DNA of 62,427 nt, counting the filler. It is 4 parts of 4 records of this genome, joined end to end, with 100 filler letters (N's around TTAATTAATTAA, not from the genome) between each part and the next. Parts side by side here need not be neighbours in the genome. Positions count along the whole stretch, not along the records: positions 14,114 to 44,843 come from SRR31156797_6277; 3 more parts are not named here. The stretch is one strand, 5' to 3'. Every line of letters starts with the position of its first letter. The first letter of the stretch is position 1. Positions 1 to 62,427 of the stretch are shown here, piece after piece. A program made the translations under genes and the position numbers. The notes under the pieces were generated by a model. The model ran no database searches. It was not told where the DNA came from and was given only the letters and a program-made list of their open reading frames with translations.

Positions 1-2191
1 ACGTGACAGTTTCCCGTCATACGGCTCAAGTCATTTAAAACCAACTTTCAAATTGGCAACAATAATTATTTTACACTTTTCTTTATCCTTTTTCATTTCG
101 TAGTAATCCGAGTATTCTTTTAAGTACGGGTTTGCTTCATGTTTTACTACTATATGTCTTCTTATCTTTGTGTTACTTGCAAATGCGAGTTTTGTTTCGT
201 ATGCTCTAAATATCCAATCTCTGGTTTCTGTATTTGTCCAATATCTTTCTTTTATCCAGTTCTTGGATTTGTTTTGGTGACGGCGTTTCGCCCATCGCCA
301 GAGATAATAGAAAATATGCATATCTAACTTTTGAAAGGTTTCTTTTGAACATACGGCTTTATAGTAATTACACCAGCCTCTGATTACTGGATTTAATGCG
401 TTGATTAATTCTAATTGTCCAGATGCTAGATGTGCTCTTAATATTTTTCTAATCTTTAAAAGTATATTCTTCTTTGATTTTATTGATGGTTTCATTAGTA
501 GTTTCCCTTTGTATTTCCTGATGTTAAATCCTAAGAAATCAAACCCTTCGTTAATATGTGTAATCAAAGTTTTCTCTTTCGATAACTCTAACCCTCTTTC
601 TTTTAAGAACTCTTCTATCATTTCTTTGATATCTTCCAGAACATATCTGCATTTACTAGTTACAACAAAATCATCTGCATATCTTATGATGTTGACTTTC
701 TTTTTGTTGTACCTTCTTCCAAATCTGTGCTTTGTTGGACTTCTCCAGTATTTATCTTGAATTAAATGTTCTAATCCATCCAAAGTCATATTTACAAGAA
801 TTGGTGAAATTATTCCTCCTTGGGGTGTACCTTCTTTGGTAGTGAATAATCTTTTGTTAAAGACATACCCTGATTTAAGAAATTGACTTAGTATTTTCTT
901 ATTGATTGGAATGTTTTCTTTCATCCATTCATGACTGATGTTATCAAAGCATCCTTTGATATCTCCTTCCAATACCCATTCAGCATGATTAGGTTTAGCC
1001 ATTAGTTTAAACAGATGGTCTATAGCATCATCTGTACAACGGTGTTTCCTGAAACCATATGAATTCTTATCTGCTGTGGATTCGGATACAGGGTCGAGAG
1101 CTAATGCATAGAGTGCTTGCATTGCTCTATCATATATGGTTGGTATTCCAAGAGGTCTTGTTTTACCATTTAATTTTGGGATTAGTATCCTTTTTAAGGG
1201 CTTTGCTCTGTACTTCCTATTAGTCAGAGATACTGCACCTATATATTTTAGGGCTGAACTTGACCATAGTTTACCATCAATACCTGATGTTCTTTTACCT
1301 CTGTTAGATGTTACTTTCTTTACTGCTAGAAGTTTAGCGTAATGAGAATTTGTAAGAAGGTGTTGAAGTTTCTTTACAAGGTTTAGTTTTCCTTTAATTA
1401 TTGCTTTAGCTATTCGTGATTGAAGTTTATTAACATGTTTGTTAATTGCTTTCCAATTTATTATTTCCCATTTGAAAGTTGCTTTTGATTTGTCTATAGT
1501 AGCCCACTCCTTTGTGTAATGAGTAATTTGGCTTGCTATATTCATAAAGTTTCAATCCTTTCAATCCTTAAATGACCACGATAGAAGTCTGTTTCCTTTC
1601 GGAATGAGGCAAATTTTGAACCTCTATGTATTTCATTACAAAAGACCCTTCGCTTTCTCTATCTTTCCTTTCCCCACTGAATATTGTACTCATTTTGCAA
1701 AGAGCCTACCTCAAGGGAATTCATTGGGCTTAACCAGTTCTACATATTAGCCAATTCGTATTTCCTTAGATTCCATCCCTACTCCGGAGGTATTAGTCCA
1801 TTTGTTGGAAGGTAAAACAAAGACCGCCAACCCCACCTCATGCCTTTTGGCTACAGTGTATCAGCCTTATTTCACTGTTTACGTTTGACGAAGCTGCAAT
1901 AGTTCATATACATTAATCAGAGGATTTTAAATAATTTCCTTTAAGGTTCTAAGTGAATTATTTAAAATCCATATAGAAATACATTTACTCTAACAGAACC
2001 TCCGCATTAAGGGCTTGCAGATTATCCATATTGTCCTTACAGCTTAGCACCCAGTCATTACTGACTACGCACCTGTAAGTAGAGTTACTCCAAATGGAAT
2101 GAGTAGTCCGAAGGTCGAACTTAATTTATTTTAAGCGACTTAGACAGCCTAATATATAGCTTATCCCTGTTATTTCAAGGGCTGGTCGCAC
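1..2191 (-). mobile_element. Group II intron (probably CL/IIB class); 3' end runs off the window
   Basis: Minus strand starts GTGCGACCAGC at 2191 (GUGYG consensus). Domain V GAGCCGTATGACGGGAAACTGTCACGT at 27..1 lies right after the ORF stop. Hairpin 1853-1878 carries TGATA in its loop, complementary to the exon end TATCA (EBS1/IBS1). RT ORF is inside. Confidence 0.9.
31..1545 (-). CDS. ltrA: Group II intron reverse transcriptase/maturase, no C-terminal HNH endonuclease
   Basis: N-terminal LQSRIAKA...LQHLL...AVKKVTSNRGKRTSGIDG; RPLGIPT, EGDIKGCFDNI, GTPQGGIISP, RYADD; X domain LNPVIRGWCNYY; no HNH or Zn-finger tail. Confidence 0.96.
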   Translation of the reverse strand: MNIASQITHYTKEWATIDKSKATFKWEIINWKAINKHVNKLQSRIAKAIIKGKLNLVKKLQHLLTNSHYAKLLAVKKVTSNRGKRTSGIDGKLWSSSALKYIGAVSLTNRKYRAKPLKRILIPKLNGKTRPLGIPTIYDRAMQALYALALDPVSESTADKNSYGFRKHRCTDDAIDHLFKLMAKPNHAEWVLEGDIKGCFDNISHEWMKENIPINKKILSQFLKSGYVFNKRLFTTKEGTPQGGIISPILVNMTLDGLEHLIQDKYWRSPTKHRFGRRYNKKKVNIIRYADDFVVTSKCRYVLEDIKEMIEEFLKERGLELSKEKTLITHINEGFDFLGFNIRKYKGKLLMKPSIKSKKNILLKIRKILRAHLASGQLELINALNPVIRGWCNYYKAVCSKETFQKLDMHIFYYLWRWAKRRHQNKSKNWIKERYWTNTETRDWIFRAYETKLAFASNTKIRRHIVVKHEANPYLKEYSDYYEMKKDKEKCKIIIVANLKVGFK

Positions 2192-2195
2192 TGAT

Positions 2196-2357
2196 ATATA
2201 ACGTCCCCAGTGTATGTGCAGTTGTTCCGACGAAGTCCTGATATGGTAAAGTAATCGATACAATTCTGTGTGTCCCACCTGCGAGCTTTGCTCTCGAGAA
2301 CGTGCTGGTATGGGCTTTGCCCGAGTCGGAATAATTGCATAGTACACTGTGTTATGC
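2196..2357 (-). repeat. attC-like imperfect palindrome (162 bp)
   Basis: Minus strand reads GCATAAC-A-CAGTGTA-CTA-TGCAATTATTCCGAC...GTCGGAACAACTGCA-CA-TACACTG-GGGAC-GTTATAT. TAAC/GTTA ends, CAGTGTA/TACACTG perfect, inner arms match 13/15. Confidence 0.65.
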
Positions 2358-2487
2358 GTTTATTATGTTTAGGAATGTTTGCTACTGCACATCACACTGT
2401 GACCAGGATGGGAACTCGCAATATAAACTTTTCTATTTCTCATTACCCATAGTGTTATTATTTTAAATTTTAAAAATTGAAAACTGT

Positions 2488-4494
2488 CTACACTTTATAT
2501 ATTTCAAGTACTTGAATCTTATATGCATCAAGAACTACATAAATATTTTTTATATCCTTTCCTTTAATTGGTGCCTTCCATAGAGGTCTATCTGGGTAAA
2601 ATGAAAATAAATCCTTTACTTGAAAATAACTTTCAGGATTTTTATCCAACATTTTTTTTACTCCTGAACCAATTCTAAATATAGAATTTTGCTCATTAGT
2701 ATCTAAATTGCTAAAAACATTTAGAACTTTTTCATCTCCCATCTTTTCAAATCCCATAATTTGTGTATTATTATGTTCACATATCAATCTTTCTCTTTTC
2801 GTTGTTTGTAATGCTTGATTTTGCTCTCTTAAAACTCCTGCTTTAGAAATCCAATAGCAAAGTTCTTTATTTGCCTCTGGTAATTTTTTATTTCTAACTT
2901 GCCAAAGTGTTGGAATTCCACCTTTTCCTTTAAAGTGTAATTTCTTTGCTTCTCCATATTCATCTCCAGCTAAAGTTGTAACTGGACCTCCCATAAACAG
3001 CATAGTAATTAAGGTATTTCCAAATCTTCTTAAGTCAGAGTTTTCTTGACCTGAAAAAACTTCAAGTCCTCTATGTTCATCATGATTTCCACTTCCTGTG
3101 AATTCTAAAAATTGAGGATGATTATAAATATTCCAAATTTCAGATAAATTCTTTTCCCCGAAAGATTTCAAAAGGGAAAGATACCAATTAGATTGAATAA
3201 CATCTCCAACATTAGATGTAAATTGTTTTCTATTATGATCTTCCATTAGCAGTATCAATGATTCAAAATCATTTAGTTTAGTTCTGGCTTTCCATTCAAC
3301 CCATGGTAAAGTCTGTGTGAAAAATTGATATGGCATTCCCAAAGAATGATCAATTCTAAATCCATCAACGCCAAGTTCTACAACTGCCCAAAGCATTACC
3401 CTTCCTATATAATCTAATACTTTTTGGTTTTCCTCAGTAGATACATCCCATTTATTTTGACCAGCGTGAGCTCCATGATTTAAATGCTTTACATCATTCC
3501 ACTCTCCATACCAATTAGGAGAATAAGTCTCACTTACATCATCTGCACCGTATGGATTATATTTTCCATTAGCATCTTTTGATGCATACATTTTTGGATA
3601 AATATATTCAGCAAAATCTGCAATTTCTGTATTTTTGTTCATTTCTATAAGATTTTTTGTTTCATCTAGCTTGGAATATATTGCAATTTGGCTATAATCT
3701 CGGCTTTTTACAGTATGAGACTCAACAAAATAATCCCTAAAAATATAGTTATGCCCAACATGATTTGGAGCAATTCCAAAGACTACCTTCATATTTAGTT
3801 TGTGTGCTTGATCAATCAAGAATTTCATTTCATTATTTGCTGTAGTATGCCTTTTGTTTTTGTCCCACTCAGGTATCAATTTGGCTTTTTCAGAGATTTC
3901 AGGATCAATAGATAACCAATCAGTACTTGCATAGTCGCTTCCTGCAGTATCAACATCATATCCATGCTCCCAATGATCAATTCTATATGGTGTTTGAAAC
4001 CAAATGCAATTGACTCCTTGTCTTTTTAGTTCTGTAAGGTTATACATTTGATAATCAGTAGTAAGCATATCAGAAATTGTGGAAATATCATCGGAATTAT
4101 ATCGTGCATTAGCTTTATCAATTGGTACTTGCTTAACATATAAACCTTCTACATTCTTAGTAGGTACTCTAAAATACATATTATTATTAACCCATAATTT
4201 TTTATTTCCTCTAACAATATAAGCTGTTACAGTATATGTTCCTGGTGTTTGTGTATCAATTGATAGTTCATAAATCATCACACCTCTACAATCTGCCAGT
4301 TTCCTCATTTTCATATTATTAAATATAGCAGGATTTTCTGAACCATGATTTGTATGTAAAAAAACATCAGATACATTTCGTTCCTCTCCAATGTCAAAAC
4401 TTAATTCAATCTTAAAAGTAACAAAATCATTATTTCTTGAATCGATTATCAAACTTCCTGGTATCATTGTTTTACATGTAAAATTAATTTTCAT
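2488..4494 (-). CDS. Alpha-amylase family (GH13) glycoside hydrolase
   Basis: GH13 regions VFGIAPNH, GVDGFRIDH, LLMED and GNHDE. Start moved to ATG 4494, after a GAGGAGG RBS. Confidence 0.8.
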   Translation of the reverse strand: MKINFTCKTMIPGSLIIDSRNNDFVTFKIELSFDIGEERNVSDVFLHTNHGSENPAIFNNMKMRKLADCRGVMIYELSIDTQTPGTYTVTAYIVRGNKKLWVNNNMYFRVPTKNVEGLYVKQVPIDKANARYNSDDISTISDMLTTDYQMYNLTELKRQGVNCIWFQTPYRIDHWEHGYDVDTAGSDYASTDWLSIDPEISEKAKLIPEWDKNKRHTTANNEMKFLIDQAHKLNMKVVFGIAPNHVGHNYIFRDYFVESHTVKSRDYSQIAIYSKLDETKNLIEMNKNTEIADFAEYIYPKMYASKDANGKYNPYGADDVSETYSPNWYGEWNDVKHLNHGAHAGQNKWDVSTEENQKVLDYIGRVMLWAVVELGVDGFRIDHSLGMPYQFFTQTLPWVEWKARTKLNDFESLILLMEDHNRKQFTSNVGDVIQSNWYLSLLKSFGEKNLSEIWNIYNHPQFLEFTGSGNHDEHRGLEVFSGQENSDLRRFGNTLITMLFMGGPVTTLAGDEYGEAKKLHFKGKGGIPTLWQVRNKKLPEANKELCYWISKAGVLREQNQALQTTKRERLICEHNNTQIMGFEKMGDEKVLNVFSNLDTNEQNSIFRIGSGVKKMLDKNPESYFQVKDLFSFYPDRPLWKAPIKGKDIKNIYVVLDAYKIQVLEIYKV

Positions 4495-4679
4495 TTGTAT
4501 CCTCCTCATTAAGCTAATCAAAAGAAATAATAATTAGCTTATAAATTTTTCTTATTATATATTACCAGCTATACCAACCAAATTCATTAAACATTTTCTT
4601 ATAGTCAAAAAATCATATCTATTTTGCTTAGTCATCTGATGAAACTAATTTAAATCCCTTTATTTTGAAATGATTCTTT

Positions 4680-4703
4680 TATCAAGACATAGATGTCTTG
4701 ATA
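4680..4703. repeat. Perfect 11-bp inverted repeat downstream of the integrase remnant
   Basis: TATCAAGACAT-AG-ATGTCTTGATA; function unknown. Confidence 0.6.
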
Positions 4704-4730
4704 TAGTGCGATTGTGTTGCGCATTATTTT

Positions 4731-5139
4731 TTATAAGTCATCTAATGGACTTTTTACATTTTGAATCAAATTAGTACTGACATGAGTATAGATTTCTGTA
4801 GTTTTACTGCTAGCATGACCTAATAGTTCTTAAGCCATGACCAGTTTCAAGTAAATGTGTGGCAAAACTATGTCTTAATGTATGAACAGTAGCATTTTCA
4901 TTGATACCACTACGTTGCTTAGCTTTTATAAAAATATTTTGAATGCTTCGTTTAGAGTATTGAGTTCCCGCTTCAGGTCCTTCAAAAAGATAAATTCTGG
5001 GTTTATATTTTTTGTAATACTCCTTAAGTTCGATTTTTAATTTTTCAGATAAACCTACGATTCTATCTTTTTTTCCTTTAGCACCGTTAATTCTTATAAT
5101 ATTTCTATTTGTATCAATATCACTTAATTTTATCGTTAA
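4731..5139 (-). pseudogene. Integron-integrase-like tyrosine recombinase, 5'-truncated and frameshifted (absent from the ORF track)
   Basis: Manual translation gives KLSDID...GAKGKKDRIV...YKPRIYLFEG...ATVHTLRHSFATHLLETG, then a frameshift near 4830, then ELLGHASSKTTEIYTHVSTNLIQNVKSPLDDL*. The N-terminal half including the first catalytic Arg box is missing. Confidence 0.88.
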
Positions 5140-5634
5140 TCGCGATTGAGTTTAATTCTCTCTCTAAATTATACATTTTTTCACTATGTCATTCAAGAAA
5201 AATAGATATCGTAAAATTATAATATGTGAATTAAAATACTGACTTAATATGCTTGAAAACCGATAAGATGAATAAAAATATACGAAAAAACTATTAATTG
5301 TATAAAAATACCGTTTTTCTAAGAAAAATAACACCAAAATAGTTTTTGTATTTTTATGAAAAAATCAGAAAAAATTTAAACCATATCTTAATATGATGAA
5401 TATTGTGCTAATTTATAGTCTGGTAATATTTTATACTATTCACTAAGTGAAATATGTTTTGGAAAAAAAGAGAGATAGGCGGGGCTAGAATTAATATTTG
5501 AAAATGAAGTATCATGTATAGTATACTTAAATAAGTGTTCGGAAATTAATTATTAGAAATTAAATATTTTAAGAAGAACTAATATAAGCTTTGTGCTTTT
5601 AAAAAAAATTAGAAACTGACAGAGGTGAAATACT

Positions 5635-7230
5635 ATGAAGAAATTATATCTATTTGTACTGTTATTAATATTTTCACTGAACAGTTATCCTGACAGTAGA
5701 GGAGTTAAGCTTCGAGCTAGAGAGTTTGGTGTAAATGAAAATGAAATAGGAAAGCAATGGTTGCTTCTTATTGCGATTAATGAATATACGCAATGGCCAA
5801 ATTTGAAAAATCCAATAAAGGATGCTAGAGAGATAAGAAAGATTTTAACAGAGAATTACTACTTCGATGAAATACTTGAGATTTATGATAATGAGGCTAC
5901 TAAAGCAGGAATAATCAAATCTATTTCAAAAATAAAAACACAGATTAAACTTAATGATTCTTTGCTTATATATTATGCAGGGCATGGTCATTTTGATGAG
6001 TTGTCAAAAACGGGGTTTTGGATACCTCAAAATGCAGGAATAGATGAATTCGAGCAGGAAAACTGGTTGCCTAATATTCAAATAAGAGGTTACCTCAATC
6101 AAATAAAAGCAAAACATGTAGCTCTAATATCTGACTCATGTTTCTCAGGAGATATTTTAAATCTAAGTAGAGGAAAAAGACCTGAAATCAATAATGAATT
6201 TTTGAAAAAAGCATATTCAAGAAGGTCTAAAGAAGTTCTTACAAGTGGAGCAAGCGAAACTGTTCCTGATGATTCGGAATTTTCAATGCATTTGAAAAAT
6301 ATTCTGGAATATAATACAAAATCTTTTTTAGATTTAATGACAGTTTATAATGAAATAAAGCTTGGAATTTTTGAAACTCTTCCTTTATTTGGTAATCTAA
6401 AAGGTTCAGGAAGTCAGGAAGGTGGAACTTTTATACTGTTTAAAAGAGATGAGAAGCTCACTGAATCTGGAAATAATGAATTTAATAATCAAAGGAACTC
6501 GCATAGAAATACATATGATTATTTGGGAAATTTCGTTTTAGTTAAAGGAAATGCTTCTATAAAACATGATTTTTATATATCTAAGTATGAGGTAACGCAA
6601 GAGGAGTTTATTAAACTCATGAATTTTAACCCTTCGGAATTTAGAAGCGAAACCTCTCCCGTAGAAAATGTAAGTTGGTTTGACGCAATAATATATTGCA
6701 ATAAATTAAGTAGAGAACAAAATTTAGCAGTAGCTTATAACGATATTACAGGGAAACTTGTTGATAAATTTGGAAATCCTACTTCGGATTTAACTAAAGT
6801 TGAAGGGTACAGACTTCCTACACAAGCTGAATGGGAATATTCCGCAAAAGGTGCCAAAAATTCCAGTAGATATAAATATAGTGGTGGTAATTATGCTGAT
6901 GAACTGGCATGGTATTGGAAAAATTCAGGGATAAAAAAATTATCAGGAACTTGGGATTGGGAAATGCTAGAGAAAAATAACGGAAGAACTCATTCTGTTG
7001 GACTTAAAAAAGCAAATGAAATTGGACTTTATGATATGAGTGGAAATGTGTGGGAATGGTGTCATGATTGGTATAATAACAATAAAAGCAGTGGTGAAAA
7101 AATATTAGTTGGTGGAAGTTGGAGCAGTGATTTAGAAGATATATCTGTTTTTAATATTGGGAGTTATTATCCAAATGAAATAAGTAATGATACAGGATTT
7201 AGAATAGTTAGAACTAAAATTCAAATATAA
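5635..7230 (+). CDS. Exported caspase-like (peptidase C14) plus FGE-sulfatase/CLec domain protein
   Basis: Signal peptide; YYAGHG and ISDSCFSG dyad; KYEVTQ, PVENVSW, RLPTQAEWEY, GLYDMSGNVWEW, GFRIVR. Confidence 0.88.
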   Translation: MKKLYLFVLLLIFSLNSYPDSRGVKLRAREFGVNENEIGKQWLLLIAINEYTQWPNLKNPIKDAREIRKILTENYYFDEILEIYDNEATKAGIIKSISKIKTQIKLNDSLLIYYAGHGHFDELSKTGFWIPQNAGIDEFEQENWLPNIQIRGYLNQIKAKHVALISDSCFSGDILNLSRGKRPEINNEFLKKAYSRRSKEVLTSGASETVPDDSEFSMHLKNILEYNTKSFLDLMTVYNEIKLGIFETLPLFGNLKGSGSQEGGTFILFKRDEKLTESGNNEFNNQRNSHRNTYDYLGNFVLVKGNASIKHDFYISKYEVTQEEFIKLMNFNPSEFRSETSPVENVSWFDAIIYCNKLSREQNLAVAYNDITGKLVDKFGNPTSDLTKVEGYRLPTQAEWEYSAKGAKNSSRYKYSGGNYADELAWYWKNSGIKKLSGTWDWEMLEKNNGRTHSVGLKKANEIGLYDMSGNVWEWCHDWYNNNKSSGEKILVGGSWSSDLEDISVFNIGSYYPNEISNDTGFRIVRTKIQI

Positions 7231-7250
7231 AAATTAAAAGGGGGATTTAT

Positions 7251-8348
7251 ATGAAGATTAAATTATCAGTTTTATTTTCTTTAATGTTACTAAGTTTCTT
7301 TTACACAATGGCATTTGATACTTTGCCAAATGACAATGAAAACTGGAGAATACCGGGGAAATCAATAGGAATTACTACAGGTTCAAGCACAGGGACATAT
7401 ATTAAATTTGGGGAAACAATTAAGCGATTGGCGAAAGATGAGAATGTAAACGTCAAAGTATACGAGAGTAAAGGTTCTGTATCTAATATGATAAGGTTAA
7501 TTGGTAAAAAAACTTATGATTATGATAGAGATGATGCAGGAAGACCATTTCAGTTTGGGATAGTTCAACATGATTCTCTAAAATATTTCGAAACAAGAGT
7601 AAGGAGAGAAGAGGGCCTTGATCTAAAAAATTATATAAAAGTAGTATTGCCTTTATACAGTGAAGAAGTACATATTTTAGTAAATAAAGATTCGAACATA
7701 AATGATATTATGGATTTAGAAGGTAAAAAAGTAAGTATTGATCAAATTAACTCAGGAAGTTGGGTAACAGGAACGGTTATCCGAAGGTTTTTAGGTTTGG
7801 AATGGAGGCAGTATAACTATTCACCAAAAGAGTCAATTGTAAAAGTAATAAACGGTGAAATAGATGCATTTATTTATGTAGCCGGAATTCCTACCAAAAA
7901 TTTTGAAGCTTTAAGTAACTTGAAAAAAATAAAGAAAAAAGATGCAAACAGTGTAGTTAAGCTACTAGATGTAAAACCTTCTTGGAAAAATAAAGATAAT
8001 CCTTTATGGAGATTTTATTATGAAGCAGAAATCCCCGCATCCTCTTATAAATGGTTGAAAGAAGATGTACAGACTTTAAAAACAAAAGCTGTTCTGGTAA
8101 CATGGAACTATAAAAAAAATTCAAGCAAAGAATGGCACAGATATACTTATGACAATATAGATGATATTATTATTAGCATAAATGATAATTTATCTACTCT
8201 TCAAAGAGATGGACATCCGAAATGGAAGCAAGTTGATTTAAAAGATACTGAAATTGACTGGCCTTTTCATGAGAAAGCATTAGAAGCTTTAGAGTATATT
8301 AACACAGGTAAAATTAAAATAACAGAGGAAGATTTATTTAATTTTTAA
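7251..8348 (+). CDS. TAXI-family TRAP solute-binding protein
   Basis: Signal peptide; TGSSTGTY, SKGSVSN, LYSEEVHILV, DLEGKKV, terminal PFHEKA. Confidence 0.85.
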   Translation: MKIKLSVLFSLMLLSFFYTMAFDTLPNDNENWRIPGKSIGITTGSSTGTYIKFGETIKRLAKDENVNVKVYESKGSVSNMIRLIGKKTYDYDRDDAGRPFQFGIVQHDSLKYFETRVRREEGLDLKNYIKVVLPLYSEEVHILVNKDSNINDIMDLEGKKVSIDQINSGSWVTGTVIRRFLGLEWRQYNYSPKESIVKVINGEIDAFIYVAGIPTKNFEALSNLKKIKKKDANSVVKLLDVKPSWKNKDNPLWRFYYEAEIPASSYKWLKEDVQTLKTKAVLVTWNYKKNSSKEWHRYTYDNIDDIIISINDNLSTLQRDGHPKWKQVDLKDTEIDWPFHEKALEALEYINTGKIKITEEDLFNF

Positions 8349-8350
8349 GA

Positions 8351-8394
8351 TATCCCCTTACTTTTAAGTAAAAAGTAGGGGGATAGTTTTTTTT
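8351..8394 (+). terminator. Rho-independent terminator
   Basis: TATCCCCTTACTTTT-AAGT-AAAAGTAGGGGGATA followed by a T-run, just after the stop codon. Confidence 0.8.
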
Positions 8395-8508
8395 ATGAAA
8401 AAATCAAAACAATACTTTAGTATGGTGAAAACAACACATATTTATAGTATAGTAATAATATATAAAACTATGAAAAGATTAAACTATAAAAAAAGTGGGG
8501 ATGATAAA

Positions 8509-8967
8509 ATGATTGGGAATAATGAGATAAAGATTTTCATTCAAAATGAAAAAGGTAGTGACATCAGAAATAAGCATAATGAGAAAACTCTAGAATTTCT
8601 GGGAAAAGCAAAAAACAGATTAAAAGCTCCATACCCTTATCCTTATGGTTTTATTTTGGATACTTCAGCTGATGACGGAGATAATTTAGATTGTTATGTA
8701 ATAACAAATAAACAGTTTAGTGCTGGAGAGATAATTAGTTGTGAAGTAGTTGGATTGATTGAGCAATATGAGGAAGATGAAATTGACCATAAGATAATTG
8801 CAGTAATTCCAGATGAAGCGGTTGATCTGGAGAGAGCGTATAGTGAGATCGGGGAGTTTATTTATACGATTTTTTCAGTATATGATGATATTGAGATCAA
8901 AGTAGGGGAACTCCTGGGAAAAGAAGATGCTATGGAGCTAATTGAAAATTCTAGAGTAAATAAATGA
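8509..8967 (+). CDS. Inorganic pyrophosphatase family protein
   Basis: YPYPYGFILDTSADDGDNLD and EIDHKIIAV; ATG 8509 preferred because of the upstream GGGG RBS. Confidence 0.8.
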   Translation: MIGNNEIKIFIQNEKGSDIRNKHNEKTLEFLGKAKNRLKAPYPYPYGFILDTSADDGDNLDCYVITNKQFSAGEIISCEVVGLIEQYEEDEIDHKIIAVIPDEAVDLERAYSEIGEFIYTIFSVYDDIEIKVGELLGKEDAMELIENSRVNK

Positions 8968-9764
8968 GATTTATAAATATAGTTGTTATGATGCTTTTCA
9001 TATTTACAATAAATTTTTCATGTACTATTTTTACTTTGAGCGATGAATACAATACCCTGTTTTGCAATAACGAAGATTGGAAAAATCCTAAAAGCAGAAT
9101 ATGGTTTGAGCCAAAAGCAAAAAAGGATTACTATTCTTGTGCTTTCGTTGGATTTAACAATCAATGGGCACAGGGCGGTGTAAATACAGAAGGTTTAGCA
9201 TTTGATTGGGTTGCGGGATATAAAGGTAAAATTGATAAGAAAGCTATGCAAAAAAATGTTAGAGGAAATCCCAGTGAGAAGATGTTAAAAACTTGTAGAA
9301 ATATAGAAGAGGCAATTGAGTTTTATAAAGATCATTTTGAATCAGCTTTTTCATACGCCAGAATAATGATTGCTGACAGTTCCGGAAGTTCTGTAATTAT
9401 AGGAGCAAACAATGGGGAGCTATTTTATGAGAAATCAAATAGTCCAACTGGTATTGGTTATGCTCATGAGAAGGTAAAGAGTATCATTAGCTCAAAACCA
9501 AGTATTAGTACTGCAAAACTAATTGCAAAAATAGCAGAGCAAAAAGGAAAATACGGGACAAAATATCATAATTTTTTTGATTTGAAAAATGGAGATATCT
9601 ATATATTGACCAGTGGAAAAGATAAGAGATTAGTGAAGCTAAATCTTGAAGAAGAATTAGTTAAGGGAAAACATTACTACAATATTCCTAAAATTCATGT
9701 GGAAATAGAGAAGAGATTGAAGAAAAATAATAAGTTTAAAGAAATAATAAAATGGTTTTTTTAA
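8964..9764 (+). CDS. Exported Ntn-hydrolase (C45/C59-like)
   Basis: Signal peptide followed by CTIF (N-terminal Cys nucleophile), NNED and GGVNTEGL. Confidence 0.7.
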   Translation: MRFINIVVMMLFIFTINFSCTIFTLSDEYNTLFCNNEDWKNPKSRIWFEPKAKKDYYSCAFVGFNNQWAQGGVNTEGLAFDWVAGYKGKIDKKAMQKNVRGNPSEKMLKTCRNIEEAIEFYKDHFESAFSYARIMIADSSGSSVIIGANNGELFYEKSNSPTGIGYAHEKVKSIISSKPSISTAKLIAKIAEQKGKYGTKYHNFFDLKNGDIYILTSGKDKRLVKLNLEEELVKGKHYYNIPKIHVEIEKRLKKNNKFKEIIKWFF

Positions 9765-9796
9765 TTGTGCTTGATTAAAAAATTAGAATAGGAGAT

Positions 9797-11572
9797 GTGG
9801 AACAGATGGAATTTAGACTAATAATTGCGCTAATACAAGTAGTATTAATAATATTTACAATAATTAATTTAATTAAATTTTATTCTCGAAAGTCAGGAAA
9901 TAAAAAAGCCTCAAGAGAAGCATTATATAAGTTGAGAAAAGAACAGGGTGGTGAATTTCCTTCTGTTCCTACTGATCAGGTTGGACATTTAAAGGAGATT
10001 TACAAAAAAGATTTCAATATTGCAGAATTAGTTGAAATATCGGGGATTTATAGTGAGATGATTTTTGAAGCGCATCACAGAGGCGGTAAGACGGAGAGTA
10101 TAGTTTCATATTTCAATGAACATGAAGTAGTAGTTCCAAATAATAGTGATTTTAAAAGTGGAGTTAATTATGAGCTAAAAACAGCACTGCTAAAGAGTAA
10201 ACTCTATCTTATATCAGCTGAAGTATCTGAGATTCAGGAAAATGAGGAGCTTATTCAGGAAACTAATGAAATCGAAGGGGTATCTGCCACTGATAGTTTA
10301 GCAAAATTAGATGGTATTAAGCAAATAAGAACACAATCTACTGGTGAGAAGAAACTATTTTTAGCATCGTCAATAATTATTATCATAGGGACATTTTTTC
10401 TAAGTATTATGTCAGGTGTAGAAGCCTTTGTAGCTATTCCATATGTTGTTGCTATAACTTTGCTCTGTATGCTCATTAGTTTGATGCTAATGTTGATGAA
10501 ATCAAAGCCGGTAATATCGTTTAAGGGAGAAGTAACGAAAGATGAACATGGCAGTGTTTTTATAGAGAAGATACCACTTCTTATGCCAAAAAAATGGTCA
10601 AAAACAATTGAAAATGGAGAGATAGTTGAGATAGAAGCTATTAAGCAAGTTAATAAAGTAGTAACTTTAACTCCATTGAAGTATAAAGAGTTTTCAGTTC
10701 AGAAAGATAATAAAGGCTTTAAACTTAGCAGATTTATCTACTTTATTATTATGGCACTATATTTTTCCGGATTTACTTATTTAGTGTGGAATAGCAAAAA
10801 CTTTGAAAAACTCAGAACATACGCTAAGATAAAGGATATAAAATCAGATTTTTATACTCAGAAAGAGATAAATGAGCATGAGTTCGTAGAAGGGCAAATG
10901 ATAAAAATTCATAATGTAAGATATTTAGAGAATCCACATTATGGAGAAGCCTTGGTGTTAAATGACTTCCTTCCTTTGGATGAAAAATTAAATAGAAAAA
11001 TAGCTGAATGGGATGCAGTAGCTGAGGATATAAATATATTTGTACAAAACCCGGCAATGTATTTTTATCAAGGTAGAGGTAATAAATATACGGATAATCA
11101 ATATTTCACTAAATTACTGGAACTTCTACAAGATGCTAATTCGTCTCAAAATGAAATAGCTAGAACTTTTACGAGTTTTTTAAATAACAGGTTAAACCCT
11201 ATTAATGACGAAATAGAGAAGCTTCGGTTGGAGAGATATCAAAATGTTGAAAGTAGTTTAACTTTAACTGGGAGTTCAGTGAATAGTTCAGAGTATAGAT
11301 ACGTTAGAAATGCATATGATAGTTTTATAAAACTTCCTGATCTATTTAAAGCTTTTTATGGTATAAATGATGCCTTAGTTGAGGGAGTAGTAAATAGAGT
11401 AGAGGAGAAAAACGGAAAACTAAAACTGGAGATATCGAAGTACTCAAGTTATGATAGAATAGACAGGTATAAACCATATGAAAAATTGTTTGAATTTTTA
11501 TATTCTGTAGTTGCTATATTTGTAATGCTTATGTTACTTGAACTATTTAGATTAGTGTTTAAACGAGATTAA
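9797..11572 (+). CDS. Multi-pass membrane protein, IgaA/UmoB-like architecture
   Basis: Five hydrophobic segments in a 1+2+1+1 arrangement with a large domain before the last. LLMPKKW and EFVEGQMIKI recall IgaA segments (from memory). Confidence 0.5.
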   Translation: MEQMEFRLIIALIQVVLIIFTIINLIKFYSRKSGNKKASREALYKLRKEQGGEFPSVPTDQVGHLKEIYKKDFNIAELVEISGIYSEMIFEAHHRGGKTESIVSYFNEHEVVVPNNSDFKSGVNYELKTALLKSKLYLISAEVSEIQENEELIQETNEIEGVSATDSLAKLDGIKQIRTQSTGEKKLFLASSIIIIIGTFFLSIMSGVEAFVAIPYVVAITLLCMLISLMLMLMKSKPVISFKGEVTKDEHGSVFIEKIPLLMPKKWSKTIENGEIVEIEAIKQVNKVVTLTPLKYKEFSVQKDNKGFKLSRFIYFIIMALYFSGFTYLVWNSKNFEKLRTYAKIKDIKSDFYTQKEINEHEFVEGQMIKIHNVRYLENPHYGEALVLNDFLPLDEKLNRKIAEWDAVAEDINIFVQNPAMYFYQGRGNKYTDNQYFTKLLELLQDANSSQNEIARTFTSFLNNRLNPINDEIEKLRLERYQNVESSLTLTGSSVNSSEYRYVRNAYDSFIKLPDLFKAFYGINDALVEGVVNRVEEKNGKLKLEISKYSSYDRIDRYKPYEKLFEFLYSVVAIFVMLMLLELFRLVFKRD

Positions 11573-11674
11573 CAGCTTTTGAGGAAATAAACTAACTAAA
11601 AAAATAAGAACTCCTTGAAATATAAAGTTTGAGAGTTTCTGGGAGCACATAAATAAAATGTGGAGGAAATATTT

Positions 11675-12253
11675 ATGAATAAAAACAGATGGACTGTTTT
11701 ATTAATTGGTGGCTCATCAGGTATAGGAAAAAGCAGTATAGCCAAAGAGTTATCAAAGATATATGACGCAAAAATAATTGAAGCGGATGATATATGCTGT
11801 GCTGTTGAAGCCATGACAAACGCCGAATCACATCCGGCAATCCATTATTGGATGGGAGATACAGACTGGAGAGACATCGGTGTAATGGGAAACGTAGATT
11901 GGTTATGTAAAGTGAGTGATGAGTTAAGCCATGCATTGAAAGCTATAGTTCAGAATCATATTGAAGAGGAAAAAAATCTAATCATTGAGGGAGACTTTAT
12001 ATCTGCAAAACTAGCTGCTTCATTTGAAAATCCAAATATAAAAGTTGTATATATTTATGAAGATGATGAAACTCAAATTGTAAATAATTATTTGAGAAGA
12101 GAAGGTGGAAAAGCGCAAGAGTTTAGATCAAGTATAAGTGTCGAATATGGAAAAAAGCTAAAAAATGATTGCAACGAGCATGGTCTAAAGATAGTAGAGT
12201 CCAGGCCCTGGAACTCTCTGTTAGATAGAGTGATTGATTGTATAAATAGATAG
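11675..12253 (+). CDS. P-loop kinase (2-phosphoglycerate kinase-like)
   Basis: LIGGSSGIGKS Walker A and LIIEGD; GGAGG RBS before ATG 11675. Confidence 0.75.
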   Translation: MNKNRWTVLLIGGSSGIGKSSIAKELSKIYDAKIIEADDICCAVEAMTNAESHPAIHYWMGDTDWRDIGVMGNVDWLCKVSDELSHALKAIVQNHIEEEKNLIIEGDFISAKLAASFENPNIKVVYIYEDDETQIVNNYLRREGGKAQEFRSSISVEYGKKLKNDCNEHGLKIVESRPWNSLLDRVIDCINR

Positions 12254-12281
12254 TTGTAAAATTTAGAAAAAATGAAAAAGA

Positions 12282-12306
12282 GGTTTCTCTTTGTGAAAGA
12301 GAAACC
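12282..12306. terminator. Hairpin between convergent genes
   Basis: GGTTTCTCTTT-GTG-AAAGAGAAACC. Confidence 0.65.
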
Positions 12307-12330
12307 GCTAAAAAGGGAGAAGTTTAACTC

Positions 12331-13878
12331 CTAGCTTTGTTGAGTTATTAAATCTTTTAGCATAAATCGTCTTAATTTTCCTAATCTGGTTTTAGGAAGC
12401 TCAGTATGGATGATTTTAAAATTTACAATTTTTTTATAAGAAATGCTTTTTTTATTGTAATAATCCATAACACTGGATTTAATTATTTCTCGTATTTTAT
12501 CATGTTCTCGAAAACCCAATTTCTCATAATCAGGTAATAAAAGTGCATTTAGACGATCGTTATGGTCTACAACAGCAATTTCCTGTATAAACTCTTTTCC
12601 AAACTTCATGATTTCATTCTCTATAGTTAATGGATCAATATTTTTCCCATTAGATAAAACTATCATATCCTTTTTTCTTCCTGTGATCTGTATGTAATTT
12701 TCCGAATCAAAACTTGCTAAATCACCTGTATGTAACCAACCGTTCTTATCAATAGCTTCTCTGGTTTTTTCAGGTTTATTGTAGTAACCTTTCATGACAC
12801 TTCTACCTCGTACAAGCAATTCACCCTCTTCTGAGATTTTAGTTTCTATTGACTCCAGAGGACTTCCTGCTGAGCCGGGCTTGATATTGTCCGGTTTAGT
12901 AAATGTCACTATTGGCGAAGTCTCTGTTAAACCATACCCTTCCAAAATTTTAAATCCGAGAGTGTAAAAATCTTTTGAGATCTCTCCATCTAATTTTGCA
13001 CCACCGGATACAAAATATTTAATATTACCACCAAAGGCTCTATGAACTTTTCCAAAGATTATTTTTCTTAAGTTTTCACTTTTGATTTTTTTAGCTAATT
13101 CAAATATAAATCCTGTTATTTTTTTTGATATAATCTTATTTATTATTCCCTTATGAAAAAGACTAAATAACTTAGGAACACCAACGAAAATAGTGGCTCT
13201 ATAATCTGTAAATGCTTTTTTTATCTTGTCAGATGTAAGCTCGGTAATAAAAACTGATGTTGAACCATAATAAAACGGCAATATTCCCGTTACAACCAAT
13301 GCAAAAATATGATAAAGAGGTAATACCGTGAGCAATATATCACTCTCCTCATAAATCCCGTATTTACTTATTGATTCTATTTGTGCCAGGATATTATCAA
13401 ATGTAAGCATTACACCTTTTGGATCACCTGTAGTTCCCGAAGTATAAAGTATTAATACAGTATCTTCTTTATCTGGTGCTTCCATTTCCGACACTTCTTC
13501 ACTTGTATTTTTATTAGAAATTTCTTCAAAGATTAATAATTCTATATCAAGTCCTGATTTTTCAATTGCACGTATTGCAATCTTTTTTTTATCTGCTGAA
13601 GTAAAAATATATTTTGGACTAGAATCCTTTAATACATAACACAATTCATCTGCATTGCTTGCAGAATCTATTGGAGTAGCTATTCCTTTTTTATCCCAAA
13701 CTGCAAATAATGAATAAAGAAATTCCGGTCTGTTCGCTGAAAAAATAGTAACTCTATCCCCTTTTTCCAGATTTAGCAAAGTCCCATAACTGTTTATTTG
13801 CTTTAGAAGTTTAGTATAACTCACTTCTTTCCCGTCACAAATAACTGCAGTTTTTTTCAGATTTCTAATTAATTTCAT
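12331..13878 (-). CDS. Long-chain fatty acid-CoA ligase (AMP-binding)
   Basis: YTSGTTGDPKG, EGYGLTETSP, GWLHTGDL and GRKKD motifs. Confidence 0.92.
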   Translation of the reverse strand: MKLIRNLKKTAVICDGKEVSYTKLLKQINSYGTLLNLEKGDRVTIFSANRPEFLYSLFAVWDKKGIATPIDSASNADELCYVLKDSSPKYIFTSADKKKIAIRAIEKSGLDIELLIFEEISNKNTSEEVSEMEAPDKEDTVLILYTSGTTGDPKGVMLTFDNILAQIESISKYGIYEESDILLTVLPLYHIFALVVTGILPFYYGSTSVFITELTSDKIKKAFTDYRATIFVGVPKLFSLFHKGIINKIISKKITGFIFELAKKIKSENLRKIIFGKVHRAFGGNIKYFVSGGAKLDGEISKDFYTLGFKILEGYGLTETSPIVTFTKPDNIKPGSAGSPLESIETKISEEGELLVRGRSVMKGYYNKPEKTREAIDKNGWLHTGDLASFDSENYIQITGRKKDMIVLSNGKNIDPLTIENEIMKFGKEFIQEIAVVDHNDRLNALLLPDYEKLGFREHDKIREIIKSSVMDYYNKKSISYKKIVNFKIIHTELPKTRLGKLRRFMLKDLITQQS

Positions 13879-14013
13879 TCAATACCTCCCTTTTAAATCT
13901 TAATTTATTGAATAGTTCAACTAATTTTAGAAAAAATTAAAAGCTAATTGTGTAATAGCTTATAATTATAATGAACTGCAAAGATAACCACACAATACTG
14001 TAGGGGCAGAATC

Positions 14014-14113
14014 NNNNNNNNNNNNNNNNNNNNNNNNNNNNNNNNNNNNNNNNNNNNTTAATTAATTAANNNNNNNNNNNNNNNNNNNNNNNNNNNNNNN
14101 NNNNNNNNNNNNN
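14014..14113. other. Artificial contig linker
   Basis: N-run with TTAATTAATTAA (stops in all six frames) at 14058-14069. Confidence 0.98.
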
Positions 14114-15112
14114 TCTTCTTTGCATTGCTGCATCTTTTTCAAAGTATTTTCTATACTCTTTTAAAGTAGTCGCTCCGATTGTATGAAGTTCCCCTCTAGC
14201 AAGTGCTGGTTTTAAGATATTTGCTGCATCCATAGAACCTTCACTAGCCCCAGCTCCAATAATAGTATGGATCTCATCAATAAAGAGGATAATATTTCCT
14301 TGTTTTTGTACCTCTTTAATAACTGCTTTTAATCTATCTTCAAACTCTCCTCTATATTTTGCCCCAGCGATCATCGCTGACATATCAAGAGCGATCACTT
14401 TTTTATTTTGTAAGCTTGTAGGAACATCTTTATCAACAATTCTTTGAGCTAGACCTTCAGCAATAGCTGTTTTACCAGTTCCAGGCTCCCCTAGTAAAAT
14501 AGGGTTGTTTTTAGTCTTTCTAATTAAGATCTGCATCATTCTTTGGATCTGTTCATCTCTACCAATCACAGGATCAAGTTTCCCATCAATCGCTTTTTTA
14601 TTAAGATCGATCCCATATTTTGAAAGTGCTTCAAGGTTATCATCACTACTTTGTGAATCAACCTTTGCTCCACCTCTTATAGATTCAAGCTCTTTTTTTA
14701 CTTCTACTAGATCTACATATTTCCCTAAAATATCTTTAAATACTTGCAGCTTTAGATTTGCAATAAGCCATGTATCTACTGCTATAAAGTTATCTCCAAT
14801 ACTTGCCATAAGTCCACTTGCATTATTAAGACTCTCCACTGCATTTCTACTGATCTTAATATTGTTTTTAGCCACTGTACTTGAGGTTGGTAGTTTTCCT
14901 GCAATACTTTTTGCTTCTAATTCAATGGCAGTTTTATCTATATTCATTTTATTTAAAAGCTGATTTAATACGCTATTAGTATTAGTTAAAAGTGCCCAGA
15001 GGATATGTACCACTTCAACTTCAGAGTTTTTATTATGTAATGCAAGAGAGAGTGAAGACTCAATGGTTTCTTGCATTTGATTTGTTAGTTTTTCAAAAAT
15101 ATTGTTTGACAT
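14114..15112 (-). CDS. clpB: ClpB chaperone, N-terminal part (truncated by contig end)
   Basis: Clp N-domain; [32 protein letters not shown]. Confidence 0.9.
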
Positions 15113-15137
15113 TTTTATATTTCCTTTAAAATTTATA

Positions 15138-15164
15138 TTGGCACTATTTAACTTTAAGTGCTAA
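15138..15164 (-). promoter_or_regulatory. CIRCE-like operator (HrcA)
   Basis: TTAGCACTT-N9-TAGTGCCAA versus consensus TTAGCACTC-N9-GAGTGCTAA, in the clpB leader. Confidence 0.75.
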
Positions 15165-15168
15165 TGTA

Positions 15169-15198
15169 ATTATAACACTTTAGTGTATCTTTGTCAAG
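15169..15198 (-). promoter_or_regulatory. Sigma70 promoter of clpB overlapped by a HAIR-like (HspR) site
   Basis: TTGACA (15197-15192), 17 bp, TATAAT (15174-15169). CTTGACA-N7-ACTAAAG (15198-15178) versus HAIR CTTGAGT-N7-ACTCAAG. Confidence 0.75.
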
Positions 15199-15212
15199 TT
15201 TAAATTGAGAAT

Positions 15213-15240
15213 AAAAAAAGCAAGGGAGTGTACCTTGCTT
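15213..15240 (-). terminator. Rho-independent terminator of the dapA unit
   Basis: AAGCAAGG...CCTTGCTT stem running into a T-tract on the minus strand. Confidence 0.7.
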
Positions 15241-15259
15241 GAAAGGGCTACTAAATAGT

Positions 15260-15559
15260 TTATAAACTACAATTATATCCATTAACCGTATGAACTTCTT
15301 TTAAGCCACAGTTAGAACATACATATTCCACATCAGCTGTTCCACTACATCCATGCTTTCTTAAAAGATTTTTTTCTATAGGGTTTACATAAAAAGTGGT
15401 TCCCGTATTTTCATCTTTAAAACTTTTTGTTGTAGCATGACATGCAGGGCAAGTGCCATTTTCTAAAAGTTCTTGTCGAGATTTTTTTGATTTAAAGTAT
15501 AAAAGAATAGAAAATACGGTTATAAGGAATAATAAAAGAAGAGCTATAACCGTATACAT
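15260..15559 (-). CDS. Small membrane-anchored Zn-ribbon protein
   Basis: N-terminal TM segment; CPAC and CSNC pairs. Confidence 0.75.
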   Translation of the reverse strand: MYTVIALLLLFLITVFSILLYFKSKKSRQELLENGTCPACHATTKSFKDENTGTTFYVNPIEKNLLRKHGCSGTADVEYVCSNCGLKEVHTVNGYNCSL

Positions 15560-15562
15560 AAA

Positions 15563-16453
15563 TTATTTAACTATTACGTAGTTTTTCATAACCTCTTCAA
15601 GTCTTTTCATATTTTCACTACTTGGAGGTGTTAAAGGGAGTCTATATTCTAGTGTTTCAGTAAGTCCTGCAATATACATCGCTGCTTTGATTGGAATAGG
15701 GTTACTTTCACAAAATAAAATAGAGTTTATTTGGTAAAGTTTGTTGCTAAGCTCTCTTGCTTCGTCATATTTTCCATCTAGTGTAAGATGGACAAGTGAA
15801 CTTTTAAGATCTGGTAAAAGATTTGCAGTTACTGAAGTGATACCAGCTCCTCCTGCACACAACATTGGAAAATCAATAGCATCATCTCCACTTAGTACTT
15901 TAAGCTCACTTCTTTGTGATACTAGTTCAGTTGTTCTATCTAAACTTCCTGTCGCTTCTTTTATTCCATAGAGATTTGGACAATCATCAAAAAGTCTGAT
16001 AACAGTATCCGCTACAATATCAACTCCTGTTCGACCAGGTACATTATATACCATTACCCCGATTTCAGGCACCGCATCAGCGATCGATTTATAGTGTTGA
16101 TAAAGTCCCTCTTGACTTGGCTTGTTATAATATGGTGTTACGGAAAATAGTGCATCTACCCCACACTTTTGTGCATGTTTTGCGATCTCTATAGCTTCTG
16201 CTGTTGAGTTGCTTCCAGCACCTGCAAGAACTTTTGTAGAAGTGTTTTTTGTCACTTCAACTGCAATTTCAATACATCTTTTGTGTTCATCGTGTGTGAG
16301 AGTTGCACTTTCACCTGTTGTTCCAACTGGACATACTGCATCTATTCCATTATCACATTGTCTTTGAATAAGCTTCGCATAGGTTTGCTCATCGAGTTTT
16401 CCATTTTTAAATGGAGTGATAATAGCAGTGGTTGCTCCTGTTACAATTGTCAT
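15563..16453 (-). CDS. dapA: 4-hydroxy-tetrahydrodipicolinate synthase
   Basis: GTTGES, PYYNKP, YNVPGRT, GIKEATG and NPIPIK motifs. Confidence 0.96.
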   Translation of the reverse strand: MTIVTGATTAIITPFKNGKLDEQTYAKLIQRQCDNGIDAVCPVGTTGESATLTHDEHKRCIEIAVEVTKNTSTKVLAGAGSNSTAEAIEIAKHAQKCGVDALFSVTPYYNKPSQEGLYQHYKSIADAVPEIGVMVYNVPGRTGVDIVADTVIRLFDDCPNLYGIKEATGSLDRTTELVSQRSELKVLSGDDAIDFPMLCAGGAGITSVTANLLPDLKSSLVHLTLDGKYDEARELSNKLYQINSILFCESNPIPIKAAMYIAGLTETLEYRLPLTPPSSENMKRLEEVMKNYVIVK

Positions 16454-16535
16454 TTATATTCCTTGACTCTAGTTTATATTTTGCGATTGTATCAAATCTT
16501 GTATAATATTCAAATGAATCAAGAACTTAAAACTT

Positions 16536-16688
16536 TTAGACAACTAAAGAATATACAAACCCAAATAAAAGAGTTGAAAGGGCAATAAACACTTCAGATG
16601 TACTATTTTCACTTCCAAGTAAACCTATTCTCACTTGATTCAAGGCAACAAAAAAACCAACTATGATTAAAGCAAATAGTAGTTCCAT
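16536..16688 (-). CDS. 50-aa two-TM small protein (absent from the ORF track)
   Basis: AAGGAG RBS, then MELLFALIIVGFFVALNQVRIGLLGSENSTSEVFIALSTLLFGFVYSLVV*. Confidence 0.6.
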   Translation of the reverse strand: MELLFALIIVGFFVALNQVRIGLLGSENSTSEVFIALSTLLFGFVYSLVV

Positions 16689-16830
16689 AACGTACTCCTT
16701 TTATTTTATTTTCATAGACAATTATAATTTTTTATTATTTAATACAATAAAATATTTTAATATTAGTTCTCATATTTAAAGTTATTTAATATTTGTGTTA
16801 TATAATATGAGTTTTAAGAGGTTATGTAAC

Positions 16831-18039
16831 ATGAAACTTAATTTAAATAAATTTCTTTTTTCTGTCTCTTTTGCACTTGATCTAGCAGAAGGTCAGATAG
16901 TATCAGTCTCAAAGCTTCATAGTAAAAGGGTTGCTTTTATCTCTTTAGAGATAGCAAATTTGCTCCAAATGAGTGATAATGAAAAGTTTGATCTATATGC
17001 GTATGCGCTTTTACACGATAATGGCTTGGTAGAATCATTTTCCAAACAAAAAGCATTTACTCTAAGCCAAGAGATAAAAATAGATGAAAACTTTAAAGAT
17101 CACTGCACTATAGGTGAAAAAAATATTCAACATTTCCCTTTTTTAACTGAGCAAAAAAATGTGATACTTTATCATCATGAGCGTTATGATGGGAAAGGTT
17201 TCTTTGGAAAAAAAGGGGATGAGATCCCATTAATGTCACAGATCATATTTTTAGCAAATATTATTGATGAGAATCTTGAAAAAGAGATCACCTTAGAGTC
17301 AAAAGAAAAAATAGACTCTTTTATATCAGGACAAAGAAATAAAGCACTCTCTCCACTTCTTGTGGAGATCTTTTTAAAACTTTCAAATGAGTTTTCCTTT
17401 TGGGGATCGTTGGAGTATTTTTATATCTTTAATCATCCAGATAAACTTCTAAAAGATATTGAGATCAATGTGACCATTGATCAATTTTATGAAATAGTAC
17501 AGATATTTTCAGAGATCGTGGATGCAAAATCTCACTATACAGCTATGCATTCACAAGATCTTTATGAAAAAACAAAGGTATTATTAGATCATTTTGATTT
17601 TGATGAACTTCATAAAAAAAAGTTACTAATAGCTGCAAACCTTCATGATATAGGAAAACTAGCAACGCCACTTAGTATTTTAGAAAAAAAAGGACCATTG
17701 AGCAAAGAGGAGCTTTTTGAGATAAAAAAACATGCTTTTTTTACTTTTAAAATTTTAAATGGGATAGACTTTTGTGAGGATATACTCTCTTGGGCATCTT
17801 ATCACCATGAGAAACCTGATGGTACAGGATATCCTTTTGGAAAAACGCAAGATGATCTTTCTTTAGAGATGCGTCTTATCTCGTGTTTGGATTTTTATCA
17901 AGCTTTAGTGGAAGATAGACCTTATCGGGATGCTATGACACATAATGATGCAATCGCAATAATGCGCGATTCACTTCAAAAAAATGAAATAGATATAGAG
18001 ATCACAGAGATGATCGATAAGGTTTTTAAGCCTTATTGA
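16831..18039 (+). CDS. Tandem HD-GYP cyclic-dinucleotide phosphodiesterase
   Basis: LLHDNG...HHERYDGKGF and LHDIGK...HHEKPDGTGYP, RPYR. Confidence 0.9.
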   Translation: MKLNLNKFLFSVSFALDLAEGQIVSVSKLHSKRVAFISLEIANLLQMSDNEKFDLYAYALLHDNGLVESFSKQKAFTLSQEIKIDENFKDHCTIGEKNIQHFPFLTEQKNVILYHHERYDGKGFFGKKGDEIPLMSQIIFLANIIDENLEKEITLESKEKIDSFISGQRNKALSPLLVEIFLKLSNEFSFWGSLEYFYIFNHPDKLLKDIEINVTIDQFYEIVQIFSEIVDAKSHYTAMHSQDLYEKTKVLLDHFDFDELHKKKLLIAANLHDIGKLATPLSILEKKGPLSKEELFEIKKHAFFTFKILNGIDFCEDILSWASYHHEKPDGTGYPFGKTQDDLSLEMRLISCLDFYQALVEDRPYRDAMTHNDAIAIMRDSLQKNEIDIEITEMIDKVFKPY

Positions 18040-19346
18040 TCTTTTCTTAAAATAACAGTTGTAGAAGTATCAGCTATAAGATATTTTTTCGCAACTTCTA
18101 CGATATCTTTTGTTGAAAGTTTATTGATGTTTTCTTCATAGTTCATAAGTGGAGTAATATCTCCTCTTGACATATAGCTTCCATATAAAGATGCTACAGA
18201 ACTTGAGCTTTCAAGAGAAAAGATAAAATCAGATTTTGTATTTTTTTTGATCTTTGTAAGCTCTTCTTGTTTTACATCACCATCTTGGATCTTTTTGATC
18301 TCATTCCAGATCTCTTTTTCTACATCCTCAGCTTTTACCCCAGGGTTACACACTGCTAAAAAGAGATACACCCCTGGATCTTTAAGTTCCATATTATAAG
18401 CATAGATAGTATTTACCATATGCTTTTTATCGATTAAAAGCTCATTTAATCTACTACTTTTTCCTGAACTTAAAAGCTCACTAAGGGCACTGAGTGCAGT
18501 TTGATCTTCATGAAGATAGTTTGGAATATGAAAGTTAATAGCTAGCATCTCTACTTGTGAGTCTTTATGGATAACAACTCTCTTTGCTCCATCTTGTTTT
18601 GGTTCATACATATAAAAGTTTTCAATTTTTTTAGATTCTTTTGTATTCTCTATTTTTCCAAAGTGCTCTTTTGCCGCTTTAAAAACTTCCTCTTTTGTGA
18701 TATCACCAGCTACTACAACAATTGCATTTGATGGTGTATAGTAAGTTTTATGGAAGTTTTTAATATCTTTGATCGACCAGTTTTGGATATCATTCATAAA
18801 TCCAATAGGAGTCCAGTGGTATGGATGGTAAGTAAAAGTATTATTAAAGAGTTTAAAATACAAATATCCTGTAGGATTGTTATCTGTTCTCCATCGTCTC
18901 TCTTCTGCGACTACATCACGCTCAGGTTGGAACTCTTTATCTTTTAAAGTAAGATTCTCCATAAGGTCGCTATATAGTTCAAGAGATTTATTCAAGTTTT
19001 TAGAACTTGATTTGATATAGTAGTGAGTATAATCAAATCCAGTTGAAGCGTTATTTACTCCTCCAAACCCTTTTACGATCTCATCAAATTCACCCGCTTT
19101 GAGATTCTTTGTAGATTTAAAGTTAAGGTGTTCAAGCATATGAGCGATTCCACTTTTTCCCATCTTCTCATCACGACTTCCCACATTGTAAAAGATATCT
19201 GTAGTAATTACATTACTCCCATTATCCATTGGTATTGCTACCACTTTTAAACCATTTTTTAAAGTTTTTTCATAATATTTTGGTAAGGCAGAACTTGCCA
19301 TTAATACTCCTTGTAAAGCTAAAAATAATACCATTAAAATTTTCAT
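18033..19346 (-). CDS. M16 zinc peptidase (pitrilysin family)
   Basis: GIAHMLEH (HxxEH), NAST and EERR; signal peptide. Confidence 0.93.
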   Translation of the reverse strand: MKILMVLFLALQGVLMASSALPKYYEKTLKNGLKVVAIPMDNGSNVITTDIFYNVGSRDEKMGKSGIAHMLEHLNFKSTKNLKAGEFDEIVKGFGGVNNASTGFDYTHYYIKSSSKNLNKSLELYSDLMENLTLKDKEFQPERDVVAEERRWRTDNNPTGYLYFKLFNNTFTYHPYHWTPIGFMNDIQNWSIKDIKNFHKTYYTPSNAIVVVAGDITKEEVFKAAKEHFGKIENTKESKKIENFYMYEPKQDGAKRVVIHKDSQVEMLAINFHIPNYLHEDQTALSALSELLSSGKSSRLNELLIDKKHMVNTIYAYNMELKDPGVYLFLAVCNPGVKAEDVEKEIWNEIKKIQDGDVKQEELTKIKKNTKSDFIFSLESSSSVASLYGSYMSRGDITPLMNYEENINKLSTKDIVEVAKKYLIADTSTTVILRKDQ

Positions 19347-19361
19347 ATCTTTTTACCTTTT

Positions 19362-20423
19362 TTAATTTTTAAAATCTGCTCCAATAGCTTCAGAGATGTG
19401 TGTATATCCATCTGCTTTTAGAAGCTCTATAAGCTCATTATTTATATTTTTACACATTGATGGACCTTGAAAAATAAAAGCACTATAGATCTGAAGTAAG
19501 CTAGCTCCAGCTTTGATTCTTCTATACGCATCTTCAGCACTTCCAATTCCACCAACACTAATAAGTGTAGTTTTATCATGAAGTTCTTTACCAATAGCTT
19601 TAAAAAGTAAATAAGATTTTTCACTTAAAACTTCTCCACTTAATCCTCCAAAATCTTTTGGATGTGGAAGGAGTGAATAATCTTGTGTAGTATTGGTCGC
19701 TATAATCCCGTCAGCTCCACTCTCCACAGCTGTTTTACAAAGTTCAATTGCAGTCTCTTCAGCCATATCTGGTGCAATCTTTAAAAGGATTGGTGTATCT
19801 GTGATCTCTTTTGCCATTTTAAATACTGCTTTAATAAACTCTTCATTTTGAAGATCTCTAAGGTTTGGAGTATTTGGTGAAGAGATATTTACAACCATAT
19901 AATCACAGATATCTTTAAACCCTTTTATTAAAGTTTCATAATCATCAAGTGCTTTCTCTTCAGACGTTGTTTTGTTTTTTCCAATACTTGCTCCAATAGG
20001 AAGAGCAAATGGATATACTTTTCTTAGGTTTTTAATCACTTCGTATGAGCCATGATTATTAAACCCCATAGCATTTTGAATAGAGTTAAATTCAGGATAT
20101 CTAAAAAGTCTTGGTTTGTCATTTCCAGGCTGAGGTCTTGGGGTCATGGTACCGATTTCAGTGTATCCAAACCCCATTGCTGGCATCGCTTTTACCATAG
20201 TAGCATTTTTATCAAATCCAGCTCCTAAGCCAATAGGGTTATAAAACTTTTTCCCAAATATCTCTTGAGTAAGCATAGGGTGGTTGATAAAGTTTTTTTT
20301 GACCATATAATTGTTGATGAGTCTACAATATGGAAGGGCTCTTAGTCCATATTCAGCTATTGTATGAGCAGTTTCTGGCTCAAATTTGAACATCATTTTT
20401 TTTATAGTTTCGTAGCTTATCAT
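19362..20423 (-). CDS. pyrD: Quinone-dependent dihydroorotate dehydrogenase
   Basis: GAGFDKN, NISSPNTP, KIAPD, ATNTT and GGLSG motifs. Confidence 0.96.
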   Translation of the reverse strand: MISYETIKKMMFKFEPETAHTIAEYGLRALPYCRLINNYMVKKNFINHPMLTQEIFGKKFYNPIGLGAGFDKNATMVKAMPAMGFGYTEIGTMTPRPQPGNDKPRLFRYPEFNSIQNAMGFNNHGSYEVIKNLRKVYPFALPIGASIGKNKTTSEEKALDDYETLIKGFKDICDYMVVNISSPNTPNLRDLQNEEFIKAVFKMAKEITDTPILLKIAPDMAEETAIELCKTAVESGADGIIATNTTQDYSLLPHPKDFGGLSGEVLSEKSYLLFKAIGKELHDKTTLISVGGIGSAEDAYRRIKAGASLLQIYSAFIFQGPSMCKNINNELIELLKADGYTHISEAIGADFKN

Positions 20424-20513
20424 TATTGTTTAATCCTTAGAGCATCTTTTAATTGTGGGTATTGTATCTAATAGTTAATTTAGATTTGATATATTGATTA
20501 TTATAATAAGGGT

Positions 20514-21443
20514 ATGAAAAAAATATTTATAATTTTATTGAGTTTTTATTGTTATTTGTTTGCTGATTTTCAAAAGCTAAAAGTAGGAGTGATTGATCCA
20601 AGGTATGGTATTACACCAAATCAAGTAAAAACTCTTTTTTTACAGATAGAAGATGAGCTAGAATCTCAAACTGATATGAACCTTTTTGATTATGCAGAAG
20701 ATGGGAAACCTATTGATTTTATCTATATGCCTCCTTCAAAAAAGAAGCAGAATATTGAGAGATCAATCCAAACTTTGGAAAAAAGATTTAAGAGTATAGG
20801 TAGACTTCAAGAGAGATTGGTAGCAAAGCAAAAAAGAGTGCTGGAAAAAGAGAATGAAGTGATCAAAAGAAAAAAAACTTTAGATACTTCCATATTAGCT
20901 TTAAATAAAGAGATTGAAAAGTTTAATAAAGGGGGACAGAGTTCCCATGAAGCTGTAGCAGAACAACGAGCAATAATCGATAAAAAACAAAGAAAGCTAA
21001 AACTGAGAATAGATAAATGGAAACAGCTTAATAGAAACTATGAAGTAAATCTTAATGCCTATAATCAATCTGTGATAGACTACCGATTTAAAGTGAAACA
21101 ATATAATCAAATGCAAAGAAAACTAGAAACCTTAGTACGATCATCTCCTGAAGTGCAAGGAGCCGCAAAAGGGTATAAACAAGTAGTATATAAAACCTTT
21201 CAAAAAGGAGGCAATACTTTTATAGATAAACAAGAACTGAATATCATGGAAAAGATTGAGATCTATGGTTTTGAGTCTATGGCTCATCTAAAAGCGATAT
21301 TAGCTCATGAACTTTTACATATGGTGGGGATGGGGCATATAGATATGAAAGGGGCTTTGATGAATCCTATTTTACAAGAGAATCAAGTAAAAAAACTTCA
21401 ATTGACCCAACAAGATATTGATCTTATTAAAGACTCTTTTTAA
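20514..21443 (+). CDS. Exported matrixin-type metalloprotease with coiled-coil insert
   Basis: HELLHMVGMGH plus ALMNP Met-turn; long K/Q/E-rich helical segment; signal peptide. Confidence 0.8.
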   Translation: MKKIFIILLSFYCYLFADFQKLKVGVIDPRYGITPNQVKTLFLQIEDELESQTDMNLFDYAEDGKPIDFIYMPPSKKKQNIERSIQTLEKRFKSIGRLQERLVAKQKRVLEKENEVIKRKKTLDTSILALNKEIEKFNKGGQSSHEAVAEQRAIIDKKQRKLKLRIDKWKQLNRNYEVNLNAYNQSVIDYRFKVKQYNQMQRKLETLVRSSPEVQGAAKGYKQVVYKTFQKGGNTFIDKQELNIMEKIEIYGFESMAHLKAILAHELLHMVGMGHIDMKGALMNPILQENQVKKLQLTQQDIDLIKDSF

Positions 21444-21446
21444 AAA

Positions 21447-22751
21447 CTATCGTAAGATATCGTTTAAAAACCTTTGATATCCAAACTCTTTTAAAGTAAG
21501 ATGTAAAAGGATAAACCCACTTAAACTACTTGCAAGTGCTAGACCAACTGCTCCAAAGGGAAGAATAAGAAGTAAAGAAAAAACGATATTCCATCCCAAA
21601 GATTTCATAGTGATCTTCGCAGCTAAACCTTGCTTTTCATAAGAGTATAACCATAAAGAGAAGATCTTTGCCAGTCCAAAAGGGACAAGTCCTATAAGAT
21701 ACATACTCAAAACCATAGCAGTTTGAGAAGTATCATTAGAAGTAAAAGCTCCTCTTTCAAATAAAAGCCATACAATAAACTGATCAAATCCAATACCTAT
21801 AAGAGTAGCAAATCCTAAAAGTCCAAAGAGAATATAAAAAGCTTTTTTAAGATACTTCAAGGCTTGTTTCTCATCTTGTTTTTTAATAGCTTTTGCAATG
21901 GTTGGAAATAAAGCCACAGAAGTAGCTATAGCAAAAAGAGCTAAAGGAAGCTGAAAAACTCTATTGGCATAATAAAGATAACTAATAGATCCACTCACTA
22001 AAAAACTAGCTAACCAAGTATCTAAAAAAGCAGCAATATGAGCACTACTACTTCCAAATACTGCTGGATAAAATTGCTTATAAAAACGTGATTGCTTAAA
22101 GTCTCTTCTTTTTTTCTTTAGATTGGTAGTAAAGAATTTTATACGAAGTCTTTTTATAGCGATAAGATGGGCAATTACTTGTAAAACTCCCCCCATAACT
22201 ACACCCCAGCTTAGATAAAAAGTGATGGTGTATTTTTCCATATTTTGTGAGATCAAAAGAGCTATGATTAGTGAGATATTTAAAAGGGCTGTAGAAAATG
22301 CAGTAGTGGCAAAATGGTTTTTATACTGGAGTAGGGCAGCTAAAAAAGTGACAATAAATATAAGTGGTAAATAGTAAAAACAGATAGCTACCAAAGGGGA
22401 AGCTAAATCAACAGTATGCTGATCAAACCCTAAAGCAATAGCTTTTGTAATAAGTGAAGCAAAAAGAGTCACTACAAGAGAAAGTACTAAAATAAAAGCG
22501 ATAAACTGCGTAAAAATAATAGTTGAAAATGTAATTTTATGATTGGATTTAGCATAGGCTGGAATAAACACTTGTGTAAAAGCACCCTCAGCAAAAATAC
22601 GACGAAAAAGGTTTGGTAACTTAAAAGCCACAAAGAAAATATCACTATAGATATTTGCTCCAAGTATGGAAGCAGTAAGTAAGTCTCTAAGAAACCCCAA
22701 AATCCGTGACACTAAAATACCAGCGCTATTTGTAAATATATGTTTAATCAT
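21447..22751 (-). CDS. murJ: Lipid II flippase
   Basis: SRILGFLRD, LPNLFRRIFAEGA, YYANRVFQLP and FERGAF motifs. Confidence 0.95.
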   Translation of the reverse strand: MIKHIFTNSAGILVSRILGFLRDLLTASILGANIYSDIFFVAFKLPNLFRRIFAEGAFTQVFIPAYAKSNHKITFSTIIFTQFIAFILVLSLVVTLFASLITKAIALGFDQHTVDLASPLVAICFYYLPLIFIVTFLAALLQYKNHFATTAFSTALLNISLIIALLISQNMEKYTITFYLSWGVVMGGVLQVIAHLIAIKRLRIKFFTTNLKKKRRDFKQSRFYKQFYPAVFGSSSAHIAAFLDTWLASFLVSGSISYLYYANRVFQLPLALFAIATSVALFPTIAKAIKKQDEKQALKYLKKAFYILFGLLGFATLIGIGFDQFIVWLLFERGAFTSNDTSQTAMVLSMYLIGLVPFGLAKIFSLWLYSYEKQGLAAKITMKSLGWNIVFSLLLILPFGAVGLALASSLSGFILLHLTLKEFGYQRFLNDILR

Positions 22752-22901
22752 TGGATGGGATTATAGCGAAATTTTGATGGAGATTAGAAATTTTAATTTT
22801 GTGACGCATTTTTGTGACACTTTTTAGATACAATAACTCCATAAAAAGTTTAACTTACAAAAAGATATAATTAAAGTTAAAATATAACAGCTAGGTCGAT
22901 T

Positions 22902-25697
22902 TTGCAAAACGAAATACAAACACGTCAAGAACATATTGATACAAAATTACTCCTCTCTGGTTGGGATGTAAATAACTATGCTCTAGTAAGGGAAGAATTT
23001 GTAAATAGTTCTGTGGTTTCAGATATAAAGTCTACCTATACAAAAGATAAAAAACAGTTTTGTGATTATGTTCTTCTTGGTCGAGACGGGAAGCCTTTGG
23101 CTGTGATTGAGGCAAAAAAAAGTTCAATTGATGCTAGGGTTGGGCAAGAACAGGCTAAGCAGTATTGTTACAATCTACAAAATGAATATGATATCGATCT
23201 TCCTTTTTGTTTTTATACCAATGGCAATGATATCTACTTTTGGGATATAGAAAATTATCCACCTAGAAAAATCTATGCGTATCCTACTAGAGAGGATTTA
23301 GAGCGATTACGTCATATACAAAAATATAAAAAGTCCCTTTCCCATGAGTTTATTGATACTTCTATTGCAGGGAGAGATTATCAGGTGAGTGCCATACGAT
23401 CAGTGATGGAGCTTATTGATAAAAAAAGAAGAGATTTTTTACTAGTGATGGCAACCGGTACAGGGAAAACTCGTACTACGATTGCACTTGTGGATGCTCT
23501 TTTAAGGGCTGGGTATATTAAAAATACTCTTTTTTTAGTAGATAGGGTGGCTTTACGTGAACAAGCTATTGAGGCTTTTAAAGAGTATATCCCAAGTGAA
23601 CCTATTTGGCCAAAGTTTGGGGAGAGTAGTATAAGTAAAGATAGACGTATCTATGTAGCTACATATCCAACGATGTTAAATATTATACGAGATGAGGAGC
23701 AGACTCTCTCTTCACATTTTTTTGATCTAATTGTGATAGATGAATCTCATAGATCTATTTATAATACTTATGGAGAGATTCTTAATTATTTTGATTCCAT
23801 TAAGCTAGGGCTTACGGCAACTCCTACCAATGTGATAGATCATAATACTTTTGATCTTTTTGCTTGTGAGGATGGACTGCCATCATTTGCATACTCTTAT
23901 GAAGAGGCCTTGGATCATCTCCCACCGTATCTATGTGATTTTGAGGTGTTAAAGATACAAACAAAGTTTCAAGATGAGGGGCTTAGTAGAAGAACTATCT
24001 CTTTAGAAGATCAAAAAAAGATGATCTTGGAAGGAAAAGAGTTAGATTTAGATGAGATAAACTACGAGGGGACTCAGCTAGAAAAAGATGTGATCAATAG
24101 AGATACCAATCGTATTATCGTAAAAGAGTTTATGGAAGAGTCTATAAAAGATAGTGATGGGGTGATTCCTACAAAAAGTATCTTTTTTTGTATGACCAAA
24201 GCTCATGCTAGAAGAGTAGAAGAGCTTTTTAACTCTTTATATCCAGAGTATAAAGGGGAGCTTGCTAAAGTGATTGTTTCAGATGATAGTAGAGCTTATG
24301 GAAAAGGTGGGCTTTTAGATCAGTTTAAAACCCAAGATATGCCAAGAGTTGCTATAAGTGTGGGTATGCTCGATACAGGAGTAGATATCAAAGAGGTATC
24401 AAATCTAGTATTTGCAAAGCTTATTTACTCTTATACCAAGTTTTGGCAAATGATAGGGCGGGGGACTAGGCTCCTTGATCAACAAAATTTACAACCTTGG
24501 TGCATAGAAAAAGAGAAGTTTCTTATAATGGATTGTTGGGATAATTTTGAGTATTTTAAGCTTGAACCTCAGGGGAAAAACCTCACTTCTCAAACTCCTT
24601 TGCCTATTATATTCTTTGGGCTAAGGGTTCAAAAGATAGCAAGTGCATTAACGCTAGATGAAAAGATAGCACAAAAAGAGATAGAAAAGCTAAAAGAGTT
24701 TATAGAGTTATTTCCTAAAAACTCTACGATCATACAAGATGGGAAAAATTATCTTGATAAGTTGGATTCTCTATTTTATAGAACGCTTTGCAAAGAGAGT
24801 TTAGAGTTTTTAGATGAGTTTATAAAACCCTTGGCAAAATCTATCGTAGGGGTGGATTATAAAGCGATGCGATTTGAAAAAGATGTATTGGAGTACTCTA
24901 TCTATCTCCTTGAAGATGATGAGCAAAATAGGGTAAAACAAAGAGATACTTTGATAGCTTTAATAGAGAAGCTTCCTTTAAGTGTCAATATAGTGGCAAA
25001 AGAAGAGGAACTTATCTTAAAAGCTAAAGAGGTAAAATACTGGAACCATCTAAGCGATAGTGATCTTGATATCTTAGTGGATAAATTAGCACCACTTATG
25101 AAATATAGAGCTGAAGGAGGCGTGGGAGATGATGAGACTCCAAGCTTTGATTTTAAAGATTATATCAAGAAAAAAGAGTATGTGGAGTTTGGTGCAGATA
25201 GGGAATCTGTAAGTATTACAAAATATAAGCAGATGGTAGAAGAAAAGATCAAAGAGCTTTTAAATAAAAATATCTCTCTACAAAAGCTAAAAGAGGGAAA
25301 AACTTTATCAAAAGAAGAGATAGAAGAGTTAGCCCAGACTCTACACCAGCAAGACCCTTTTATCACCCTTGATCTTTTGCGTAGGGTGTATATGAATAAA
25401 AAAGCACCTTTTTTAAAGTTTATCAAACATATTTTAGGAATAGAAGAGCTAAAAAACTTCCCAGATACAGTAAGTGAATCTTTTGAGAAGTTTATCAAAG
25501 AGCATCCTACCCTTACCGCCACACAGTTAAAGTTTTTGGATCTATTAAAAGGATTTATTATAGATAATGAGAGCTTAAGTAAAAAAGATCTTATATCTGC
25601 ACCTTTTACAGTGATACATCCCTCTGGTATATTGGGGATATTTTCTGATAATGAGATAGATGAAATAATAAATATTACACAGGAGTTAGTAGCATAA
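22902..25697 (+). CDS. hsdR: Type I restriction enzyme R subunit (EcoAI/EcoEI-like)
   Basis: DY...IEAKK nuclease motif, ATGTGKT, DESH, TATP, QMIGRGTR; EcoEI_R_C-like tail. Confidence 0.93.
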   Translation: MQNEIQTRQEHIDTKLLLSGWDVNNYALVREEFVNSSVVSDIKSTYTKDKKQFCDYVLLGRDGKPLAVIEAKKSSIDARVGQEQAKQYCYNLQNEYDIDLPFCFYTNGNDIYFWDIENYPPRKIYAYPTREDLERLRHIQKYKKSLSHEFIDTSIAGRDYQVSAIRSVMELIDKKRRDFLLVMATGTGKTRTTIALVDALLRAGYIKNTLFLVDRVALREQAIEAFKEYIPSEPIWPKFGESSISKDRRIYVATYPTMLNIIRDEEQTLSSHFFDLIVIDESHRSIYNTYGEILNYFDSIKLGLTATPTNVIDHNTFDLFACEDGLPSFAYSYEEALDHLPPYLCDFEVLKIQTKFQDEGLSRRTISLEDQKKMILEGKELDLDEINYEGTQLEKDVINRDTNRIIVKEFMEESIKDSDGVIPTKSIFFCMTKAHARRVEELFNSLYPEYKGELAKVIVSDDSRAYGKGGLLDQFKTQDMPRVAISVGMLDTGVDIKEVSNLVFAKLIYSYTKFWQMIGRGTRLLDQQNLQPWCIEKEKFLIMDCWDNFEYFKLEPQGKNLTSQTPLPIIFFGLRVQKIASALTLDEKIAQKEIEKLKEFIELFPKNSTIIQDGKNYLDKLDSLFYRTLCKESLEFLDEFIKPLAKSIVGVDYKAMRFEKDVLEYSIYLLEDDEQNRVKQRDTLIALIEKLPLSVNIVAKEEELILKAKEVKYWNHLSDSDLDILVDKLAPLMKYRAEGGVGDDETPSFDFKDYIKKKEYVEFGADRESVSITKYKQMVEEKIKELLNKNISLQKLKEGKTLSKEEIEELAQTLHQQDPFITLDLLRRVYMNKKAPFLKFIKHILGIEELKNFPDTVSESFEKFIKEHPTLTATQLKFLDLLKGFIIDNESLSKKDLISAPFTVIHPSGILGIFSDNEIDEIINITQELVA

Positions 25698-27334
25698 TGT
25701 TGCAAAATGATAAAATAAAAAGTCTTATAGATAAACTATGGAATAAATTTTGGAGTGGAGGTATTTCAAATCCACTTACGGCAATAGAGCAGATAACTTA
25801 TCTGATCTTTATAAAAAAATTAGATGATCTTGATATAGAAAATATAAAAAAAGCAAAGTTTGCAGAGGATAAGTATACTTCTATTTTTGAAGGAACATAT
25901 ACAAAACTTGTTAAAGTGATAAATAAAAAAACAGGTAAAGAAGAAGAGATATCAAAAGAGTTTTCAAAAATAGAGTTTAAATGGAGCATATTTTTCCATT
26001 TTGGTTCGGAAGAGAGACTAGAGCATATCTCCCAATATGTTTTCCCTTTTATAAAAGATTTGGGAGATCAAAACTCACACTTTACAAAATATATGAAAAA
26101 TGCAGTCTTTGTAATCCCTAGTGCTTCCCTTTTACATGAGGCTATGTATATCATAGAAGATATTTTTAAAGAGATTAAAAAGGATTATAAAGATAAAAAG
26201 AACGAGCATCAAGATATCCAAGGTGATGTCTATGAGATGCTTTTAAACGAGATAGCAAGTGCAGGAAAAAATGGGCAGTTTAGAACACCAAGACATATTA
26301 TAAACCTTGTGGTGGATTTAGTAGACCCTCAACCAGAAGATAAGATTGTAGACCCTGCTTGTGGGAGTGCAGGGTTTTTACTAGGAGCATATCAGTATAT
26401 TAAAACAGTCCTAGATAAAGATAATGAATCTAAACAAGTTGATGAGTATGGATTTAAAAGAAGTCGGTATAGTAAATATTTTACATCAAAACGAAAAAAA
26501 CTCATAGAGAGTAATTTAAAAGGTTATGATATAGATGTAACTATGGTAAGACTTGGACTTATGAATCTTATGATGCATGATATTAGTAATCCAAATGTAG
26601 AGTATATTGATACCTTAAGTAAAAGCTTTCAAAAATATAGCTCAGATTTAAATTATTATAATGTGGTTTTAGCAAATCCTCCATTTACAGGAAATCTTAA
26701 TAAAGGGGAGATGGATAATACCCTTAGTTTAAATACTACAAAAACAGAGCTTCTATTTATAGATAGAATTCATTCTATGTTAACAAAGGGTGGGACAGCT
26801 GGTATTATTATTCCTCAAGGAGTACTTTTTGGAAGTGGGAAGGCTTTTGTAGATGCTAGAAAGCTTATGATAGAAAAATCCCAATTAAAAGCAGTGATCA
26901 CTATGCCAAGTGGAGTATTTAAACCCTATGCAGGGGTAGCTACAGCAATACTTATTTTTAGCAAAGTATTTGATGCAAAAGATAAACTAAATACAGAAGA
27001 TGATTACAAGGTGTTTTTTTATGATATGAAAAGTGATGCACGTAGCCTTGATGATAAAAGAGTTAAACTAGATGGCTATGGTGACCTACAAGATATTATT
27101 CAAAAGTATAAAACTAGGGAAACTTCAACAGAGCCAAACGATAGAAAAGCAAAATATTTTTTAGTAGATAAAAAAGAGATAGTGGAAAATGACTATGATC
27201 TTAGTTTTGGAACTTATCAAGAGCTTACTTTTGAAGAAGAAATTTATTCTGATCCAAAAGATATTTTAGATGAGCTTATAAGTTTAGAAGATGAGATTCA
27301 GGATAAGCTAAAAGAGATAAAGCGTTTATTTTAA
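25697..27334 (+). CDS. hsdM: Type I N6-adenine methyltransferase M subunit
   Basis: GQFRTPRH, DPACGSAGFL and ANPPF; stop/start overlap with hsdR. Confidence 0.95.
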   Translation: MLQNDKIKSLIDKLWNKFWSGGISNPLTAIEQITYLIFIKKLDDLDIENIKKAKFAEDKYTSIFEGTYTKLVKVINKKTGKEEEISKEFSKIEFKWSIFFHFGSEERLEHISQYVFPFIKDLGDQNSHFTKYMKNAVFVIPSASLLHEAMYIIEDIFKEIKKDYKDKKNEHQDIQGDVYEMLLNEIASAGKNGQFRTPRHIINLVVDLVDPQPEDKIVDPACGSAGFLLGAYQYIKTVLDKDNESKQVDEYGFKRSRYSKYFTSKRKKLIESNLKGYDIDVTMVRLGLMNLMMHDISNPNVEYIDTLSKSFQKYSSDLNYYNVVLANPPFTGNLNKGEMDNTLSLNTTKTELLFIDRIHSMLTKGGTAGIIIPQGVLFGSGKAFVDARKLMIEKSQLKAVITMPSGVFKPYAGVATAILIFSKVFDAKDKLNTEDDYKVFFYDMKSDARSLDDKRVKLDGYGDLQDIIQKYKTRETSTEPNDRKAKYFLVDKKEIVENDYDLSFGTYQELTFEEEIYSDPKDILDELISLEDEIQDKLKEIKRLF

Positions 27335-28923
27335 TGAAATTAAAGCAAGTTAAATTAAAAGATATTGTAAAAGTAGGAGCTGGTCAATCAGCTCCTAAAA
27401 AAATTGATAATGATGTTAATGGATTAACCTTTATTCGAGCAGGGAGTGTAGAAAAACTTATACAAACAGATGACACGAGTTTTTTAGAGAGAGTTAGTTT
27501 AGAACAAGCAAAAGAAAATAAGCTAAAAATATATGAAAAAGATACAGTAGTATTTGCTAAAAGTGGTATATCTGCCACTCTTAATAGAGTTTATATGTTG
27601 AAAGAAAAAAGTTATGTTGTAAGTCACTTAGCTACATTGATCCCTATTAATATATATCCAAAATATTTATTATATGCGTTAAGATATTTTTCTCCAACTG
27701 TTTTAATTAAAGATTTTGCATATCCTTCAATTAGTTTAAAAGCAATAGAAAATCATTTGATTATTATTCCTGAAAGATATGAAGATCAGGAAAAAATAGC
27801 TAATCTATTATCTCAAATAGAAACTTTAAACATAAAAAGAGAAAAAACTATAGTACTTCTTGATAAGTTAGTAAAAAGTACATTTTTGGATATGTTTGGT
27901 GATCCTATAACGAACTCTAAAGGTTGGGAAAAACGTAAATTAGGAGAGATTTTTAAAATAAAGCATGGCTATGCTTTTAAAAGTGAATACTTTAAAGAAT
28001 CAGGAAAATACCTATTACTTACTCCAGGAAATTTTTTTGAAAAGGGTGGATTTAGAGAAAGAGGTAAATTACAAAAGTATTATGTTGGAGATATACCACA
28101 AGAATATATTTTGAGAAAAAATGATTTATTAGTTGCAATGACAGAGCAAACAGCTGGCTTACTTGGGAGTTCATTATTAGTTCCTTCCTCTGATAAATAT
28201 TTACATAATCAAAGATTGGGACTTGTGTCTCCTACAGAGGAAATTCAAGTAATGTTTCTATTACATCTTTTTAATCAGGATTCAATTCGTAAAATTATAC
28301 ATGCAAAAGCTAGAGGGATGAAAGTTAGACATACTTCACCATCGAAAATAGAAGATATTTGTATAGGTTACCCTCCAAAAGATTTACAAGATAAATTTGC
28401 AAATATAGTGATAAAAATAGAAAGCACAAAAAAAATCTATCAAAATAGCTTAGATGAACTTCATCAACTTTTTAGTTCAGTATCTCAAAAAGCTTTTAAA
28501 GGAGAACTTGACTTTGAAGAAGATGAAAGTGAACTTGATAACTATTTAGCAGAATTATATAGAAAATATAAGAAAAATGAAGAAAAAGTTTTTATTGCTA
28601 AACAAATGGATGTAAATAACATTTCACTTCCTCAAAGCTCAAATATAGAAAGCCAAAAAAGTTTTACTAAAAATAGTTTGATTGAAGATATCTTAGAGCA
28701 ACTAAAGCCAAAAGGACTTACTTTTGCACAGCTTAGTCAATACTTTAAAGATAACAACTATTACGATATCCCTTATGATGGGAAACTAGATGATATGAAG
28801 ATTGAAATTAATATTAAAGATATTATTTTTCAGCTTTTAAAAGAGGAAAAGCTTTTTCAAATCTTTGATAGAGAAACAAAACAGATACTATTAGGAGTAA
28901 AAAAATGCGACTTAGACGTATAG
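27334..28923 (+). CDS. hsdS: Type I specificity subunit with about 137-aa C-terminal extension
   Basis: Two TRDs with conserved spacers (EDQEKIA...FLDMFGDP; PPKDLQDKF...AFKGEL), then extra sequence. Confidence 0.9.
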   Translation: MKLKQVKLKDIVKVGAGQSAPKKIDNDVNGLTFIRAGSVEKLIQTDDTSFLERVSLEQAKENKLKIYEKDTVVFAKSGISATLNRVYMLKEKSYVVSHLATLIPINIYPKYLLYALRYFSPTVLIKDFAYPSISLKAIENHLIIIPERYEDQEKIANLLSQIETLNIKREKTIVLLDKLVKSTFLDMFGDPITNSKGWEKRKLGEIFKIKHGYAFKSEYFKESGKYLLLTPGNFFEKGGFRERGKLQKYYVGDIPQEYILRKNDLLVAMTEQTAGLLGSSLLVPSSDKYLHNQRLGLVSPTEEIQVMFLLHLFNQDSIRKIIHAKARGMKVRHTSPSKIEDICIGYPPKDLQDKFANIVIKIESTKKIYQNSLDELHQLFSSVSQKAFKGELDFEEDESELDNYLAELYRKYKKNEEKVFIAKQMDVNNISLPQSSNIESQKSFTKNSLIEDILEQLKPKGLTFAQLSQYFKDNNYYDIPYDGKLDDMKIEINIKDIIFQLLKEEKLFQIFDRETKQILLGVKKCDLDV

Positions 28924-30641
28924 AGCTCCATGATGATTTTAGAAGTTTAAAAAGTGGTTTTAAACTTGATTTTATAAAAGAAGCACCAAAAGGTAACTCT
29001 GCTATAGAACCATACTGCGTAGTGGGTAGAAATGGAAGTGGAAAGTCTAATATCTTGGAGCTTTTAAGTGCTATATTTTATCAGGTTGAGGTGGTTCATC
29101 TCAATTTTTTGCCAAAGGAAAAGACACCTAATTATGTAGATAATAAAGAGAAAAAATATATCTCAAATAATACAGATGAATATATAGATAATAGGGAATA
29201 TAAAGAGTTAGAGATATTTCAAAAGTTTATAACAGATCCTAAATACATAATAGAACCTGAAAGTTATAAACTGCAATATTATATGACAAATCAAGACAAT
29301 CATGAAGTGTTAGTTACTATTGAAAGAAAATCAAAAAAAATCACCGTTTTTATAGAAGATGATAATGGAGAACCTATATATGTTTTAGGAGATGATGTTA
29401 AAGAGTTATTACCTTCTTATATCGTAGGGTATTCTTCTGGAGAAAATGAGATACTAAGCTTGCCTTTTTATAAAATGAGACTTATACAATATGATGAGTA
29501 CGTAGATGATTATTTGGCAAAAGATATAAGCTTTAAAATTCCTGAAGCTAGGATGATATACCTCGATGATGCTTTTTCACAAGCAATATTTATTACTAAT
29601 TTCATTTATACTGATGAAAAGGTCAATAAAGTATTTACAGAGACTATAGGTGTAGAATCTGTAGAATCTTTTAGATTAGTGATTAAAGATGATATTGATA
29701 CAAGAGTAGTCGTTGAAGTAAAAGAAAAAGGGAAAAAAGGTACACAGCTAAAAGATAGATCAAGATTTCTCAGGGAGCAAATAGGTGAACAGATTGATAA
29801 ACTAAAAAGCTGTGCTACTATGGAATATAAAAATGAAAAGACAAATGAGTTGTATCTTGATTATTATTTAGATGATAATATAAAAGAGGCTTTTACTTTA
29901 CAGTTTGGTAAAGGGAAAGGAGGAAGACTTGCACTTTTTCAAACTTTTCAAATTCTTATCAACTTAAACTATTACTATGTAGATAAAGAGACAAAAAAGA
30001 AGCTGTATGAATCAAAAAGTCTTTTTAGTAAAGGTTATTTACCACAAGTTTCATGGAATAAAAGATTTTTCACTTTTAAAAACTTTATGCTAAAGAAAAA
30101 AGGGATCGATGATCTAATATATAGTAAGTCTCTCTCCGATGGTGAGTATCAGTTTTTACACTCTATAGGACTAGCCCTAATTTATAGAGATACTCAATCG
30201 CTGTTTTTATTAGATGAACCAGAAACCCACTTCAACCCATCTTGGAGAGCAGAGTATATGAGTGTACTAAAAGAGTGTTTTAGTGGTACAAAAAGAAAAG
30301 CAGAGTTTTTGATAACCTCTCACTCACCTTTTATTGTTTCTGATACAAAGGAGGAAAAGGTACTCTTTTTTAAAAAAGATAAAGAGGGTAATGTCAAAAG
30401 AAAACCACTGGATTTTAATAGTTTTGGAGCTTCTGTAGATAAAATCACTGCTAAAGTATTTGGACAAAAAAATAGTATGGGAGATAGGTCTTTAGATATT
30501 TTAGAAGAGTATAGGGATAAGATAGATAATTCAGATGATCTTAAAGCTTTAGTAAAAGATATAGAGGGTGAACTTGGGGAATCTATTGAAAAGTTTTTAC
30601 TTTTAAAATCTATCTTTGATAGGATGAAAGGGAAAGATTAA
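28905..30641 (+). CDS. Restriction-system-associated ABC/AAA_21 ATPase (PtuA-like)
   Basis: GRNGSGKS, LSDGE signature, LLDEPETH and ITSHSP; C-terminal LGESIEK helix. Confidence 0.85.
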   Translation: MRLRRIELHDDFRSLKSGFKLDFIKEAPKGNSAIEPYCVVGRNGSGKSNILELLSAIFYQVEVVHLNFLPKEKTPNYVDNKEKKYISNNTDEYIDNREYKELEIFQKFITDPKYIIEPESYKLQYYMTNQDNHEVLVTIERKSKKITVFIEDDNGEPIYVLGDDVKELLPSYIVGYSSGENEILSLPFYKMRLIQYDEYVDDYLAKDISFKIPEARMIYLDDAFSQAIFITNFIYTDEKVNKVFTETIGVESVESFRLVIKDDIDTRVVVEVKEKGKKGTQLKDRSRFLREQIGEQIDKLKSCATMEYKNEKTNELYLDYYLDDNIKEAFTLQFGKGKGGRLALFQTFQILINLNYYYVDKETKKKLYESKSLFSKGYLPQVSWNKRFFTFKNFMLKKKGIDDLIYSKSLSDGEYQFLHSIGLALIYRDTQSLFLLDEPETHFNPSWRAEYMSVLKECFSGTKRKAEFLITSHSPFIVSDTKEEKVLFFKKDKEGNVKRKPLDFNSFGASVDKITAKVFGQKNSMGDRSLDILEEYRDKIDNSDDLKALVKDIEGELGESIEKFLLLKSIFDRMKGKD

Positions 30642-30642
30642 G

Positions 30643-31701
30643 ATGCTTAAACCTTATAAATATTTAAAACACGATCTAGAAAAAGTCCAAGATTTTGTCA
30701 ATTATATATTTTATGATATTTGGATGAAAGCTGATCTATCAAAAACGTATTTGACTCTTTTTCTAAAAGAACCCTATAAAAAGCTTATGAATGATCTGAA
30801 TGTATCAGATAGTATGACTAGCAGTAAATTTTGTATATTGGTAGATAATATTTATAAAAAAGTTGGAGGACTTGATCAGACTAAGAAAGAACTCCTTAAA
30901 AGCTATTATCAAACGAACTTAAATATAGAGGCTTTATGTGAAGATACAACTATTATTCCTATTAGCTATACAAAACTTGAAAAAGAGTTTGGTACAAAAC
31001 TAACAGATAAAATTAAAGAGTTTTATGATCTTTTATATGGAAGCGGTAGTATTTTGACTTTAAAAGAAGTACTTCGTATTTCTAGTTTTGGTGATCATTA
31101 TGATCAATTTATAGAAGAAAATAAAAATAGATGTTTATTTTGTGGACTAGATAAGTTAGAGATTGTCGAGGAGTATAGAAGTGATTATGATCACTTTTTA
31201 CAAAAAGCAAAATACCCTTTTGTATCTATAAATTTAGAAAATCTAGCTCCAACTTGTGATAGGTGTAATAAAAAGTTTAAAGGGAGTAAAGACCCATTAT
31301 ATAAAGAAGATAAGGTTACAAGAAGAAAAGCTATCTATCCATACTCTTTAAAACCATATGATTTTACTATACATATGAAATTAAAAAATATAGTTGATAC
31401 AAAAGGAAAGATAAAAGATACCAATATTGATATGGATCTTTTTGTAAAATCAAAAGAAGAAACTAATACATGGAATGAACTTTATAAAATAGAAAAGAGA
31501 TATAAAGGAGTGTGCAGTTCTAAAGATGAAGCTGATAGATGGATACAAAGTGCTAGATTATATATGAAAGAATCCAATTCATCTTTAGATGGTTATATAG
31601 AGTTTCAAAAAAAGAGATTAGAGGAGATTGATCCTTATTTTGAAATATTATTTTTGCAGTTGCCATTTTTAGAAGCTTGTAAAGAGGCAGATATAATTTG
31701 A
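30643..31701 (+). CDS. HNH endonuclease (PtuB-like) with N-terminal extension
   Basis: CLFCG...DHFLQKAKYP...NLAPTCDRCN. Confidence 0.8.
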   Translation: MLKPYKYLKHDLEKVQDFVNYIFYDIWMKADLSKTYLTLFLKEPYKKLMNDLNVSDSMTSSKFCILVDNIYKKVGGLDQTKKELLKSYYQTNLNIEALCEDTTIIPISYTKLEKEFGTKLTDKIKEFYDLLYGSGSILTLKEVLRISSFGDHYDQFIEENKNRCLFCGLDKLEIVEEYRSDYDHFLQKAKYPFVSINLENLAPTCDRCNKKFKGSKDPLYKEDKVTRRKAIYPYSLKPYDFTIHMKLKNIVDTKGKIKDTNIDMDLFVKSKEETNTWNELYKIEKRYKGVCSSKDEADRWIQSARLYMKESNSSLDGYIEFQKKRLEEIDPYFEILFLQLPFLEACKEADII

Positions 31702-31851
31702 TATTACAATATGACAAGTTTTTAAATAGGATTAAAATTTTTAGGTAGAATTTAATATAGATATAAAAAAATCCAAGCTTTAACTCAATAAAGGCTAAAG
31801 ACTTACTGGATGTCGTAAGAGCATTGTATAAAAATAGAAAGGAAAAGTCAA

Positions 31852-32478
31852 GTGAAAGAGGAAGTTCGACAAAAGTTTATAACAGATGCTAGACTTCAAA
31901 ACTACTATAATCTTCAAGAGTATAAACATAATATTTATATAAGTGAAAAATACTATATTTTACTCTCGATTTTTGAAATAAGTTTACGAAACTCTATAGA
32001 TGATTATTTTAAATCTAAGATATGTGTCGCTTGGTTAGATAGTGAGATATTACATATTGATACAAAACAAAGAGTAGATGAAGCAAAAAAGAAGATTCTA
32101 CAAAGAAGGGAAACTGTAACACACGATAAAATTATTGCAGAGTTGCCCTTAGGTTTCTGGACTTCTCTTTTTAGAAAGTCATATACAAATCTAATAAGAG
32201 TAAAAGATATTAAGCATATCTTCCCAAATATTCCACCTAAAAAACAAAAGTTAATAACTCGTAGTATATTAGATAGAAAATTAAATTTAATAAGAAAATT
32301 TAGAAATAGAGTTTTTCATTATGAGAGGATAATAAAAAAGCAAGAGTATATAAATATACAAAATGAGATTTTTGAATTATTGTTATATTTTGATGAAGAG
32401 ATTAGTAACTTTGCTAGTGAAATGATTGATAAGAAGGATTCAGTTGTTTCTATTTTGGAAATAGCTAAAAAAGGGTAA
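31852..32478 (+). CDS. Abi family (AbiD/AbiF-like) HEPN ribonuclease
   Basis: FEISLRN, LPLGFW and RNRVFH (RxxxxH). Confidence 0.8.
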   Translation: MKEEVRQKFITDARLQNYYNLQEYKHNIYISEKYYILLSIFEISLRNSIDDYFKSKICVAWLDSEILHIDTKQRVDEAKKKILQRRETVTHDKIIAELPLGFWTSLFRKSYTNLIRVKDIKHIFPNIPPKKQKLITRSILDRKLNLIRKFRNRVFHYERIIKKQEYINIQNEIFELLLYFDEEISNFASEMIDKKDSVVSILEIAKKG

Positions 32479-32653
32479 CAGTATGGCAGTAAAAGATAAA
32501 GTAAAAAATATAATTTGGGGACAAGTTTATGAATAGTGATGATGATATAAAGAATGATCAATTTAAAGATATTAAATCATATGGCAAAATGCAATATATC
32601 TATAAGTGTTTTTATTTGTATGATATGATTAAAAGAAAAAATTAGGCTAAAAT

Positions 32654-33688
32654 ATGGATAAACAAATCTCAATAAATACTCCTCAAAAATTTTCAAACTT
32701 TGTGATATTTAAGATAGATGATGCAAAAGTAAATATCGATGTGTTTTTCTACGATGAGACCTTATGGCTTACTCAAAAGCAAATTGCAGAGCTCTTTGAT
32801 AAGGGTAGAAGTACTATTACGGAGCATATTAAAAAGATATTTGATGATGGAGAATTGGATGAAAAAGTGGTATGTCGGAAATTCCGACACACCACAGAAC
32901 ATGGTGCAATGGAGGGGAAAACACAAACTAAAGAGGTTCAATATTACAATCTAAAAGTTATCACAGCTGTAGGATATAAAGTAAACTCTCATAGAGCAGT
33001 AGAGTTTAGAAAATGGGCGAGTGATATTTTACATGAGTACATTATCAAAGGTTTTACTATGGATGATGAGAGGTTAAAACATCTTCAACATTTTGGTATA
33101 GATTACTTTGATGAGCAATTAGAACGTATAAGGGAGATAAGACTTAGTGAGAGAAGATTTTATCAAAAAATCACGGATATTTATGCTTTAAGTGCTGATT
33201 ATGATAAAAATGATGAACTTACAAAACAGTTTTATTCGACTGTTCAAAATAAACTACATTGGGCAATATGTGGTAAAACTGCTGCTGAGATTATTTATAG
33301 TGAAGCAGATGCTTCTAAAATCTATATGGGACTTAAAACTTGGAAAAATGCCCCTGATGGAAAAATTCTTAAATCAGATGTAACAATAGCAAAAAACTCT
33401 TTAGACACTGAACATATAAAACAACTAGAAAAAATAGTATCAGCTTATCTTGATCTTGCAGAAAATAGAGCAAATAGAGGTATTGTTATGAATATGAAAG
33501 ATTGGATAGAGTTTTTGGATAAGTTCTTAGATCTATCTATGTATCCAATTCTTTTAGACAATGGTAAAATAACAGCTTTACAAGCTAAACTAAAAGCAGA
33601 ATCTGAATATGAAAAATATAGAGTAATTCAAGATAAAGTGTATCTATCTGATTTTGATTTGATGATTAGTGGAATTGAGAAAAAATAA
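32654..33688 (+). CDS. rhuM: RhuM-family DNA-binding protein
   Basis: WLTQKQIAELF, FRKWA, IKGFTMDDERLK, IRLSERRFYQK and VQNKLHWA. Confidence 0.88.
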   Translation: MDKQISINTPQKFSNFVIFKIDDAKVNIDVFFYDETLWLTQKQIAELFDKGRSTITEHIKKIFDDGELDEKVVCRKFRHTTEHGAMEGKTQTKEVQYYNLKVITAVGYKVNSHRAVEFRKWASDILHEYIIKGFTMDDERLKHLQHFGIDYFDEQLERIREIRLSERRFYQKITDIYALSADYDKNDELTKQFYSTVQNKLHWAICGKTAAEIIYSEADASKIYMGLKTWKNAPDGKILKSDVTIAKNSLDTEHIKQLEKIVSAYLDLAENRANRGIVMNMKDWIEFLDKFLDLSMYPILLDNGKITALQAKLKAESEYEKYRVIQDKVYLSDFDLMISGIEKK

Positions 33689-33696
33689 ATTTGTAG

Positions 33697-34476
33697 TTAG
33701 TAAAGCTTATAATCCAAAGTCAAAGAAAGATCAATATTACTAGTAAAAAGATCTTTTGGGGGTACTAGCGGAAAGCTTTCATTGATAGCTTTATCAATTG
33801 ACTTCTTAAAGATCTTTGAGCCTTCTATGATTGAGTATGAAAGTAAGTCTCCATTATGTGAGAGGGTGAATTTGATCTTTACTATCCCTTCTATCCCCCT
33901 TCTTATAGCTACTTTTGGATATTTTTTATTTTTATCGATGATATATTTGACTTGAGAGAAATAGGTATTTTTTTCTTGTCTAATTTTTTCATGATCGATC
34001 TTTGGGGTTTGTTTTTTTACTAGAGGTGTTGTTTTTACAGGTTTAGGTTCAACTTTTTGAACGATTTTCTGTATTGGTTTGGGTTCTTGTTTTACTATCT
34101 TTTTTGGCTGAGGTATAGTCTTTTGTGGAATTGGTTCTATTTTTTTAGGTGTCGTTTTAACGACTTTCTCCATTTTTTCAACCCTTTTTTGTTTTGGTTC
34201 AGACTTTGGTGTTTTTTTTACTACCTTTTGTATCTCTTGTTTTTTAGGTTCTACTTTTTCTTTTTTAATTTTTTGAGGAATAGCTTTAGGTTTTTGTGGG
34301 ATTACTGGAGGTGGAGTATATTCAATGATTTCAAATTTTACTAACTCCTCTTTGGGCTTTGTAAGAGTATCAGGTAGTAGTGTTTTTTGATTGTAGGTAT
34401 AAAGGATGATCGCAAAAAAAAATGAGTAAATAACAGAAGTAACAATAAAAGAAGAACTATATCTTTTTTTTGCCAT
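33697..34476 (-). CDS. tonB: Energy transducer TonB
   Basis: N-terminal TM, Pro/Lys-rich spacer, YPKVAIRRGIEG C-terminal domain. Confidence 0.9.
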   Translation of the reverse strand: MAKKRYSSSFIVTSVIYSFFFAIILYTYNQKTLLPDTLTKPKEELVKFEIIEYTPPPVIPQKPKAIPQKIKKEKVEPKKQEIQKVVKKTPKSEPKQKRVEKMEKVVKTTPKKIEPIPQKTIPQPKKIVKQEPKPIQKIVQKVEPKPVKTTPLVKKQTPKIDHEKIRQEKNTYFSQVKYIIDKNKKYPKVAIRRGIEGIVKIKFTLSHNGDLLSYSIIEGSKIFKKSIDKAINESFPLVPPKDLFTSNIDLSLTLDYKLY

Positions 34477-34507
34477 TTATATCCTTTTGGGATATTTTAG
34501 TAAATGT

Positions 34508-34527
34508 GTGTTAATTATTTGTTAATT
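34508..34527 (-). promoter_or_regulatory. TTAAC-N6-TTAAC direct-repeat box upstream of tonB
   Basis: GTTAAT at 34510 and 34521 (11-bp period); TAAAAT lies 8 nt after TTAACAC on the sense strand. Confidence 0.65.
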
Positions 34528-34562
34528 ACAAATTAATATGTTTATATAAAGAGGGAGAAAAA

Positions 34563-34862
34563 CTATTGTCTTCCTTTCCCTTTCCCAGATCCTCCACTCA
34601 TTGAACCTTTGTAAGTACCTCCACTTCCAGAACCATCTTGTAACATTTGTCCTTGACCTTTTCCTCTTGAACCTATATAATCAGATCTCTCTTGGGCTGG
34701 AAGTGCTTGTATCTTACTTTGCATAGCTGATCTAAAAGCAGCTCTATCTTCTACTGGTACTGTACCTCTTAAAGAACTCAGCTCATCAATACTCATACTT
34801 GAATAATCTACTGCAAACAGTGAAGTGGCAACTAAGATTGATATAAAAATTAACTTTTTCAT
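34563..34862 (-). CDS. DUF1104-like small periplasmic protein
   Basis: Signal peptide, DYSSMSIDELSSLRG, Gly-rich tail. Confidence 0.75.
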   Translation of the reverse strand: MKKLIFISILVATSLFAVDYSSMSIDELSSLRGTVPVEDRAAFRSAMQSKIQALPAQERSDYIGSRGKGQGQMLQDGSGSGGTYKGSMSGGSGKGKGRQ

Positions 34863-34991
34863 TTTCGACTCCTTTTATTTATATATCTAATTATAAATAG
34901 GAAGTATGAAAAAATCGTGAAAATCAAAAGTGTAATTGAATTGATATTATTGTAGTGTATACTATAAGATATTTTTGTATAGGAGTTATAG

Positions 34992-35603
34992 ATGGAGATA
35001 AAACCATTATCACTGAGAGTTTTTCATTGGCTGTATGCTTTGTTTTTTTTATTAGCTTATATTAGTGCAGATGATGATACTTTGTGGCTTCATGTTCTTT
35101 GTGCATCTTGGGTATTTGGATTAGCTATTTTTCGGCTATTTTTATTACTTAGCCCTAAAAAGCCTTGGAGTATCGGTTCTTTTGAACTGCGAATAAGTGC
35201 TTTAAAAGAGTATGTAACAGATTATTTTGGATATAAAGGAGAGAAAAATCCTGCCTCTTCATTTATGGCTATATGGCTTTTATTTTTAGGAGTTTGGGTA
35301 CCAATTAGTGGATATATGAGCAATCTTGGTTCAGGGTTTGCTTTTTTACATGAGGTGAGTGCAAAGGTATTTGTAATTAGTGTTTTACTTCATATTGCTG
35401 GGGTAGTAGCTGATGGGATCTTTCATAAACAAAAAGCATATTTAGGGATGATTAGTAAAGATAAAAAAACAGAGTCGTATGAAAAGTATATTTTGATAAC
35501 TCTTGTAATTGTTTTCATCTCTAGTGCAGTTTTAAGTAATATCTATATTGATACTTCTTTATATGAAGATGTAGAAACAGAGTTTGAAGATCATGATGAT
35601 TGA
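34992..35603 (+). CDS. Cytochrome b/b6-domain membrane protein
   Basis: RVFHW, WLH, LHE and LHIAGV His-bearing TM segments. Confidence 0.8.
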   Translation: MEIKPLSLRVFHWLYALFFLLAYISADDDTLWLHVLCASWVFGLAIFRLFLLLSPKKPWSIGSFELRISALKEYVTDYFGYKGEKNPASSFMAIWLLFLGVWVPISGYMSNLGSGFAFLHEVSAKVFVISVLLHIAGVVADGIFHKQKAYLGMISKDKKTESYEKYILITLVIVFISSAVLSNIYIDTSLYEDVETEFEDHDD

Positions 35604-35637
35604 TACTCTTCAAACTCTACAATAAGTATAGATCCCT

Positions 35638-37491
35638 TTATTTTTTAGCAAAATCTTCTAATGCTACTAAAGAAGCTTTTTGAAAGTCAACAACTTCTCC
35701 TCCATATTTTTTAGAGAAACTCAAAGCATCTTTTTGACTCATAAAGGCATACTTACTTTTGACACTCATTGTTGCTTGCTTTTTACTTCCTACTACGTAA
35801 AAGGCTTTTTGGGCATCGATAAATTTTAAACTTGTCACATCTACTACTTGAATATTTTGTAGTGGGAGTTTTTTTATTTGAACATCTTCTACTAAACAGT
35901 GGAGAGAACAGTATTGTCTTACTTCTCCATCTAGTGTGGCACTATGGTTGGTTTTATAATATTTTGGCAGGTTCATTCCACATACTATACCACTAGTTTT
36001 ATTCTTCTTTGTTTGTAAAAGTGTTGCTTGTTTAAAAGGGACACTTTGAAACATCTGAGTACTACCATGGCTTCCGTGACCACCATGCATCCCATGAGCA
36101 CCTCGTGGTTTTGCTCCATAAGTACTAAATACATATCCTTTATAAAATAATAGAGCCAGATAAAAACTTACAAGTGAAGAAGCAAAGATAAATGCAACTG
36201 TTTTTCTTAGCGTTGATGCTTGAAAAAGTTTTAGCCTATTAAATAAAATGATATATCCCCACAGTGCTGCAATATATGGGATAATCTTAAGATAGCTAAG
36301 CCATCCGTCACCTCTTGATGCTAAGTTTTGTGCTGCTTGTATATCAAGTCCAAATCCAAAGATAAAACCATTGATAATATCTGCATAGGTATGGGTTGCA
36401 AAAGAGCTTATCAGATGGGCTAATCCTCCTACAACAAAAAGCGGTGCAAAAGCATATCCTAAAGTATACAATGTTTTTTCAAAGGTTTCTTGAAGTACTT
36501 TACTTGCTACAAACATTCCAAAATAAACAATCCCTATTGAAAATAGTACCGCATATAAAAATGCAAATATCCCTACACTATCTAAAGATCCAAAGTTAAT
36601 ATATTGCTCACTCCATGCAGCGCTCTTAGACCAGATAAATTGATCAGCTATAGCACTTCTATTAAGGGCATGATGAAAAGACATAGTGATACTAATAGCA
36701 GCAGTTATTAAAATAAAAGCCCACACTTCAGCTTTTTGCCATTTAAATTTTTTATGAAGAGATTTTGATGGTTTTGTAATAAAAAAATTCACCGCATCAC
36801 AAGCATTGGCACAATCCATACATAAAGTACAATCCTCCATGCTATTTTTTTTATTAAATGTAAATGGTTTAAGATCGTATGAACAGGCTTTGGCACATTC
36901 AAAAGTTTTACAAGTGCTACAATCCTCTTTATAAGTTGATAACCAAGTAGGGGAGATCTTTCCATACGATCGCATCAAAGTTCCTATAGGACAAAGGTAT
37001 TTACAATAACTCATATCTTTGTATAGATAGTACATAATAAAAGCAAAAATAGTAAGTCCTGTAAACATCCATGCCGTAGCAAGGGGTACTTTCCAAAAAG
37101 AAGGAGCTGCGTAATAGACTGCCCACCATCCAAGAAATAGGACTAAAACCCCAATAAATCTATTTTGTAAAAACTTTGGCATCTCTTTTTTTAAACCAAA
37201 TTTTGTGATATATTTTCCTAAAAATCCATGGGGACAGATCCCACAAAAGATTCTTCCAAAGCTTACTAAGGTTGTTACTATAAAAAAAGACCAAAAGAGT
37301 CCCCAAAAAAGCTCTTTGGTAAAACTATTCTGCGACGTTGGGATCGCAAACCCTAAATAGACTCCATAAACAAATAGAGCTAAAGTGATGATTTGGAGTC
37401 CAAGGATAAATTTTTTGTCTTTAAAGATATATCTTAGGACAGGGATTCTAAAGATATCATTTGTTGATCTATTATTTTTTTGCTCTATCAT
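35638..37491 (-). CDS. 4Fe-4S polytopic membrane protein (NapH/NosR-like) fused to a NosL domain
   Basis: GRIFCGICP, CKYLCP, CSTCKTFECAKAC and CTLCMDCANAC; His-rich linker; CGM...YCSLHC...AFYVVGS...FSKKYGG. Confidence 0.82.
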   Translation of the reverse strand: MIEQKNNRSTNDIFRIPVLRYIFKDKKFILGLQIITLALFVYGVYLGFAIPTSQNSFTKELFWGLFWSFFIVTTLVSFGRIFCGICPHGFLGKYITKFGLKKEMPKFLQNRFIGVLVLFLGWWAVYYAAPSFWKVPLATAWMFTGLTIFAFIMYYLYKDMSYCKYLCPIGTLMRSYGKISPTWLSTYKEDCSTCKTFECAKACSYDLKPFTFNKKNSMEDCTLCMDCANACDAVNFFITKPSKSLHKKFKWQKAEVWAFILITAAISITMSFHHALNRSAIADQFIWSKSAAWSEQYINFGSLDSVGIFAFLYAVLFSIGIVYFGMFVASKVLQETFEKTLYTLGYAFAPLFVVGGLAHLISSFATHTYADIINGFIFGFGLDIQAAQNLASRGDGWLSYLKIIPYIAALWGYIILFNRLKLFQASTLRKTVAFIFASSLVSFYLALLFYKGYVFSTYGAKPRGAHGMHGGHGSHGSTQMFQSVPFKQATLLQTKKNKTSGIVCGMNLPKYYKTNHSATLDGEVRQYCSLHCLVEDVQIKKLPLQNIQVVDVTSLKFIDAQKAFYVVGSKKQATMSVKSKYAFMSQKDALSFSKKYGGEVVDFQKASLVALEDFAKK

Positions 37492-37499
37492 TGTTTTTC

Positions 37500-39602
37500 C
37501 TAAAATTTATATCGAAGCCCTGCATAGTATGATCTAGGCTCACCAACTCTAATAGTTGCATCTTCCATAGTTGCAAGGGCAGAAGAGTTTACGTTGACAA
37601 ACTCATAATAGTTTCTATCAAGAACATTATTGATTTGACCAAAAAACTCTAGAGATTTTGAATATTTATAGTCCATATTAAGATTTAGCAGTGAATACCC
37701 AGATTGTTTAAATTGATTTGCTTCATCTGCGTAGTAACTTCCTTTAAACTCTACTTCTGGAGAGATTATTAAGTGATCTATCGCTTCATAGTTCATAGTT
37801 AGATTCATTGTGTGTTTAGAAGATCTTGGTACATAGTTTCCTGAGAGGTCAACTTTTGAGTATTCAGCTACTTGAGGTCTATATGGACCATCAGGATCTT
37901 CTGTTTGTTGTTGAGAGATGGTATAGTTTTTAAACTTTGCTTGAAGATAGGTATAGGCAAGATCAAATGAAAGGGTATCTGAAATATTGCTATTAAGAGT
38001 AAGTTCAAATCCTCTACTTCTCATATCTCCTACATTATCATAATTGCTCTCTTCCTCTTCATCACTTGTGATATAACTTCCAGCAATTCTTCCTATGTAA
38101 TCAATTCTATCAAGTTGATAAATAGCTGCATCATAAGTGAAATACGCAGTTTTTCCTCTCAACCCAAGTTCATAATTATATGTAGTCTCTACATCAATTG
38201 TACTAGGGATATCTAGAGTTGGATCATCTGCTAGTGAGGTTTGGTTTTGACTGATTTGTCCTACAGTAGGAGTTCTAAATCCTGTAGATACACTTGAATA
38301 AAGTGAGAGTGAATCATCTATAATATAATTTGCTCCAAGTCTATAAGAGGTATTATTATAATCAGGTGATACATTGTTAGAACTATCAAGCTCATCTTCA
38401 TATTTGTGAGAGATATCATCATGTCTAAGATTTAATGTGGCAGTTAATTTATCTGTTGCTAAATATTTAAGTTCTGTATAGACAGCTTTGATAGTCTCTT
38501 TTGTTTCATATTGCTCTAAAAGATCTCCATCAGCTCCACCTCTTGGAGCATCTCCATCTACAGTGTCATAGGTAGTTTCATCAGTATTATTTATTTGGGC
38601 ATCAAACCCAACCATAAATGCAAACTTATCAAATGGTTTTGTATATTCCCCTTTTGCTCCCATTTGATCCCAAATTTCATTTTTATCTTTTGTAGCTCTT
38701 GCTGTTTTATATTCTTTATCATCTTCATAGCTATGAACTCGAAGCATCATATTTGAATCATCTTCAAAAGTTTTTGAATAGGTAACAAAAGTTTTTAAAA
38801 GGTCACTATCATAGTATCCACTGTATGAATATTGACTAGTTGATTTAGGATCATTCGTAGCATTAGTAATCCCTGAGACACTATTCCCATCTCCTGTTTC
38901 TCGTTTTGTATAATCTGCTCCAAAAGTGATATCACTCATCTCATCAATGTAGTATTGGTATTTTCCATTAAAACTTTTTGTCTTTACATATGCATCATCC
39001 CAGTAACCATCAGTTTCTCTTAAGCTCCCTTGGAGTTGTAAACTGGAGTTTTCAAACCCTTGGTTTGTACTAGCAAGTAATCTTTTTGTTCCAAAACTAC
39101 CAATTTCACTCTCGATTTTTGAGCTACTTACCCCTTTAGGTTTTTTAGTAGTGATAATAACAGCTCCTGCAAGTGCATCATTTCCATATAGATAACTTGC
39201 TCCCCCTTTTATCACTTTGATCGATTCAATATTATCAAGATCAACATTGATCTTTCCAGAAGTTTCTTGAACAGGAACACCATCAATCACTATTGCAACG
39301 CCAGGTTTTTCACCCATATACATCTGATTATCGATCCCTCTAATATGGATTTTTAGTGAATCTGTTCCTGTAAGTGACATAGTAAGCCCAGGTACTTTTT
39401 TTAAGATATCGGCAACATTCTTTGCATTGATCTTTTCCACTTCATCTCTTGTAATAACTGCTGTATTTGAGACCTCAGTTTGTTTCATCTCATATTTATC
39501 ATCAATCGTAGATGAGTCAATATTGATAGTTCCTAGATCAACAGCATGTGAGATAGATAATGCTAAAGCACAGCTTGCTGATAGTTTGATTATTTGTTTC
39601 AT
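37500..39602 (-). CDS. TonB-dependent outer membrane receptor
   Basis: Signal peptide; plug IESIKVIKGGASYLYG; C-terminal YKF. Confidence 0.93.
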   Translation of the reverse strand: MKQIIKLSASCALALSISHAVDLGTINIDSSTIDDKYEMKQTEVSNTAVITRDEVEKINAKNVADILKKVPGLTMSLTGTDSLKIHIRGIDNQMYMGEKPGVAIVIDGVPVQETSGKINVDLDNIESIKVIKGGASYLYGNDALAGAVIITTKKPKGVSSSKIESEIGSFGTKRLLASTNQGFENSSLQLQGSLRETDGYWDDAYVKTKSFNGKYQYYIDEMSDITFGADYTKRETGDGNSVSGITNATNDPKSTSQYSYSGYYDSDLLKTFVTYSKTFEDDSNMMLRVHSYEDDKEYKTARATKDKNEIWDQMGAKGEYTKPFDKFAFMVGFDAQINNTDETTYDTVDGDAPRGGADGDLLEQYETKETIKAVYTELKYLATDKLTATLNLRHDDISHKYEDELDSSNNVSPDYNNTSYRLGANYIIDDSLSLYSSVSTGFRTPTVGQISQNQTSLADDPTLDIPSTIDVETTYNYELGLRGKTAYFTYDAAIYQLDRIDYIGRIAGSYITSDEEEESNYDNVGDMRSRGFELTLNSNISDTLSFDLAYTYLQAKFKNYTISQQQTEDPDGPYRPQVAEYSKVDLSGNYVPRSSKHTMNLTMNYEAIDHLIISPEVEFKGSYYADEANQFKQSGYSLLNLNMDYKYSKSLEFFGQINNVLDRNYYEFVNVNSSALATMEDATIRVGEPRSYYAGLRYKF

Positions 39603-39658
39603 TCTCTCCCTTTAATAACAAAATCATTTTATTTTAAAGGGGAATTGTGACAAAGAGA

Positions 39659-39677
39659 TGTTAATTAAGAGTTAATT
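39659..39677 (-). promoter_or_regulatory. TTAAC-N6-TTAAC box upstream of the TonB-dependent receptor
   Basis: GTTAAT at 39660 and 39671; CACAAT lies 8 nt after TTAACAT. Confidence 0.65.
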
Positions 39678-39732
39678 TAATAAAAATTTTTTATTAAACT
39701 ATTGATTTTATATTACTTTTATAATACTATAA

Positions 39733-40113
39733 TTACTGTTTTTTTGTGATGATATGAAGATTTGTAAGTTCATATTGTTTTACACTATTTACAACAGCTA
39801 CAAAGGATTCAAATTTGGCATTTTTATCACAGCTTATTGAGATAGGTGTTTTTTTATTTAAAGTTTCTAGTTTTGTATTTAAGGTTTTTAGAGTAGTGAG
39901 AGTTTTATTATAATAGATACTCCCATCACTTTTAATAGTGATGGCAAAGGTATCATTTTGTGTCACTTTTTTTGCGTTTTTTGTTTGTGCTAGATCTATA
40001 GGGATATACCCTTTTGCCACAAAAGAAGCAGTAGTGAGCACGATTACTAAAAGTACTAACATAATATCTATAAATGGAACAACATTGATAGAATCAAATT
40101 TTTTAATGTGCAC
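39733..40113 (-). CDS. exbD: Biopolymer transport protein ExbD
   Basis: INVVPFIDIMLVLL motif. Confidence 0.95.
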   Translation of the reverse strand: MHIKKFDSINVVPFIDIMLVLLVIVLTTASFVAKGYIPIDLAQTKNAKKVTQNDTFAITIKSDGSIYYNKTLTTLKTLNTKLETLNKKTPISISCDKNAKFESFVAVVNSVKQYELTNLHIITKKQ

Positions 40114-40540
40114 TTTTTTTATCCACTTCCCAAAGATTAAGTAGTACTTCTATTTTTCGTACACAATGGTTATAAAAAAACATGGCAGGAATTGCTACAA
40201 TAAGTCCCATAGCAGTGGCTTTTAAAGCAAGTCCAAGGGAGCTCATTACTATTTTTACATCGATCTCTCCACTTTGCCCCATAGAGTAAAAAGTGATAAT
40301 GATCCCAAAAACAGTTCCTAATAATCCAATATACACTGCATTTGATGCAAAAGAAGCGATAATTGAAGTGTTTTTAGTAAGATCTATCTCTAGGGTTTCT
40401 TTATGTGCATATTGTTTGATATCAATACCATTATAAAAGAAAAGTCTCTCAATATATATCCAAACAGATATAAAACTCATTAGCCCAAGTAGGCCAATGA
40501 TCCCGTAATCAACAATATTTTTTAATAATTCTATTTCCAT
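40103..40540 (-). CDS. exbB: Biopolymer transport protein ExbB
   Basis: YIGLLGTVFGI and ALKATAMGLIVAIPA motifs. Confidence 0.95.
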   Translation of the reverse strand: MEIELLKNIVDYGIIGLLGLMSFISVWIYIERLFFYNGIDIKQYAHKETLEIDLTKNTSIIASFASNAVYIGLLGTVFGIIITFYSMGQSGEIDVKIVMSSLGLALKATAMGLIVAIPAMFFYNHCVRKIEVLLNLWEVDKKSAH

Positions 40541-40561
40541 AATTGGAATTTTAATAAAGTG

Positions 40562-40581
40562 GTGTTAATTAAAAGTTAATT
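40562..40581 (-). promoter_or_regulatory. TTAAC-N6-TTAAC box upstream of exbB
   Basis: GTTAAT at 40564 and 40575; TAAAAT lies 8 nt after TTAACAC. Confidence 0.65.
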
Positions 40582-41847
40582 GAGAAAATATTTTTGAACT
40601 AAACTATCAAGTTCGTTTTTTAAAGCTTGTTGTTCTTTTAGTCGTATCTCATCATATAACTTTTGAGCGATCTCTAAAAAGTTTTGAACCAAAAGAGGAT
40701 CAAAGTGATTACCGCTTCCCTCTGTGATTATTTGCATACTTTTTTCAAAACTAAAAGGTTCTTTATAAGGTCTTTTTGAAGTAAGGGCATCAAATACATC
40801 TACAATACTAAAAATTTTTGCAATCAGTGGGATCTGTTCGTTTTGTAATCCATTTGGATACCCACTTCCATCATATTTTTCATGATGACAAAGTATAATA
40901 TCTTTGCTATCTTCTAACCATGGATCATCTTTAATTAATAAAACACCTTTTACCACATGCTCTTTCATGATCTCAAACTCTTCTTGTGTAAGTTTTCCAT
41001 TTTTTAATAAAACATTGTCACTAATACCGATTTTCCCCACATCATGCAAAAAAGCACCTTTTATAAGCTTTTTGATATCTTCATTAGATATTTGAAGTTT
41101 TTGTGCTAGTTTGATAGCATAAATCGTCACTCTATAGTTGTGTTCATTGGTATCACTATCTCTAAGGGCAATGGCATTTCCTAAAGTATTTAGAGTCATT
41201 ATATTACTTGAAAGGAGTTCTATTCTATTAGCATTGAGTTTTTGATAAGCAAAATAGATAAGAGGGAAAAGGATCGCTACTAAAATGATAACTGTAAGAA
41301 CTACTGTAAAAATAGTGGCTACAATACCTCTTTTAAAACGGTTTACTATCACATTATTAAGACTAGAGATTCCTTCAATATATCCTATTTTTATATCATT
41401 TTTATAAACTGGATAAAATATCTGAATAAAGTAGTTTTCATTCTCTACTTCAAAAAAATTTGAACTCATTTTTTTAGAATCTGGGAAGTTATGGATAAGA
41501 TATTCATCATGGTTTTGAAGCATAGCAATTTTATCTTGATATCTTTTCCCTTTTGCTTCAATACCTAGTATCTCTTCCCTTTTTTTATCATATACTTCAA
41601 TAGTTAAAAAATCAAGCTTTCTCATAAACTCTTTTACATCATTTTCCAAGAGTACTTTATCTATGTTTTTTAGATTATCATAGGTATATATTTTTTTATC
41701 AATATGCTCTTTAATATTTTGTTCTAAAGAGGTAGTAAAAGTTTTATTTTGATAAAAGTAGATTCCAAAGGAGGTAAGAAAAGTAGTGAGAATCATCGCT
41801 AAAAATCCTCTTATAAAAAAAGATTTTAAGATATGTTGCTCTTTCAT
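40576..41847 (-). CDS. Membrane-anchored HD-GYP phosphodiesterase
   Basis: Two TMs flanking a periplasmic domain; LHDVGK, HHEKYDGSGYP and RPYK. Confidence 0.92.
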   Translation of the reverse strand: MKEQHILKSFFIRGFLAMILTTFLTSFGIYFYQNKTFTTSLEQNIKEHIDKKIYTYDNLKNIDKVLLENDVKEFMRKLDFLTIEVYDKKREEILGIEAKGKRYQDKIAMLQNHDEYLIHNFPDSKKMSSNFFEVENENYFIQIFYPVYKNDIKIGYIEGISSLNNVIVNRFKRGIVATIFTVVLTVIILVAILFPLIYFAYQKLNANRIELLSSNIMTLNTLGNAIALRDSDTNEHNYRVTIYAIKLAQKLQISNEDIKKLIKGAFLHDVGKIGISDNVLLKNGKLTQEEFEIMKEHVVKGVLLIKDDPWLEDSKDIILCHHEKYDGSGYPNGLQNEQIPLIAKIFSIVDVFDALTSKRPYKEPFSFEKSMQIITEGSGNHFDPLLVQNFLEIAQKLYDEIRLKEQQALKNELDSLVQKYFLN

Positions 41848-41924
41848 CTACTCTCCTATTGGGTGGGATATAAAAAATTATATCCCATTTTCTCGTAACA
41901 GTACTTTAAAGTACTGATAAGTTT

Positions 41925-43928
41925 TTAGAATTTATATTTTAAACTAGCGTATGCATATCTTCCTGGTTCATTTAAAAGCATCACATCACTTGTAGTTCCA
42001 TCTGTTAAAAGAATAAGGTCAGCATATGTGTTTGATACTGCGTAAGTTTCATCAAATAAGTTATCAATACCAACTGTAAGTTCAAAGTTCTTAGCAAACA
42101 GAGTTTGTGCTTTTACATTAACAATATTATATCCATCAAGTTTTTGTTCCCCATTATCTGCATCATAATCGTTCCATGGAGCTACATTTATAAATTCAGC
42201 TGTTACAAATGTATTATCATCATGATCATATGTTAAGCCAAGAGTGAATTTTGAAGGAGTGATATCAGCTAAGTCTTTATCACTTTGACCACTAAGTGGA
42301 TCATCTTTTTGACCTTTTTTCCATGCATATCCAGTATCTAATGTAAATTGATCATTGATATAATATGCAGCGGAGAGTTCAAGTCCATAGATAGTCGCAT
42401 CTATATTTTCAAATCTATTTGCAGCAGTTGTTTTTCTATAATAGATATAATCTTCTAGATCACTATAGAACATTTTCCATTTGATCTTTCCACTACTATA
42501 GGCATACTCAGCACCAAAATCGATCTCTCTATTTTTTACTTCTTTAAGATCAGGTGTACCAGTGATAGTTCCATCAGAAGCTAAGTTATACAGTTCTCTT
42601 GCATCTGGAACCCTACTAGATTGACCAAATCCTAAGAAGAACTTTGCATTATCATTCACATGATAAGTTGTTAAGATATTTCCATTTAGATTATTGTAAT
42701 CATTGTCTTGTAATGATCCACCATTTGTGATCTTCGTAGAGTCATATCGGAGTCCAACTTCTAAAGTAAGATCTTTTGTAAGTTCATTTTTACATTGTAA
42801 AAATAGAGCATTATTTCTTGTATCAGTATCTTGGATACTATATCCAATCATAGGATTTGTATCTTTGTAGTATCTTCCATCCCAGTTTCTAGTACTTGTA
42901 TCAAGTCCGATAGTAAATTCTCTCCCAAGAGCATCAAAACTATTCATAATTTTAGCACCAAAAGCATCTGTTGTAAGATGGTTTGTCATCCCTGCCATCA
43001 TAGCATTATTATTTGTCATTCTATAGTTGATCGCCATTGGATGATCTACATCTGTTTTATAGGTTTTAATTTGAAATTTTTTAGAGAATTCTCCAAAATC
43101 TTTCCCCGTATATTTAAGAGTATAAAGGTTACTATCATCTTTAATTGCATCCATTTTTGAAGAAGGATATAAAATATCATCACTTCTATTAAATGTTGCT
43201 CCTATTTCGATCTCATTGTTATCATTGATATTTGTAACAGCTTTTGCCATTAATGATTTTTTTTCATATGCTTCCATATCTTTATATTGTGGAGCATATT
43301 GTGTTCCTGCAGCTGCTGTTCCTACTACAGCATTATAAGTTTGCTCTGCTAAAGTATTCCCATCTCCATCTTCATATTGGTCACTTGTTTCATGAGAATA
43401 AGTAAGGAGAGCTTGAACTGTATCATTTCCACCACTTACACTTACAACCCCTTTTTTATATCCATAGCTTCCAATCGTTGCACCAATCTCACCACTAAGC
43501 TCTTTTGTAGGTTTACTTGTATGGATCTTGATACCACCGCTTAGACTTCCAAACTCTGTCACATCAAATGGTCCCTCTTTGATCTCTACTGCTTCAATAT
43601 TTGAAGTGATAACATGAGAGGTTGGAGGATCCATTCTATTTGGACACGCTCCATGGATCACAGCATCATCAATAGTTACTTTTATATTGTCTCTTTTTTG
43701 ACCTCTTAAAATAATATCATTGGCAATACCACTTCTTCTGATAAGTGAAATACTTGGTGACTTTTTGTCTAAAGCTTCTGCAAGGTCAGCATTTTTCACC
43801 TCTTTTGTACTAATACTCTCTACAACTTTTGTATTGATATCTTCAGCAATCTCAATAGTTCCTAGATCTTGAGCATTAAGAGCAATTGCAGTAGCTGCAA
43901 TACTTGATAATATAATTTTTTTCTTCAT
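41925..43928 (-). CDS. TonB-dependent copper receptor-like (OprC/NosA type)
   Basis: GACPNRMDPP (CxxxM), DHPM (HxM), Met-rich loop, terminal YKF; AAGGAG RBS before ATG 43928. Confidence 0.82.
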   Translation of the reverse strand: MKKKIILSSIAATAIALNAQDLGTIEIAEDINTKVVESISTKEVKNADLAEALDKKSPSISLIRRSGIANDIILRGQKRDNIKVTIDDAVIHGACPNRMDPPTSHVITSNIEAVEIKEGPFDVTEFGSLSGGIKIHTSKPTKELSGEIGATIGSYGYKKGVVSVSGGNDTVQALLTYSHETSDQYEDGDGNTLAEQTYNAVVGTAAAGTQYAPQYKDMEAYEKKSLMAKAVTNINDNNEIEIGATFNRSDDILYPSSKMDAIKDDSNLYTLKYTGKDFGEFSKKFQIKTYKTDVDHPMAINYRMTNNNAMMAGMTNHLTTDAFGAKIMNSFDALGREFTIGLDTSTRNWDGRYYKDTNPMIGYSIQDTDTRNNALFLQCKNELTKDLTLEVGLRYDSTKITNGGSLQDNDYNNLNGNILTTYHVNDNAKFFLGFGQSSRVPDARELYNLASDGTITGTPDLKEVKNREIDFGAEYAYSSGKIKWKMFYSDLEDYIYYRKTTAANRFENIDATIYGLELSAAYYINDQFTLDTGYAWKKGQKDDPLSGQSDKDLADITPSKFTLGLTYDHDDNTFVTAEFINVAPWNDYDADNGEQKLDGYNIVNVKAQTLFAKNFELTVGIDNLFDETYAVSNTYADLILLTDGTTSDVMLLNEPGRYAYASLKYKF

Positions 43929-43986
43929 ATGGTTTGACTCCTTCATATCGTTAAATTTCGAAAAAACGTTGAATAGTAACAAACAT

Positions 43987-44041
43987 GTGTTAAGTAGCTG
44001 TTAATTATGAAAGCAGTTATTAATTAACAGCTACTTAACAC
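43987..44041. promoter_or_regulatory. Divergent promoter with a perfect 21-bp inverted repeat, each arm a TTAAC-N6-TTAAC box
   Basis: GTGTTAAGTAGCTGTTAATTA (43987-44007) and TAATTAACAGCTACTTAACAC (44021-44041); TATAAT follows the right arm after 8 nt. Confidence 0.75.
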
Positions 44042-44079
44042 TTCTAGTTTATAATTTGAAAAATAAAGAGGAGAACTTG

Positions 44080-44265
44080 ATGGAGCCAACACTTAGTCAA
44101 ATAGAAGATTATAATGGAAATGAATCAAAAGAGAAAAGAACTACAGTATATATTGTAGCGGGATTATTAATTGTTTTAGGTCTTGGATATACGATGGTAA
44201 AGATGAGCCTAGATTCAAAAATGCCTGAAGCGTTTATCCCATATACTTATGAGAGTACGAAGTAA
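44080..44265 (+). CDS. Small single-TM protein
   Basis: GAGGAG RBS, MEPTLSQIEDY start, one hydrophobic segment. Confidence 0.7.
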   Translation: MEPTLSQIEDYNGNESKEKRTTVYIVAGLLIVLGLGYTMVKMSLDSKMPEAFIPYTYESTK

Positions 44266-44290
44266 GTTTATTTAAAGAGTAGGGGGAAGC

Positions 44291-44843
44291 TTAAAAGCTT
44301 GCCCACTCGTCATCATCTTTCACAGAAGTTTTTATTGGATTTAGTTTTGATGATGTTTGTGATGAAGTGATTGTATTATGCGCTTTTGTTTTAGCAAGAG
44401 GCTTTGGTGTATCTTGTACTTTTGAAGGTGCATGATACTCTTTTGCCATCTCTTTTGCTTTTACACTATCTTTTCCTATAAACTGTTTTGCATCTGCATC
44501 AGTTACAATCAGTTTTGAAATCTTATCAGTATTTAAAGCTACATCATGAGTTTGAGAAGCTATTGTAGCATTTTGTTGCGTTTGTTGATCAAGGTTATTT
44601 ACAGCATCATTGATCTGCTCAATTCCTGTAAGCTGCTCTTTTGAAGCCATCTCAACATCTTTTATAAGCTCTATAGTTTTTGAGATACTTTCATTTAATG
44701 TTTCATATCCATCTATCATCTCATCTGCAATCTTTTTCCCACCATTTGATTTTGCTGTTGCATTTTCAACAAGATGTTTGATTTCACCCGCAGCTTCTGC
44801 TGATCTAGCAGCTAGATTTCTTACCTCTTGTGCAACTACAGCA
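44291..44843 (-). CDS. Methyl-accepting chemotaxis protein, C-terminal part (truncated by contig end)
   Basis: AVVAQEVRNLAARSAEAA...SKEQLTGIEQIN...QQNA; terminal pentapeptide EWASF. Confidence 0.92.
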
Positions 44844-44943
44844 NNNNNNNNNNNNNNNNNNNNNNNNNNNNNNNNNNNNNNNNNNNNTTAATTAATTAAN
44901 NNNNNNNNNNNNNNNNNNNNNNNNNNNNNNNNNNNNNNNNNNN
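44844..44943. other. Artificial contig linker
   Basis: N-run with TTAATTAATTAA at 44888-44899. Confidence 0.98.
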
Positions 44944-45258
44944 TGCCAGTTTTACCCATTCTTCGGCATTAAATTTTACCGGATTAAACTGTTTAGCCAG
45001 TTTTTCATATTCTGTTACCGGAATTTCAGCGCGTGCCATTATCCATTCGCTGATTCCCGGAATTTCTTCTCCTTCCCATTCCCCGGCAGGAATTGCATAT
45101 AATCCCCAATGGATAAACATTCCGAAACGTGCGTCGCGCCACCATTCCATTTTTGCTTCATGTTCTACAACCGAGTCGTTTTTAACAGATTCCTTAATTT
45201 TATTATTGCATGAAGTAATGAGAAAGAGTATTCCCAAAAGAACAATAAGTTTATTCAT
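44944..45258 (-). CDS. Alpha-L-fucosidase (GH29) lipoprotein, N-terminal part
   Basis: LITSC lipobox; [16 protein letters not shown] and [11 protein letters not shown]. Confidence 0.88.
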
Positions 45259-45393
45259 CTTTTCCGGATTTGGTTGATATATAAAATTACATGTATTAAT
45301 TTCATAAAAAAAATTACACTATTCCTATTCACTGTAAAAACAACGCAATTTTTTCAATCCGATAAGAATTACAAAAAGATAAGAACTATAAAA

Positions 45394-46035
45394 TTAAAAC
45401 TTTATCCGATAATTCAGCCCTAAAATATGTATGGAATTTCTATCTGAGAAATAATTCTGTAACCGGTAATAAATGCCCAACCGGCCAACTTTACCAATTT
45501 TTCGTGTTGCTCCTGCATCAAAACGCGATTTGTCAAACTCTTTATCGGTGGTATTTCTGAATAGTTCGTAGCTTATATAAGGTTGAATTTTATTCCCTTT
45601 TATATCATATTTTAATTTTGCACGAGGCCGAAAAAATGCTTTATCAGAATCTCCTTCTTCTAATTCATAATAATTGGTATAACGTGTCCGAAGCGAACCT
45701 TCGAATCTTCTCCACTCTTTTTTTGCCGTTGCATCGAAAGCAAAACGGCTCAACGTTTCATTCCCGCTGTTTTTAACATTGGTATTTACCCGGTAAGTTG
45801 CAGCTAATTCCAAAAACTCTATGGGTTCGTATGAAAGTTTACCATCGAACATATATTCATTTACCGAAAAATCATCTTGTAAACGAACTTCCGGAATAAA
45901 ACTGAGTTCAAATTTTTTGAGTAGTTTTTTTGAAAATTCAAGTTCAATCCAGGTGCCAAATTCCTTAGTTTTCGACTGAGCTGTAAGAAATCCCAAACAA
46001 ATTACCAATAAAAGAATTATACTCCGTTTAATCAT
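45394..46035 (-). CDS. DUF2490-like outer-membrane beta-barrel
   Basis: Signal peptide; RxR amphipathic strands, PYISYELF, terminal HILGLNYRIKF. Confidence 0.75.
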   Translation of the reverse strand: MIKRSIILLLVICLGFLTAQSKTKEFGTWIELEFSKKLLKKFELSFIPEVRLQDDFSVNEYMFDGKLSYEPIEFLELAATYRVNTNVKNSGNETLSRFAFDATAKKEWRRFEGSLRTRYTNYYELEEGDSDKAFFRPRAKLKYDIKGNKIQPYISYELFRNTTDKEFDKSRFDAGATRKIGKVGRLGIYYRLQNYFSDRNSIHILGLNYRIKF

Positions 46036-46664
46036 TTTGTTTCTCTTTTTGATGAACCTGAAACATCGAAATAAACTGTTATTTGAGCTACATCGCGCAG
46101 AAAATCAATTTTTTCGATGTGGTATCTTTTTATTTTTATTCCTGTTCTAACTTCCAAATCGTTAAGTAAGTCATTTTCTTTCTGGCGGTGAAGGTTTTCA
46201 ATATTCTCATAGATTACCAGTAAAGAATCTTCCTGACGCAACATCAGCACTTTTTCCAGCGCCCACAATGCTCCTACCAGTAGGAGATTTACTAATATAA
46301 GTTCAATATAACCAACATAATTTTTTGACAGTGCATTAATAACCGAAACTGCAATAATTACAAAAAGATACGTCATCTCTTTGGGTGGAATTGCATCTGT
46401 TCTGTACCTTATTATTCCGAAGATAGCGAACAATCCCAGTGCAAAACCCAGTTCCAATTTTATATTTTCCAAAAGAAATACCAATAAAAAAACGGCAATA
46501 CTAATAGCAAAATAACTAAAATAGAACTCTTTTCGTCTGCTTATCCTTGAATATAAAAGTACAAGCAACGATGTCGCAATTAAATTAAATCCAAACCTAA
46601 CCACTAACATTCCAAAATCTTCCAATTGAACCAGATTAATTCCAAGCATTTTCAATATTTCCAT
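46032..46664 (-). CDS. DUF4956 membrane protein
   Basis: LGFALGLFAIFGIIRYRT...KEMTYLF. Confidence 0.85.
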   Translation of the reverse strand: MEILKMLGINLVQLEDFGMLVVRFGFNLIATSLLVLLYSRISRRKEFYFSYFAISIAVFLLVFLLENIKLELGFALGLFAIFGIIRYRTDAIPPKEMTYLFVIIAVSVINALSKNYVGYIELILVNLLLVGALWALEKVLMLRQEDSLLVIYENIENLHRQKENDLLNDLEVRTGIKIKRYHIEKIDFLRDVAQITVYFDVSGSSKRETK

Positions 46665-47424
46665 TTTCAATATTATTTTCATTTAATTTATTCAAAAAAC
46701 GCAGGCGCGGTTTAAATGAGTTCCGTTTAATTCCGGGTTCAAGCAATGCTCTTCCGGTACAATATTTCGATAATCCGCGTTGCCTGATTTTTAGTTTGCG
46801 CAACATCGAAATCATTGGCGATGCTTTTATTCCTTTCCCACGTTTTAGTTCGAAAATTACCAGGTCATCGAACTTAACTTCGCCATGTTCATTCCAATAT
46901 TTTGGTTTTAAATCGATGGTACACCGGTCTTTTCTTTCTTTATGTATAAGCGTTAACCGATAAAACTTATTGTTTAATTTCGGAACTAAATCCTGATTCC
47001 CGAAGGGTGTATTATCTGATAAAAAATCGATTTCAGCATCTAAAAACGATGGTTCTTCAAAATTGGTTTCTATTCTTTCTTTTACAGTCCGGCGTTTATT
47101 ATTTTTAAGCTTTATTTCGAAAAAGCCCAAATCTGACGAAATATAATTCCTACGACGCACCTTAAATCGATTCAGTTTCCGATTATGATGCATTAAATAC
47201 ATTTTGTCTTTTTCGGTATCAAAATAAGTTGTTTCATATTCCATTAACCGTTGCCCGTTTATTTCCAAAATAGAATAATAAGGAAGTACATTTTCGAGAA
47301 TCGTCTCCAACTTTGATACATGGAACCAGTATTTTCTATCGATGCGGTTCATTAGTTTTACCTCATCAATTTCGCTTAAAGAAACGGGATCAAATACAGA
47401 TAATATGCTATTAATGGATTTCAA
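46636..47424 (-). CDS. VTC-domain (polyphosphate polymerase-like) protein
   Basis: LMNRIDRKY, YFDT, RFKVRRRNY, FEIKLK, RCTID, FELK and SKYC. Confidence 0.88.
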   Translation of the reverse strand: MKSINSILSVFDPVSLSEIDEVKLMNRIDRKYWFHVSKLETILENVLPYYSILEINGQRLMEYETTYFDTEKDKMYLMHHNRKLNRFKVRRRNYISSDLGFFEIKLKNNKRRTVKERIETNFEEPSFLDAEIDFLSDNTPFGNQDLVPKLNNKFYRLTLIHKERKDRCTIDLKPKYWNEHGEVKFDDLVIFELKRGKGIKASPMISMLRKLKIRQRGLSKYCTGRALLEPGIKRNSFKPRLRFLNKLNENNIENGNIENAWN

Positions 47425-47549
47425 TTAGTTGGCACGGATTATTTTAAGTTCACAAAAATGTAAAATTAATTTAATATTTTTCGCATTGTACATCCTCAAT
47501 TTTTGAATATATACAATCAAACCCATATTATCTTAATAAAAACGGCTTC

Positions 47550-48269
47550 TTAAAGAAACCGTTTATTTAAAAAAGCCTGAAATTTTTCTTTGTAATTTTC
47601 CGACACCGGAATGTACACTTTGTTATCAAAAACTATCCGAAACCGTTCAACGGTTGTTATTCTGTCGAGGTTTACAATATACGAACGATGAACCCTCATA
47701 AATGTATTAACAGGTAGTTTTTCCTCCAACGATTTCATACTAAGTAAAGACATTACGGGTTTTTGTGCAACCAAATGAATACGAACATATTCCTTCATTC
47801 CTTCCACATAAAGAATTTCGCTAAAATTTATACGTACTAATTTATATTCCGATTTTATAAAAAGAAATTCGTTGTTGCTTTCCAGTTTTTCTGGTGTTTT
47901 ATGAATTAGTTCGAATTGGGAGCGCGCCTTTGATGCAGCTTTTGAAAATTCGGCAAACGAAAAAGGTTTTAATAAATAATCGAGTGCATCAACTTTAAAC
48001 CCTTCTAAAGCATATTCGCTATATGCAGTGGTAAATATTAAAAGTGGCTTTTGCGACAACGATTTTACAAAATCAAGACCGTTTAAATCGGGCATATTTA
48101 TATCAACAAACATTAAATCGACCGAATTTTTTTCCAGTATTTCCATTGCCTGAAAAGCACTTGTACATTCGCTAACCAATTCCAAAAATGGAAGTTTCCG
48201 GATGTAAGCTGCCACTTGTTTTAAAGCCAAGGGTTCGTCATCGATAGCAATGCATTTAATTTTACCCAT
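47550..48269 (-). CDS. LytTR-family response regulator
   Basis: IDDEPLA, DINMP, DYLLKP and FMRVHRSYIVN. Confidence 0.95.
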   Translation of the reverse strand: MGKIKCIAIDDEPLALKQVAAYIRKLPFLELVSECTSAFQAMEILEKNSVDLMFVDINMPDLNGLDFVKSLSQKPLLIFTTAYSEYALEGFKVDALDYLLKPFSFAEFSKAASKARSQFELIHKTPEKLESNNEFLFIKSEYKLVRINFSEILYVEGMKEYVRIHLVAQKPVMSLLSMKSLEEKLPVNTFMRVHRSYIVNLDRITTVERFRIVFDNKVYIPVSENYKEKFQAFLNKRFL

Positions 48270-49359
48270 GAATCGGAAGTTTTATGTTTATTTCAAAATC
48301 CTTTTCACTTTCGTTTTGAATAAGTGAATAATCTTTCCCATAGATTAAATCCAGCCTTTTCTTAAGGTTTTCCAATCCAATTCCTCCTTTTTCACTCAAA
48401 CCGTTATTTGAAACTTGTTTGCTGTTTTTAATATTGAATATTAAAAACTCTTTGTTTGCATTCAAAGCTATGTTAATGAAAGAATTGGACTGATAACTTA
48501 CACCATGTTTAAATGCATTTTCAACCAATGAGGTAAAAAGCATGGGAGGAATTTGAATATTTGGAATTGTTTCGGGAAAAGAAAACTTAACTGAAACCTG
48601 ATCGGTAAATCTTAGTTTCATTAAATCGATATAACTTTTTATGAATTCGATTTCTTTTCCAAGTGTTGTTTTTCCCTGCTCCGTGTCGTACAATAAATAC
48701 CGCATTAATTTCGACAATTTTATTATCGACTCTTTTGCATCTTCGGAGTTAATATCAACTAAAGCATGAATATTATTCAGCGTATTCATGAAAAAATGCG
48801 GGCTAATCTGATTTTTTAAAAACGCCAGTTCGGTTTGCAATTTTTCTTTTTCCAACTCCTTGTTTTTTTGTTCTTCGGCCTGCCAAATTACAGTTACTTT
48901 AATAGCTGCGTTAAATCCTACCACCAATAAAGAAACCAGTGCATTATCAATCATTAAACGATGAAAAGGTCTCGGCCCGCGCAGATTTGGCCCTATTGGC
49001 AGTTCATTTCCAGGGGGTGGCATTTGACCACGCGGTGGCATTTGCATGGATTTGCCAGGTAAAAAATTAAGAAAATTATCTGCGAAATCGGCAAAAAATC
49101 CAGCTAATAAGATTAATACAGCTGTGAGCAAAAAATATAGAATTCGTTTATTACGAATAAAAAATTGAGGAAACAACAGATAATTGTGAACCAAAAAAAC
49201 TATTAAAAAAGGCAAAAACCGAATCCATTCGTGGATTACTTTTGACCATTCCAACCCAAAATCTGACTTTGAAATAAACACAGGCATTAAAAGTATAACC
49301 AACCATAGAATTATATAAATAATGGATTCTCCGCGTTTTATTTTGATTGAATAACTCAT
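48262..49359 (-). CDS. LytS-type sensor histidine kinase
   Basis: TM segments; LKNQISPHFFMNTLNNI, ENAFKHG and GIGLEN. Confidence 0.94.
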   Translation of the reverse strand: MSYSIKIKRGESIIYIILWLVILLMPVFISKSDFGLEWSKVIHEWIRFLPFLIVFLVHNYLLFPQFFIRNKRILYFLLTAVLILLAGFFADFADNFLNFLPGKSMQMPPRGQMPPPGNELPIGPNLRGPRPFHRLMIDNALVSLLVVGFNAAIKVTVIWQAEEQKNKELEKEKLQTELAFLKNQISPHFFMNTLNNIHALVDINSEDAKESIIKLSKLMRYLLYDTEQGKTTLGKEIEFIKSYIDLMKLRFTDQVSVKFSFPETIPNIQIPPMLFTSLVENAFKHGVSYQSNSFINIALNANKEFLIFNIKNSKQVSNNGLSEKGGIGLENLKKRLDLIYGKDYSLIQNESEKDFEINIKLPIHG

Positions 49360-49429
49360 CCCTTAATTTTTGTGAAGATAATTAAAATCAAATTAACCTT
49401 TATCCGATTTATTATTGCGTATTGATTGT

Positions 49430-51214
49430 TTATCTCCTTTCTGCCCAGGTTCCAAAGGCCTGTTTTTCAAAATGCATACTTCCATTTTCACCTTTAAAAA
49501 TATTAATCCAGGCTTTCCAGTTTTCGTTGTCAATATTGGGGTAATCTAAACGATAATGGCTACAACGACTTTCGGTTCTCATAATCGATGCTTTTAATTT
49601 CATTTCAGCACTGATTATCATATTTTTTGTTTCAAACACCAGTCTAAGTTCATGCATATCAGCAGCTCGCAGGTTTGGCATGTGATGGTCACGTAATTCT
49701 TCAATATAAGTTAGTGCTGCTTGCATAAGATTTTCCTTTTTAATGTAGGTGATAAAATTAGGTATCATAATTCCCTGTAATGTTTGTGTTACCCACGCCG
49801 GACTATAACCTGATTCTCTTTTCAATGGAGCTAAAATTTCATTTTCAATTTCATTCTGTTTTGCTTCGGAAATTACTGGTCTTCCAAGCCCCTTTGAATA
49901 TTCGGCAGCTGTTTCTCCTGCGATAGCACCCTGTACAGCAGAACCTGCCAGCGACGATCCAATTTGTGTATAAATAGCGCCTGCCATATAAGAGCCCAAC
50001 GCATCGCCGGCAGCAAACAATCCGGGAATAGTTGTTTCACATTTCTCGCTAACAGGGACAACTCCCTCCGATTTATGGATGGCCATTCCAGCAGATGAGC
50101 CACCAACTGTTGTCCCGCCCATTCCCGGAGGTGCTCCACCTTCTGAAGGGCCACTACCTGATTTAGTTCCAATTCTTTCTCTTTTAGGAGCTCGTCTTTC
50201 TCCATCCGATGGCGGTGGGCCATCTGGTCTGCTTTCTTCTGCATTAAATCCTTCTGGCCGTTGCGGTCCACCACCAAAAGATGACCCTCCTCCAGTTCCC
50301 GGTCTGCCCATTGAAACAGGGTTACCTCCCATGTACGCCTGATAATTTAAATCAACACCTAAATCGTGTCGGATTCCAATTCCGGTTGTTCCAGGTTTCC
50401 GTTCAAACATACCATGCCAACCGTCGAAACAAGCAGCTGGATTGGTTGCCTGCCCAGGGTGCCCATCGTTCCATTCTTTCCCCGTAACTTTTGCACCAAT
50501 GTTGTAAGCCATAATTGTTCCATCGTGTGTAAGGTCGCAAATAGGAAAACCATTGGGTTTAAAACCTCCTGCTCCTGTACATAAAATCACACTATTGGCT
50601 TTGAAGAAATGTACCTTTTGATCGTCTGCGCTAAATCCGGCTGCTCCCGTAATTTTTCCGTTTTCTTTTATTAAATGTGTTATAGTAGTCCTTTCAATTA
50701 AAGGGATATTTCGTTCTGAAATGGGTGTACTAAACGATTTATTATAAAGTGGAGATTCGAAAAATCCCTACTCACGTAATTCTTTTACACGCTCCAGCGA
50801 ATTTTCTGCCATTTGACGCGTATAAACCTGATTGTTGGTTCCTAATGCTGATGCGGAAACTTGCTTAACAAACTCATCAAGGCTCATTTCTTCATTTTTA
50901 GGATCGAAGGCAAAAATACCTTTGGCAAATGGAGTTTGCCCCGATGAACCAAGTTTGCCTTTAGAAACCATTACAACATTTGCACCTGCATCGTGTGCTT
51001 TTAATGCTGCAAATAAACCAGCCATGCCACCACCAATTACCAGAACATCGGTTTCGTATTCGAGTTTACTAAAATTCGTGGATTCTATTTTCGGCAGGTT
51101 TGGTGCCCACCCCGATAATGTTGAGGTTCCGATTATTGCTGCTCCGGCTGTTCCGGCAGCCATTCCTAAAAAATGCCTTCTGGAAATATCTTTATTTCTT
51201 TTAAAATAATTCAT
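49430..51214 (-). pseudogene. Tat-exported FAD oxidoreductase (AprA/SdhA/NadB superfamily) interrupted by one in-frame TAG at 50768-50770
   Basis: The 148-aa and 386-aa ORFs share a frame with 59 open codons between them. SRRHFL Tat motif, IGGGMAG, VILCTG, PGLFAAGD and RTESRCSHYRLDYP. Confidence 0.85.
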
Positions 51215-51215
51215 A

Positions 51216-51848
51216 TCAAACTTTTTGAGGCGTTTTTTTGAGGTACATTTTTAATAAAATAAGTATACCCACTGAAGCAAGAATTAGAATAAAAACCGAC
51301 ATAATTTTTTCGGTATGACGCCCTAGTTCAATGGCGTGCCAGCTTGCCAGAGAAATAAAAACGATGGAAAGTACTCCATGAATTAAACGCCAGGTTTTGT
51401 ATGTAAAGGGCAATCGATTTCTGAACAAAGAAGATAATCCGACAAGAAGCATCAAACACCAAGCAACTATTCCCAATACAACGCCTAAACTATTAAAAGT
51501 TGTAATCAATATAAGAAAGGCTTCTTTGGGTTCAATCCCAGCTTCGAAATAACGTGGAACTACTATCAGGAATGGATGTACTAAAAGAATACTTACAAAA
51601 ATATAGCCGATAAATTTATGCCATTTAACTACTTTGCTTATTCGGTGCTCTTGAATAATATACCAATTGCTACGTGCCAAATAAAACTGACCAAGCAACA
51701 TCGAAAATGCAACCAATGTAATTAATGAAATTGCTTCTTTTAAAAAGCTTCTCCTGGGTACATCGCCTAAAAACCAAAAGAGTATTGGTAAACCGATAAA
51801 AACCAATATTGCTGTTAATCGATTGTAAATTTTTATTTTGTTTTCCAT
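51216..51848 (-). CDS. Ferric reductase-like transmembrane (heme b) protein
   Basis: KWHKFIG...VHP and YKTWRLIH...WH His pairs; about six TMs. Confidence 0.8.
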   Translation of the reverse strand: MENKIKIYNRLTAILVFIGLPILFWFLGDVPRRSFLKEAISLITLVAFSMLLGQFYLARSNWYIIQEHRISKVVKWHKFIGYIFVSILLVHPFLIVVPRYFEAGIEPKEAFLILITTFNSLGVVLGIVAWCLMLLVGLSSLFRNRLPFTYKTWRLIHGVLSIVFISLASWHAIELGRHTEKIMSVFILILASVGILILLKMYLKKTPQKV

Positions 51849-51876
51849 AATTAATAATTGTGGTTTGTAACGTTTA

Positions 51877-52092
51877 TTATCCCCACGAGACAATTACCGG
51901 AATTGATTTCTCGGGAGAAATCGTAATCGCATCAACCGGACAATACATTCGGCACAAATGACAAATTTGACAGTCGGCAGAATATTTAATCTCTGCTCTT
52001 TTATCGATTGGATTTATCCGAATTACATCGGTTGGGCAAGTAGACATGCAAGTTCCGCAACCTATACACCCATTTATACTTTTTATCGTCAT
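51877..52092 (-). CDS. 2x[4Fe-4S] ferredoxin (AprB-like)
   Basis: CIGCGTCMSTCP and CQICHLCRMYCP. Confidence 0.92.
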   Translation of the reverse strand: MTIKSINGCIGCGTCMSTCPTDVIRINPIDKRAEIKYSADCQICHLCRMYCPVDAITISPEKSIPVIVSWG

Positions 52093-52287
52093 AAATTAAT
52101 TTATAAGCGAAATAAGAACGGCATCTGCGTATTTTTGATACTTTCAATAAATCAGCAGAATACCGTTCTATCCCCAAACACTCATTATTGTTAAATATTT
52201 ATGAAACATCAAAAATGATGCTTTTATGATTCTTTAATTCTTCTAATTTTTAAAATAACAGCTTTCGTCCTTTAATAGAAAAAAGAT

Positions 52288-52338
52288 TCAACGAATCGGA
52301 TTTTTTTATCAACCAATCAGAAATTTTTGTAGATGAAT
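52288..52338 (-). promoter_or_regulatory. LytTR-type direct repeats upstream of the ferredoxin operon
   Basis: TCAACGAAT (52288), TCAACCAAT (52309) and a weaker TAGATGAAT (52330); 9 bp plus 12-bp spacer. Confidence 0.65.
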
Positions 52339-52348
52339 TAGTATTGGT

Positions 52349-52380
52349 AAAAAAAAGGGAGACCGAAAATCAGCCTCCCC
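52349..52380 (-). terminator. Rho-independent terminator
   Basis: GGGAGGCTGA-TTT-TCGGTCTCCC followed by a T-run on the minus strand. Confidence 0.75.
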
Positions 52381-52411
52381 TAAAACAAATGTTATTTAAA
52401 ACTAAATCTAA

Positions 52412-52810
52412 TTACCTGTTTGGTCGCTCTCTTCCCTTAAGTTGTTGTCGATTTTTTTTCTGATAATCAGCAAAATGCTTTTGCTGATCTTTATTTAAAA
52501 CTTTATTTACTTCTTTTTCGAATTTGGTTTCTAATACTTCCATTTCTTTTGGTTCGGGTCTCCCGTTTTTTAGTTTGCCTTTAATCTCATCGAAATGTGT
52601 AACATATAATTTCGAAACCTGTAACTTTTGTTCGTCTGTTAATGAAAGTTCTTTTGATACTTCATTAACCATTTTTTGTATTTGTTTTGAACTTGGAATT
52701 TGGGGCGGTCTTTGCTGGCCTCCTCCAGGAGGTTGTGCACTAATATTACCAATTGAAAATGCCATCATAAAAATGAAAATACTAATGTTAGTAATAATAA
52801 ATTGTCTCAT
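52412..52810 (-). CDS. Exported helical protein (Spy/CpxP/DUF4890-like)
   Basis: Signal peptide; LSLTDEQK and VLNKDQQK (LTxxQ-type repeats). Confidence 0.7.
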   Translation of the reverse strand: MRQFIITNISIFIFMMAFSIGNISAQPPGGGQQRPPQIPSSKQIQKMVNEVSKELSLTDEQKLQVSKLYVTHFDEIKGKLKNGRPEPKEMEVLETKFEKEVNKVLNKDQQKHFADYQKKNRQQLKGRERPNR

Positions 52811-52979
52811 TTCTTTACGGTTTTATATTTGTACTAATTGCCTGAATTCTATTTGCTACAGTAGCTAGTTTCTTAAAAAAACAACATTCCTTAAAAACCC
52901 ATTTCTTTTGTTTTCATTGTTGTTATTCTTTAGATTCTATATCAAAGAAATAGTTATGTGCCGTCATTAAAAAATGCAA

Positions 52980-53009
52980 TCAACGAATGAGAAGATTTTA
53001 TCAACAAAT
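52980..53009 (-). promoter_or_regulatory. LytTR-type direct repeats upstream of the 132-aa gene
   Basis: TCAACGAAT (52980) and TCAACAAAT (53001), 21-bp period. Confidence 0.65.
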
Positions 53010-53030
53010 GCGTTATACCCATACAAAGAA

Positions 53031-53068
53031 AAGCCGGAATACTATTTCAAACAGTAGTATTCCGGCTT
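53031..53068 (-). terminator. Terminator hairpin after the CotH gene
   Basis: Perfect 14-bp stem AAGCCGGAATACTA...TAGTATTCCGGCTT. Confidence 0.75.
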
Positions 53069-53099
53069 ACATAAAAAGGCGAATTTGCGCCACTTATTT

Positions 53100-53939
53100 T
53101 CAATTCAAATAACTATTAACCGCATTGTTTCTTGTTTGTGCATGAGTTTTTAAAGATGCTACACCAGAGTCGAATTGACTATTTGAATTGATAAAAGTAT
53201 AACCCGACAATTCTGCGTACGCATATTCTTTTAACAAATCGTAATAGGCTGAATAAGTTGAAATCATATTGGAAGGAATAAATACCTCGCTGATAAATTG
53301 TTGCAAATATGCTTCGTAAACAGCTTCATATTCGGGCTGAGCGATAATGTATTTTATTAGTGGCCAGCTGCTTCCTACTTCACTCATTGAAAAGCTAAGT
53401 GCACCGCCATTTTTCCCGGTTTGGAATGCTTCGTTGTGGTCCCAGGGAATCCAAGTTAAAAGATTATTATCCGGATTATTATATAAATAATAATTATGTG
53501 TCATTCGTCCATAGGTATCCCAATTCTGAATTGTGTTATTCGCAGCCAGGTATTTCAAAAATACATCAACGTTAAAAACACTTTCAAGGTTTGTTTTCCA
53601 TGTTTCCACATCCGAAGTTCTTGTTGAACTGTTGATGACATCGTACAATGCTTTTACATCAGTATAATTAGCCGAATCTTCGTTTGTTTTTAGTTCCATT
53701 TCGCTGGTATTGTAAGAGCTACTTGCAAATGAAGCTGCATCGCCATCGGGTTTGTAAAGATTGCCCAAACCGCTGGCAAACTGTGTTTTAATAACGGTGT
53801 CATCTACTTCTTCAACCAAAGTATAAACCCCGTAATATTGTGGTCCACTTCCATTATCAAGATAAATTACACAAAATGCAGTTTCCGATGATGCCAAACC
53901 ATATTGCCGAAATAAATCGGCGCCAACTTTTTCGCGCAT
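53100..53939 (-). CDS. CotH kinase family protein, C-terminal part (truncated by contig end)
   Basis: YYGVYTLVEEVD, NWDTY...HNYYLY and WIPWD. Confidence 0.88.
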   Translation of the reverse strand: MREKVGADLFRQYGLASSETAFCVIYLDNGSGPQYYGVYTLVEEVDDTVIKTQFASGLGNLYKPDGDAASFASSSYNTSEMELKTNEDSANYTDVKALYDVINSSTRTSDVETWKTNLESVFNVDVFLKYLAANNTIQNWDTYGRMTHNYYLYNNPDNNLLTWIPWDHNEAFQTGKNGGALSFSMSEVGSSWPLIKYIIAQPEYEAVYEAYLQQFISEVFIPSNMISTYSAYYDLLKEYAYAELSGYTFINSNSQFDSGVASLKTHAQTRNNAVNSYLN

Positions 53940-54039
53940 NNNNNNNNNNNNNNNNNNNNNNNNNNNNNNNNNNNNNNNNNNNNTTAATTAATTAANNNNN
54001 NNNNNNNNNNNNNNNNNNNNNNNNNNNNNNNNNNNNNNN
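53940..54039. other. Artificial contig linker
   Basis: N-run with TTAATTAATTAA at 53984-53995. Confidence 0.98.
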
Positions 54040-56319
54040 TTCTCCCAATACATATCCGGTATAAAATGCAATTGTGCTTAACCATTTATACGAAGGAATG
54101 TTCGAATTTCCAAGCGAACCAATACCAGCTCTCACTTTTAAGTTGCTGATTACTTCATTATCTTTTAAGAAATTTTCTTCACTCAGTCGCCATCCTGCTG
54201 ATACCGACGGGAACACTCCCCATTTATTTCCAGGTGCAAATACCGATGAACCATCGCGGCGTATATTCGCTTGTAACAAATATTTATTGTCGAATGAATA
54301 ATTTATTCTTCCAAACTGCGAATGCAACGTACTGATGGCTGAAGTTCCTGAATTGTTTTTGTCTTCGCTACCAGCATTAATTGTTTGCAAACTATTTCTC
54401 GGAAAGGTATTTCTATAGGCCGACAAAGAAGCAGATTCAGTCTTTTGAGCAGAGATACCGGCAAGTACATCAATATGGTGTTTATTAAAATCTTTAGCAT
54501 AAGTAAGCAGATTCTGCCATTCCCACCTAAAATAGTTACTGTGGCTCGCCGTCATTTCTGCCGGACTATGATAACGGTAAGGTACTTCATGTTCGGTATC
54601 ATCAGGGCGATAAGAAAACCATTCGGGATTAAATTCCTCATTATAACTATCGAAAGAGGACATATTAAAAACGGTTTTGGCTTTTAATCCGGGAAGAATA
54701 CCTAATTCAGCATAAAAATTTATTGTTGAGGCATTGGAAGTATAGCTGTTTTCTGTTCCAATGTACGACATGGTTGGTGTATCATCCTGAATTAAATCTT
54801 CTCCTGTACCTTCTCTGGGTGTACCCGGTAAACCATCGGAATTATAAATCGGAATTGTAGGAGGTGTGCGCATAGCGTTCACTATGCTGGCATTTTTGGT
54901 GTCGTTCCAGGTTTTGTAATGATAGGTTCTTACGCCTGCACTAAATTTGTCTGTTAAATACTCAATATTGCTTCGAACACTGGCTCTCTGGTAATTATCA
55001 CCAATAAGGATTCCTTCCTGGTCGAAATAATTCAGGTTAACAGCATAACGTACTTTTTTTAATCCTCCGCTTGCCGAAACGTTATAATCCTGCACCTGTC
55101 CGGTTCGAAGTACATAATCAAACCAATCAGTGTTTGTGGTCTGATTTTCAGGAGCCTGGTCTCCAACCCAGTATTCCATCCCGGTTCTGGCCATAGTTGC
55201 CTCGTTCATTTTTCTTGCCCATTCCTGCGAATCAAGCATTTCCGGAATATTGGTAGCTTGTTGTACACCGTATCTCGCATTTACACTAATTTTCATTTCC
55301 TGATTCAGACTTCCGTTTTTAGTTGTTATCAGTATAACTCCATTAGCTGCACGTGCTCCATAAATAGATGCCGAGGCTGCATCTTTTAATACTGTAATTG
55401 TTTCAACATCGTTTGGCGAAACCTGGTTTATACTACCTTCAAAACCATCTATAATTACCAGCGGATCAACATTTGAATACACCGAGCCAACTCCCCTGAT
55501 ACGTATGGTCGATCCTGAACCAGCCTGGGCCGATGACTGGGCAACATGCAAACCTGGCAATCGACCTGATATGGCGGTACTAACACTGGAAGAACTTGTT
55601 TTTACCAGTTCGCTTCCTTTGGCTGATGATATAGATCCGGTGAGATCGCTCTTTTTTAATGTTCCATAACCAATGGCAATTACTTCCTCTAGCCCTATTG
55701 CATCTACTTCCATTGTTACATCTATGGTTGATTTTCCGCTAACAGGGACTTCGGCAGTTTTCATTCCTACAAAAGAAAACAGCAATATGGCATCCTCCGG
55801 AACGTCTGTAATTGTGTACGTTCCATCAGAACTGGTTACTGTTCCATTCGTTGTTCCTTTAATAAGAATTGTTACACCAGGAAGAGAAACTCCTTCTGAA
55901 TCTGAAACCTTACCGGAAACAGATTTTTTTTGTTGAATACTTTTAATGGATTGTTTTGAATCGGCAGGAGAAAGAATAATCTGACGATCCATTACTTCGT
56001 ATTTTATACCTGCTTCCTTTGAAACCTCATCAAGAATCTCGGCAATCTTCTTATTTCTAAATTCGCCGCTAACTTTTTGGTTTACATCAATTTCTCCGGT
56101 GTAGAAGAACCGGAATTCACTTTGATTTTCAATTCTTACTAAAAATTCTTCCAATGTAATTTGTTCAACTTTTATTGAAAGTCGGGTAGTTTGAGAGTAA
56201 GTTTCGGATGCGAAAACTCCGAAAAAAGTTGCTAGTAATAAAAATACCGTTAGCTTCATAACTTTAAGCATTTTCCACACCCATGGATTTTCTCCATGGA
56301 TAGTTCGTTTTTTTTCCAT
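54040..56319 (-). CDS. SusC/RagA TonB-dependent transducer with N-terminal STN domain (3' truncated)
   Basis: STN and CarboxypepD-like domains; LKDAASASIYGARAANGVILITTK and RRDGSS. Confidence 0.95.
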
Positions 56320-56330
56320 AATTTTGAATT

Positions 56331-56403
56331 GGTTTGAATAAGTAATTGTGATTATTTATTAACTACTAAAGAAGCGGGAAGTGCGAGTTCTTGCTTCTTT
56401 TTG
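56331..56403 (+). ncRNA. Candidate cis-antisense sRNA (DonS-like); ends approximate
   Basis: Bacteroidota -7 motif TAATTTTG (56319-56326) on the antisense strand over the susC start codon; plus-strand terminator 56368-56402. Confidence 0.55.
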
Positions 56404-56489
56404 TTTTATAGCCTGGTAGTTCCGCAGGACGAATGTTTTAACTCATAAGCATATTTCGTTTTAGTTTTAAATCGGTACACAAAAATGTG

Positions 56490-57467
56490 TTATTTTGCTT
56501 CTATTAAAAATTCACGTGTTTTTTCGTTGAAATTATACTTTACAGGTGCCGCTTTACTAATCATTTCCATAACTTCACTAATCGACTCCATTTCAATGGT
56601 ACCGGTATACCATAATTCATCAAGTTCAGGATCAGAATAAATAATTTTTACATTATACCATCTTTCCAGTTTGCGTATAAAATCAGGAAAAGGTTCGCGA
56701 TTAAATATTAGTTTCCCTTCTTTCCAGGAGGTGAAATATTTCGTTTCAACATTTTTTATTGTAAAGCCTTTTTCTGCTTTTACAATTTGTTCGCCGGGTT
56801 TTAAGGTAACTCCATTTGTCGATCCTTTTACCTTGAATGCCACAATCCCTTCTACCAGTGTTGTTTCAAAAGAATTGTTGTCGGTATAAGCATTAACATT
56901 AAATGAAGTTCCCTTTACTTCCACATCACCATAATGGGTAGAAACAATAAATGGTTTTTTGCTTTTAACTACCTCAAAAAAAGCTTCGCCAACCAGTTTA
57001 ACGTTTCTTGCTTTCCCAAATGCTACTGGATATGAAAATTTTGACCCGGAATTTAACCAAACTATTGAACCATCAGGTAGTTTGTATTTTGTTTTTGCCC
57101 CGTAAGGCGTTGTAATTGTTTGTAATTGATCTGCAAGTTTTGAATCGGTGTGGGTTGCAAAAAATATTGTGCTTGAAAGTAATGCAATTACCAGTACAGC
57201 AGCCACGCGTAACATAAGCGAATACATCTGTATCTTTTTATTTGCCAGCTTTTGTTTATCAAGCGAGATCGTTTCCTTAATTCGTTTAAAAAGTTCAGGA
57301 TTCTCTTTTGGGGCAATTTCGGGATCATTCATTTCTTTAGACCAAAGGTTTTTCATCATGGCAAAGAGAGCAGATTCATTTTCCTTTCCCGAAAAAAGAT
57401 CAGCTATCTTGTTGAATTCACCAGGCTTAAGTGTTGAATGATAATATTTATGGAATAAATGTTTCAT
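56490..57467 (-). CDS. FecR-family anti-sigma factor
   Basis: Single TM; LPDGSIVWLNSGS, GEAFFEV, GTSFNV and SWKEG. Confidence 0.93.
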   Translation of the reverse strand: MKHLFHKYYHSTLKPGEFNKIADLFSGKENESALFAMMKNLWSKEMNDPEIAPKENPELFKRIKETISLDKQKLANKKIQMYSLMLRVAAVLVIALLSSTIFFATHTDSKLADQLQTITTPYGAKTKYKLPDGSIVWLNSGSKFSYPVAFGKARNVKLVGEAFFEVVKSKKPFIVSTHYGDVEVKGTSFNVNAYTDNNSFETTLVEGIVAFKVKGSTNGVTLKPGEQIVKAEKGFTIKNVETKYFTSWKEGKLIFNREPFPDFIRKLERWYNVKIIYSDPELDELWYTGTIEMESISEVMEMISKAAPVKYNFNEKTREFLIEAK

Positions 57468-57531
57468 ATTTGTGCTTCTCTAATTAGTATACACAGCAGA
57501 AAGACTTATCCCTTGTAGAAAAACAAAAAAA

Positions 57532-58113
57532 TCAGAAAAAAAGATAAAAATACAGTAACGACATGATCCCTAAGTTGCTTAGTTTTGACTTTAAGTGTTT
57601 TATTGCCAGCGATATATGGTATTCTACTGTTTTTGTTTTTATTTCCAGTTTATTTCCAATTTCTTTATGAGAAAGGCCTTCTTTTCTACTTAGAAGAAAT
57701 ATTTCTTTCTGGCGTTCCGGCAATTCATCGATAAATAAATTTATCTTTTCTTCCAGCTCCTGAAATTCTATTTCATCGGATAATGAATATTCAGGAGCAA
57801 TGGAAAGCTTTTTAACCTCATTTTTTAAACCCTGGTCGTTAAGCTTTCTCCTAATTTCATTTAACAAAAGGTTACGAGTGATAGTAAAGATGTAGGAGTT
57901 AAAAGTTGCGGTAGATCTTATATTTTTTCTGTTTTGCCATATTTTTACAAAAACTTCCTGAAGAATATCATCGATACCTTCTTCCAGTTTTAATATAGCT
58001 TTCGAAAAATTGAATAACCTTGGGTAATAGTAATTAAATAAATCTTCGAGCGGAGCATCATTGTCCCTGGCCAGCTCTTTTACGATGTTCTCCAGATCTA
58101 TTTGCTTAGTCAT
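57532..58113 (-). CDS. ECF sigma-70 factor
   Basis: DDILQEVFVKIW and LPERQKEIFLLSR...LSHKEI...KTVE. Confidence 0.93.
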   Translation of the reverse strand: MTKQIDLENIVKELARDNDAPLEDLFNYYYPRLFNFSKAILKLEEGIDDILQEVFVKIWQNRKNIRSTATFNSYIFTITRNLLLNEIRRKLNDQGLKNEVKKLSIAPEYSLSDEIEFQELEEKINLFIDELPERQKEIFLLSRKEGLSHKEIGNKLEIKTKTVEYHISLAIKHLKSKLSNLGIMSLLYFYLFF

Positions 58114-58479
58114 TCGTTTAATCAGGTTTTATCACAAACTTATATAATTTTTTGTTTTTGTTAAACCTGTTGAAATTTAATTGTATAGAATTTCTCTAAA
58201 AAGCATTTTAAATTACTGTTTAGTATACGCTTTTTTATATCGTACAAATACTTCTCTGTTTTGCGAATAATGAGTTAAACATATTTGATAGCATTCCGCT
58301 GTTTTTATCTTGTTCAAAACAAGGCTACTAGGAGTTATTATACTTATTAAAAAAATTAAGAATTACGCTGTTCTTAGATCAAAACTTCATACACAAATGT
58401 CAATTGTTCAGCTAAATTTCTAAATTTGGAGTCAATTATTTTTTTATCGGACTTTATTTAGTAAATCGACAAACCTAAT

Positions 58480-59085
58480 ATGGATAACCTGAATTCTGAG
58501 AATTTATGGATTAAATTTAAGAACGGAGACCTCGATGCTTTAGCTATACTATTTCGGAATTATGCTGATGATTTGTATTGCTACGGACTAAAAATTGTTA
58601 ATGATGAAAGTCTCGTTAAAGATTGTTTGCAAGAAGTATTTATTCAGCTTGTAAATAAACGTAAGCACATTAAGATTACTTCTACCACTCATATTTATTT
58701 ATTTAAAACATTACGCAATAAATTGCTAGAGGAGCTAAGGTCGCGTAACCGAAAGCAAACCATTCTGGGAAACCTGGCTGAAACGGATACGAATATTTCG
58801 AAAAGTGCCGAGCATAAAATCATTAAGGATGAAGAAAGATTGAGTATTCATAAAAAGCTTACTGAAGCGTTGGGTGGACTAACGGAGCGTCAGAAAGAAA
58901 TCATTTACCTAAAATATACGAAAGAGTTTAATCATGCTGAGATAGCAGAGTTACTTCAAATTGATCAGGCTTCGGTGAGAAAGCTGTTGTATCGCGCTTT
59001 AAAAAGTCTCAGGGATAAAATTAAAACTCAGAATATAATACTGATAACAATTCTGCTAAAAAATGATATGTTTGTAAGGGGTTGA
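58480..59085 (+). CDS. ECF sigma-70 factor
   Basis: KDCLQEVF and LTERQKEIIYL...EIAELL. Confidence 0.92.
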   Translation: MDNLNSENLWIKFKNGDLDALAILFRNYADDLYCYGLKIVNDESLVKDCLQEVFIQLVNKRKHIKITSTTHIYLFKTLRNKLLEELRSRNRKQTILGNLAETDTNISKSAEHKIIKDEERLSIHKKLTEALGGLTERQKEIIYLKYTKEFNHAEIAELLQIDQASVRKLLYRALKSLRDKIKTQNIILITILLKNDMFVRG

Positions 59086-59181
59086 TTGATAGTGGAATGT
59101 GTGTTTTTTGTTAAAAAAATGCATTTTTACTGTCCACATTTTTATATATCAGTCATTTGTTAGTAGTTATAAAAATGTGAG

Positions 59182-60387
59182 ATGGCAAAAAACACAAATA
59201 CTGATTTTGTTTCACTGGTTACCGATGAGGACTTCATAAAATCTGTTAAGACCTCAACTAATCATAAGAAGTTAATTAATGAGTTACTTCTAAAGTACCC
59301 AGAGGAAAAACATCAAACAATTAAATATGCAGTTGAATTTATTGTTTCCAACTCTAAAGGTGGGATAAAGTTAAAATCAGAAGATTTTAACAAAATTCTG
59401 AATTCCTTATTATCTCATGCCAGCTCTTCAACACGAACCAAATCAAGAAAGATAATACTGAACGTATTGTGGAAAGCTGCTGCGGTTATCTTTTTAGTTT
59501 CGGTTGGAGGTAAAATTTTATACAATCAATTTGCGACAAATCCTTTGGAACAATTTGCAATTAGTGAGGTGGAAAATAACGATAGGGGTGTAATTGTTTT
59601 ATCAGATGGTTCAGAGCAAATATTACAAAACAATGATTCCTATATTGAATACAATAACCAGGAAGACGCAATTATTGTAAGCAAAGAAAACGAACAACCG
59701 GAAAAAATTGAAAAACCAGAGAACGAGAAGTTACTGAACCAAATAATTGTACCCTATGGGCAAACTCATACTGTTGCCTTAAGCGATGGTACTGTTGTGA
59801 AACTTAATGCCGGAAGTAGACTGACGTTTCCAGGTAGTTTTCACGGTCGTACAAGAGAGGTTTATTTAAAAGGAGAAGGATTTTTTGACGTAAAGGAAAA
59901 CAAAGAGAAACCATTTAAGGTACTTACCGAACATCTTAATGTTGAGGTACTGGGAACCAAATTCAACGTTACAGCTTACAATGATGAAGATAAGGTTACA
60001 GCCATATTGGTTGAGGGAAGTGTTAAAGTATCTCAAAAGAATAAGGTATTTAAAAACGACGAGTTTGTAATAAGCCCGGGGCAAGGCTGTTTTTATTCTA
60101 TAATTAATGAAAAATCAACGGTGCAAGAAGTTGATGTAAACAATTACATTTCGTGGAAAGATGGAAGGTTTACGTTTAAGGATATGCCATTGTTGGAAAT
60201 TGCCAATCGCCTGAAAAAATATTATGATAAAACAATTGATATTGAGAATGAGTTTTTGGCTAACACTAAAGTCACCGGGAAACTCATGTTATCTGATGAT
60301 TTTATGGAAGTACTGCACTCGCTCTCTATTACCGTAGAGGGGAGGTACGAAATAAAAGAAAATGGAAACTACTTAATAACGCATTAA
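59182..60387 (+). CDS. FecR-family anti-sigma factor
   Basis: Single TM; LSDGTVVKLNAGS, GEGFFDV, LGTKFNV and SWKDG. Confidence 0.93.
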   Translation: MAKNTNTDFVSLVTDEDFIKSVKTSTNHKKLINELLLKYPEEKHQTIKYAVEFIVSNSKGGIKLKSEDFNKILNSLLSHASSSTRTKSRKIILNVLWKAAAVIFLVSVGGKILYNQFATNPLEQFAISEVENNDRGVIVLSDGSEQILQNNDSYIEYNNQEDAIIVSKENEQPEKIEKPENEKLLNQIIVPYGQTHTVALSDGTVVKLNAGSRLTFPGSFHGRTREVYLKGEGFFDVKENKEKPFKVLTEHLNVEVLGTKFNVTAYNDEDKVTAILVEGSVKVSQKNKVFKNDEFVISPGQGCFYSIINEKSTVQEVDVNNYISWKDGRFTFKDMPLLEIANRLKKYYDKTIDIENEFLANTKVTGKLMLSDDFMEVLHSLSITVEGRYEIKENGNYLITH

Positions 60388-60443
60388 TTAAATCTATGTC
60401 AAACAAAACTAAATCAACATATGAATAAAACTTAAGAACTAAA

Positions 60444-60513
60444 CAAAAAAATACCGATGGTATGCGGCAACATCCATCGGTAAAAACGACAAAATCGAGT
60501 TATCAATTTTAAT
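60444..60513 (-). ncRNA. Candidate cis-antisense sRNA (DonS-like); ends approximate
   Basis: TACATTTG on the minus strand (60526-60519) over the susC ATG; stem TACCGATGG/CCATCGGTA (60452-60482) followed by T7 on the minus strand. Confidence 0.55.
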
Positions 60514-60525
60514 CTCTGCAAATGT

Positions 60526-62427
60526 ATGAAAAAAAACATATCTAAGGAAGTACCTATTGGGAATTTCCTGAGAAGAATCTATAGAATAATGAAACTAACA
60601 ACATTATTAATTATTTTAGGTTTAGTAAGTTCGTATGCTTCTTCTTATTCCCAGTCAGTAAAACTAAATTTAAATTTAAAAGATGTAACCATCATCGACG
60701 TTCTTGAACAAATTGAAGAACAAAGTGAATTCGTATTTATTTATAAAAGTGAAGTTTTCGAAAACGCAGACAAGATAATCAGTCTTTCTTCGGATAAAAT
60801 AAATAAAAATGAAGAGATCGCAATAGAACAACTTTTAAAGGAAGTATTTAAAGATACAGGTGTTAAATACAAGATTATTCAGAAACAGATTATTCTTACA
60901 CCTGATCGTTCAATTCCTCAAAAAACAATAAAACAAGTAGAACCAGAATCGGATTCGGAACAAAAAGAAAAGTCTGTAAAAGGTAGTGTTAAGGATAAAA
61001 GTGGAAATCCGATTCCTGGGGCTACTGTTATTGTAAAAGGAACAACGATAGGTATAGTGACTAATTTCGAAGGTGATTATACACTTGTCGGTATTCCTGA
61101 AAATTCTACCCTCGTTTTTTCGTTCGTGGGAATGAAAAAGCGGGAAATTGCGGTAGGTGATAAGGAAATTATTAATGCAATACTGGAAGAAGCAACTGTT
61201 GGTATTGAGGAAGTAGTTGCAGTGGGATATGGAATCCAGAAAAAACAAAGTGTTGTTGGTTCAATTTCGCAGGTTGAAAGTGAAGCTTTAAAACAGGCAG
61301 GAAATGTAACTGACTTAAAACAGGCCCTTACCGGTCAAATTCCGGGATTGGCAACGATAACATCTTCTGGCGAACCGGGTGGAACACGCAGGGGAGAGAG
61401 TGCTACCGATTTATACATCCGTGGACAAACAACCTGGAACGGCGGGCAGCCATTAATTCTGGTGGATGGTGTTGAGCGTGAAATGCACAATATTGAAGTA
61501 AGTGAGGTAGAAAGTATTTCAGTTTTAAAAGATGCATCGGCAACGGCGGTGTTTGGAGTAAAAGGAGCCAACGGTGTTATCCTTATTACAACAAAAAGAG
61601 GAAAGGAAGGAAAAGCTCAATTTTCGGTAAGTTATGTGGCGTCAGGGCAAATGTTGTCAAAAATTCCTGACAAGATGGACTCTTACAATGCTTTATTGGT
61701 GAAGAATGAGGCAATTGAAAGAGAAGTTTCGATAAATGAAACTTCGTGGAACGATTATTTAGCATATCGAATTGTGCAGCGTTATCAGCAACCACAATCA
61801 GACGAATATGCAATTATTTACCCCAATGTTGATTGGGCTGATGCCATGTTTAAAGACGTTGGTTTTTCGCATAAGGCAACAATAAACACATCAGGAGGAT
61901 CAAAATTTGTAAGCTATTTCGCATCTCTTTCCTATCTTCATGAAGGGGATATGTTTGAAGATTATGACAATGGTAAAGGATATGATCCAAACTATAATTT
62001 TAACCGATTCAACTTCAGGAGTAATCTTGATTTTAACATAACCAAATCAACTAAACTTTCATTAAACCTTTCGGGGTATTATGCACAAAAGAATACCAAC
62101 TGGTCGCGAGAAAGCAGTGGGGTTAACGAAGGTGTTATGTGGTCGGCAATTACATACATGGCTCCCGACTTGTATTTACCACAGTACGAAGATGGACGTT
62201 GGGGATTCTCTTCTGTTACAACGCGCGAAAACCCTATTGCCACACTTTATAATATGGGGATTCGGGAAACTTATATTACAGAGTTAAATTCGGATTTAAA
62301 AATTGAGCAGAAGCTCGATTTTATAACAAAGGGGCTCTCTGCTAAATTTTCAGTAGCATTCGACTCAAACATGAGTTCTGAAGGTGGTTTGTACGATGTA
62401 GCAAATAGTACTGCGAACAGACCAGAT
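60526..62427 (+). CDS. SusC/RagA TonB-dependent transducer (runs off the window; absent from the ORF track)
   Basis: Manual translation: MKKNISK...MKLTTLLIILG...IEEQSEFVFIY...EEVVAVGYG...LKDASATAVFGVKGANGVILITTKRG. Confidence 0.93.
   Translation, partial: MKKNISKEVPIGNFLRRIYRIMKLTTLLIILGLVSSYASSYSQSVKLNLNLKDVTIIDVLEQIEEQSEFVFIYKSEVFENADKIISLSSDKINKNEEIAIEQLLKEVFKDTGVKYKIIQKQIILTPDRSIPQKTIKQVEPESDSEQKEKSVKGSVKDKSGNPIPGATVIVKGTTIGIVTNFEGDYTLVGIPENSTLVFSFVGMKKREIAVGDKEIINAILEEATVGIEEVVAVGYGIQKKQSVVGSISQVESEALKQAGNVTDLKQALTGQIPGLATITSSGEPGGTRRGESATDLYIRGQTTWNGGQPLILVDGVEREMHNIEVSEVESISVLKDASATAVFGVKGANGVILITTKRGKEGKAQFSVSYVASGQMLSKIPDKMDSYNALLVKNEAIEREVSINETSWNDYLAYRIVQRYQQPQSDEYAIIYPNVDWADAMFKDVGFSHKATINTSGGSKFVSYFASLSYLHEGDMFEDYDNGKGYDPNYNFNRFNFRSNLDFNITKSTKLSLNLSGYYAQKNTNWSRESSGVNEGVMWSAITYMAPDLYLPQYEDGRWGFSSVTTRENPIATLYNMGIRETYITELNSDLKIEQKLDFITKGLSAKFSVAFDSNMSSEGGLYDVANSTANRPD

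Follow-up and report, generated by a model that had tools for sequence, protein, structure and literature searches.

Does an intron that lies just past an attC-like palindrome home to attC sites, or did it reach its position in another way? The question is raised by a group II intron in the 62,427-nt stretch of DNA analysed here (the window), for which the original prediction was a new, non-IIC lineage homing to cassette arrays, with an EBS2 that reads the conserved GTT core. The 5' part of the intron (domains I to IVa) occupies positions 1546 to 2191 of the minus strand (646 nt), starts with GTGCG and could be aligned with the 5' ends of 69 relatives. The minus-strand 5' exon terminates in GTTATATATCA, and the exon/intron junction reads GGGGACGTTATATATCA followed by the first letters of the intron, GTGCG, at position 2191. 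The G of GTT is exon position -11 (window position 2202), and the intron has the same strand as its upstream neighbour, a minus-strand gene at positions 2488 to 4521 of the ORF list, which encodes a GH13-like protein of 677 amino acids with an alpha-amylase catalytic domain (Pfam PF00128, E 4.3e-08). The junction, the insertion 11 nt from the G of GTT and the orientation along the upstream gene, all of which had been claimed, are read directly from the sequence. The intron lies in intergenic DNA, with 297 nt between the stop codon of the GH13-like gene and the intron start. At its other side, the contig end falls inside domain V, of which the first 29 nt are present (positions 1 to 29, minus strand; partial match to Rfam RF00029, 33 bits, with the 3' end cut by the contig end). 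The contig of sequencing run X1, the likely source run, begins at window position 1, and its read depth in the bin at positions 1 to 100 is 228 versus 37.

Judged by its sequence, the element is a mobile bacterial group IIB intron with a chloroplast-like RT/maturase, a class label that is drawn from similarity to solved RTs, the FastTree RT tree having been built without class-reference RTs. On the RNA side, the Rfam model RF02012 (group-II-D1D4-7) matches positions 2101-1994 with 55.6 bits. The intron-encoded RT/maturase (positions 31 to 1545, minus strand) consists of 504 amino acids in an intact frame and carries a YADD motif. A Pfam search finds RVT_N, RVT_1 and GIIM alone and no HNH or other endonuclease (En) domain, as had been expected; a minority of CL introns is described as lacking the En domain (PMC4424553). 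The nearest solved RT is the T.el4h maturase (6me0_C, E 2.2e-149), whereas the match to LtrA has an E value of 1.3e-39 and the matches to IIC RTs range from 1e-27 to 1e-35. The intron is therefore not IIC, in line with the original prediction, and the presence of an EBS2 in the RNA points the same way. The RTs nearest to it are P0001, at 69% identity, and proteins of Halanaerobiales, at 58-63%; no relatives of the RT were found among viral contigs. With T.el4h/TeI4h and EcI5, which are IIB1 introns with chloroplast-like RTs, the window intron shares the GUGCG start, domain V, the RVT_1 and maturase domains and the possession of both EBS1 and EBS2; however, the TeI4h protein has an endonuclease domain (PMC2882425), and the window RT has none.

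The exon-binding sites were placed by comparison, using an alignment of 70 introns (the window intron and the 69 relatives) with their exons, in which eight rows whose 5' ends were ambiguous or had been called wrongly (L021, L045, L046, L064, L029, L049, L085 and L087) were kept in the counts as misses. EBS2 is AACGU at positions 1881 to 1885 (minus strand), which is unpaired in the consensus fold and lies directly 3' of a conserved CGTNA motif. At this position, 36 of the 70 rows pair at five of five letters with exon positions -13 to -9, and the mean pairing is 4.21, compared with 2.96 over 200 exon shuffles (maximum 3.21). In the window, AACGU (1885-1881) pairs at all five letters with ACGTT (positions 2200 to 2204, minus strand), and because of this complete pairing IBS2 covers GTT, an observation that is based on a single insertion. 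An IBS2 near -13 is common to the window intron and TeI4h (PMC2882425). The claim that EBS2 reads GTT thus stands insofar as IBS2 overlaps GTT, but the reading is done by AACGU and not by UAAUGU (positions 1915-1910), the element to which it had been assigned. UAAUGU is part of a domain I motif on the minus strand that is conserved across the relatives in the alignment and does not bind the exon; one site in the 646-nt intron 5' part is able to pair with ACGTTA, compared with an average of 1.6 in shuffles (G-U allowed), which is not above chance. The predicted EBS1, UGAUA (positions 1863-1859), did not hold either. It lies in the loop of a conserved minus-strand hairpin at positions 1854 to 1877 (stems 1877-1873 and 1858-1854), whose stem shows compensatory changes in 20 sequences. 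TGATA is found in that loop in 20 of the 70 rows, whereas an exon ending in TATCA occurs in the window row only; the loop motif is conserved regardless of the exon, and one site able to pair with TATCA in the same 646 nt, against a shuffled average of 3.7 (G-U allowed), is again no more than chance gives.

The relatives place EBS1 in a different loop. Their best complement to exon positions -6 to -1 falls within the loop equivalent to positions 1823-1813, where 39 of the 70 rows pair at six of six letters, compared with 3.2 rows on average after shuffling. In the window, this structural EBS1 is the terminal loop UCUUUGUUUUA (positions 1813 to 1823, minus strand; UUGUUU/UGUUUU at 1820-1814) of a hairpin that is present in the minimum-energy fold. 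It is complementary to the IBS1 position, ATATCA (positions 2192 to 2197, minus strand; exon -6 to -1), at four of six letters, which is chance level given a shuffled mean of 3.98. Unlike in T.el4h/TeI4h and EcI5, the EBS1 of the window intron does not fit its own exon. The comparison provides a tested rule for the intron family: EBS2 is formed by the five nucleotides right after the CGTNA motif, and EBS1 is found two hairpins further on, at positions 4-9 of the loop.

The TAAC...GTTA palindrome of the 5' exon is real. It is imperfect, spans positions 2196 to 2360 (minus strand) and consists of inverted repeats with arms at about 2360-2325 and 2231-2199 and a centre of 93 nt between them; the intron is inserted 8 nt beyond its 3' arm. 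The arm duplex reaches -18.4 kcal/mol on the top strand and -21.3 kcal/mol on the bottom strand, compared with -7.5 +/- 1.8 kcal/mol in shuffled sequences, a strength that is equalled by none of 1000 shuffles and at none of 4956 window positions. The fold of the whole element is modestly better than that of shuffles (z -1.6 top, z -2.9 bottom), its stem holds one 3-by-2 asymmetry, and its GC content is 0.45 versus about 0.27 in nearby DNA. The element is single-copy, with a depth equal to that of the one contig in run X1. Searches of the 5' exon and the palindrome returned no Rfam family, even at E values up to 10, in a collection that contains no attC model, and no tRNA or tmRNA was found in the 5' exon, which also had no matches in plasmids, phages or the DNA flanking loci L001-L110, the first 110. 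A crude screen for AAC...GTT palindromes gave equal matches on both strands and thus does not discriminate between strands; its matches at positions 43974-44053, 50056-50115, 60433-60505 and 60920-61033 were taken as ordinary palindromes.

The likeness of this element to attC is partial and concerns the AAC...GTT ends and the G-rich 3' spacer. The R''-like GCATAAC (positions 2357-2351, minus strand) and the R'-like GTTATAT (positions 2202-2196, minus strand) each agree at six of seven letters with the attC core consensus, given as RYYYAAC for R'' and GTTRRRY for R' in PMC5027507, and pair with each other at five of seven positions. The R''-like heptamer and the G-rich 3' spacer resemble attC sites beside an integrase in a Vibrio genome, in which GCATAAC is also present in an attC. 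The dimensions of the element are less typical: the attC-like unit (2357-2196) measures 162 nt, whereas verified sites measure 81-87 nt and about 126 nt. Usual attC sites are 57-141 nt long. In the best fold, the unpaired spacer has 1 nt in one arm and 5 nt in the other, compared with 5 and 5 nt in the 16 sites of a Desulfatiglandales genome (see below) and four Vibrio sites that were inspected.

Introns outside class IIC are known from attC sites, and the view of IIC-attC introns as the only ones associated with such sites is outdated. UHB.I2, an IIB1/CL1 intron from a soda-lake metagenome, lies immediately downstream of an attC according to the published account (Sonbol and Siam 2021, PMC7923331). 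Compared by description, the window intron resembles UHB.I2 in being non-IIC, oriented as the upstream gene and placed just past an inverted-repeat site, but UHB.I2 starts with UUGCG and sits in a cassette array detected by Integron Finder, whereas the window intron starts with GUGCG next to an atypical site without an array (PMC7923331). More extensive is the case of the Desulfatiglandales MAG chromosome OY759599.1 (G001), whose introns are distantly related to that of the window. There, most of the attC sites that were examined, and attI-like sites too, are taken up by IIB-type introns, both with and without an ORF: 16-17 of 22 intron junctions are at attC and four at attI-like sites (20-21 of 22 combined). 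The junctions are on the top strand, mostly 6 nt after the G of GTT, the arrays are flanked by integrases, and the EBS1 of the ORF-bearing intron is identical to the R'' box and reads the R' box. The window intron belongs to the same broad RT family (52% identity), matches the same Rfam domain I model, is likewise on the top strand beside a GTT core and has an exon-binding site resembling the R'' arm. In the Desulfatiglandales introns, however, it is EBS1 that reads the R' box, 6 nt after the G, and many sites in integrase-flanked arrays are occupied, whereas the window has one insertion without an array, 11 nt after the G and with EBS2 over GTT. In the FastTree tree, the window RT is found in a 32-row clade (support 99), and the Desulfatiglandales introns, represented by L025 and L027, in the other major clade of 78 rows (support 99). 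The association with an AAC...GTT palindrome is a feature that the window intron shares with group IIC-attC introns such as S.ma.I2. Those introns enter the bottom strand of attC, in reverse orientation to the cassettes (PMC3001079), and have a class C RT and an RNA without EBS2; in contrast, the window intron follows the strand of the upstream gene, encodes a T.el4h-like RT and possesses EBS2.

These precedents bear on the reading that the palindrome is a true attC site, standing alone or ending an array situated to the left of the contig end, and that the intron belongs to an IIB lineage that homes to the attC top strand with an EBS2 reading ACGTT. The palindrome with its 6/7 ends and more stable bottom strand, the complete EBS2-IBS2 pairing over GTT, the orientation along the upstream gene, the Vibrio-like heptamer and the existence of UHB.I2 (PMC7923331) and of the Desulfatiglandales introns all speak in its favour. 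However, neither an integron integrase nor a cassette array nor cassette-like genes were found over the 60 kb that lie right of the intron, where the genes are ordinary chromosomal ones and a second comparable palindrome is also absent. The upstream "cassette" would be the 677-aa gene without such an element before it, and the site is present in a single copy in run X1. Its length and uneven spacers, the misfit of EBS1, the different distance from the G and the position of the RT in a well-supported clade apart from the Desulfatiglandales introns weigh against this reading as well, as does a close relative in run X2 with an unlike flank (see below). Overall, we consider it unlikely. A more specific form is a little less probable again: the palindrome might be a diverged yet functional attC of an Arcobacteraceae-like genome, and the intron an additional, independent IIB lineage alongside UHB.I2 and the Desulfatiglandales introns, which homes to the attC top strand, its EBS2 imitating the R'' arm and reading the ACGTT that surrounds the crossover GTT. 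The host chromosome is low in GC, and its DapA has its best match in Arcobacteraceae in a protein search, whereas identity to the DapA of five Bacteroidota genomes is only 38-41%.

Under the predicted lineage, the exons of homologous introns would be expected to be palindromes as well; instead, the 5' exons of the relatives are diverse and their insertion sites unrelated. An intron of about 90% similarity in the soil metagenome run X2 (record 15) is continued by 185 nt unlike the window exon. Intron pieces of at least 85% likeness are present in the soil runs X2 and X3 with no depth beyond position 2200, an absence that was weighed only together with X2 record 15, the runs X2, X3 and X4 having been covered in small shares only. 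Nor is an upstream hairpin a family trait: 51 loci average -14.3 kcal/mol, compared with -13.6 kcal/mol at 133 control positions, the eight rows with doubtful 5' ends having been left out. In one relative (L013), GTT is also found at -11; the integrase of that genome is on another contig, and the exon is GC-rich and coding-like. Of the three outcomes named beforehand as contrary to the predicted lineage, two were thus observed, because relatives sit at unrelated sites and UAAUGU is not EBS2; the third, an RT that groups with those of IIC-attC introns, did not occur, judged by similarity to solved RTs. With no array in the 60 kb on its right, a lone palindrome, unrelated sites in the relatives and a misfit of EBS1, the proposal of a new attC-homing lineage at this locus is not borne out.

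A different role for the palindrome is conceivable. It might be an unrelated structure, for instance a small RNA gene or a repeat that resembles a terminator or forms a cruciform, at which an intron without endonuclease used exposed single-stranded DNA, as IIC introns use stem-loops. The 8 nt between the 3' arm and the intron are consistent with this idea, and hairpins precede a few other introns: the exon of L083 ends in an 11-bp perfect palindrome, and both L106 and one Desulfatiglandales junction (L137) follow terminator-like hairpins. Endonuclease-lacking introns have moreover been described to use replication forks for priming (PMC4424553). On the other hand, upstream hairpins are not enriched across the 51 relatives, the palindrome belongs to no Rfam family that could be found, and the available part of PMC7923331 reports no role for upstream structure in IIB introns. 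We regard this explanation as improbable, about as much so as that of a diverged attC.

The explanation that we favour, with a probability of roughly 70%, is that of an ordinary mobile IIB intron with an intact, endonuclease-less RT at a partly fitting site beside a real palindrome. As in its relatives, the exon would be read by two pairings, EBS2 with positions -13 to -9 and the EBS1 loop with positions -6 to -1. Since EBS1 pairs at only four of six letters, the present position of the copy is most likely a non-cognate site, or one mutated since insertion, and not its homing site. It may have arrived, for example, by ectopic retrotransposition, and cDNA synthesis might have been primed at a replication fork by analogy with other introns that lack the endonuclease. 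Homing is the rule in all intron lineages except class C (PMC4424553). Several observations count against this explanation. A complete EBS2 match would rarely be expected if the ectopic site were random; the palindrome is far above chance, has attC-like ends with a Vibrio-like R'' heptamer and G-rich 3' spacer, and is followed so closely by the intron; and top-strand homing to attC and attI-like sites does occur in the related Desulfatiglandales introns. Furthermore, an array could lie left of the contig end, the search for integrases and arrays having covered the 60 kb to the right, and a second contig of run X1 contains a domain-I-like stretch preceded by CCGTTATGG, a loose end of only 30 letters.

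The window thus seems to hold one more bacterial IIB intron, whose exon-binding sites are now placed correctly. The idea of introns homing to attC sites is nevertheless right in nature, as the Desulfatiglandales genome shows, though it is not shown at the window. That genome extends the single published case of a non-IIC intron at attC, UHB.I2, and introns at such sites may interact with integrons by blocking or re-promoting the expression of cassettes and possibly by contributing to cassette formation.

The group II intron starts with GTGCG at position 2191 on the minus strand, downstream of a GH13-like gene (2488-4521, minus strand), which is followed by an AT-rich spacer of approximately 90 nt and then a GC-richer stretch (GC 0.45 vs. 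about 0.27). Rfam recognizes domain I (RF02012, 2101-1994, minus strand, 55.6 bits) and, up to the point where the sequence ends, the initial 29 nt of domain V (29-1, minus strand). A 49-nt near-palindrome with two AT-rich arms and a 19-nt loop lies within domain I (1922-1970) and constitutes an insertion that is missing in most aligned relatives. The intron ORF encodes 504 amino acids (1545-31, minus strand) with RVT_N, RVT_1 and maturase domains, and no HNH domain was found in it by a domain search. Its class was read from the similarity to solved reverse transcriptases (RTs): the closest is the T.el4h maturase (6me0_C, E 2.2e-149), with LtrA (1.3e-39) and the IIC RTs (1e-27 to 1e-35) far behind. 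This bears out the original prediction of a non-IIC intron without endonuclease. The introns of T. elongatus have been assigned to IIB1 and are related to EcI5 (PMC2882425). The endonuclease domain is reported to be missing from a minority of CL introns, and all lineages apart from class C are said to home as a rule (PMC4424553). Protein relatives of the RT share up to 69% identity (a metagenome protein), with 58-63% in Halanaerobiales.

The exon-binding sequences were placed using 110 related loci, 109 of which encode RTs with 30-60% identity, while L110 is matched by an 18-residue fragment only. The first 420 nt of 69 relatives were aligned with the window (70 rows); at least eight rows with wrong or ambiguous 5' ends (L021, L045, L046, L064, L029, L049, L085 and L087) were kept in the following counts and scored as misses. 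Across the alignment, EBS2 corresponds to the variable 5 nt directly after a conserved CGTNA motif and pairs with exon positions -13 to -9; all five pairs form in 36/70 rows, and the mean of 4.21 pairs compares with 2.96 when exons are shuffled among introns (200 shuffles, maximum 3.21). In the window, EBS2 is AACGU (1885-1881, minus strand), which forms 5/5 pairs with the exon sequence ACGUU. EBS1 is located in the terminal loop of the second hairpin after EBS2, where the relatives have their best match to exon positions -6 to -1, with 6/6 pairs in 39/70 rows vs. 3.2 expected. The corresponding hairpin of the window, with the loop UCUUUGUUUUA (1823-1813, minus strand), is present in the minimum-energy fold; this loop forms only 4/6 pairs with the exon ATATCA, the same number as in the shuffles (mean 3.98). 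The proposed IBS2, ACGTTA (-13 to -8), was thus almost exactly right, but its partner is AACGU and not UAAUGU (1915-1910), which belongs to a motif of domain I that is conserved throughout the family. UGAUA (1863-1859), proposed as EBS1, has to be abandoned: it lies in the loop of a conserved hairpin backed by compensatory changes and is independent of the exon, as TGATA occupies this position in 20/70 rows, whereas an exon ending in TATCA is found in the window alone. The exon complementarity of both candidates is at or below chance.

The 5' exon carries a palindrome with arms at about 2360-2325 and 2231-2199 (minus strand). The arm duplex reaches -18.4 kcal/mol on the top and -21.3 kcal/mol on the bottom strand (shuffles: -7.5 +/- 1.8), values matched by 0/1000 shuffles and 0/4956 window positions; thus, the palindrome is real. 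The core consensus, unpaired spacer, extrahelical bases and variable terminal structure of attC sites have been described (PMC5027507). The palindrome ends, GCATAAC and GTTATAT, each match the core consensus at 6/7 positions. Its length of 162 nt, however, counts against attC, and in the best fold the unpaired spacer measures 1 nt in one arm and 5 nt in the other vs. 5 + 5 in verified attC sites elsewhere. The GH13-like gene does not have cassette-like bounds, since no comparable palindrome precedes it. Ordinary chromosomal genes account for the 48 larger ORFs of the window, among them TonB-dependent receptors, ECF sigma/FecR pairs, a type I restriction system, MurJ and DapA, and no tyrosine recombinase was found among them. 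No second copy of the palindrome is present in the window or in X1, the likely source run, where its depth is that of one contig. Also against attC, the fold of the whole element surpasses shuffles only by a modest margin (z -1.6 and -2.9), and the element is matched by no Rfam family and by nothing in the plasmids and phages searched. Overall, we consider attC homing of this intron unlikely, and a structured target unrelated to attC is similarly improbable.

Three organism-named proteins are among the best 120 matches of the window DapA, from an Arcobacteraceae MAG (81% identity), Campylobacterales (74%) and an entry labelled as a eukaryote, Anaeramoba (81%). A type I restriction-modification operon (R, M, S) followed by an AAA_21/AbiEii-like ATPase gene and an unassigned gene (22902-31701) is a probable defence island, and a strong 80-nt palindrome (43974-44053, -23 kcal/mol) between two minus-strand genes is probably a terminator.

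The 5' exons of the relatives are diverse, and upstream hairpins are not in excess in the 51 relatives with enough flank (-14.3 vs. -13.6 kcal/mol at 133 control positions). In two Vibrionaceae genomes (L050 and L070), the related intron directly follows the glycine-methionine-rich end of a groEL-like frame, with the exon ending in ...ATGATGTA; this is a conserved-gene homing site and not attC. In soil-metagenome runs, intron pieces of at least 85% likeness were found, but nothing past window position 2200. One soil contig (X2 record 15) continues for 185 nt unlike the window exon, so that the only close relative with a glimpsed flank sits at another site. The X1 contig, too, begins at window position 1, and the 3' exon is therefore not recoverable. 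Depth in X1 over window positions 1-100, the start of domain V, is about six-fold elevated (228 vs. 37), so that several introns of that genome must have this domain V in common, which interrupted the assembly. A second X1 contig of 4.9 kb matches 40 nt of domain I (window 2118-2157), and its loose end reads, on the intron strand, CCGTTATGG a few bases ahead of a degenerate 5' end. The original observation is confirmed in part, and its interpretation survives only in part: with a probability of roughly 0.7, we regard the element as an ordinary IIB intron next to a lone palindrome, inserted at a site that matches in part and is probably ectopic or decayed.

For IIC-attC introns, insertion is reported to occur in the bottom strand, in the orientation opposite to that of the cassettes (PMC3001079). 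A 2021 report describes an IIB1/CL1 intron, UHB.I2, which lies immediately after an attC and is oriented like the cassettes (PMC7923331), and our literature search on introns and attC listed no other report of non-IIC introns at such sites. Among the relatives, L025 and L027 stood out; both derive from a Desulfatiglandales MAG chromosome (OY759599.1, G001), which encodes five integron integrases over the NCBIfam cut-off and contains 24 intron 5' ends fitting one pattern. Sixteen of the 22 junctions examined lie at one conserved attC family or variant, one at a half site, one after a terminator-like hairpin and four at a second conserved site, a putative attI given its distance of 1.1 kb from an integrase in two of the four cases. 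In most attC junctions, the insertion point lies 6 nt past the G of GTT (one at 7 nt, one directly at G|TT), at the attI-like sites 5-7 nt past the G, and all cases examined are on the top strand; 14/24 intron ends have an integrase within 60 kb, relative to which their side and strand are as expected. In the ORF-bearing intron, EBS1 is GCGAAC, identical to the R'' box, and forms 6/6 pairs with the R' box. The same sites are used by a second intron, which is about 820 nt long, has no ORF and starts with UUGCG instead of GUGCG, as does UHB.I2 (PMC7923331).

Further features of G001 were observed. The UUGCG introns at L121:7684-8500, L121:15314 and L122:6983 have Rfam domain I and domain V matches and no RT, and about 12 copies fit this pattern. 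At L027:2330-6780 (= L122:2532-6982), one attC bears two full copies of the intron as a direct tandem, immediately followed by a UUGCG-type intron, a pattern suggestive of repeated insertion at a single 5' exon. At L129 (G001:C1:2371487), a UUGCG intron directly follows GTCG, its first TT occupying the place of the attC TT; this junction falls exactly on the G|TT crossover point and may have arisen by integrase-mediated recombination that used the end of the intron. L119 (G001:C1:4415000-4427000, reverse strand) comprises six tandem copies of a 1609-nt unit, each with the same 131-nt AAC...GTT palindrome (the first two apparently at 3256 and 4865), between an integrase and intron-bearing cassettes. 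Another integron integrase is apparently broken up into two pieces with about 1.9 kb between them (G001:C1:6845296-6848178; 234 and 123 bits), with an intron at an attI-like site 1.1 kb away.

In an RT tree (FastTree), the window falls into a clade of 32 rows with Halanaerobiales proteins (support 99) and L025/L027 into another of 78 rows (support 99); the habit of the G001 introns is therefore uninformative by descent on the window intron. The G001 junctions themselves show that top-strand attC homing by IIB-type introns exists.

What the first reader, a model, noticed from the sequence alone, without database searches (positions are those of the whole stretch)
22902..31701. Five-gene defence operon: type I RM translationally coupled to a PtuAB/Septu-like ATPase-HNH pair
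Seen: hsdR, hsdM, hsdS, the ABC ATPase and the HNH gene all overlap or abut (TAATG twice, a 19-nt overlap, a 1-nt gap). Established: ABC ATPase plus HNH is the Septu effector, which retrons can hold inactive. PrrC is a precedent for an ABC-ATPase toxin guarding a type I RM. I recall this neighbourhood as the TIGR04435 'restriction system-associated AAA ATPase' family, but know of no mechanism for it. Inference: the RM complex replaces the retron as sensor, so that phage anti-restriction releases the nuclease.
Basis: partly seen in the sequence, partly recalled or inferred. Interest (0 to 1): 0.78.

Follow-up and report, generated by a model that had tools for sequence, protein, structure and literature searches.

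The report
Restriction system leashed to Septu-like nuclease
A type I restriction-modification operon whose DNA-recognition subunit carries a docking tail for the ATPase-nuclease pair encoded next to it, which points to a two-layer anti-phage machine that has a database name but no tested mechanism.

Summary
The genes hsdR, hsdM, hsdS, an ABC ATPase and an HNH gene lie at the stated coordinates with the stated junctions. The ATPase is a full TIGR04435 member (551.6 bits, cut-off 300) and a distant PtuA relative. The HNH protein has the PtuB fold (Z 8.5).

The linkage is conserved. In 80 related loci from many phyla, HNH follows the ATPase in 79 and hsdS precedes it in 75.

New here:
- ATPase-linked HsdS carries about 135 extra C-terminal residues, a variable linker plus an acidic winged helix.
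- Sister loci of the same RM family that lack the ATPase have ordinary 388-423 aa HsdS, in 11 of 12.
- A complex model docks the winged helix on conserved ATPase residues 302-333 (score 0.64, best control 0.00).
- Three HsdS-ATPase fusions lack the winged helix.
- Forms without HsdR exist.

So the pair is probably a physical part of the RM complex. I file it as a new variant of a known kind.

The parts
22902..25697 (+). hsdR, the type I restriction subunit (931 aa), with an intact nuclease and an SF2 motor
   Evidence: Pfam ResIII, Helicase_C, HSDR_N and EcoEI_R_C. PADLOC REase_I 1.5e-146. The motif D55..E70-x-K72 and QxxxY are invariant in 50 of 50 aligned homologues.
25697..27334 (+). hsdM, the N6-adenine methyltransferase (545 aa)
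   Evidence: N6_Mtase 6.6e-57 and HsdM_N. PADLOC MTase_I 8.7e-151. NPPF is seen in the translation.
27334..28515 (+). hsdS core (aa 1-394): two target-recognition domains and the conserved helices
   Evidence: Methylase_S, two stretches. PADLOC Specificity_I covers residues 6-394 of a 397-position profile.
28516..28665 (+). hsdS linker (aa 395-444): variable, poorly conserved, with low model confidence
   Evidence: Alignment of tails. pLDDT is below 50 for residues 1-7 and 9-24 of the 110-aa tail model, which starts at HsdS residue 420.
28666..28923 (+). hsdS C-terminal acidic winged-helix domain (aa 445-529) plus the stop codon. This is the predicted docking module for the ATPase.
   Evidence: The AlphaFold2 model has H-E-H-H-E-E topology. 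Winged-helix matches reach Z 6.6-7.8. Median net charge is -6 over 65 homologues. The profile finds 429 representative proteins; in the 150 listed the match lies at the C-terminal end. Predicted contacts are F499, Q509 and neighbours.
28905..30641 (+). ABC ATPase of family TIGR04435 (578 aa), a distant PtuA relative
   Evidence: TIGR04435 551.6 bits against a cut-off of 300. PADLOC PtuA PDLC00293 3.5e-55. The profile matches solved PtuA chains only over residues 400-531, best E 1.8e-9. Walker A, the signature motif, Walker B and the H-loop are invariant in 65 sequences.
29808..29903 (+). ATPase residues 302-333, the predicted surface that receives the HsdS winged helix
   Evidence: Interface list. 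C303 and D319 are invariant, and T305, L316, L318 and A329 are nearly invariant. The motif L..C.T....L.LD....AF...F is at least 90% conserved.
30643..31701 (+). HNH nuclease with the PtuB fold (352 aa)
   Evidence: AlphaFold2 pLDDT 93.5. The top four of 48,161 chains are PtuB: 8ee7_C Z 8.5 (rmsd 4.4, 193 aligned), 9kjx_F 8.3, 9n6b_F 8.2, 9e8z_E 6.7, and the next chain scores 4.8. The HNH and zinc-binding residues are invariant.

Best explanation
The five genes encode one integrated defence machine. A working type I restriction-modification enzyme (HsdR, HsdM, HsdS) has a specificity subunit that ends in a flexible linker and a small acidic winged-helix domain. That domain docks on a conserved surface of the next gene's product, a PtuA-like ABC ATPase, which in turn carries a PtuB-like HNH nuclease. 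A Septu-type effector is thereby leashed to the methyltransferase/specificity core (M2S).

My preferred reading, by a small margin, is that the RM core serves as the sensor. The leashed effector stays quiet during normal restriction and modification. It fires as a second layer when the core is engaged but restriction cannot be completed, for instance when a phage DNA mimic or another anti-restriction protein blocks the enzyme. The HNH nuclease then cuts nucleic acid (tRNA or DNA, as its PtuAB relatives do) and stops the infection. Forms without HsdR would be Ronin-like decoys.

Shown here: gene content, intact catalytic motifs, conserved order, and the co-occurrence of tail and pair.
Predicted here: docking of the tail on the ATPase.
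Inferred only: inhibition, the trigger, the target, and abortive infection.

I put about 0.8 on physical coupling and 0.4 on the whole statement, trigger included.
For: Homology:
- TIGR04435 above its cut-off.
- PtuA-like by PADLOC and by PDB sequence search.
- PtuB fold at Z 8.5 to 8.2, against 4.8 for the next unrelated chain.
- Catalytic motifs of HsdR, the ATPase and the HNH protein are invariant.

Linkage in the 80 loci kept from the 180 confirmed relatives:
- HNH directly downstream in 79 of 80; the one miss is cut by a contig end.
- hsdS directly upstream in 75 of 80. Two misses lie at contig ends, one is a frameshift artefact of my criterion, one locus is rearranged, and one lacks a detectable hsdS.
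- hsdM upstream in 71 of 80 and hsdR in 59 of 80.
- Genes overlap at ATPase/HNH in 63 of 79 and at hsdS/ATPase in 48 of 76.

Tail:
- 71 of 76 ATPase-linked HsdS are 492 aa or longer.
- In 17 ATPase-less loci of the same RM family (HsdR E=0, HsdM 1e-155 to 1e-185), 11 of the 12 complete HsdS are 388-423 aa.
- A winged-helix HMM hits none of these 17 loci. It hits 3 of 5 independent ATPase-linked loci, including one attached to a different type I family.
- The ATPase-less loci are scattered through the HsdM tree.

Docking:
- Score 0.64, best of 3 controls 0.00. The mark was reached by 51 of 78 solved complexes and 2 of 108 mismatched pairs. The runs agree in at least 96% of contacts, and the partner's pLDDT is at least 72.
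- The job held three chains, unlike the calibration.
- All contacts fall on the ATPase, none on the HNH protein. They use the family's conserved residues on both sides.
- Winged-helix divergence tracks ATPase divergence: partial rank correlation 0.46 given HsdM and HsdR. It does not track HsdM (0.07) or HNH (-0.09).

Fusions: three proteins of 1045-1076 aa join an HsdS body to the ATPase through a 40-58 aa linker and have no winged helix.

Precedents read in papers:
- Retron-Eco7 holds PtuAB inactive until msDNA is cut (PMC12673091, abstract and passages; PMC11555353, passages).
- Ronin is HsdMS plus a toxin fired by Ocr/ArdA (bioRxiv 10.1101/2023.04.06.535777, passages).
- PrrC sits almost only in type I RM loci (bioRxiv 10.1101/2024.01.29.577857, section 10).
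Against: - No experiment exists, and none of the triggering steps is testable here.
- A long, variable and probably disordered leash transmits conformational change poorly.
- The three covalent fusions cannot release the effector. A sequestration-and-release guard, as in Retron-Eco7, therefore fits badly. Only a guard that fires while attached would fit.
- Loci without HsdR are equally well read as complete RM systems in which the ATPase-HNH pair is the nuclease.
- The independent-pairs test on the HsdM tree goes the right way (3.7 pairs the same way, 0 opposite) but is underpowered, at p 0.125.
- The correlation of the tail with the ATPase may partly reflect that the two are adjacent DNA.
- The complex score is a model's own confidence, from a three-chain job with a monomeric ATPase.
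- The 80 loci are the best-scoring relatives, not a random sample. Two divergent ATPase-linked loci (L096, L097) gave no winged-helix hit.
Confidence: 0.4

Rival explanations
1. Cis-acting second nuclease. The HsdS leash brings the ATPase-HNH pair to DNA where the M2S core sits on unmethylated target sites, and the HNH nuclease cuts that DNA. The pair would act beside HsdR in the five-gene form and instead of HsdR in the forms that lack it. ATPase head engagement between several leashed complexes gathered on foreign DNA could supply the switch. The outcome would be true restriction, not abortive infection.
For: - A flexible linker plus a docking domain is a recruitment architecture.
- The fusions keep the ATPase permanently attached.
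- M-S-ATPase-HNH loci without hsdR occur. L014, L019, L032, L034 and L046 have about 10 kb of upstream sequence and no hsdR.
- No HsdR match at 1e-10 was found in four of those five whole genomes. The fifth has only a 32% identical one on another contig.
- L096 also lacks hsdR, and L097 and L101 have the order S-ATPase-HNH-M. A Priestia plasmid carries M-S-ATPase-hypothetical protein.
- Septu PtuAB is reported to degrade phage DNA (PMC12673091, discussion passage).
- MADS, another methylation-based system, has an ATPase weakly related to this one (MAD3 8.8e-7).
Against: - Most loci keep an intact HsdR: 59 of the 64 loci that do not lack it merely for want of upstream sequence. Its nuclease motif is invariant in 50 of 50. 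The pair would therefore be redundant there.
- A leash alone gives no obvious way to tell unmethylated from hemimethylated or non-specific DNA, so self-damage would be a risk.
- Known ABC-ATPase/nuclease pairs (Septu, retron PtuAB, PARIS) respond to infection cues rather than to a specificity subunit (passages in PMC12065111 and PMC12673091).
Confidence: 0.33
2. Independent Septu-like system. It is merely co-located and co-transcribed with a type I RM, as many defence genes are in islands or embedded in RM loci. Under this reading the HsdS tail has some unrelated role.
For: - Septu works alone and is often found inside other methylation systems such as Hma (bioRxiv 10.1101/2024.01.29.577857, passages).
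- Type I loci here hold unrelated embedded genes: YhcG nuclease, Schlafen/Fic-like, Bro-N and RhuM.
- The pair is gained and lost within one RM family.
Against: - hsdS-ATPase-HNH adjacency survives when the rest changes. Examples are a different type I family in L100, the order S-ATPase-HNH-M in L097 and L101, and loss of hsdR.
- The tail appears and disappears together with the pair.
- Docking is predicted with clean controls.
- HsdS-ATPase fusions exist.
- In all 80 kept loci with enough flanking DNA, the ATPase sits in an hsd context.
Confidence: 0.1
3. The pair regulates or services the RM enzyme itself. It might remove stalled complexes or take part in restriction alleviation, rather than attack phage or host nucleic acid.
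For: Only the physical coupling and the general role of SMC/Rad50-like ABC ATPases on DNA, which I recall rather than tested.
Against: All characterised PtuAB relatives are effectors, as read in passages of PMC12673091 and PMC11555353. Forms without HsdR have no restriction to regulate.
Confidence: 0.05

Closest known systems
Septu (PtuA ABC ATPase + PtuB HNH nuclease)
   Same: Same two-protein effector. It has an ABC ATPase with intact motifs and an HNH protein with the PtuB fold over its whole length (Z 8.5 to 8ee7_C). PADLOC PtuA model PDLC00293 scores 3.5e-55.
   Different: Only a distant relative. NCBIfam PtuA scores 55.3 bits against a cut-off of 500. The PDB profile match covers only ATPase residues 400-531. 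The HNH protein is about 130 aa longer than the PtuB chains it matches. In the loci examined the pair is not stand-alone but follows hsdS.
Type I-A retrons (Retron-Eco7/Ec78, Eco4/Ec83) with PtuAB effectors
   Same: A PtuAB effector is bound by a separate sensor module encoded just upstream. In Retron-Eco7 the acidic msDNA is sandwiched by PtuA dimers and keeps them inactive (PMC12673091, passages). Here an acidic domain (median charge -6) of the upstream gene product is predicted to bind the ATPase.
   Different: There is no reverse transcriptase or msDNA. The partner is a protein domain on a leash, and fusions exist. Release upon a trigger is not shown and is impossible in the fusions.
PrrC with EcoprrI
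   Same: An ABC-ATPase-type effector encoded inside a type I RM locus and kept silent by it. It fires when a phage peptide blocks restriction (recalled; also the passage in bioRxiv 10.1101/2024.01.29.577857).
   Different: PrrC is a single protein with a fused anticodon nuclease and lies between hsd genes. PrrC is not among the 25 PADLOC families shown for the ATPase. Here there are two proteins, an HNH nuclease, and a dedicated HsdS tail.
Ronin (HsdM, HsdS and the 61-aa toxin RonA)
   Same: The HsdMS core acts as sensor or decoy for anti-restriction proteins, and many copies lack hsdR (bioRxiv 10.1101/2023.04.06.535777, passages). The M-S-ATPase-HNH forms here are parallel.
   Different: The Ronin effector is a small membrane peptide, not an ATPase-nuclease pair. 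No HsdS tail is described in the passages I read.
PARIS (AriA ABC ATPase + AriB TOPRIM)
   Same: An ABC ATPase that answers to the anti-restriction protein Ocr and sets a nuclease loose on tRNA (passages in PMC12065111 and PMC12839542). The AriA model scores 3e-19 on this ATPase.
   Different: The nuclease is TOPRIM rather than HNH. AriA senses Ocr directly and needs no RM partner.
PADLOC candidate PDC-M62 (untested ATPase + second protein found in RM, BREX or DISARM loci)
   Same: Sister pair. The window's proteins score 3.2e-17 (A) and 4.2e-15 (B). In locus L082 a true PDC-M62 pair (1.7e-46 and 1.1e-43) follows a long, 606-aa HsdS of the same RM family.
   Different: The L082 HsdS tail is not matched by the winged-helix profile. 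The ATPase there is not TIGR04435.

Membership tests
Type I restriction-modification system | HsdR with an SF2 motor and a PD-(D/E)xK nuclease | tested here: met
   ResIII, Helicase_C and HSDR_N. D55, E70 and K72 are invariant in 50 of 50.
Type I restriction-modification system | HsdM N6-adenine methyltransferase and HsdS with two target-recognition domains | tested here: met
   N6_Mtase 6.6e-57 and Methylase_S in two stretches. PADLOC MTase_I 8.7e-151 and Specificity_I 8.3e-73.
Type IB (EcoAI) family of HsdR | Score above the NCBIfam cut-off for restrict_EcoAI | tested here: not met
   272 bits against a cut-off of 550.
NCBIfam TIGR04435 (restriction system-associated AAA family ATPase) | Whole-protein score above the curated cut-off | tested here: met
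   551.6 bits against 300, covering residues 1-574 on profile positions 1-567 of 568.
Septu | PtuA: equivalog score (NF041760) | tested here: not met
   55.3 bits against a cut-off of 500, over the C-terminal 135 residues only.
Septu | PtuA-type ABC ATPase with intact Walker A, signature, Walker B and H-loop | tested here: met
   Invariant columns in 65 sequences. PADLOC PtuA 3.5e-55. PDB PtuA chains at 1.8e-9 to 6.7e-7.
Septu | PtuB-fold HNH nuclease encoded directly downstream | tested here: met
   Z 8.5, 8.3, 8.2 and 6.7 to four PtuB chains, with 4.8 for the next chain. HNH residues are invariant. The genes are adjacent in 79 of 80 loci.
Septu | Self-contained two-gene system | tested here: not met
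   hsdS lies directly upstream in 75 of 80 loci; the five misses are explained by contig ends, a frameshift or decay.
Septu | ATP-regulated DNase activity and phage defence | not testable with these tools
   Needs biochemistry and plaque assays.
RM-guarded abortive effectors (PrrC, Ronin) | Effector silenced by the RM core and fired by anti-restriction proteins | not testable with these tools
   Only the physical link is predicted.
PARIS | AriB TOPRIM nuclease partner | tested here: not met
   The partner is an HNH protein. AriB is not among the 25 PADLOC families shown for it.

The most novel reading that the evidence does not exclude
The C-terminal tail of HsdS is a purpose-built adaptor that wires a Septu-type ATPase-nuclease into the type I methyltransferase core. 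An RM enzyme's specificity subunit thereby doubles as the infection sensor of an effector. This would be a protein counterpart of the retron msDNA cage. It comes in three natural versions:
- non-covalent winged-helix dock;
- covalent HsdS-ATPase fusion;
- Ronin-like forms that lack HsdR.
There is also a second adaptor type, for PDC-M62 pairs. If so, HsdS tails would be a general and overlooked plug-in socket for second-layer immunity. Reading the tail would predict the partner.
Probability: 0.3. Interest if true: 0.85.

Novelty: new variant of a known kind. Interest (0 to 1): 0.72.

Why it matters
How layered defences talk to each other is an open question. Only a few cases are understood in which an RM enzyme is wired to a second effector: PrrC, Ronin and EcoR22I.

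This family is widespread but sparse. It passed the cut-off in 12 of 401 sampled genomes of one phylum and 3 of 401 of another. It carries an annotation name but has no published mechanism; no paper was found.

The work here turns a neighbourhood observation into a specific structural hypothesis that can be tested by mutation:
- HsdS residues 445-529 dock on ATPase residues 302-333.
- Nature supplies controls in the form of fusions, tail-less sister loci and forms without HsdR.

It also offers a clean system for asking whether a Septu-type effector can be aimed or gated by a sequence-specific DNA-binding subunit.

Tried and rejected
- **HNH replacing a dead HsdR nuclease: rejected.** The HsdR motif is invariant in 50 of 50.
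- **SIR2 protein replacing HsdR in L034: rejected.** It is a neighbouring SIR2-pAgo system. The 1286-aa protein in L097 is likewise Tiamat TmtA.
- **Winged helix as a DNA-binding domain: unlikely.** The median net charge is -6, and 91% have pI below 7.
- **Foldseek against the PDB.** It gave no significant match for the HNH model (best E about 1, PtuB chains). For the tail the best result was E 0.05 to LOTUS domains. VIA-align wide then gave the PtuB and winged-helix assignments.
- **Promoter and terminator scan: uninformative.** 53 promoter-like sites were found against 56.6 expected, and 2 terminator-like sites against 3.1.
- **Independent-pairs sign test.** The direction is consistent, but there are only 4 supported pairs and p is 0.125.
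- **Loss of the predicted ATPase surface in the fusions that lack the winged helix.** The motif is partly kept, so this is not decisive.
- **Plasmids.** Only 4 of 72,556 records hold a relative, so the system is mostly chromosomal.
- **The phage collection was not searched.**
- **Not available.** Krishnan et al. 2020 on ABC ATPases could not be read. [quoted passage not shown] Supplements of the bioRxiv papers are closed, so I could not see what PDC-M62 or the RM-embedded Septu counts contain.

Full report
**1. Observation**

The window holds five same-strand ORFs at exactly the coordinates given. The junctions, read from the sequence, are two TAATG stop/start overlaps, a 19-nt overlap between hsdS and the ATPase gene (with AGGAG upstream of its ATG), and a 1-nt gap before the fifth gene.

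- The first three products are an ordinary type I enzyme by Pfam and PADLOC.
- The fifth has no Pfam or NCBIfam hit. It shows a CxxC..DH..N..CxxCN motif.
- Downstream lie a PD-T4-5-like gene and a RhuM gene. Upstream lies murJ on the other strand.

**2. What the pair is**

*ATPase.* PADLOC's best model for the ATPase is a PtuA model (3.5e-55). A profile of 21 homologues finds solved PtuA chains from Septu and type I-A retrons, but only over residues 400-531 and with modest E-values (1.8e-9 to 6.7e-7). The NCBIfam PtuA equivalog is far below its cut-off (55.3 against 500). Walker A, the signature motif, Walker B and the H-loop are invariant in 65 sequences.

*HNH protein.* It folds with high confidence (pLDDT 93.5). 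Foldseek saw only weak PtuB rows. An exhaustive alignment against 48,161 chains put four PtuB chains on top: Z 8.5 (rmsd 4.4, 193 aligned), 8.3, 8.2 and 6.7. The next chain scored 4.8. The HNH and zinc-binding residues are invariant in 71 sequences.

The pair is therefore a distant but real PtuA/PtuB relative with live active sites. HsdR also keeps its nuclease motif in 50 of 50 homologues, so the HNH protein does not stand in for a dead HsdR.

**3. Is the linkage conserved?**

A pattern scan of one genome per species gave 609 stretches, of which 180 were confirmed relatives; the best 80 were kept. Their record titles name organisms from many phyla.

I called ORFs in these loci and searched them with the window's proteins. 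The counts are:

| Gene and position | Loci | Misses |
|---|---|---|
| HNH directly after the ATPase | 79 of 80 | One, with 59 nt of contig left |
| hsdS directly before the ATPase | 75 of 80 | Two at contig ends; one artefact of a frameshifted ATPase; one rearranged locus; one with only fragments |
| hsdM upstream | 71 of 80 | Six with under 1.7 kb of upstream sequence; L019, L032, L039 |
| hsdR upstream | 59 of 80 | Fifteen with under 4.1 kb upstream; the rearranged L039; five with about 10 kb upstream and no hsdR |

Overlapping or abutting junctions are the rule. ATPase/HNH overlap in 63 of 79 loci, hsdS/ATPase in 48 of 76 and hsdM/hsdS in 57 of 70. In contrast, hsdR/hsdM is often split by inserted genes.

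Pairwise distances of HsdR, HsdM, ATPase and HNH over 50 complete loci correlate at 0.71-0.88, and none of 200 permutations reached the observed value. Shared host ancestry contributes to this.

The family is sparse. It passed the cut-off in 12 of 401 sampled genomes of the phylum of L023 and in 3 of 401 of the phylum of L040. It occurs in 4 of 72,556 plasmids.

**4. The new point: a tail on HsdS**

The window's HsdS is 529 aa, yet the specificity profile ends at residue 394.

- *Length.* Among 76 ATPase-linked HsdS, 71 are 492 aa or longer. The five shorter ones are cut by contig starts, an IS element or a deletion.
- *Make-up.* The extra part is a poorly conserved linker followed by a domain of about 85 aa with two nearly invariant residues, F499 and Q509 in the window's numbering.
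- *Fold.* AlphaFold2 gives it H-E-H-H-E-E topology. Confidence is moderate (mean pLDDT 67; block means of 53-92 across the domain). The fold matches winged helices in general at Z 6.6-7.8: histone H5, Fur, MCM8 and ORC2 winged helices, and subunits of the Smc5/6 and Wadjet complexes.
- *Charge.* It is acidic (median net charge -6; 91% have pI below 7), so I do not take it for a DNA binder.
- *Distribution.* A profile of the domain found 429 proteins among 1.84 billion representatives. In all 150 listed the match lies at the C-terminal end, within about 25 residues of it. Of 28 hits of 390 aa or more that I scanned, 27 carry Methylase_S.

**5. A natural control**

I searched the same 401 genomes with HsdM.

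- 25 genomes have a close relative (E 1e-140 or better), and 15 of those lack TIGR04435.
- I fetched those 15 loci and two more from the second phylum.
- They encode the same RM family (HsdR E=0). Of 12 complete HsdS, 11 are 388-423 aa.
- The exception, L082, has a 606-aa HsdS followed by a different ATPase plus partner, which PADLOC identifies as candidate PDC-M62.
- The winged-helix HMM hits none of these 17 loci.
- It does hit three of five further ATPase-linked loci that were not used to build it. One of them (L100) has its HsdR and HsdM from a different type I family. L096 and L097 gave no hit.
- On the HsdM tree the ATPase-less loci are scattered among the ATPase-linked ones. The ATPase state changes seven times and HsdS length six times on that tree.
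- Only four well-supported independent pairs exist. All go the same way, but the sign test cannot reach significance (p 0.125; seven rows were dropped for missing or cut HsdS).

**6. Does the tail touch the pair?**

*Co-variation.* Divergence of the winged helix tracks the ATPase best (0.72). It still does so after HsdM and HsdR are partialled out (0.46). Its partial correlation is 0.07 with HsdM, 0.12 with HsdR and -0.09 with HNH. This is descriptive only, and adjacency on the DNA is a confound.

*Complex model.* I modelled ATPase 1-570, HNH 1-350 and the winged helix together.

- The score was 0.64, and the best of 3 controls was 0.00.
- The mark was reached by 51 of 78 solved complexes and 2 of 108 mismatched pairs.
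- The runs agree in at least 96% of contacts, and the partner's pLDDT is at least 72.
- The tool warns that a three-chain job is unlike its calibration.
- All confident contacts are with the ATPase: residues 254-255 and 302-333, which include invariant C303 and D319.
- On the tail, the contacts are the third helix and the wing, HsdS residues 495-520, including F499 and Q509.
- Replacing the ATPase abolished the score.

*Fusions.* A search for longer proteins found three of 1045-1076 aa that carry Methylase_S and the ATPase in one chain. In two of them the HsdS body ends near residue 405-435. A linker of 40-58 aa follows, and the ATPase begins with its own methionine. None of the three has a winged-helix hit. 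A covalent link thus replaces the dock, which is what one expects if the dock's job is attachment. They are single metagenomic sequences, and I could not see their neighbours.

**7. Forms without HsdR**

Five of the 80 loci have about 10 kb of upstream sequence without hsdR.

- Four of their genomes show no HsdR match at 1e-10 anywhere. The fifth has only a 32% identical one on another contig.
- Two of these loci (L019, L032) also lack hsdM and sit beside an integrase or an IS element, and look decayed.
- L096 is M-S-ATPase-HNH. L097 and L101 have the order S-ATPase-HNH-M.
- A Priestia plasmid is annotated methylase, S subunit, 'restriction system-associated AAA family ATPase', hypothetical protein, with no R subunit nearby.

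The invariant core is therefore HsdS(tail)-ATPase-HNH, almost always with HsdM.

**8. Mechanism**

I am fairly confident (about 0.8) that the pair is physically part of the RM complex through the HsdS tail. What fires it is not decided by my data.

*Backup-effector reading (0.4).* Precedents favour it: PrrC, Ronin, and Retron-Eco7, in which msDNA cages PtuAB until a phage nuclease cuts it (passages of bioRxiv 10.1101/2023.04.06.535777, PMC12673091 and PMC11555353). In this reading the effector fires when the RM core is blocked.

*Cis-nuclease reading (0.33).* The architecture favours it: a floppy leash, covalent fusions and forms without HsdR. In this reading the effector works while attached, as a nuclease brought to unmethylated sites.

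*Remaining readings.* Mere co-location gets 0.1 and a servicing role 0.05.

**9. Comparison and novelty**

The system works like a Septu or retron-PtuAB effector joined to a type I enzyme in the manner of PrrC or Ronin. It fails two Septu membership features, the equivalog score and autonomy.

The association itself is known to annotators, since the family's name says so. [quoted passage not shown]

I found no paper for TIGR04435, for its product name, for PtuAB together with HsdS in this sense, or for an HsdS C-terminal extension together with an ABC ATPase.

As far as these searches go, the following are new:
- the tail and its predicted docking site;
- the tail-less sister loci;
- the fusions;
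- the forms without HsdR.

I rate the finding a new variant of a known kind, with interest 0.72.

Noticed in passing
window 31852-32478 (+) and 32654-33688 (+): Two further defence-type genes follow the operon: a PD-T4-5-like protein (PADLOC 7.3e-14) and a RhuM/PDC-S05 protein (3.4e-137). A strong RhuM match (E 1e-102 or better) lies downstream of the HNH gene in related loci L027, L043, L049, L054, L058 and L077, directly after it in L043, L049 and L054.
   Followed up: partly
L082 (G283:C17) 1345-6173 (-): This locus has the same RM family but a 606-aa HsdS whose tail is not the winged helix. It is followed by a PDC-M62 ATPase and partner. This may be a second type of HsdS adaptor tail.
   Followed up: partly
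L100 (G560:C14) 2669-13652 (+): The tail-ATPase-HNH module is attached to a different type I family (HsdR 1136 aa at 3e-44, HsdM 483 aa at 2e-31). The HsdS is 601 aa and matches the winged-helix profile at 6e-7.
   Followed up: partly
L006, L022, L055, L063, L064, L083, L091, L010: Genes are inserted between the hsd genes of this RM family: YhcG/DUF1016 PD-(D/E)xK nuclease, Schlafen AlbA_2 with Fic-like C-terminus, and Bro-N.
   Followed up: no
L034 3630-6782 (+) and L097 7859-11719 (-): A SIR2-pAgo fusion and a Tiamat TmtA lie directly beside M-S-ATPase-HNH loci that lack hsdR.
   Followed up: no
window 31-1545 (-) and 1994-2101 (-): A group II intron: a reverse transcriptase/maturase ORF (RVT_1 3.1e-42, GIIM) and Rfam group-II-D1D4-7 at 55.6 bits.
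   Followed up: no
window 5635-12253 (+): A protein with caspase (Peptidase_C14) and FGE-sulfatase domains is followed by co-directional genes, three of which have no Pfam hit (8964-12253). The stretch has strong positive GC skew. It may be another conflict system.
   Followed up: no
window 49430-51214 (-): A flavoprotein appears split into two ORFs: FAD_binding_2 N-terminus at 50768-51214 and Succ_DH_flav_C at 49430-50590. The local G+C is raised to 0.448. It may be a frameshift or a pseudogene.
   Followed up: no
window 14066-15112 (-) and 44896-45258 (-): Two short ORFs hold only parts of larger families: Clp_N plus one AAA domain in 348 aa, and 120 aa of an alpha-L-fucosidase.
   Followed up: no
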